Source of the DNA: Thermovenabulum gondwanense
GTDB lineage: Bacteria > Bacillota > Thermosediminibacteria > Thermosediminibacterales > Thermosediminibacteraceae
Length of the DNA: 24,000 nucleotides
Assembly (NCBI RefSeq): GCF_001601575.1
Contig: NZ_LOHZ01000023.1
Span: forward strand, 147,360 to 171,359
Direction: 5' to 3'
Positions 1 through 24,000 of the stretch are shown one piece after another. The notes below the pieces were generated by a model. The model was not told the origin of the DNA. It saw nothing but the letters and a program-made list of their open reading frames with translations, and did not search any database. Positions within the stretch are counted from its first letter, which is position 1; each line of letters starts with the position of its first letter. Both the position numbers and the translations under genes were made by a program.

Positions 1-228
1 AGGCTTTTTGCAGTTTAAAGTTCGTCTTTTTGCCTTTCCCTTCCCACCGAAGGACCGGCATCTACCCAGAGGCAGGTCTCCTGGCTCACGGGTCATCCTC
101 CTCCACCCTTCCCGGTTTCCCAGTGGGACTGGATTCGTCTCCGTATACAGTAGCGGGGGCTGCAGCGGATTTTCACCGCTTTCCCTTTTAAGCTCAAAGC
201 ACCCCTGAGTTCACCGTATTCAGTTTGA
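1..228 (-). promoter_or_regulatory. Cobalamin (B12) riboswitch aptamer; regulated gene lies off-window to the left
   Basis: The reverse complement reads ...AAAAGGGAAAGCGGTGAAAATCCGCTGCAGCCCCCGCTACTGTA...CCACTGGGAAACCGGGAAGG...AGCCAGGAGACCTGCC. The B12 box is the reverse complement of 71-86. It is a close paralogue of the element at 5155-5385. The listed ORF 8..208(+) lies inside it and is spurious. Confidence 0.85.
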
Positions 229-243
229 ATTTACTTTATTTTT

Positions 244-271
244 ATTATAATACAAATCATTAATTTTTCAA
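244..271 (-). promoter_or_regulatory. Putative sigma-A promoter driving the riboswitch at 1-228
   Basis: Minus sense: TTGAAA (271-266), a 16-nt spacer, then TATAAT (249-244), about 20 nt upstream of the aptamer start. Confidence 0.4.
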
Positions 272-293
272 TAGCGAATGTAATAGAAAAACC

Positions 294-1652
294 TTAAATT
301 TTCAAGAATATCCCGGCAATTTTAAAATAAGAAATAAGCGCCATGGCATCTACAATTGTAGTAATCAGGGGACTTGCCATTATTGCAGGATCGATTTTAA
401 CCATTTTAGCAAGAAGTGGGAGCAGTCCGCCTACCACTTTTGCCAGTACAACCACGACAATCAAAGTAGTACTTACCACAAAAGCTATTGCATAATTTAC
501 TTTTTCGATAGCGATTAGCCTTAAAAAATTTAAACCTGCAAGAGATATACCCACAATAATACTTACGACAAGTTCCTTCCACATAACTTTTAAAGCATCT
601 CGTGATTTTATTTCGCCCAGAGCCAGACCTCTAATAACCATTGTGGATGATTGAGAGCCAGCATTCCCTCCGGTATCCATAAGCATTGGAATAAATGCGG
701 CAAGTATTACCATAGTTTGCAAAAGTTCTTCATACCGTTGTATAATACGCCCGGTAAAGGTAGCAGAAACCATAAGAGCAAACAACCATAGTAATCGATT
801 TTTGGCCATGGTAAAAGGGCTCTGATTAAAATAAGATTCCTCGCTTGGTCTTATTCCTCCCATCCTCTGAATATCTTCTGTATTTTCTTGTTCTAAAACA
901 TCCACAACGTCATCAATTGTGATTATCCCCACCAGTCGGTTTTCCCGATCCACTACAGGCATGCTCAATAAGTCGTATTTCTTAAAAAGTGAAGCCACGT
1001 ATTCCCGATCATCATCCGTTTTAACCGCAATTATATGTTTGTCCATAAGATCATCTATTTTTTGGTTCGGTTCAGCTACTACAAGGTCTTTTAAAGAGAC
1101 AGTTCCTAAAAGGTGCCTTTGATTATCTATAACGTAGCATGTATAAATGGTCTCTTTCTTTGGTGCCGTATAGCGTATATGAGAAAGGGCTTCTTCCACC
1201 GTCATATCGGCTTTTAAATCTACGAATTCAATCGTCATAATACTTCCAGCTGAATGCTCTGGATACTGCAGAAACTGATTAATCAACCTCCGTTCGCTTT
1301 CCGGTGTTCCCTTAAGTATTTTCTTAACCACATTAGCCGGCATTTCTTCCAAAAAATCTATTTTATCATCAAAAAATAAATCTTCAATGAGGCTTTTTAA
1401 TTCATCTTCTTCAATCATTTTGGAAAAAGCGGCTCTTATTTTGTCAGATAAATACGAAAATACATCCGCTGCTTTATCCTTTGGTAGTAGTCTAAAAGCT
1501 ATTAAACTTTCTTTTGCTTCCATTTGGTTTAATATTTCAGCCACATCCTGGCTGGGTAGCACGGACATTTCTTCTTTTAATGCCATAAAGTCCTTTTTTC
1601 TAAACATCTCCCTAAAATTATCCTTGTTTCTTTCGATGTCCAAAAATAACAC
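294..1652 (-). CDS. mgtE: Magnesium transporter MgtE (N-domain, tandem CBS, C-terminal TM domain)
   Basis: A 452-aa ORF with MgtE architecture: an N-terminal helical domain, a CBS pair (...VIDNQRHLLGTVSLKDL...VVDRENRLVGIITIDDV) and a C-terminal membrane domain with the GGNAGSQS motif. The start is ambiguous. The GTG at 1652 abuts the SD AGGGGG (1657-1652), so the TTG at 1643, 8 nt after the SD, is more plausible. Confidence 0.9.
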   Translation of the reverse strand: MLFLDIERNKDNFREMFRKKDFMALKEEMSVLPSQDVAEILNQMEAKESLIAFRLLPKDKAADVFSYLSDKIRAAFSKMIEEDELKSLIEDLFFDDKIDFLEEMPANVVKKILKGTPESERRLINQFLQYPEHSAGSIMTIEFVDLKADMTVEEALSHIRYTAPKKETIYTCYVIDNQRHLLGTVSLKDLVVAEPNQKIDDLMDKHIIAVKTDDDREYVASLFKKYDLLSMPVVDRENRLVGIITIDDVVDVLEQENTEDIQRMGGIRPSEESYFNQSPFTMAKNRLLWLFALMVSATFTGRIIQRYEELLQTMVILAAFIPMLMDTGGNAGSQSSTMVIRGLALGEIKSRDALKVMWKELVVSIIVGISLAGLNFLRLIAIEKVNYAIAFVVSTTLIVVVVLAKVVGGLLPLLAKMVKIDPAIMASPLITTIVDAMALISYFKIAGIFLKI

Positions 1653-1800
1653 CCCCTAAAATTTAGGGGGGACAACATCGGCAGGGAGTGGTTCCGGCGA
1701 GTTTCCCCCCTTTTTATTTTGTGTATTTACTAAGAAAACAAAACAATACGATTGAGGTAAGGGATCCACCAGACCACCCCCTTTTTGACTATACATTCTA
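1653..1800 (-). promoter_or_regulatory. Structured mgtE 5' leader with alternating G-run and C-run elements (SD-sequestering hairpin); not a recognisable M-box
   Basis: The minus-sense RNA carries GGGGG (1781-1777), GGGGGG (1710-1705), CCCCCC (1671-1666) and the SD GGGGG (1656-1652). CCCCCC-UAAAUUUUA-GGGGG forms a hairpin over the SD. The upstream GGGGGG can pair with the same C-run instead. A possible -10 TATAAT lies at 1812-1807. Confidence 0.35.
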
Positions 1801-1935
1801 ATTTTAATTATATCTTTTCCGTAAAAAATTTTAAACTTCTTAAAGTCAAAAAATCCATATTTTTAAAACCTGCCCAGCAGACAATAAAAAATTTCATAAA
1901 CTTGATAAATACCTTATAACACATAAAACCCTAAA

Positions 1936-1944
1936 TGGTATAAT
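1936..1944 (+). promoter_or_regulatory. Extended -10 promoter element (TGGTATAAT) for the GGDEF gene
   Basis: TGgTATAAT sits 47 nt upstream of the ATG at 1991. I found no good -35 at canonical spacing. Confidence 0.35.
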
Positions 1945-1990
1945 ACTGATAAAAAGCCAAATTTTTATCATTTTTTGAGGGGGCACACAA

Positions 1991-4075
1991 ATGGGAATAT
2001 CTGAGAATAGAACTTTAGATTCTGAAAGGATAAAAATACTTGTCGTGGATGACAGCCGTCTTTTAAGGGTAATGATGTCGGATCTTCTTACAGCAAATGG
2101 GTATGAGGTCCGGACCGCGTCCAATTCTTTTGAAGCCATCGATATGGCTTTTTATACCTTTTCACCCGACCTGATTTTGATGGATATAGAACTTGGAGAC
2201 GAAATGGACGGAATTGAAGTAGCAAAAAAGATCCTTCAAAAAAAGGATATTCCCATAATATTTTTGACCGCCAAAACTTCCCCGGAAGTAATAAATAGAA
2301 TAAAGGAAACAACGGCATATGGTTACTTAGAAAAAAAGGTAAGCAATGAGGCAATTATTTCCGCTATTGAAATGGCATTGAAGCTATACAGTGTCAATAA
2401 CCTTGCCAGTATGTTTAAACATATTTTTGAAAATTCTCCCAATGAGCTTTTAATCACGGATTTACAGAACAATAAATTTATAACCGCAAATAAAAATGCC
2501 CGGGAAAACTTAGGGTATTCCGAAGAAGAAATAAAAAATCTTTCTCCTCGCGATATAGCGCCGGAAATCCTTGAAAGTCCTATCAGAGAATTAATCCAGA
2601 AATTATGCGATAAAAAGGAAACCTCGGTAGCTTTTAAAACCTATCATCTTCGAAAGGATAAAACTACTTATCCTGTGCAGGTAGAACTGAACGTGCTGGA
2701 TTACCTCGGAAAGAAATTATGCGTTGCTAATGTACAAGATCTTACCTATCAAAAAGTCTTCGAAAAAAAGCTTGCGGAAAAGGACTACATAATAAAATTG
2801 CTGACCGATTCCGCCTTTGATGCTATTACAGTAATAAACGATGAGGGAAAAGTCGTTTTCTGGAATCCTGCAGCAGAAAGAATCTTTGGGTATTCGGAAA
2901 AAGAAATTATAAATGAAGATGTTCATAAATTAATTGTTCCTTGCTACGAAAAAATAGAGAACTCATTCGTTGACTATATGAATTATTTCAGGCAAAAAGG
3001 AGACCTAAGCTTTTTGAGAAATCCACTGGAACTAATGGCAAAAAACAAATATGGCGAGACAATATATATAGAACTTACCCTTTCACCTATAAAATTAAAT
3101 GAAAAATGGCATGCGGTTGGCATTGTTAGAGATATTACCGAAAAGAAAAAATCTCAGATTGAAATCGAGAACATGTGGAGGATGTATTTTGAATTGGCTG
3201 AACATGCCCCCGTAGGTATTTTAAGATGCGACAAAGACGGGAATATAATTTACGTCAATAAAAAAGTATTGGAAATTTTGGGGTCACCTTCAGAAGAGGA
3301 AACCAGAAAAATAAATTTGCTTACTTTCCCCCACCTTGTGGGATACGGATTCTCGACAAAACTAAAAGAATGCTTAGAAAATAATAAAACTATAATTTTT
3401 GAAGTATTTTATAAATCCATATGGGGGAAGGATTTCTGGGCAAGGGTTCATATAAAACCCCATATTGAGAGCAATAAAGTTACAGGGGCCCTGATTATTC
3501 TTGATGATATAACCGATAGAAAAATTCTTGAGGAAAAAATTAGAAGACAGGCAATTAGACTTCGCAGATTATCCTATACGGATGATTTGACAGGAGCTTT
3601 TAACCGGAGATTTCTTTTAAAGAAACTGGAAGAAGAGATTGAAAGGGTTAAACGTTATGGGGGAAATTTTTCTATTATTTTGCTCGATATTGATAATTTT
3701 AAAAAGATCAATGACCGTTGCGGCCACAATACGGGTGACTTAGCCTTAAAATATGTAGTAAAAACTATAAAAGAAAGAATCAGGAAGGCTGATACTTTAG
3801 CGCGCTGGGGTGGTGAGGAATTTATCATCTTTCTCCCCAGCACGCCGGTAGAAAAAGCCACTATTTTAGCAGAAACATTGAGGGAGAATATATCCAGAAT
3901 CACTCTCCCCTGCCCCGAAAAAGTCACCGCAAGCTTTGGGGTTGCAGGTTTTTTGGAGGGCGATACAATCGATAGTTTGATAAAAAGAGCGGATGACCTG
4001 ATGTACAGGGCAAAAGAAAAAGGGAAAAATTGCGTTGCATGTCAAAAGGATGTGGATCACATAAACAATATGTAA
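1991..4075 (+). CDS. Response-regulator receiver - 3x PAS - GGDEF diguanylate cyclase
   Basis: N-terminal REC domain (ILVVDDS...LILMDIELGD...FLTAK). Three PAS-like repeats (NSPNELLITD..., AFDAITVINDEGKVVFWNPAAERIFGYS..., APVGILRCDKDGNIIYVNKK...). C-terminal GGDEF domain with an intact GGEEF motif and an RxxD I-site (RKAD) five residues upstream. SD GAGGGGG lies before the ATG. Confidence 0.9.
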   Translation: MGISENRTLDSERIKILVVDDSRLLRVMMSDLLTANGYEVRTASNSFEAIDMAFYTFSPDLILMDIELGDEMDGIEVAKKILQKKDIPIIFLTAKTSPEVINRIKETTAYGYLEKKVSNEAIISAIEMALKLYSVNNLASMFKHIFENSPNELLITDLQNNKFITANKNARENLGYSEEEIKNLSPRDIAPEILESPIRELIQKLCDKKETSVAFKTYHLRKDKTTYPVQVELNVLDYLGKKLCVANVQDLTYQKVFEKKLAEKDYIIKLLTDSAFDAITVINDEGKVVFWNPAAERIFGYSEKEIINEDVHKLIVPCYEKIENSFVDYMNYFRQKGDLSFLRNPLELMAKNKYGETIYIELTLSPIKLNEKWHAVGIVRDITEKKKSQIEIENMWRMYFELAEHAPVGILRCDKDGNIIYVNKKVLEILGSPSEEETRKINLLTFPHLVGYGFSTKLKECLENNKTIIFEVFYKSIWGKDFWARVHIKPHIESNKVTGALIILDDITDRKILEEKIRRQAIRLRRLSYTDDLTGAFNRRFLLKKLEEEIERVKRYGGNFSIILLDIDNFKKINDRCGHNTGDLALKYVVKTIKERIRKADTLARWGGEEFIIFLPSTPVEKATILAETLRENISRITLPCPEKVTASFGVAGFLEGDTIDSLIKRADDLMYRAKEKGKNCVACQKDVDHINNM

Positions 4076-4076
4076 A

Positions 4077-5129
4077 TTATAACTCTTTTGATACTCCCGC
4101 TTCCTCAAAGGTTGCCATTTCTTTAATTATTTTTAAAGCGGCATCTACCAGGTTCATTGCCAGTACGGCCCCGGTGCCTTCTCCGAGGCGCATATTCATA
4201 TGGAGCATGGGTTCAAGCCCTAAAAGTTTCAGCATAACTTTATGCCCGGGTTCCTGCGAAACGTGAGATGGGATCATAAAGTATACCGTTTTAGGCTCGA
4301 TTTTTGATGCTATCAACGCCCCTGCGGTAGAAATAAACCCATCTATAATAACAGGAACCCTTCTGGAAGCCGCCCCAATAATACAACCCGCAATAGCGCC
4401 AATCTCTAAACCGCCCACCTTTGACAATACGTCAACCGGATCACCGGGGTCGGGCTTGTTTACTTTTATAGCTTTTTTCACCGCATTTATTTTCTTTAAT
4501 AACCTTTCATCATCTACTCCGGTTCCCCTTCCCACCAAATTTTCGATCGGTTCATCGGCATATACCGCCAAAATAGCACTGCTCGGCGTTGTATTTCCTA
4601 TTCCCATATCGCCCGTTGCAATAAGCTCGGCTCCCTTATCTATCACTTCCCAGGCGGTTTCAATACCCACCTCAATTGCCTTTATGGCTTCTTCCCTGCT
4701 CATGGCCGGCCCTTTTGTCATATTGTCGGTGCCCTTTTTTACTTTTTTTACTAATAAAGCAGGATGGTTAATATCCGCAGCTGTCCCTACATCCACGCAT
4801 ACTATTTTCGCCCCTTCGTGACGGGAAAGCACATTTATTGCCGCACCACCGGAGAGGAAATTTAAAATCATCTGCGGTGTTACTTCCTGGGGAAAAGCGC
4901 TTACTCCTTCTTCCACTACACCATGATCCCCGGCCATTACTACCACAACCTTGTTATTTATCCGGGGAAATACATCTTTTTTTATACCCGCCACCTTTAC
5001 CGCCAGTTCTTCCAAGACTCCCAGACTGCCCCTGGGTTTTGTCAGGCTGTCAAGCCTTTCCTGAGCCCTTTTCATTGACACCTCATCCAGCACGCCAATA
5101 CCTTCCATGGCTTTTTTTAAAATCTCCAT
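4077..5129 (-). CDS. cobT: Nicotinate-nucleotide--dimethylbenzimidazole phosphoribosyltransferase CobT
   Basis: CobT hallmarks: GDMGIGNTT, RLGEGTGA, MAGDHGV. I place the start at the ATG at 5129 (MEILKK...), preceded by SD AAAGGAGGG (about 5147-5136). The track ORF start at 5258 runs into the riboswitch terminator. Confidence 0.9.
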   Translation of the reverse strand: MEILKKAMEGIGVLDEVSMKRAQERLDSLTKPRGSLGVLEELAVKVAGIKKDVFPRINNKVVVVMAGDHGVVEEGVSAFPQEVTPQMILNFLSGGAAINVLSRHEGAKIVCVDVGTAADINHPALLVKKVKKGTDNMTKGPAMSREEAIKAIEVGIETAWEVIDKGAELIATGDMGIGNTTPSSAILAVYADEPIENLVGRGTGVDDERLLKKINAVKKAIKVNKPDPGDPVDVLSKVGGLEIGAIAGCIIGAASRRVPVIIDGFISTAGALIASKIEPKTVYFMIPSHVSQEPGHKVMLKLLGLEPMLHMNMRLGEGTGAVLAMNLVDAALKIIKEMATFEEAGVSKEL

Positions 5130-5154
5130 AAAAAGTCCCTCCTTTAAATTTTTA

Positions 5155-5385
5155 TAAAATAAAAAGTCCCCAAGCTGCGTGTAAATACACAACTCAGGGA
5201 CTTTACCATCATCCCGAGGATTCAAGCTCTTCAGGCAGGTCTCCTGGCTTCGGTTCACCTTCCCTTACGCCTTCCCGGTTTCCCAGTGGCAAATTTGTAA
5301 AGGAAATCCCCGTTACAGTGGCGGGACCGCCCGGGATTTTCACCCGATTCCCTATTCTCCCCTTTTTTGGGGCACCTGAAAGCTA
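5155..5385 (-). promoter_or_regulatory. Cobalamin riboswitch with intrinsic-terminator expression platform controlling cobT
   Basis: The reverse complement reads GGTGCCCC...GGGAATCGGGTGAAAATCCCGGGCGGTCCCGCCACTGTAA...GCCACTGGGAAACCGGGAAGG...AGCCAGGAGACCTGCC. The B12 box is the reverse complement of 5234-5249. It is followed by the hairpin AGTCCCTGAG...CTTGGGGACT plus TTTTTATTTT (5204-5155). Confidence 0.9.
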
Positions 5386-5565
5386 AAAATATTCACTTAA
5401 TTATATTATAAAATACTTTACAAAATAATCAATTTCTTATTTATCATAATAATAAAGAATACCTGATTATATCTTACATAAAAATGATTATATATCTCAA
5501 CTCTTTTTGCATGATATTGTAAATTAAGAAATAATTTTTTTCTTTTCCATTATACAACCCCTGTG

Positions 5566-5598
5566 TAAAAAAATAAACTTCCCCCTTTGGAGAAGTTT
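5566..5598 (-). terminator. Rho-independent terminator downstream of tRNA-Leu
   Basis: Minus sense: AAACTTCTCC-AAAG-GGGGAAGTTT followed by ATTTTTTT. Confidence 0.6.
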
Positions 5599-5612
5599 AT
5601 ATCTAAATAAAA

Positions 5613-5700
5613 TGGTGCCGAAGGCGGGAGTCGAACCCGCACGGGTTTTGGGCCCACTGGATTTTGAGTCCAGCGCGTCTGCCAATTCCACCACTTCGGC
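5613..5700 (-). tRNA. tRNA-Leu (anticodon CAA), class II with long variable arm, CCA encoded
   Basis: Reverse complement: GCCGAAGTGGTGGAATTGGCAGACGCGCTGGACTCAAAATCCAGTGGGCCCAAAACCCGTGCGGGTTCGACTCCCGCCTTCGGCACCA. The acceptor stem GCCGAAG/CTTCGGC pairs. The anticodon loop is CUCAAAA. The T-arm is GCGGG-TTCGACT-CCCGC. Confidence 0.9.
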
Positions 5701-5719
5701 ACATCCTGATGCAATAAAT

Positions 5720-5748
5720 ATAATACCACAAGATTTTTTATTATTCAA
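5720..5748 (-). promoter_or_regulatory. Sigma-A promoter for tRNA-Leu
   Basis: Minus sense: TTGAAT (5748-5743), a 17-nt spacer, then TGgTATTAT (extended -10, 5725-5720), about 20 nt upstream of the tRNA 5' end. Confidence 0.5.
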
Positions 5749-5982
5749 TAGTAAATTATGCAGAGCTTTTTGCTTTGTAGCATTTTTTTAATTTTTATCA
5801 CTTATTTATTGCAATATTTTCCCTCTATTGAAATAACAAAAAGAATTTTTTGAAGCCAAAATGCAACCTGTTTTTTATTTCCATATTTTTCTAACCAAAA
5901 AAAGACAATACTAAACTAAACCACTTTTTTGTGGCTTCTTTGATATTCTTTTTATTGCTTTTTATAGTCATAATTGCTTATT

Positions 5983-6273
5983 TTATGCGGCATCCGGCTC
6001 CTTTTTTCTTTGAACCGGCTTTATCAGGCTACGCATTTCTTCTGCTTGTTTTTCTTTTATCCTTCCTAAGGCCATCGCAAGCATTATACATAGGGCTATA
6101 CCGCATTTTATTTCCATTTTCTTTTTCCCTCTGATGTAGTGTTTCTCAAATCCAAAAGATTCATCTAATCTGCTGTTTACTCTTTCCACCGCTGTCCTTT
6201 TTTTGTAATACCTTCCCCATTTGTAGCTTGAACGGTCTTGCTGGCCCCTTAAGAGAATTGGACTAAAACGCAC
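5983..6273 (-). pseudogene. C-terminal relic of a DDE transposase (IS4/IS5/IS1182-like superfamily)
   Basis: The ORF contains ...YKKRTAVERVNSRLDESFGFEKHYIRGKKKM..., the typical Y-x2-R-x3-E C-terminal block of DDE_Tnp_1-type transposases. No N-terminal or catalytic part is present. Confidence 0.55.
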
Positions 6274-6443
6274 AAAATGATAAAATTTCTCTAGGTGCTT
6301 GCAAAACTATGCTCACAGTAAAAAAATAAAAAAGTCCTTATACCTGGCTGGACTCAAATTTAACAAATTATGGAATATATTTTGTTCTAGTTTAAAAGCT
6401 CGATTGAAAAGGCAAAAAACACCCCCTAAGCTTGATTGCAACT

Positions 6444-6958
6444 TTAAGCAACAAGCCACCGAAGTGACCTTACCTTGTCATGTTTTTTCGCTCTTAATGC
6501 GACTAAAGTCACCACATTCTGAGCAATTGCAGCTAAAACAAGCTCACAATAAGCACTTCGAAAATCAATCACAGTAAGACGACCGAGCATTAATGGAAGT
6601 TTTAATCTAGAAATTGACTGTTCCACAGCAATACGTTGCGAATAAATTTTTTCCCACAACTTTGAATTTCTCGGAATAGGGGTATTTCTACGGTAGTTGT
6701 CCTCGGAATAAGTGTATACCATTCGGCACTTTTGGAATTAGTGCAGGGATCGGGGCAAGTGCAGATGTAACCTCTTTTTCCTCGTTTAGTCAAAGGACAT
6801 ACCCATTTAATCCGATTTCTGGACTTACAAAATCCATCGTATTTGAACTTTAAACCGGGATTTTTAGGACACAAAGGGACACCTTCTGAATCTGAATCAG
6901 GTTTGAGTGCTATCGAAGCCAGCATCGGCGGTGAAATATTCATAACGAGAAATATCAT
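6444..6958 (-). pseudogene. Frameshifted, N-terminally truncated DDE transposase (Cys-rich zinc-ribbon region plus Y-R-E C-terminal block)
   Basis: Two overlapping ORFs in different frames. 6602-6958 carries the Cys-rich segment CPKNPGLKFKY...CPLTKRGKRGYICTCPDPC. 6444-6722 carries ...YSQRIAVEQSISRLK.... The upstream part is cut off by the IS3 end at about 6967. Confidence 0.55.
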
Positions 6959-7045
6959 GATGAAGGTGGAAACGGCTTAACCCCTTAATTTTGGACAATT
7001 TGACTTTAAAAAGTTCATTTTTTATATAAAATCTTTAAATTTGTA

Positions 7046-7972
7046 TTAAACTCTTACTTCTACAGGATCTATCAAATTCAATAGAGTCTTTAGATAAAAT
7101 TCATTTGGGCTAAGATAATTTATACCGGAATGTATTCTGACTTCATTATAAAATTTAATAAATTCCGACACGGCCTTATAGCCTTCTACGTATGTTTCAA
7201 ATTCATTACATGCTAAGCATTCATGCTCAAGAATATTATTAAAAGATTCTATATGAGCATTTTTATTGGGTGTTTTGAAAGGTATTCTTTCATGTTCTAT
7301 TTTCAAGTTGTTGCAGGTTTCTTCAAATAGGCTGCTAATAAACTGAGGTCCATTATCAGAACGTAAAATGAGTGTTTTTTCTTCATTATCGTATATTGCC
7401 CTTTTAAATAATGCACTTTTTAATGTAATAGCAATATCTAAAGCACTGCAGGAAAGGCCAATATGGCAATCAACTATAGAACTGTCATATACATCTATTA
7501 TCGGTGCAATAAAAAAGAATCTATCTTCACCGGCAATATAACCATATTTAACATCTATCTCCCATAATTGGTTGGGAGCAGTAATTACACGATTTCGCGC
7601 TATTTTCCTTGGATGTTTTATTTTCTTTTGCCTTTGAGGACGTAATATATCTAATTCTTTACAAAGACGGTATACTTTCTTCTTGTTTATATAAAGGTTG
7701 TATTTTTTCCTCAGACAAACTGTTAGTTTTATATAACCGTAAAATTCTCCTTCACTTTCAATTAATTCACATAGCCATTCTTTTATTTGTTCATCGCATA
7801 TACGTTTTCCTTCTTTATTAAAAGAGTAACCGGGGTAAGGTCTACCACCTTTATTGTTTTTGATTTCTTTTTTATAGGATTTATTGTAGTAATATGTTGA
7901 ACGGCTAATCCTTAATATTTTTAAAACTAAATTTGCTTTATATCCGGCATTTATCCATGTGGGCGGGTTTTT
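7046..7972 (-). CDS. IS3-family transposase OrfB (rve/DDE integrase core), no own start codon
   Basis: By manual translation the frame is open from 7972 to 7046: KNPPTWINAGYKANLVLKILRISRSTYYYN...LWEIDVKYGYI...LILRSDNGPQF...AHIESFNNILEHE...YNEVRIHSGINYLSPNEF. The DDE triad context is intact. This frame is +1, not -1, relative to OrfA (see findings). Confidence 0.75.
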   Translation of the reverse strand, partial: KNPPTWINAGYKANLVLKILRISRSTYYYNKSYKKEIKNNKGGRPYPGYSFNKEGKRICDEQIKEWLCELIESEGEFYGYIKLTVCLRKKYNLYINKKKVYRLCKELDILRPQRQKKIKHPRKIARNRVITAPNQLWEIDVKYGYIAGEDRFFFIAPIIDVYDSSIVDCHIGLSCSALDIAITLKSALFKRAIYDNEEKTLILRSDNGPQFISSLFEETCNNLKIEHERIPFKTPNKNAHIESFNNILEHECLACNEFETYVEGYKAVSEFIKFYNEVRIHSGINYLSPNEFYLKTLLNLIDPVEVRV

Positions 7973-8258
7973 TTAAAAGATCACGTAGAATAGCTATTTC
8001 TAAATCTTTTTCTCCTAATAATTTTTTAAGGCTTTCATTTTCTTTTTCGAGGTTTTTAATATTTGTAGGCTCGTAATTTATTAATTGGTTTTTATTTATC
8101 CCAGCAGGCTCATTATTTCGTTTATATTCTCTGACCCATCTTGCAACTATACTGGAAGAAATATTATGCTTTCTTCCAACGATAGAGCAATTACCGGTTT
8201 CTAAAGCTTCTTTAATAATTTTTTGTTTAAATTCTGGTTCATATTTTTTACCTGGCAT
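7938..8258 (-). CDS. IS3-family transposase OrfA (HTH plus leucine-zipper region)
   Basis: MPGKKYEPEFKQKIIKEALETGNCSIVGRKHNISSSIVARWVREYK...LEKENESLKKLLGEKDLEIAILRDLLKK ends just after the A7 run. Confidence 0.85.
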   Translation of the reverse strand: MPGKKYEPEFKQKIIKEALETGNCSIVGRKHNISSSIVARWVREYKRNNEPAGINKNQLINYEPTNIKNLEKENESLKKLLGEKDLEIAILRDLLKKPAHMDKCRI

Positions 8259-8332
8259 CTATTTAACCCCCTTGAATTTTAGTTTATCATATTTGGTCTA
8301 ATTGTCCAAAGTTATTAGGGGGCTAAATAGCA

Positions 8333-9197
8333 GGTATTCCTAAAAGTACATTCTTTTACAAACCTCATGAAGAAAAATGTAGTATAAGCCGAGGAAGCCT
8401 TATTCCCGGCTTTTCAAAGACAAAAAATGGCAAAATTATAACTGACGAAGCAATAAAGACAATACTTTTTGACCTCGCCGAAGAATATCCAAGGTATGGA
8501 TACAAGAAACTTACGGTTCTATTGAGATTTAATTTTGGTATAAAGATTAACAAGAAGAAAGTATACAGGCATGTAAGGAAATGGATCTTCTCTTGCCAAT
8601 AGAAAAGCATAATAAGCCTACGGAATGTCCAATAGCCTTCAAAAAAGTTGCAGTAAATGCACCTAATACTCATTGGCAAATGGATATCACATATATAACC
8701 CTCTTCCCCAAGATTGTTTTCGTTCTTGGTATAATAGATACATACACCTTGGAAATAATGGGTTATAAAGCGGGTTTTTCTATAACAGGCCATGATGTTG
8801 TAAAAACAGTTTTAAAATCCATGGTAACAAGGAATATTCAAGGAAATCTCACAATCCGAACAGACAATGGCCCTCAGTTTAAATCCAAGGAATTTCATGA
8901 TTTTTGCAAACGTCAGGGGATATTACACGAGCGAATACCCGTAAGATCCCCGGAGAGAAATCCTAACATAGAGCGATTTTTCAGGACATTGAAGGAAGAG
9001 TTGTCATGCTAAATGACTTTGCAGGATATGGCTCGTTTATAAAAGGACTTGATAATTTTATGATGGAATACAATACTATAAGGCCCCATCCTCACTGGGC
9101 TATATGACGCCAAGAAAATTCTACGAAGAAATTTTAAAAAATAATGCGAGTCGGGGAGTGTTAGTCGTTTAAGTCCAAATAATCGGGGGCCAGTACA
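8333..9197 (+). pseudogene. Decayed IS3-family element: 5'-truncated, multiply frameshifted OrfB plus right terminal repeat
   Basis: Reads (A)GIPKSTFFYKP...YPRYGYKKLTVLLRFNFGIKINKKKVYRHVRK, then a frameshift, then MDLLLP...HWQMDITYI...IRTDNGPQFKS...PNIERFFRTLKEE, then a stop and frameshift, then ...YNTIRPH, then a frameshift, then SLGYMTPRKFYEEILKNN. The end AAGTCCAAATAATCGGGGGCCAGTACA resembles the IR of the neighbouring intact IS3. Confidence 0.7.
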
Positions 9198-9506
9198 TTG
9201 GGAGACAATATATGATTGTAAACAACTTGTTCCTATCCCTTTTCCCCATATAAATATCTTATTTTCTCTCAGTGGAGCAGGCGTTGTAATAACTCTTTTA
9301 CTTAGTCTATTATCTCAGAATTGAATAGGTGTACACCCACTTTCGGTTACCGTTAACGAATAATGAAAAAAAGGCTTCATCCAGTCATCTTTACTGTGTT
9401 AACGATTTACAATTGTCTGGTTTACTCAACCGAGTTCAATAACTATAATGAAAGGTGGCGATTCTAAACTTATGCGATTCCGAAATACTAAAAATTATTT
9501 ACACTT

Positions 9507-9738
9507 CCTTTTTATCTAATAAAAGTATCCCATCATTGCATCCCATTTTAATTGCTTCTTTTTATTGCCTCTATTGCTTTTTCGGGACCCATCGATATAA
9601 CAATTATTTCCTCTCCTTATTTTTCTTTTAACCTTATCGCTGTTTTTCGATTTCTTCTCTTATCATTATCCCTGTTATAGGATCCATTTTTACATTACTC
9701 TTCTCAGGTACTTGCTTTATTGGAACTATTATTCTCAT
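9507..9738 (-). pseudogene. Relic of electron-transfer flavoprotein beta subunit (EtfB) N-terminus
   Basis: Minus strand: MRIIVPIKQVPEKSNVKMDPITGIMIREEIEKQR, then a stop, then ...EEIIVISMGPEKAIEAIKRSN, then a stop and frameshift, then IKMGCNDGILLLDKK. This matches the conserved EtfB N-terminal pattern (IKQVPD...K.DP.TG...SMGP..A.E.....MG.D..ILL.D). There is no intact continuation. Confidence 0.5.
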
Positions 9739-9767
9739 ATGGACTTCTCCCTTCAAGTGAAATAATA

Positions 9768-9794
9768 TAGAAAAAGGAGATAGAACATCTCCTT
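9768..9794 (-). terminator. Rho-independent terminator ending the 9-gene operon
   Basis: Minus sense: AAGGAGAT-GTTCT-ATCTCCTT followed by TTTTCT. The hairpin overlaps the yhfW-like stop codon (9793-9795). Confidence 0.6.
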
Positions 9795-10995
9795 ATTTCA
9801 TCATATTCAAAAAGCTCTCTCCATTTTTTGGTTTTTCAACATCAAAATAATCTGCTATAGTAGCTCCTATATCTGATAAAGTCTTTCTTTCCCCTAATTT
9901 TACCGGTCTTAATTTTTTACCGTAAACCAATAGAAGCGCTTTTTCTCTTGTGTGATGATTTTGCCCTATAGTGGGGTCATTACCGTGATCACCAGTTATA
10001 AATAAAATATCATCCCCTTTCATTTTATCAATAATTTTAGGTATATAATCATCTACAAGTTTTAATTTTTCGGCGTATTTTTCTACATCCTGTGAATGCC
10101 CTGCAAGGTCTGTTTCTTGTACATTTGCCATTATTAAACCATTAGATATACTGTCTAACTTATTCAATAATATACTTAATACAGTTTCTGTATCAACACA
10201 TGGATTATAATCTGCACCATCACAGTTTATAACATCTGCAGCCTTTCCAATAAGAGATACATCAAAACTATGTTTCTTCAAAATAGTTGTCACTTGGACA
10301 TTTGGGTCTATTCCATATCCAAGATGTCTCACCATATAACCTTTATTATACACACCAGCTTTTGTACAGTTTATACCAACGATATTATTCGATTTTTCTT
10401 CTGCCGCATTTAATATATCATTTATTGTGATCCCTTTTCCTCCCAATACGATAACTCTTCCAACGTTAACGTTATCTCTTACTATTTGTCCGATTTTCAA
10501 TTCTTCTTCAAATGAAATATAATCCAAAGGAGCAGTAACATTGTAGTTTAAACCTATATCAGCTTCAATATTGTCTGCTATTGTTACAACACCATTTACC
10601 AATAAAAATGGGTGTTTAGAATTTGGTATAGTAACATCAAATCCTGCTTTCTCTAACTCAGTTTTTACTTTGTCTATACACTCTTTAAAAGGCTGTACCA
10701 AAGCTTTTCTAGGCTTTGAACCAACAATCTCTTGATGCCCTTGAAAAGTATCTGCTCCTTCATGTTCTAAATTTGAACACCCATAGCTTGCAATAGGATT
10801 GCTTACTTTTTTTATATTTTTACTCTCAACTATAAGGCCTGCTCCCATTAATTCTAAATTATTTAAACTGTAATTATCATTATATTCAGAAACATGTTTT
10901 AAAGTATTTGCTCCTATATCTTGCGGACGTACCTCAGGGACATCAGCCATTTCACCAACCCCAAGACTATCTATTACAAGAATTAAGGCTCTCAT
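9793..10995 (-). CDS. yhfW: YhfW-type phosphopentomutase-like metalloenzyme (alkaline-phosphatase superfamily mutase)
   Basis: 400 aa. N-terminal MRALILVIDSLGVGE (metal-binding Asp and nucleophile region) and C-terminal ITGDHGNDPT, as in DeoB/YhfW. The start ATG overlaps the upstream stop (ATGA at 10992-10995). Confidence 0.85.
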   Translation of the reverse strand: MRALILVIDSLGVGEMADVPEVRPQDIGANTLKHVSEYNDNYSLNNLELMGAGLIVESKNIKKVSNPIASYGCSNLEHEGADTFQGHQEIVGSKPRKALVQPFKECIDKVKTELEKAGFDVTIPNSKHPFLLVNGVVTIADNIEADIGLNYNVTAPLDYISFEEELKIGQIVRDNVNVGRVIVLGGKGITINDILNAAEEKSNNIVGINCTKAGVYNKGYMVRHLGYGIDPNVQVTTILKKHSFDVSLIGKAADVINCDGADYNPCVDTETVLSILLNKLDSISNGLIMANVQETDLAGHSQDVEKYAEKLKLVDDYIPKIIDKMKGDDILFITGDHGNDPTIGQNHHTREKALLLVYGKKLRPVKLGERKTLSDIGATIADYFDVEKPKNGESFLNMMK

Positions 10996-12188
10996 TTATT
11001 ATCCTTCTTTCTTAAATCCTTTAAAAGATTACCTTTTGAATCAAATATATACGTTAATTTTGGTTTACCTGAAGATAGCCCTTCAAGAAGAGCTACTTTT
11101 GCTCTTGTTACAAATATTTGTGTTCTAAATGAATATATTACAGTGTCCCCTACGTTAACCTTTCTATTGTTTAAAAGTATACTTCCATAATAGTCTATTG
11201 ATTCCGGTGGTAATTCTTCAACATCAAATAATCTATCTAAAATATCTTCAGGATTATTTGATACTAACGCATATTTAACATTTGACCTCGGATAAAATCC
11301 ACCACCATAGCAATAAGCTTTCCCATTATTTACATGAGATATTTCTGACACATATACTATAGCTGGCTTTTCAGGCTGTTTTGTATATGCATGTAAAGGA
11401 GTCGTCCCCAATAAAGCATGCCCCGGCTCTCCATGAGTAATACCATACTTATTTAAAAGCGGTATTGAATTACAGCATGTAGCACTGGGCCCATTTACTT
11501 GCCAGATTTCAAGCCCCATTTCATTCAATATTTCTTTTGCTTTTAAGAGTGTATATATATTGTGCGTTGGTGTAATTTCTTTCTTCTCATAATCATAAAG
11601 CAAACATGGAAAGGATGTAATACCAGCAATTTTTATATTCTTCAATTTTAATATATGATGAACTGTTTCTTTTAACTTTCCACGAAATATACCTCCTTCT
11701 TGACCCGGATATATTACATCATTTTCATCTATTACTCTTAATAATATATCTTGCGTAATTCCAAGCTCTTTTGCGTTATCTGATATTTCTTTTGCTTTTT
11801 CATATGAAAAACATGTTATAACTTCTGGTTTCATGAGTAAAGATAATTTAATATCATTTTTTGGGACTTGTACTAAATGTCCTATATGCCCTATTTTAAG
11901 ACCATTATCAAACAATACCCTTGCCTCATCAAAATCTACAGCTACTGCTTTATCAATTCCCGCCTTTTCAATGATTTTTGAAATAATAGGATTTCTTCCA
12001 AACTGTTTTGTCATATAATATAAGCTAATATTATATTTATCAGCAGTTTCTTTAATTAATCTTGCATTCTCATAAATACTATCAACATCTAGCACATAAG
12101 TATTTGGTTCAATAACACCGTCTCTGTGTAATTTGGTAACTTCTATAATAAGTTGTGGATTTCTTTCAATAACCATATTAAGAAACAT
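10992..12188 (-). CDS. yhfX: YhfX-type PLP-binding barrel protein (alanine-racemase N-terminal-like fold)
   Basis: 398 aa. Its size, its position next to yhfW/yhfS homologues and an N-terminal barrel region with a candidate PLP lysine (YYMTKQFGRNP) fit YhfX. Family assignment is by recognition only. Confidence 0.7.
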   Translation of the reverse strand: MFLNMVIERNPQLIIEVTKLHRDGVIEPNTYVLDVDSIYENARLIKETADKYNISLYYMTKQFGRNPIISKIIEKAGIDKAVAVDFDEARVLFDNGLKIGHIGHLVQVPKNDIKLSLLMKPEVITCFSYEKAKEISDNAKELGITQDILLRVIDENDVIYPGQEGGIFRGKLKETVHHILKLKNIKIAGITSFPCLLYDYEKKEITPTHNIYTLLKAKEILNEMGLEIWQVNGPSATCCNSIPLLNKYGITHGEPGHALLGTTPLHAYTKQPEKPAIVYVSEISHVNNGKAYCYGGGFYPRSNVKYALVSNNPEDILDRLFDVEELPPESIDYYGSILLNNRKVNVGDTVIYSFRTQIFVTRAKVALLEGLSSGKPKLTYIFDSKGNLLKDLRKKDNK

Positions 12189-12199
12189 TGCCTCATCTC

Positions 12200-13291
12200 C
12201 TAAGTCAAACTCTTTTTTACAGCTTCTTTTAAAATTCTAATAACAGTATCAGCACCTGCTCTCATTGGATTAATGCGAATTACATAATTTTTTATATCTG
12301 GATTATTTTCAATAAAAGTTCCTGAAACTCTGTAAAACATAGCACCAATTTCATATCTTGATTCAGAACCTACAGGATAAGGCACTGCTCCCATCTCTTC
12401 AGCGTACTTTAATACTTTTGCCGCAATTGGTTTTTCAAATTTTACTAATACAACTCTTGATTGCGCATTTGCTACATATGCCTTTTTTACCCCTTTTATT
12501 TCTCCAGTGTTAAGCCTATTTACTATTTCATCAACCTGCATTGCTTGGATAGCTAATGAAACAGGCGTATATACAAGTGACCTTAAAGCTTCCATTGCCT
12601 CAGGTCCTTGCACTTGGCTCCCACCTGAATAAGTTAATTTTCGAATTTCGTCTATAATATATTTTTTGCCTACTACACATCCAATTCCTTCCGGTGCCAA
12701 CAATTTAAACATAGAAAATACTGAAACATCTGCTCCCAACTGAACACCTATATATGGAGCTTTCATAACTACATAATTTTCATCAGTAATAATAGGAACA
12801 TTAGTTATAGATTTAATAACTTTTATTACTTTTTCAAGTTCATAACTGTCATCAGGTTTTTGTCTTGAATGTTGTATTAACACAGCATCAACTTTTGTAT
12901 TTTTTAATATATCAAATGAATCTAAATTATTCATGTTTACTTTTAAAAGCTTAAGGCCCATCATATCCATAAGGTTTTGTGTTGTAGGATATACAGGTGC
13001 GTCATGCACAAGTAATGTATTAAGAGGTTTTAATAAGCTATTAAAAACGAGTCTCATAGCCCCCGTCCCAGCACCTCTCACTAAAGCAGAGTCTTCTGCA
13101 TCAAAAAATTTAGCAAGAACCTTCTCAACTTTCGCGGTGGTTTTAGGTCGTCCAAGTTCTAATGATACACCATAATCACCAGCTTCGAGTAATTCATGTC
13201 CTCGAAAAACTGATTGGATTATATCTACCAATTTAAACTGCAAATTAATTGCTTCCTCTAGGCTAATCTGTTTAATAGGATACGTAATCAT
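12200..13291 (-). CDS. yhfS: YhfS-type fold-type-I PLP-dependent enzyme (aminotransferase/lyase-like)
   Basis: 363 aa. A glycine-rich GAGTGAM segment. A candidate Schiff-base lysine in DVSVFSMFKLLAPEGIG (S-x-x-K). The length matches E. coli YhfS. Confidence 0.75.
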   Translation of the reverse strand: MITYPIKQISLEEAINLQFKLVDIIQSVFRGHELLEAGDYGVSLELGRPKTTAKVEKVLAKFFDAEDSALVRGAGTGAMRLVFNSLLKPLNTLLVHDAPVYPTTQNLMDMMGLKLLKVNMNNLDSFDILKNTKVDAVLIQHSRQKPDDSYELEKVIKVIKSITNVPIITDENYVVMKAPYIGVQLGADVSVFSMFKLLAPEGIGCVVGKKYIIDEIRKLTYSGGSQVQGPEAMEALRSLVYTPVSLAIQAMQVDEIVNRLNTGEIKGVKKAYVANAQSRVVLVKFEKPIAAKVLKYAEEMGAVPYPVGSESRYEIGAMFYRVSGTFIENNPDIKNYVIRINPMRAGADTVIRILKEAVKKSLT

Positions 13292-13294
13292 TTT

Positions 13295-14194
13295 TTATCC
13301 TCCAATCAAGTCCAATGGATTTTTGTATAATATAGTCTTTATATCTTCTTCTGTTAACCCATTGTTTTTTAAAAGAGGAATAAATTTTTCTACTATATAT
13401 GAATGGCCAAAACCACCATAATTTTTTAGATAAGATTTCCTTGAAATATCCAATGAAAGGAGAATTTTGTTAATAAATCCTTTGTCAATAAGTTTCTTTA
13501 TAGATATTGCTCTTAACTCATCTGGTTGATAATTAGTTTTACCAATTGTGTCAAAAGCAAGATAACATCCATTATCAAGTAAAGTTAAATAATAATCCAT
13601 ATCAATGTTTAAATCAATATGCCCTATAACTACATTTTCTAAATTTACTTTCATATTTTTAAAAATTTTAATTTGTTCTAATCCTAGAAGACCTAACGTT
13701 GTATGAGTTATTATAGGTACTCCTGTTTCATTATGTGCAATCGCAGCAGCTTCAAAAATTTTTCTTTCTACTACTTTTATTTCTTCTTTACTTGTGCCAA
13801 TCTCGCCTATCACAGATGCTTTATAATTTGTACCATCGATTCCTTTAATAATTTCATCAATAAATATATTAGCCAATTCTTTAACAGAACTCTTATAAAC
13901 TATTTCCGGCAAAAAAGGTTCTTTATAAAATCCAGTAGATAAAATCACATTCATATTTGAAATATCAGAAATATACTTGATTCTTTCAATATCTCGACCC
14001 ATACCTATGTTTGTAACATCAACGATAGTATCTATGCCACTTTTTTTGAGTTCTTTTAAATCTTCAATTAAGCTATCTACATCATCAAGTTTGGCATCAT
14101 CATCTTCTTTGATTCTTGATAAATCAATAGTCAAATGTTCATGTATAAGAGTATAACCTATATCTTTAAAACCAGTATTATTATCTAAAATCAT
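13295..14194 (-). CDS. php: Phosphotriesterase-homology protein Php (amidohydrolase superfamily, binuclear metal centre)
   Basis: 299 aa. GYTLIHEHL (HxH), VIGEIGTS (Glu in place of carboxy-Lys, as in E. coli Php), ITHT, GHIDL and LSLDIS. It is collinear with the E. coli Php sequence as I recall it. Confidence 0.9.
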   Translation of the reverse strand: MILDNNTGFKDIGYTLIHEHLTIDLSRIKEDDDAKLDDVDSLIEDLKELKKSGIDTIVDVTNIGMGRDIERIKYISDISNMNVILSTGFYKEPFLPEIVYKSSVKELANIFIDEIIKGIDGTNYKASVIGEIGTSKEEIKVVERKIFEAAAIAHNETGVPIITHTTLGLLGLEQIKIFKNMKVNLENVVIGHIDLNIDMDYYLTLLDNGCYLAFDTIGKTNYQPDELRAISIKKLIDKGFINKILLSLDISRKSYLKNYGGFGHSYIVEKFIPLLKNNGLTEEDIKTILYKNPLDLIGG

Positions 14195-15313
14195 TTAATT
14201 CACCTCAAATAAAATATCATCATATTCTTTAGTGTTAAAATATTCATAAAATAGTTTTGGATGACTAATATTGCTATCAACTATCTCTGCCAGCTTAATA
14301 GCACATATACCATATTTATTTCCTTGTTTCGCCATTATTAAAATCCCTACACCTAAATTCGCTGATGGTATTGTAAGAGCTGTAGTATTTACCATGTTAG
14401 CAACTTTTATTAAATATTTTCCTGAACTATTTTGAATATAACTTCCGACATATCCCATAGTACCTAAAACCGAATCCCCTAAACCAAAAATATCAATAGG
14501 TCCTTCTTTTGTTATCACTACATCTACCTCTTCAAAAGCTTTATTAAGCTTATATATAGCATCTTCTCTTTTCAATACATCCTTCAAATCAATATCAATT
14601 ACTGGAACACCCTCTTTTGATAAAACTCTTTCAACATCATATAAATCTTCACGGACGTCACCAATAATCGGAAGGTTTATATCGCCTTTTCGTGGAATTC
14701 CAACTTTTAAATTGCGAAAATCTATTATATCATCCAAATCTATTAGGTTACACAACACATCTTTACATACGAATAAATCCTTTGAAATTATTCCAATACC
14801 AGGTAAGAAATTTATAGCATCTGTTGATTTTTTTAATTTTTTACCTTCAAGGCCTAATCCTTTTGCCATGATAGAATACAAATTACAAGACATCGCAGGC
14901 CCCAACACAGAACCCCCACCATCAGTGCCAATAGCAAAATCATTTATTCCTAATAACACATTGATACAACCAGCGCTTGTAGAGCCCGTCATCGGCCTGC
15001 CAGTAACAGGGTTTATTCTCTCAATATCAATTGCTCTACCGCCTTTTGACATCTCATCAACTGTAAGCCATATATAATTTCCAACATTAGATAATTTTTG
15101 CAAATATTCGCGTTTAATTTGTGATGTATTTTTTATTCCATAAAAGTATAATTTATCATATACTTTTAACGCTTCTACAGCTTTTTTTATTGCCATATAA
15201 TTAATATATCTAACAGAATAACCTAAATTATCACGTGCTATATTTATCGCATATGCGAGTCTTGCCATCTCATTTATTTTTTGCATAACTATTTTATCAT
15301 TCATATATAACAT
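14195..15313 (-). CDS. Divergent, short amidase-signature (AS)-like protein; not part of the E. coli yhf locus
   Basis: 372 aa. TGSTSAGCINVLLGINDFAIGTDGGGSVLGPAMSCNLYSIMAKGLG aligns by eye to the AS core GGSSGGSAAAVA...GSDTGGSIRxPAAFCGvvGlKPT. Both the cis-Ser position and the nucleophile Ser position are retained. The likely true start is the second ATG at 15304, 9 nt after SD AGGGTGA. Confidence 0.55.
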   Translation of the reverse strand: MLYMNDKIVMQKINEMARLAYAINIARDNLGYSVRYINYMAIKKAVEALKVYDKLYFYGIKNTSQIKREYLQKLSNVGNYIWLTVDEMSKGGRAIDIERINPVTGRPMTGSTSAGCINVLLGINDFAIGTDGGGSVLGPAMSCNLYSIMAKGLGLEGKKLKKSTDAINFLPGIGIISKDLFVCKDVLCNLIDLDDIIDFRNLKVGIPRKGDINLPIIGDVREDLYDVERVLSKEGVPVIDIDLKDVLKREDAIYKLNKAFEEVDVVITKEGPIDIFGLGDSVLGTMGYVGSYIQNSSGKYLIKVANMVNTTALTIPSANLGVGILIMAKQGNKYGICAIKLAEIVDSNISHPKLFYEYFNTKEYDDILFEVN

Positions 15314-15338
15314 TCACCCTAATAAATTTATTATATGG

Positions 15339-15359
15339 AAGAGGGGGAATTCCCCTCTT
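15339..15359 (-). other. Intra-operon GC-rich stem-loop between the yhfT-like and amidase-like genes
   Basis: AAGAGGGG-gaatt-CCCCTCTT, an 8-bp perfect stem abutting the yhfT-like stop codon. It has no U-tract, so it is not a canonical terminator. Confidence 0.5.
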
Positions 15360-16642
15360 TATTTAACCGGTGGAACATACAGTCCAAAAACCGCCAATAT
15401 GTTAGCAAGAATACCAACTAATATTGCTGCAATGGGTCCAACTGCCATTCTCACAATAGGTCTTCCTGCAATTTCATTTAAAAGGTATAACCCGATTAAA
15501 ATAAATATCCCTAATCCAGGCAACACCATATTAGACGCATTCGCACCGCCAACTAACAATGACACTTCCAATAATTGTCCCATCGCTGTTCTAATGTTAT
15601 CTGAAGACTTTTTAATCCCTGGGAATTTATCCAAAAATCCCGCTATACCTCCCAGCAGGTAAACTTCTGCAAAAATTATTACAAATCCTAGTATTGCTGC
15701 AAGCAGTATATTGTTCGCAAACAAAGCCGCTGCGAATATAAAAGTCATCCCAACAGGACCATATACACCGGTGGCAATAGCAGTAGTTGCGACTAAAGGT
15801 ACAAAACCAATTGCTCTCGCTAATGCAACTAAAGCAGCATCTGTATAATTACCTTTAGAAACCAATGATAGAGAAATTGGATCGCCTGCTAAAATATGCA
15901 AAGACGTGGCTGCCGCTACAAGAGCACCCATTATAGCAAGTACCCAAACATTCTTTTTTATCCTGTCTACTCTTTCAGTAAATAAAGCAGCAACATTTGT
16001 TGAATTTTCTTCTCTCTTTTCTCTCATAGCATAGATAAGTAAAACTATCATTCCAGTAACTAATGCCATACCTTCTGGATTCAAAGCTATTTTGCTTGTT
16101 CCAATAACTATTGGAGAAAATCTTGCTACTACAGTTCTAACTAATGCCGATATTGTTAAAGTAATAAGCCCATTTTTAACACCATATTGGTATGCAACTG
16201 CTAATGCAGGAAATGCTGCAAAAGCAAATATTACAGGTGTACCTATTTGTCCCATTGAATTGAAAACATTAACAGGTAATTTTTTGAATACATTAACAAT
16301 CCATTGTAATCCTACCAATAGTCCTATTCCCCACAGAGCTCCTATTGTTCCAGCAACAGCATATCCTATTTTACCTTTTGGTGACCATGTTCCTATAATA
16401 TCTGTCCCGAGTAAAATACTATGAACAAGTAATATGGTAGCACCAATTGAAATTGGTATTCCAAAACCGATTACGAGTCCAAAAGATAAAGCAAAACTCA
16501 TTGCAGCAAATTCTGCTTTTTTCATTCTACCTTCTAGATATTCAGGCATTATAGGTCTTAGCCCATCATTAAATACAGCAATACCACTATTCGCAAGAAT
16601 TGCTGCCAAAGCACCAATTAAAGCAATTAATACTATCTTCAT
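15359..16642 (-). CDS. yhfT: YhfT-type polytopic membrane protein (putative transporter)
   Basis: 427 aa, highly hydrophobic and glycine-rich with many predicted TM segments. Its size and its position next to a YhfU homologue match E. coli YhfT. SD GGAGG lies before the ATG. Confidence 0.8.
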   Translation of the reverse strand: MKIVLIALIGALAAILANSGIAVFNDGLRPIMPEYLEGRMKKAEFAAMSFALSFGLVIGFGIPISIGATILLVHSILLGTDIIGTWSPKGKIGYAVAGTIGALWGIGLLVGLQWIVNVFKKLPVNVFNSMGQIGTPVIFAFAAFPALAVAYQYGVKNGLITLTISALVRTVVARFSPIVIGTSKIALNPEGMALVTGMIVLLIYAMREKREENSTNVAALFTERVDRIKKNVWVLAIMGALVAAATSLHILAGDPISLSLVSKGNYTDAALVALARAIGFVPLVATTAIATGVYGPVGMTFIFAAALFANNILLAAILGFVIIFAEVYLLGGIAGFLDKFPGIKKSSDNIRTAMGQLLEVSLLVGGANASNMVLPGLGIFILIGLYLLNEIAGRPIVRMAVGPIAAILVGILANILAVFGLYVPPVK

Positions 16643-16659
16643 TTTTTATCCTCCAATCC

Positions 16660-17022
16660 CTATTTTTCTAAAATTGCGTTTACAATGTAAGGTACCGCCT
16701 TTTCAATATGGTCATTAGTAAATCCAAACGCTACTTTTCCTTCAACTACTGCTTTTTTAACGTCGGCTTCATGTGGTGGTTTCCCAGGCATAGAGATAGT
16801 TGCACATTTTTGAGCTGTTAATATAGCCATTGCCATAGCTAAAGCACCACCACCTCCTGTTGCACAAGCACCAACATAGTAATCTGCCTTTCCATTTTTC
16901 ACAGCCATTGCAGCCTCAATATCCGATTTTATTTCAACACTTACTTTATCACCTCCTATTTCCTTTATCTTTTGAGCAACTTTTTGTTTATCAACAGCTC
17001 CACCTACAACGAATCTTATCAT
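16660..17022 (-). CDS. yhfU: YhfU-type small glycine-rich protein (DUF2620 family)
   Basis: 120 aa. ...GKADYYVGACATGGGGALAMAMAIL...GKVAFGF... closely parallels E. coli YhfU (DYYIGACNTGAGAAL ... GKVAFG). The start overlaps the yhfY-like stop (ATGA at 17019-17022). Confidence 0.85.
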   Translation of the reverse strand: MIRFVVGGAVDKQKVAQKIKEIGGDKVSVEIKSDIEAAMAVKNGKADYYVGACATGGGGALAMAMAILTAQKCATISMPGKPPHEADVKKAVVEGKVAFGFTNDHIEKAVPYIVNAILEK

Positions 17023-17393
17023 GTACTTTTACCCCTTTCTAAAAGATTACACAAATGTAATAACACAAATCTTTTTTCTGATTCGGGTAATTTTATTTCA
17101 ATTATATTTTCTATATTTTGTAAAATATCAAGTGCTCTATAATAATTAGGACAATTTTTAACTTCGTTAAAAAGTTCCTCATCTATTGTAAGCTCTAACT
17201 TTTCTCCCTCTTTTAATCTTTTTACAGACATTGCTAAATGAGTAATAAACATCTCATAGTGTTCATCCTCAGTACAAATTTTATGATTTACTATTAATTC
17301 CTTATCAATTTTTTTGATAGCTTCTCCAGTATCAAAATCGATCACACTACCTTGTACTAACAAATCTATTCTATTTACAACATTATCCTTCAC
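17019..17393 (-). CDS. yhfY: YhfY-type stand-alone PRD-domain protein
   Basis: 124 aa, GTG start. The single PRD-like helical domain has conserved His residues (EDEHYEMFITHLAMSVKR). It has no DNA-binding or RNA-binding domain. Confidence 0.75.
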   Translation of the reverse strand: MKDNVVNRIDLLVQGSVIDFDTGEAIKKIDKELIVNHKICTEDEHYEMFITHLAMSVKRLKEGEKLELTIDEELFNEVKNCPNYYRALDILQNIENIIEIKLPESEKRFVLLHLCNLLERGKST

Positions 17394-17412
17394 TTAAAAC
17401 CCTCCAAACATT

Positions 17413-17428
17413 ATACAGTATTTTGTAT
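17413..17428 (-). promoter_or_regulatory. Candidate operator 2 (ATACA-N6-TGTAT) upstream of yhfY, overlapping an extended -10-like TGTATAAT
   Basis: Minus sense: ATACAAAATACTGTAT. It shares 13 of 15 positions with the site at 18431-18446. Confidence 0.4.
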
Positions 17429-17483
17429 TGTAATATATATATCTTCTATATTTTTCAAAAAATACTAAATTAATAATTATAAA

Positions 17484-18413
17484 TCAATATTCTGGAAATA
17501 ATTTATTCAATAATACTTGTTCCTGAATCTTTACAACTTCTTCTTTATCAACAATTCTATTTATTATTTTATCAATACCCCAATTATCTCTTTTAACTAC
17601 TAAAGCAGCACGGGTATTATCTTCACTAATTTTTTTCGATTTCTTGTTTTTAAGTGGTTCACTTTTAATAGGCAGTCCTCTGTCAACTATTTCATCATAG
17701 TTCCATACAGCCGCATCTATCTTACCTTCCATTATATAAGGTATAATTTGATTATAAGGCAATTCTATAAACTCTACATCTTTACCTTCGCATTCATAGT
17801 AAGTCAATATAAATTGGTCTATTGAGGTGGGATCTATAGCAATTTTCATCCCATCCTCAATCGAATTTTTCGCAGTATTTGAAAAAATTATACGATGAGT
17901 ACTTACATTCGTATTAGGGCCAAAATCAATTATTATATTTATATTTTTTCCAGACTCAATATATAATTTTGCCGCTAACATAGACATTATTGCAAAATCA
18001 TATTTTCCATTCAATAATGCTTCTAATCTTCTTTCGCTTCCTCTCATATATGCCATATTAAAAGGTATTTTCCCTTTTTCAAACGCTTTATATAAACCTG
18101 TCGCTAATCCTTCATATCTTCTCGAATATGGAAGTGGCATTACGCCAGAAATAATATTAAGCCCCGCAAACTCCCATAATTTTTTATAATCAATATCAGT
18201 TATATAAGTCCCTAAGTGACCTCGAGGTTCCAATTGAATAGCTTTGTTATCTTCTAAATACTTTAAAGCAGTTTGGATTGTGCCACGCCCGAGATCAAAT
18301 TTTTTAGCATATTCTCCTATTGTTTCAATTCTATCTCCACATTTTAAAGAAAGCATTTCTCGTGCTAACATCATTACTGCAATCCCATTTTTGGTTAGTA
18401 GATCCCTAATCAT
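17484..18413 (-). CDS. yhfZ: YhfZ-type transcriptional regulator (N-terminal GntR-like wHTH plus periplasmic-binding-protein-like C-domain)
   Basis: 309 aa. IETIGEYAKKFDLGRGTIQTALKYLE (wHTH). MPLPYSRRYEGLATGL and DAAVWNYDE match the E. coli YhfZ blocks MPLPYTRLYEGLA and DAVIWN as I recall them. Confidence 0.85.
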   Translation of the reverse strand: MIRDLLTKNGIAVMMLAREMLSLKCGDRIETIGEYAKKFDLGRGTIQTALKYLEDNKAIQLEPRGHLGTYITDIDYKKLWEFAGLNIISGVMPLPYSRRYEGLATGLYKAFEKGKIPFNMAYMRGSERRLEALLNGKYDFAIMSMLAAKLYIESGKNINIIIDFGPNTNVSTHRIIFSNTAKNSIEDGMKIAIDPTSIDQFILTYYECEGKDVEFIELPYNQIIPYIMEGKIDAAVWNYDEIVDRGLPIKSEPLKNKKSKKISEDNTRAALVVKRDNWGIDKIINRIVDKEEVVKIQEQVLLNKLFPEY

Positions 18414-18430
18414 TTAATCACCCGGACAAT

Positions 18431-18446
18431 ATACAATTTTTTGTAC
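18431..18446 (-). promoter_or_regulatory. Candidate operator 1 (GTACA-N6-TGTAT) just downstream of the yhfZ promoter -10
   Basis: Minus sense: GTACAAAAAATTGTAT, containing the perfect palindrome TACAA-AAAA-TTGTA. It lies between the -10 (18458-18453) and the SD GGGTGA. Confidence 0.4.
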
Positions 18447-18452
18447 GTTTCA

Positions 18453-18481
18453 AATATAACATTTTTACTTACCGGTGTCAA
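18453..18481 (-). promoter_or_regulatory. Sigma-A promoter of the yhf-type operon
   Basis: Minus sense: TTGACA (18481-18476), a 17-nt spacer, then TATATT (18458-18453), about 40 nt upstream of the yhfZ-like ATG. Confidence 0.6.
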
Positions 18482-18552
18482 TATATTTTAAAAATTTTGT
18501 GTTGTATTTCTGTGATAATGTCATATTAAAATTTCTCTGTTAAAATGTCACT

Positions 18553-18740
18553 TTGACTGGTTTCCTTACCTCTATTTATGCCGATAAACATTCTATTTTC
18601 CGTTCCCCTAATGCAGGCAAACTCTCAATATATGATGAGTTAAATAGTATTAATATTAAAGATATTCAATTCGTGAGAGCTTTGAAAAGCTCGGAATCAA
18701 CCTTGATCGCGTCAAGTATTTTTAGGTTTTTTAAAAACTC
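18553..18740 (+). pseudogene. Short relic of an rve-type (ISNCY/IS481-like) transposase core
   Basis: ...LTSIYADKHSIFRSPNAGK...IQFVRALKSSESTLIAS... resembles the block ...LYtDrhsiF...TQFgRAl.eLgI.li.A of those transposases. It covers only about 60 aa and has no catalytic context. Confidence 0.35.
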
Positions 18741-18867
18741 ACCATCTTCCCATTAGATGAAGGAAAAAAATTTTTTATATGAATTGTTGTAACATAAAAT
18801 ATTTCCATATATTACCATATAATGGTTGTAATATCCCTCTTTTGTTTTACCTTCTTAGCCTTCTCTA

Positions 18868-19906
18868 TTAAATATTAATTTGCTGTAATAATGACTTTAT
18901 TGTCATACTTGTAAATGTCTTCTTGTTTAATAGAATTGGTAAATCTCGTATAGTCCCATATTTTTCATTTATCTTTTTTATCTGCTGTTTTGCCTTGTAT
19001 AGAGTAGTCCTGGGCAATTCTACAGGCTTTAAATCTTCAAATCGCTGCTTTATTATCATTTCCTTAATCGATATGCCGCTTGCTTTTACCGCCCTTAATT
19101 GCGCCATCTTATGGGCACCTATCTTACTCCACGATAATGGCCCTCTCGATAACCTTTCAGACAATACATGGCTTACATGGCTTTCTGCGCTACATCCTGT
19201 TATTTCTCCTTTGTATAAATTGTACGAATATATCCCTTCCCAATTGTTTTTTATGTAATCTATGCATTTCCTTACAAGATTTTTATCCCCTTCTCCTTCG
19301 TATTCATTGTATTTCTGGATTAATATCCCTGTTACTTTCTCTTTGTCACCTTTAAATATTTCTTTCCATAATGCCTTCTTCATTTTTTTGTCATCCTTCA
19401 AAGCAGTTGTTATATACTTTTGTAAATGATAAAGGTCTAACACATATATGGCATTGGGTAAATACTTTACCCCAAATTACTTTTTATTTCCCGGGTGCTT
19501 TTTTCATATGACATCATTGTCGATAAATCCGTTATCTCAGCTTTTAATGCCACATCTATCCTCTCATATTTTTGTATAACAGCAGCTCTATCTGCAAGAT
19601 AAGCTTTTTCCCCTGTTTTTTTATCTTCGTAATAACGCCTTTTGTATGTTACATCCCAAATTTCATCGTTATAGTCCTTTCGCAGTTCTTCTGGACTACT
19701 CTCCAATTTTCCCTCTCTTTTTTGTCTTTATATATTTTTTCATCAAGTTCTTGCAATACTATCCTGCATATTTCCTTTCCTAAATCTTTCAGTAATTTTT
19801 CAAGTTCAATCTCAAATTCAGATAAAGTATATTTCCCTGTAAGTAAACCAAAAATTTTTTCTGCACAAAGCAGGAATGTTTTGAGTATGCATAGAATTAT
19901 TTCCAT
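18868..19906 (-). pseudogene. ISLre2-family (UPF0236) transposase, broken into three frames
   Basis: ORFs 19649-19906 (MEIILCILKTF...ELGKEICRIVLQELDEKIY...WRVVQKN), 19467-19706 (...YKRRYYEDKKTGEKAYLADRA...) and 18868-19443 (...IDYIKNNWEGI...GCSAESHVSHVLSERLSRGPLSWSKIGAHKMAQLRA...). Together they are collinear with UPF0236/ISLre2 transposases, which are common in Thermoanaerobacter-type genomes, but they are frameshifted and shortened. Confidence 0.7.
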
Positions 19907-19967
19907 AAAGACCTCACCTTCCTGTTGAGTTTTTTAACTCATCCTTTGGTAGGATGGTGAGGTCTTT
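19907..19967 (-). other. SD-sequestering three-way structure at the 5' end of the ISLre2 relic
   Basis: A perfect 12-bp inverted repeat, AAAGACCTCACC (19907-19918) against GGTGAGGTCTTT (19956-19967). It encloses two small hairpins, TGAGTT-tttt-AACTCA and ATCCT-ttggt-AGGAT. The 3' arm in minus sense contains the SD AAGGTGAGG just before the ATG at 19906. Confidence 0.5.
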
Positions 19968-20182
19968 TTTCTACATTTTTTCTGCTTTTCCTCCTTTTCG
20001 ACCTAAAAATATTTTACACTATCTCTTCTCTGGAGTACGTCAATTATTTTTAGGTTTTTTTATATAATAACTGAGAATTGTTAGAATATATAAAGTGTAA
20101 AAAACCCTCCGAATGATATGCTCCCCTTGTGGTAGACAGTTAAAATAATAAAACTGTTTAACATAAGGAGGGGCATATTTTT

Positions 20183-20866
20183 ATGGGAAGAAAAAGTAAA
20201 TTTTCAACAGACGAGAAATTAAAATACGTTCTAATGTGCATAGAAGGAAAAGAATCGATTAACCATGTTGCCACTTTGATTGGGATTAATCCTAAATCTT
20301 TGAGACAATGGATTTGTAATTATCAATCCTTAGGTATTGAAGGTATAATCACTACCTCAAAGAACTCTTATTACTCTGCGGAATTAAAAGAAATGGCTGT
20401 AAAAGACTATCTTGCGGGTACTAGCTCTCAGTTAGATATATGTGTAAAATATGGGATACGTTCAAAAAGAATGCTTCATGAGTGGGTTTTGAAGTATAAT
20501 AGTCATAAGGAACTGAAAACTTCTGGAACAGGAGGAACGCCTATAATGACTAATGGTAGAAAAACCACTTATGATGAAAGAGTTGAAATAGTTAAATATT
20601 GTATTGAACATCAGAATAATTACGCTGAAACTGCTCAGAAATATCAGGTGTCTTATCAACAGGTTTATACATGGGTAAGTAAATATGAAAACGGCGGTGT
20701 TGAAGCCCTGCAGGATAGACGTGGTAAAAGAAAAAATGAAAGTGAAATGTCTGAAATGGAAAAACTGAAAGCGCAGAATAAATTGCTTGAATCAAAAAAC
20801 TACAGGCAACAAATGGAGATAGATTTCTTAAAAAAACTCGAGGAGATAGAAAGGAGGCGGTATTAA
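20183..20866 (+). CDS. IS3-family transposase OrfA (double HTH plus leucine zipper)
   Basis: 227 aa with two HTH_28/HTH_Tnp-like segments (INHVATLIGINPKSLRQW; AETAQKYQVSYQQVYTW) and a C-terminal coiled coil. SD AAGGAGGGG lies before the ATG. Confidence 0.85.
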   Translation: MGRKSKFSTDEKLKYVLMCIEGKESINHVATLIGINPKSLRQWICNYQSLGIEGIITTSKNSYYSAELKEMAVKDYLAGTSSQLDICVKYGIRSKRMLHEWVLKYNSHKELKTSGTGGTPIMTNGRKTTYDERVEIVKYCIEHQNNYAETAQKYQVSYQQVYTWVSKYENGGVEALQDRRGKRKNESEMSEMEKLKAQNKLLESKNYRQQMEIDFLKKLEEIERRRY

Positions 20867-21768
20867 GCCTGGTTAAGCATGAAGAAATATACCAGGCCAT
20901 TCAAATGTTATCCGAACATAAACACTACCCTGTTTCAGCTCTATGTAAAATCTCAGGAGTTAGCAGATCTGCTTACTACAAGTGGAGACATAGGGAAAAG
21001 AGCCAAAATGAACTTGAAAACGAGAAATTGCTTATTCTTATCAGGGAAGCATATGAGGAAAGAGATGGCATATTAGGTTACAGGCAAATAACCATCAAGC
21101 TTCGCCGTGAATACAATCTTAAAGTTAATCATAAACGAATTTATCGGCTGATGAATATAATTGGCCTAAAATCAGTATGCAGGAAAAATAGATATAACTA
21201 CATAAAATCAACTCCTGAAGTTATTGCTGAGAATATACTTAACAGGGATTTCAAGGCAGAACATATATGTGAGAAATGGCTTACAGATGTAACAGAATTT
21301 AAATATGGTGATGGACAGAAAGCATATCTGAGTGCCATCCTTGATCTTGGAGATAGAAGTATAGTATCTTACGTCGTTGGCCGTTCGAACAATAATGCGC
21401 TTGTGTTTGAGACTTTTGATTTAGCAGTTGCCAGATATCCTGATGCAAAACCTATTTTTCATAGTGATCGAGGCTTCCAATATACCAGTAAAATCTTTAA
21501 TGCAAAACTGGATAAGGCAGGGATGACACAGAGCATGTCAAGGGTAGGTTGCTGCATAGATAATGGCCCTATGGAGGGATTTTGGGGAATCCTGAAATCG
21601 GAGATGTATTACTTACATAAATTTGAACATAAATTTGAAGACTATGATAGTTTGAAGAAAGCCATTGAAGAATATATAGATTACTACAATACGAGAAGAT
21701 ACCAGAAACGCTTAAAATGCATGACGCCGATTGAATACCGCAATTATCTTTCAGGTATTGCGGCATAA
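20791..21768 (+). CDS. IS3-family transposase OrfB (rve/DDE integrase core), expressed as OrfAB fusion
   Basis: ...ALCKISGVSRSAYYKW...EKWLTDVTEFKY...IFHSDRGFQYTS...MSRVGCCIDNGPMEGFWG...YYNTRRYQKRLKCMTPIEY. The DDE context is intact. The track ORF begins at the internal ATG at 20905. Confidence 0.85.
   Translation: MKKLQATNGDRFLKKTRGDRKEAVLSLVKHEEIYQAIQMLSEHKHYPVSALCKISGVSRSAYYKWRHREKSQNELENEKLLILIREAYEERDGILGYRQITIKLRREYNLKVNHKRIYRLMNIIGLKSVCRKNRYNYIKSTPEVIAENILNRDFKAEHICEKWLTDVTEFKYGDGQKAYLSAILDLGDRSIVSYVVGRSNNNALVFETFDLAVARYPDAKPIFHSDRGFQYTSKIFNAKLDKAGMTQSMSRVGCCIDNGPMEGFWGILKSEMYYLHKFEHKFEDYDSLKKAIEEYIDYYNTRRYQKRLKCMTPIEYRNYLSGIAA
20830..20836 (+). other. Programmed -1 ribosomal frameshift heptamer A AAA AAA (OrfA to OrfAB)
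   Basis: In the OrfA frame the sequence reads TTA AAA AAA CTC. The -1 frame is open from 20791 and continues KKTRGDRKEAVLSLVKHEEIYQAIQMLSEHKHYPVSALCK... into OrfB. Confidence 0.7.
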
Positions 21769-21886
21769 ATAAAGCACCAACCATTTTTGATTGGTGCTTT
21801 GCGTAGAATTTTAATTATTTCCACTGTCTACTTGACAGGGGGCAGTTCAAAGTGGAGGGGTTTTTCCTCCCGTTTGTAGAAAGGCA

Positions 21887-23071
21887 TCAGATTAAAGAAT
21901 TACCATCTTGGATTCCCCTTTCCCCGGAAGGGACCTTCCCAATAGGAAAGTTAAAATAAACGTTGATTAAAATAAATGCCACCGTCGCAGCAATACCGCA
22001 CGCGGTAAAAGCCGTCTCTATGGAAATATCTGCAGCCTTTCCTATTATCAGGTTTACAACTGCGCATATTATATTGATGATCATAGAGTAAATCGATAAA
22101 AGGGTAGCTCTGCTATCTGTGATTATGGATTTGTTTTGTATATCCAGAAATATGGGTCGGGATAGAGCATAGCACGTTCCTATAAGAGCGATGAATAAAA
22201 CGCTAAAGGCAGGGTTTTTCGTACGGGACAGTATAAAACAAGCAGTTGAAATGACGCCGAAAAACAATTTCATAGATAAACTCTGACCCAGTTTCCCGGT
22301 GATAGTGTAAGTTTTTGCAGAAAAAACCGGCAGCAGTTGCACCCCCGCCATAATTATCCCGTAATACCTGAGGTTAATGCCGCTTTTCATATACTGAACC
22401 TGATTCAAGAAGATCGTCGTGGAATGGCTGACCTGTGTAACCAGTGCCACAGCTATGATGAACAATAACATTCTCCCATTATTAAACGCATTTTTGAGGC
22501 TGGTTAAAAGAAAAGGTTTTTTTTCGATCCTGCCCCCTGTCTCCTGAAGAAACAATGTTAATATCCATGCAAACCCATAAGGGAAAATCGTAAGCTTAGC
22601 GGCAAATTCCATTGAAACCCCGACTACAGCTGTAGAAGCCAGTGATGCAAGAAAAAATCCAAGAGTCGAAACGGCTTCGTATATCCCGAAATATCTTTCC
22701 GACTCCTTTTTTTCAATGGATGCATAAAGTAGCGCAATATCACATCCCGAAATTCCGGCTATTGATAAGGCAAGAATAATCCTCTCCAGTAAAAATAAGC
22801 TAAAGGAATCTGCCCTGTAAAAAACTATTTTTGATAGGAAGAATAAAAAGTTTGAAATAGCCAGGGTCAACTTGTAACCAAACCTGTCTGCAAACCATCC
22901 CCACGGTATTTCCAATGCAATCATTAAAATTAGAGAAACTGATTCAATGAAAAATATATCATACATCGAAAGTCCCTTAGCCTGCCTGTATAAAGTGGCT
23001 ATGGGACCGTAAAACACGAATCCCTGGAGAAATACTACAGCGCACATTAAAAAATAGTTTCTTCTATTCAT
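21887..23071 (-). CDS. MFS-type transporter
   Basis: About 394-403 aa with about 12 hydrophobic segments. An MFS loop 2-3-like motif is present (WGWFADRFGYK). I prefer the ATG at 23071 (MNRRNYF..., SD GGAGG 10 nt upstream). The ATG at 23098 is an alternative. Confidence 0.8.
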   Translation of the reverse strand: MNRRNYFLMCAVVFLQGFVFYGPIATLYRQAKGLSMYDIFFIESVSLILMIALEIPWGWFADRFGYKLTLAISNFLFFLSKIVFYRADSFSLFLLERIILALSIAGISGCDIALLYASIEKKESERYFGIYEAVSTLGFFLASLASTAVVGVSMEFAAKLTIFPYGFAWILTLFLQETGGRIEKKPFLLTSLKNAFNNGRMLLFIIAVALVTQVSHSTTIFLNQVQYMKSGINLRYYGIIMAGVQLLPVFSAKTYTITGKLGQSLSMKLFFGVISTACFILSRTKNPAFSVLFIALIGTCYALSRPIFLDIQNKSIITDSRATLLSIYSMIINIICAVVNLIIGKAADISIETAFTACGIAATVAFILINVYFNFPIGKVPSGERGIQDGNSLI

Positions 23072-23156
23072 TTGATGTACACCTCCGAGAAATTGCATGC
23101 TAAAAAGACCTCCTGCAGGAGGCCTTCAAAACCTGCTGGTTTTGGTGTACATCAAA
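23071..23156 (-). promoter_or_regulatory. Structured leader of the MFS gene: 13-bp outer stem enclosing two hairpins, one terminator-like; sequesters SD and start codon
   Basis: Perfect inverted repeat TTTGATGTACACC (23071-23083) against GGTGTACATCAAA (23144-23156). The inner hairpins in minus sense are AAAACC-AGCA-GGTTTT (23143-23128) and GGCCTCC-TGCA-GGAGGTC followed by TTTTTA (23124-23101). Confidence 0.45.
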
Positions 23157-23388
23157 TCAGCGCCATGGTACTTCCCCTTAAAAAAAAGATTTGCTATTAA
23201 TTTAATTATAAAACAAAAAATTCTTCCCTGCTATTATTTTTTTATGTTTGGTCTATGTCAAAGATTTAGTAGTTAATATAACAAATAGTGTTTTTGTGAA
23301 TTGTATTTTATTTTTAAATGACTAAGATTAATGTTTCTTAAATGCTTTTGCGATACAGAAGGAGGAGTTACCGGAAGGCATGAAAGCT

Positions 23389-24000
23389 TTAAAAGCCGAG
23401 GTCCTCGTTTACAACCAAAACGTGAATGTCGGTCAATAACGGTTTCCTTTCCAATATAGTTGTTATGCGGCAAATGCGCTCGGGAGAATTGCAGTCCGCA
23501 CAAAAGCCGGTACTGGCGCATGGAGTGGACAGATTAAGGCGTCTTGCATTGGCTGGTGCAGCATACATTTTTATCCTGTTTAAACCTTCTTCTATGCTAC
23601 CGACTATTTTATTTCTGCCCGCTATTATTATAATCTTTCGGGGGCCGAAAAACATGGATGCCGCGCGGTTTCCCGTACCGTCGATATTGACGAGATTACC
23701 GGTTAAAGTAAGAGCATTGGTGCTTGTCAAAAAAAGGTCACAGGTGAGCTGACGGCGTCTTATGGCCATTTTTTCTTCAGAAGAAAGGTTAGGTGCGTTA
23801 TGATTTAAAAGTTCCTTCCCCATTTCCTTTAAAACTTCAGCCACATTTAGTTCCACCAGCGTCATTGAGCCCCCAAAACCTATGGTGGAGGCTTCTTTTG
23901 CTTGATTTATTATGTAATCTACAGCCTCTTTTCTTGTCGTGCAGTATACGGCGGTAAAACCGTTTTTCTTTAAAGATTCCACCGCTTTTTGGCAATTTTT
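23389..24000 (-). CDS. LUD-domain (DUF162, LutC/YkgG-like) protein, 5' end beyond window
   Basis: ...GFGGSMTL...LTSTNALTLTGNLVNIDGTGNRAASMFFGPRKIIIIAGRNKIV... is typical of LUD/DUF162 proteins. The frame stays open to base 24000 (KNCQKAV upstream of the listed GTG), so the gene is truncated by the window edge. Confidence 0.75.
   Translation of the reverse strand, partial: KNCQKAVESLKKNGFTAVYCTTRKEAVDYIINQAKEASTIGFGGSMTLVELNVAEVLKEMGKELLNHNAPNLSSEEKMAIRRRQLTCDLFLTSTNALTLTGNLVNIDGTGNRAASMFFGPRKIIIIAGRNKIVGSIEEGLNRIKMYAAPANARRLNLSTPCASTGFCADCNSPERICRITTILERKPLLTDIHVLVVNEDLGF

Follow-up and report, generated by a model that had tools for sequence, protein, structure and literature searches.

Organization of the locus

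The window (the whole 24-kb stretch of DNA that was analysed) contains an intact nine-gene yhf/php module of the Bacillota type. Nine consecutive minus-strand open reading frames at 9793–18413, each with a Shine-Dalgarno sequence, lie between a strong sigma-A-type promoter and an intrinsic terminator (Table 1). The ORF listing, the promoter scan and the gene junctions agree on this arrangement, which the initial annotation had proposed; direct reading of the junctions located its ATGA overlaps at 10992–10995 and 17019–17022, its abutting pair at 14194/14195 and its 3-nt gap at 13291/13295.

The promoter combines a −35 TTGACA (18481–18476), a 17-nt spacer and a −10 TATATT (18458–18453) preceded by TGn, giving 11 of 12 matching positions plus the TG extension. 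It is kept in the Thermoanaerobacter and Caldanaerobacter relatives L007 and L012, and nucleotide homology with relatives starts at 18498, 17 nt upstream of the −35 box. The 9-bp terminator stem (9794–9774) begins within the yhfW stop codon. The hairpin between yhfT and gene 5 has no U-tract; it could stabilise the mRNA, direct its processing or act as a weak attenuator. Both signals of the single operon proposed earlier were found, but transcription of all nine genes from one promoter is only plausible, because of this internal hairpin without a U-tract and a second operator-like palindrome in the yhfZ-yhfY gap.

Table 1. Features of the yhf/php module, by position in the window
Feature	Position	Strand	Length (aa)	Description
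Promoter of yhfZ	18453..18481	-		sigma-A-type; top promoter-like site in a 10.5-kb scan
O1 palindrome	18432..18445			candidate operator TACAAAAAATTGTA (TACA-N6-TGTA), between −10 box and ribosome-binding site
yhfZ	17484..18413	-	309	GntR-like winged helix-turn-helix (HTH_41) and YhfZ_C domain
O2 palindrome	17414..17427			candidate operator TACAAAATACTGTA, second copy, in the 90-nt yhfZ-yhfY gap
yhfY	17019..17393	-	124	stand-alone PRD-domain protein, GTG start
yhfU	16660..17022	-	120	DUF2620 protein, predicted RpiB-like alpha/beta fold
yhfT	15359..16642	-	427	polytopic membrane protein, presumed permease
Hairpin	15340..15358	-		GC-rich, AGAGGGG-AATTC-CCCCTCT, directly after yhfT stop, before gene 5
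gene 5	14195..15313	-	372 (ORF)	compact, divergent hydrolase of predicted amidase-signature fold
php	13295..14194	-	299	binuclear-metal hydrolase, phosphotriesterase/lactonase family
yhfS	12200..13291	-	363	fold-type-I PLP enzyme
yhfX	10992..12188	-	398	fold-type-III PLP enzyme, alanine-racemase-like barrel
yhfW	9793..10995	-	400	phosphopentomutase-like metallo-mutase
Terminator	9766..9794	-		intrinsic; stem AAGGAGAT/ATCTCCTT, loop GTTCT, then TTTTTCTATATT

Family assignments and catalytic residues

Profile-HMM searches placed eight of the nine proteins in named families and gene 5 marginally in PF01425; by BLASTP the same eight are full-length homologues of E. coli K-12 proteins (23–50% identity). 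These searches, structure prediction and residue checks are concordant, and bear out the initial identification of the locus as the counterpart of E. coli php/yhfSTUWXYZ. The gene order differs, being Z-Y-X-W-php-U-T-S in E. coli and Z-Y-U-T-(amidase)-Php-S-X-W in Bacillota. The php/yhf cluster is an already known, widespread orphan system, of which the present locus is a nine-gene form with an extra amidase. In line with that annotation, neither the literature searched in full text nor current annotation gave a functional assignment for the cluster: in RefSeq (2026) the E. coli genes still carry putative or uncharacterised labels, and the PDB names of 4j8l and 4kbx are 'Uncharacterized protein YhfS' and 'Uncharacterized protein YhfX'.

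Php matched PF02126 (PTE) with 295 bits and PDB entries 1bf6 and 4lef (E. coli Php) with E = 6e-78, and its residues H18, H20, E131, H164, H192 and D249 align with H12, H14, E125, H158, H186 and D243 of the E. coli protein. Among characterised families the nearest was the phospho-furanose lactonase model NF045706 (141 bits), and the PDB relatives include 3pnz and 3msr; members of the Php family hydrolyse pentonolactone-5-phosphates (PMC10971088). YhfS (PF22475, YhfS-like_C, 155 bits; PDB 4j8l, E = 1e-108) contains K196, S193 and D170, all invariant in 77 homologues; its matches to the SelA family (PF03841, 18 bits) and the DgaE family (TIGR01437, 17 bits) fall far under the family cut-offs. 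YhfX (PF21279, YhfX-like_C, 119 bits; PF01168, 45 bits; PDB 4kbx, E = 1e-96) contains K61, invariant in 72 homologues. YhfW scored 592 bits (cut-off 254) on the YhfW-type mutase model NF009049 (PRK12383); D9, D296, H300, D336, H337 and H348 are conserved, the DeoB metal ligands are kept, and the position aligned to the threonine of the DeoB 'DT' is Thr in 56 sequences, Ser in 18 and nothing else. No inactivating lesion was found in any of the nine genes, and every residue checked and every motif quoted in the initial annotation was present.

Gene 5 had no match among E. coli K-12 proteins by BLASTP, and its PF01425 score of 28.0 bits, across a 28-residue stretch, barely exceeds the cut-off of 27. 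All 50 PDB matches listed by Foldseek for its AlphaFold2 model (pLDDT 90.8) were nevertheless amidase-signature enzymes (E ~1e-14 to 1e-12, TM 0.51–0.68), and the Lys-Ser-Ser triad K61, S111 and S135 is invariant in 40 homologues, in support of the amidase-like protein recognised earlier. Shine-Dalgarno spacing and homologue length favour ATG 15304 (369 aa) over 15313 as the translation start.

YhfU and YhfT

YhfT matched PF10797 with 624 bits. It shares 38% identity with its E. coli namesake and 97% with proteins of two Thermoanaerobacter genomes, which places the window in Thermoanaerobacter; relatives are encoded in at least 474 species genomes. Its gene adjoins yhfU in nearly every surveyed locus. 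YhfU had initially been counted as part of a transporter module. The family assignment stood (PF10941, DUF2620, 159 bits), but since the fold is predicted to be RpiB-like, YhfU may be an enzyme with a sugar-phosphate isomerase fold instead of a transporter subunit. The best nine PDB matches of its AlphaFold2 model (pLDDT 93.5) were all RpiB (Foldseek, TM 0.67–0.75); a PTS IIB protein reached only 0.43, below RpiB. The loop C53-x-T55-GGGG is invariant among homologues and in register with the Cys-x-Thr catalytic loop of RpiB. The link is structural only: hhalign gave a probability of 1.7%, and YhfU did not match PF02502. YhfU also lacks the C-terminal helix of RpiB, which carries the phosphate-binding arginines.

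Regulators and candidate operators

YhfZ shares 35% identity with its E. coli namesake along the full length (BLASTP) and scored 425 bits on NF041241 (YhfZ_full; cut-off 260), 280 bits on PF14503 and 82 bits on PF14502; its YhfZ_C domain resembles a periplasmic binding protein. YhfY has a PRD (PF00874, 46 bits) and no RNA-binding or DNA-binding domain; of its two conserved PRD histidines, H52 is present in all 56 homologues and H113 in 53 of the 56.

The sequence TACA-N6-TGTA occurs exactly twice in the 24-kb window, where 0.39 matches are expected, and the two copies are O1 and O2, the latter overlapping a TATAAT box at 17415–17410. In 55 of 77 loci a copy of the motif falls in the 200 nt preceding yhfZ, and in 44 of the 77 a copy falls in the 160 nt after its stop codon; the background frequency is 0.10 per kb. 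From its position and conservation, TACA-N6-TGTA is probably the YhfZ operator; the exact motif is absent in E. coli.

Conservation of the module and its neighbours

Approximately 85 related loci were surveyed, with neighbours counted over 83 Bacillota loci and the operator motif over 77. The cross-genome comparison called for in the initial annotation revealed a dominant Bacillota gene order, Z-Y-U-T-(amidase)-Php-S-X-W. The exact order with the amidase gene is found in 26 loci, and the second commonest arrangement is the same without it. The amidase gene occurs in about half of the loci and was found solely inside yhf clusters (five of five neighbourhood look-ups and ∼45 surveyed loci). The only four clusters without yhfW (L053, L058, L069 and L071) each have a HisJ-family phosphatase instead. 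The module is an 8.7-kb unit that occupies differing genomic contexts in Thermoanaerobacter and Caldanaerobacter; it is 93–95% identical in nucleotide sequence to three relatives over its whole length, its flanks differ from those of its closest relatives, and in the window it has insertion-sequence remnants on both sides.

At least one amino-sugar or cell-wall neighbour was present in 33 of the 83 loci and none in the other 50, the window among the latter; chance level is ∼1% per gene family, assuming one copy per ∼3-Mb genome. Thirteen of the 83 loci have a true nagB (TIGR00502, 307 bits; cut-off 237) no more than ∼10 kb from the cluster; in 11 of them it shares the strand and is at most 2.5 kb away, and mostly it comes straight after yhfW. 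PBP4B-like serine hydrolases occur in 17 of 83, the Caldanaerobacter gene overlapping the yhfW stop codon. PBP4B/AmiE-like hydrolases and MupG/MurQ/MurP recur as neighbours. In the closest relatives, L012 and L007, the module directly follows murR-EIIA-murP-mupG-murQ, and MupG is also found near it in Sporomusaceae, Anaeromonas and a Calorimonas-like contig; E. coli PBP4B sits in murR-murQ-murP-yfeW. Ribosyl and pentose genes form a second, smaller theme (nucleoside hydrolase in four loci, RbsK in three). Near the clusters there was no recurrent kinase, RbsK in 3 of 83 loci being the sole one.

Possible functions of the module

The extra amidase, the conserved operator sites and the neighbours elsewhere that recycle cell-wall sugars suggest candidate substrates. 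Tentatively, we favour a system that is induced to take up and break down a phosphosugar containing nitrogen, which could plausibly be an amino-sugar derivative from cell-wall turnover. Phosphorylated intermediates are suggested because YhfW keeps the DeoB ligands and a Thr/Ser nucleophile, Php is close to phospho-furanose lactonases and HisJ replaces yhfW; the RpiB-like fold of YhfU, with its Cys-x-Thr loop in register, points to sugar-phosphate chemistry, and the recurrence of nagB, PBP4B-like and MupG/mur neighbours to amino sugars and the cell wall. The lack of a recurrent kinase in the surveyed loci also counts in favour. These data agree with the earlier suggestion, a sugar-like compound bearing phosphate and nitrogen, and the nagB, MupG and PBP4B-like neighbours sharpen it.

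In such a system, YhfZ would bind O1, over the transcription start, and O2, repressing transcription until its binding-protein-like C-domain takes an anionic effector. YhfT would import the compound, and YhfY would tie the system to PTS phosphorylation status via its two conserved PRD histidines. The amidase-signature protein would strip an N-acyl or peptidyl amide, Php would open a lactone, lactam or ester on the phosphorylated sugar derivative, and the racemase-like YhfX and lyase- or aminotransferase-like YhfS would work at the amino-bearing carbon. YhfW would shift the phosphate and YhfU might interconvert aldose and ketose phosphates, carbon entering central metabolism via glucosamine-6-phosphate where nagB is appended. 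Several points weigh against the amino-sugar reading. Association between neighbouring genes does not by itself establish function, and 50 of the 83 loci, like the window, have no such neighbour. The E. coli cluster lies beside the fructoselysine (frl) operon instead, and ribosyl and pentose genes form the second neighbour theme. No known amino-sugar route accounts for two PLP enzymes, and MupG-family and PF00144-family enzymes have varied specificities.

By analogy with the D-glucosaminate (dga) pathway, the substrate could instead be an amino-sugar acid, which we consider unlikely. In this scheme a phosphorylated 2-amino-aldonolactone would be hydrolysed by Php, epimerisation at the alpha-carbon would fall to YhfX, and YhfS, as a DgaE-like ammonia-lyase, would yield a 2-keto-3-deoxy-aldonate phosphate for cleavage by a host aldolase. 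A 2-amino-aldonate is an alpha-amino acid and would suit both PLP enzymes, the nearest characterised Php relatives are phospho-sugar lactonases (PMC10971088), and the 'sugar-acid' proposed in the initial annotation fits. However, the SelA and DgaE matches of YhfS that favour this route are far below cut-off, the recurrent neighbours in the 83 loci yielded no KDPG-type aldolase or dehydrogenase, and nagB, YhfW and the RpiB-like YhfU are left unexplained.

Quite unlikely is a nitrogen compound of ribosyl or pentose origin, for instance a ribosylamine or an amino acid that is glycated or ribosylated; YhfW would then be a genuine pentose phosphomutase, and YhfU an isomerase of the ribose-5-phosphate type. 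YhfW is nearest to phosphopentomutases and YhfU to RpiB, pentonolactone-5-phosphates are substrates of Php relatives (PMC10971088), and genes for inosine-uridine nucleoside hydrolase and ribokinase are the neighbours in the four and three loci noted above. Such neighbours are nevertheless rarer than nagB or PBP4B-like genes, no nucleoside phosphorylase recurs nearby in the surveyed loci, and the 'Gate'-domain membrane protein PF07670, annotated as nucleoside recognition, occurs in only three of them.

Two further substrates are improbable. The E. coli K-12 cluster abuts the fructoselysine genes frlABCDR and might complement them in catabolism of Amadori or Heyns products (glycated amino acids), which hold nitrogen and sugar together and would release an amino acid for the two PLP enzymes; the frl genes, however, are on the opposite strand with their own regulator, the cluster has neither a SIS-type deglycase nor a ketosamine kinase, and no frl-like genes were detected in the general recurrent-neighbour census of 83 Bacillota loci. 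To the same low degree, the substrates might be peptidoglycan stem peptides or D-amino acids, the peptides being freed extracellularly by the PBP4B/AmiE-like enzyme and cleaved intracellularly by the amidase and Php, with YhfX and YhfS racemising or transaminating D-Ala, D-Glu or diaminopimelate. The PBP4B-like neighbours, the amidase-signature enzyme and YhfX, whose best characterised match is ornithine racemase and whose N-terminal domain is of the alanine-racemase type, would fit, but Php falls in the lactonase/phosphotriesterase branch and outside that of the dipeptidases, and there would be no explanation for nagB, the conserved phosphomutase and its HisJ-type replacement, or the RpiB-like protein.

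Finally, the insertion-sequence remnants and the flanks unlike those of the closest relatives might suggest a decaying, horizontally acquired and non-functional remnant, which is highly improbable given nine full-length reading frames with Shine-Dalgarno sequences, intact catalytic residues wherever checked, a preserved promoter, candidate operators and terminator, and the 93–95% identity throughout the module.

Operon layout, promoter and terminator

Nine consecutive open reading frames occupy the minus strand between 9793 and 18413, and the ORF listing contains no long competing frames on the opposite strand, in agreement with the nine-gene operon proposed in the initial annotation. When the junctions were read directly, the tight coupling described there was found at each point: ATGA overlaps join yhfX to yhfW (10992–10995) and yhfY to yhfU (17019–17022), the amidase-signature-like gene (gene 5) abuts php at 14195/14194, and a 3-nt gap separates php from yhfS. 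A GGAGG-like Shine-Dalgarno sequence precedes each of the nine genes. All nine are thus on one strand, overlapping or closely spaced, with the yhf and php genes contiguous, and the module recurs in ∼85 loci.

The sigma-A-type promoter of yhfZ is the top promoter-like site in a 10.5-kb scan and is kept in relatives. The scan as a whole returned no more sites than shuffled sequence did, and the promoter is therefore counted because of its score, position and conservation and not on scan statistics. Together with the terminator beyond yhfW (Table) it accounts for the signals that had been reported at the two ends of the operon. The further claim of one promoter and one transcript is no more than plausible, because one of the candidate YhfZ operators (O2) lies in the yhfZ–yhfY gap and a hairpin follows yhfT. 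An Rfam search of the operon returned no RNA elements.

Table. Genes, signals and flanking elements of the yhf/php-type operon in the window, with the best-supported family models
Feature	Position	Strand	Family or signal	Score or remark
yhfZ		-	NF041241 equivalog; PF14502 (HTH_41), PF14503 (YhfZ_C)	425 bits, cut-off 260; both Pfam domains matched
yhfY		-	PRD, PF00874	46 bits, cut-off 23; 124 aa
yhfU		-	DUF2620	159 bits (Pfam)
yhfT		-	YhfT family	624 bits (Pfam)
gene 5	14195–15313	-	amidase-signature-like	between yhfT and php
php		-	PTE	295 bits (Pfam)
yhfS		-	YhfS-like_C	155 bits (Pfam)
yhfX		-	YhfX-like_C	119 bits (Pfam)
yhfW		-	NF009049, YhfW-type phosphopentomutase-like mutase	592 bits, cut-off 254
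yhfZ promoter	18481–18453	-	sigma-A type: TTGACA, 17 nt, TATATT	11/12 matches plus TG extension
O1	18432–18445		TACA-N6-TGTA	candidate YhfZ operator
O2	17414–17427		TACA-N6-TGTA	candidate YhfZ operator
hairpin	15340–15358		GC-rich, no U-tract	after yhfT
terminator	9794–9766	-	9-bp hairpin, then T-run	begins within yhfW stop codon
HTH_Tnp_1 ORF	7938–8258	-	insertion-sequence remnant	left flank
UPF0236 transposase, C-terminal fragment	18868–19443	-	insertion-sequence remnant	
IS3-type orfA/orfB pair	20183–21768	+	insertion-sequence remnant	

Family membership and catalytic residues

The assignment of eight of the proteins to the yhf/php families was borne out: their Pfam and NCBIfam matches all exceeded the cut-offs, and BLASTP aligned each over its full length with the E. 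coli K-12 counterpart at 23–50% identity. The closest YhfT homologues place the window in Thermoanaerobacter: identity is 97% with both Thermoanaerobacter sp. A7A and T. thermocopriae, as against 93% with Caldanaerobacter subterraneus. Php scored 309.6 bits on the equivalog model NF007373 (PRK09875), below its cut-off of 486; judged by its Pfam match, its position in the cluster and 43% identity, it is a Php-family member that has diverged past the NCBI equivalog threshold.

The catalytic residues are kept and no frameshift or truncation was found, which upholds the earlier view of the system as intact. The Php metal ligands H18, H20, E131, H164, H192 and D249 correspond to E. coli H12, H14, E125, H158, H186 and D243, and all six are at least 97% conserved among 83 homologues. 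YhfW conserves the DeoB-type ligands D9, D296, H300, D336, H337 and H348; its position 83, aligned with the threonine of the DeoB "DT", is Thr in 56 sequences, Ser in 18 and never another residue. YhfW is not DeoB itself, because the true DeoB models scored below their cut-offs (189 vs 256 and 170 vs 341). S193-x-x-K196 and D170 are invariant in YhfS, as is K61 in YhfX. The PRD histidines of YhfY that are predicted to be phosphorylatable are present in 56/56 homologues (H52) and 53/56 (H113). A BglG/LicT-type antiterminator was considered for YhfY and rejected: the protein consists of a PRD only and lacks the CAT domain, the antiterminator models scored 25–35 bits against cut-offs of at least 300, and Rfam found no RNA element in the operon.

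A probable amidase-signature hydrolase encoded by gene 5

Gene 5 matches PF01425 marginally (28.0 bits at a gathering score of 27, over just 28 residues), and all NCBIfam amidase models scored far under their cut-offs. An AlphaFold2 model built from 40 homologues (pLDDT 90.8, pTM 0.91) was compared with the PDB by Foldseek, and all 50 of the matches listed were amidase-signature proteins (E ∼1e-14 to 1e-12, TM 0.51–0.68, 12–16% identity), including GatA, FAAH, malonamidase E2, allophanate hydrolase, NylA, ClbL and urethanases. K61, S111 and S135, the putative Ser-cisSer-Lys triad, are invariant in the 40 homologues, with S135 in the motif GTDGGGS. The 24-residue spacing of S111 and S135 equals that of Ser131 and Ser155 in malonamidase E2. 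The predicted fold and the invariant triad point to a compact (∼370 aa), divergent and probably active amidase-signature hydrolase, in line with the description of gene 5 as an amidase-signature-like addition to the cluster.

The start codon of gene 5 is more likely ATG 15304 than 15313, because 15313 directly adjoins its Shine-Dalgarno sequence, AGGGTGA, and because the Caldanaerobacter protein, which is 93% identical, has 369 aa. The family has 560 detectable members. Homologues lay inside a yhf cluster in 5/5 neighbourhoods (Alkalicella, Mesobacillus, Oceanotoga, a Negativicutes MAG and a metagenome contig). In the T. thermocopriae JCM 7501 draft (locus L008) the amidase gene starts as a 107-aa fragment at ∼3199–3522 and the yhfX/yhfW matches are interrupted by a 714-nt gap; both are probably frameshifts or assembly errors.

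A predicted RpiB-like fold for YhfU

The AlphaFold2 model of YhfU has a pLDDT of 93.5, and its best nine PDB matches by Foldseek were all RpiB (TM 0.67–0.75, rmsd ∼3 Å). The invariant loop G51-A-C53-x-T55-G-G-G-G occupies the position of the RpiB catalytic loop C66-G-T68-G, between strand 3 and helix 3. An hhalign comparison with E. coli RpiB placed C53 and T55 in register with C66 and T68, yet at a probability of 1.7%, which is not significant; YhfU did not match PF02502 even at E ≤ 10, and a sequence search of the PDB returned noise only, with no detectable relative. Compared with the RpiB/LacAB isomerases, YhfU is thus alike in predicted fold and in its Cys-x-Thr-Gly loop, without significant sequence similarity, and is ∼30 residues shorter: it ends at residue 120, as against 149 residues in RpiB, and the RpiB C-terminal helix is absent. 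That helix carries the phosphate-binding arginines of RpiB (R133 and R137 in E. coli), and the YhfU alignment contains no invariant arginine. A PTS EIIB fold was rejected for YhfU, since the best IIB match (3nbm) reached TM 0.43 at E = 0.05 and the first loop is GG, not Cys; C53 could nevertheless act as a phosphocarrier.

On the basis of the model, YhfU has a predicted RpiB-like fold and pocket. In almost every arrangement surveyed yhfU adjoins yhfT, and this near-obligatory adjacency hints at a physical partnership of the two proteins. The initial annotation had treated YhfU as a small glycine-rich transporter partner; its adjacency to yhfT agrees with that role, whereas the predicted fold also allows an enzyme. 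YhfU may accordingly be modeled either as an isomerase or as a cysteine-based partner of the permease. One homologue with the DUF2620 domain (P0160) matches both PF14272 (Gly_rich_SFCGS) and PF10941, and the YhfU of the window matches PF14272 weakly (E = 0.12), which suggests that these two small Cys/Gly-rich families are related.

Gene order in related loci and comparison with E. coli

The gene-neighborhood comparison that had been called for was carried out with one genome per species. At least 474 genomes contain YhfT relatives, and the nine proteins were mapped on the best 80 and on other loci; the yhf genes co-occur in ∼85. The order found here, Z-Y-U-T-A-P-S-X-W (single letters for the yhf genes, A for gene 5 and P for php), is the commonest, with 26 loci, and is followed by the same order minus A. 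The amidase gene comes after yhfW in the Clostridium tertium group, Enterococcus and Vagococcus, and Mesobacillus has the order Z-P-S-W-X-A-(Y)-U-T. From this survey the nine-gene layout of the window is the standard Bacillota form, with the amidase optional in about half of the loci. In a Negativicutes-type variant (L094, 478–10083; L095, 1–10089; L047; L049) the order is Y-T-P-S-X-W-T2-NYN-U-A; it combines two yhfT paralogues with a gene for an NYN-domain protein, and yhfZ was not detected in it.

The E. coli K-12 php-yhfSTUWXYZ cluster (b3376–b3383, from RefSeq) has all eight families in common with the operon described here, and in both the genes are tightly packed on one strand with yhfZ first. 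The order differs (Z-Y-X-W-php-U-T-S in E. coli). The E. coli cluster lacks an amidase-signature gene and the TACA-N6-TGTA motif, and it adjoins the frl genes, whereas insertion-sequence remnants flank the operon here. With 5062 of 5426 complete genomes (93%) containing it, the cluster is nearly core in E. coli.

The view that the function of this gene set is still orphan was upheld by literature searches with gene, family and DUF names, which gave no functional assignment. The E. coli genes are annotated as putative in RefSeq 2026, and of the E. coli structures (Php, 1bf6/4lef; YhfS, 4j8l; YhfX, 4kbx) 4j8l and 4kbx are still labelled "uncharacterized". An "attenuator" at yhfZ (PMC2965389) proved to be a BIME repeat in E. 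coli, and a mention of PF10797 (PMC2955703) an index number only; neither was relevant. Overexpression of yhfW in E. coli gave a 3-fold rise in the MIC of ampicillin and trimethoprim (PMC12924614), which is too weak to serve as evidence.

We conclude that the locus belongs to the catalogued, functionally orphan yhf/php cluster type, for whose parts Pfam and NCBIfam models exist. The searchable literature appears to contain no description of the nine-gene amidase variant, of the candidate operator, of an RpiB-like fold in DUF2620, of the exchange of mutase for phosphatase or of the association with MurNAc recycling and nagB. The php/yhf genes are one of the larger blocks in E. coli K-12 without a function, despite the structures of Php, YhfS and YhfX; this locus and its ∼85 relatives yield testable proposals, which overturn nothing and make the old E. 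coli question directly testable.

A candidate operator for YhfZ

When sequences preceding yhfZ in distant genomes were aligned, a conserved palindrome, TACA-N6-TGTA, emerged downstream of the -10 box and ahead of the ribosome-binding site. Of 77 loci, 55 have an exact copy in the 200 nt before yhfZ, mostly 32–55 nt ahead of the start codon, and 44 have one in the 160 nt that follow its stop codon; the background in the same loci is 0.10 per kb. The 24-kb window contains two exact matches only, O1 and O2, where 0.39 would be expected by chance. No exact copy is present in the E. coli yhf locus.

The natural reading of O1 and O2 is as a candidate operator pair for YhfZ. O1 would mediate autorepression by YhfZ at the start site. 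For O2 there are three possible roles: it could block elongating polymerase as a roadblock, pair with O1 in a loop, or control a second promoter. A perfect TATAAT box (17415–17410) overlaps O2. A second promoter in the yhfZ–yhfY gap is nevertheless not convincing, since the box has no usable -35 element and transcription starting ∼7 nt further on would begin within the Shine-Dalgarno sequence of yhfY; for these two reasons O2 is taken as an operator or roadblock and not as proof of a promoter. The motif offers a handle for YhfZ binding experiments and effector screens.

Neighboring genes and the nature of the substrate

The ninth conserved enzyme, of amidase-signature type, would imply an amide bond in the substrate. 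The phosphomutase gene yhfW is present in all surveyed clusters but four (L053, L058, L069 and L071, from Bacillaceae), and 4/4 of these encode a HisJ-family PHP phosphatase instead. The phosphatase seems to stand in for the mutase as a non-orthologous substitute, and the exchange implies a phosphorylated intermediate, although no kinase is encoded. No kinase recurs among the 83 loci, the only one being a ribokinase in three of them; the phosphate must therefore come with the substrate or be added during transport. The same four clusters often also carry one or two PBP4B-like genes.

A true nagB (TIGR00502, 307 bits vs 237) lies near the cluster in 13/83 loci, in most of them directly after yhfW. 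A PBP4B-like serine hydrolase, secreted or membrane-anchored, is encoded in 17/83 (NF002968, 293 bits; PF00144), and in Caldanaerobacter its gene overlaps the yhfW stop codon. PBP4B of E. coli is the product of the last gene of murR-murQ-murP-yfeW, and AmiE shares its beta-lactamase fold. Genes for MurR, EIIA, a MurP-like EIIBC, MupG and MurQ immediately precede the yhf module in Caldanaerobacter and in Thermoanaerobacter sp. A7A. MupG, the 6-phospho-N-acetylmuramidase of S. aureus (PMC6262408), is also encoded nearby in a Sporomusaceae MAG, Anaeromonas and a Calorimonas-like contig. MurNAc-recycling genes adjoin the clusters of relatives at L007, L012, L032, L036 and L092; the window itself has no homologues of murQ, murP, mupG, amiE or nagZ. 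Overall, 33 of the 83 loci have at least one amino-sugar or cell-wall neighbor, where chance would give ∼1% per gene family, and most loci, the window included, have none. With nagB and MurNAc-recycling genes recurring next to the clusters, the compounds to be screened can be limited to derivatives of cell-wall amino sugars. The murQ-like gene upstream of the module in Caldanaerobacter subterraneus DSM 13054 (L012, 4212–5119) is split into ORFs of 161 and 131 aa, which could reflect either a pseudogene or an error in the sequence; its counterpart in Thermoanaerobacter sp. A7A is a single 302-aa ORF.

The explanation that we prefer, with confidence somewhat short of even, is a YhfZ-repressed module that imports and degrades a nitrogen-containing phosphosugar, has a probable relation to cell-wall amino sugars and feeds glucosamine 6-phosphate or central metabolism. 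The gene 5 protein would remove the amide, Php would open a ring or ester, YhfX and YhfS would perform PLP chemistry at the amino carbon, YhfW would move the phosphate and YhfU would isomerize aldose and ketose; we infer all of these steps. Should the substrate be a component of peptidoglycan or the spore cortex, the module would constitute a missing branch of cell-wall recycling in Firmicutes and enterobacteria.

Among the alternatives, a glucosaminate-like amino-sugar-acid route is the least unlikely. A ribosyl or pentose compound is somewhat less probable again; it draws on a minor theme among the neighbors, a nucleoside hydrolase in four loci besides the few ribokinases. Amadori products, suggested by the frl genes next to the E. 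coli cluster, are a long shot, as are stem peptides or D-amino acids at the same low level of confidence. The frl genes and the ribosyl theme count against the cell-wall reading, as do the many loci that have no amino-sugar neighbor. That the operon is a dead remnant can practically be dismissed.

Within the preferred cell-wall amino-sugar reading, a more specific proposal, which we consider improbable, is that the permease YhfT, an RpiB-fold YhfU bearing a phosphate on its invariant cysteine and YhfY as a PTS-phosphorylated PRD sensor form a new phosphotransfer-coupled uptake device that feeds a new cell-wall amino-sugar pathway. Such a device would take up sugars that the MurQ/NagA route cannot handle, for example non-acetylated muramic acid, the muramic delta-lactam of the spore cortex or a teichoic-acid linkage sugar phosphate, with glucosamine 6-phosphate as the end product. 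It would jointly explain the absence of a kinase, the yhfU–yhfT adjacency and the murQ, mupG, nagB and PBP4B-like neighbors.

Relation to characterized and uncharacterized systems

Known MurNAc operons include murQ-murR-murP-amiE-nagZ-namZ of B. subtilis and mupG-murQ-murP-murR of S. aureus (PMC8054146, PMC6262408). The yhf module resembles these and E. coli murR-murQ-murP-yfeW by association only: it is contiguous with murR-EIIA-murP-mupG-murQ in relatives, and none of the nine proteins of the window belongs to the MurQ, MurP, MupG, NagZ or AmiE families.

Php has PF02126 and a binuclear metal center in common with the PTE-family phospho-sugar lactonases (NF045706, "phospho-furanose lactonase"), which include Listeria Lmo2620. 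Its score on NF045706 is 141 bits, far under the cut-off of 630, and its bridging ligand differs in being a glutamate (E131); PDB matches were 3pnz (E = 3e-41) and 3msr (E = 8e-36). The nearest characterized relatives of Php, among them enzymes from Mycoplasma, hydrolyze pentonolactone-5-phosphates (PMC10971088), a further pointer to phosphorylated intermediates.

A further likeness is to clusters of the EF_0829/AHA_3910 type. These encode a stand-alone PRD protein, a glycine-rich SFCGS protein, DUF4310/4311/4312, an amidohydrolase and a SelA/DgaE-like PLP enzyme. Common to both systems are a PRD protein that stands alone (on TIGR03582 YhfY reaches 27 bits), a small glycine-rich protein with a conserved cysteine, membrane proteins of unknown family, an amidohydrolase-superfamily enzyme and a PLP enzyme. 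The scores are all below cut-offs, and the membrane protein families differ. Since the EF_0829/AHA_3910-type system is also uncharacterized, no function can be transferred from it.

Module borders and flanking sequences

Nucleotide homology between the window and its three closest genomes (93–95%) begins at 9750–9795 and, in each of the three, ends at exactly 18498, which is 17 nt ahead of the -35 box. On either side of the module the window is unlike these relatives and contains the insertion-sequence remnants listed in the Table. No direct or inverted repeats were found at the module flanks, the module had no match in plasmids, and the window retains no remnant of the PBP4B-like gene that succeeds yhfW in Caldanaerobacter.

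Just downstream of the terminator, at ∼9737 on the minus strand, a short frame begins MRIIVPIKQVPE and by eye resembles the N-terminus of electron-transfer flavoprotein beta; no ORF of at least 60 aa begins there. The 116 bp from 9654 to 9769 have a counterpart with 92% identity beyond the downstream end of the module of Thermoanaerobacter sp. A7A, and this stretch with its short frame may be a gene fragment.

Farther to the left, two cobalamin riboswitches (Rfam RF00174; 116 and 121 bits) are located on the minus strand at 54–221 and 5217–5393. One is directly upstream of a DBI_PRT (CobT-like phosphoribosyltransferase) gene at 4077–5258, and the other, at the window's left edge, follows an MgtE gene. 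Between the riboswitch-controlled cobT-like gene and the insertion-sequence remnants there is a tRNA gene (5616–5700, minus strand; RF00005, 56 bits). The plus-strand gene at 1991–4075, which is unrelated to the operon, encodes a 694-aa diguanylate cyclase with response-regulator, triple-PAS and GGDEF domains.
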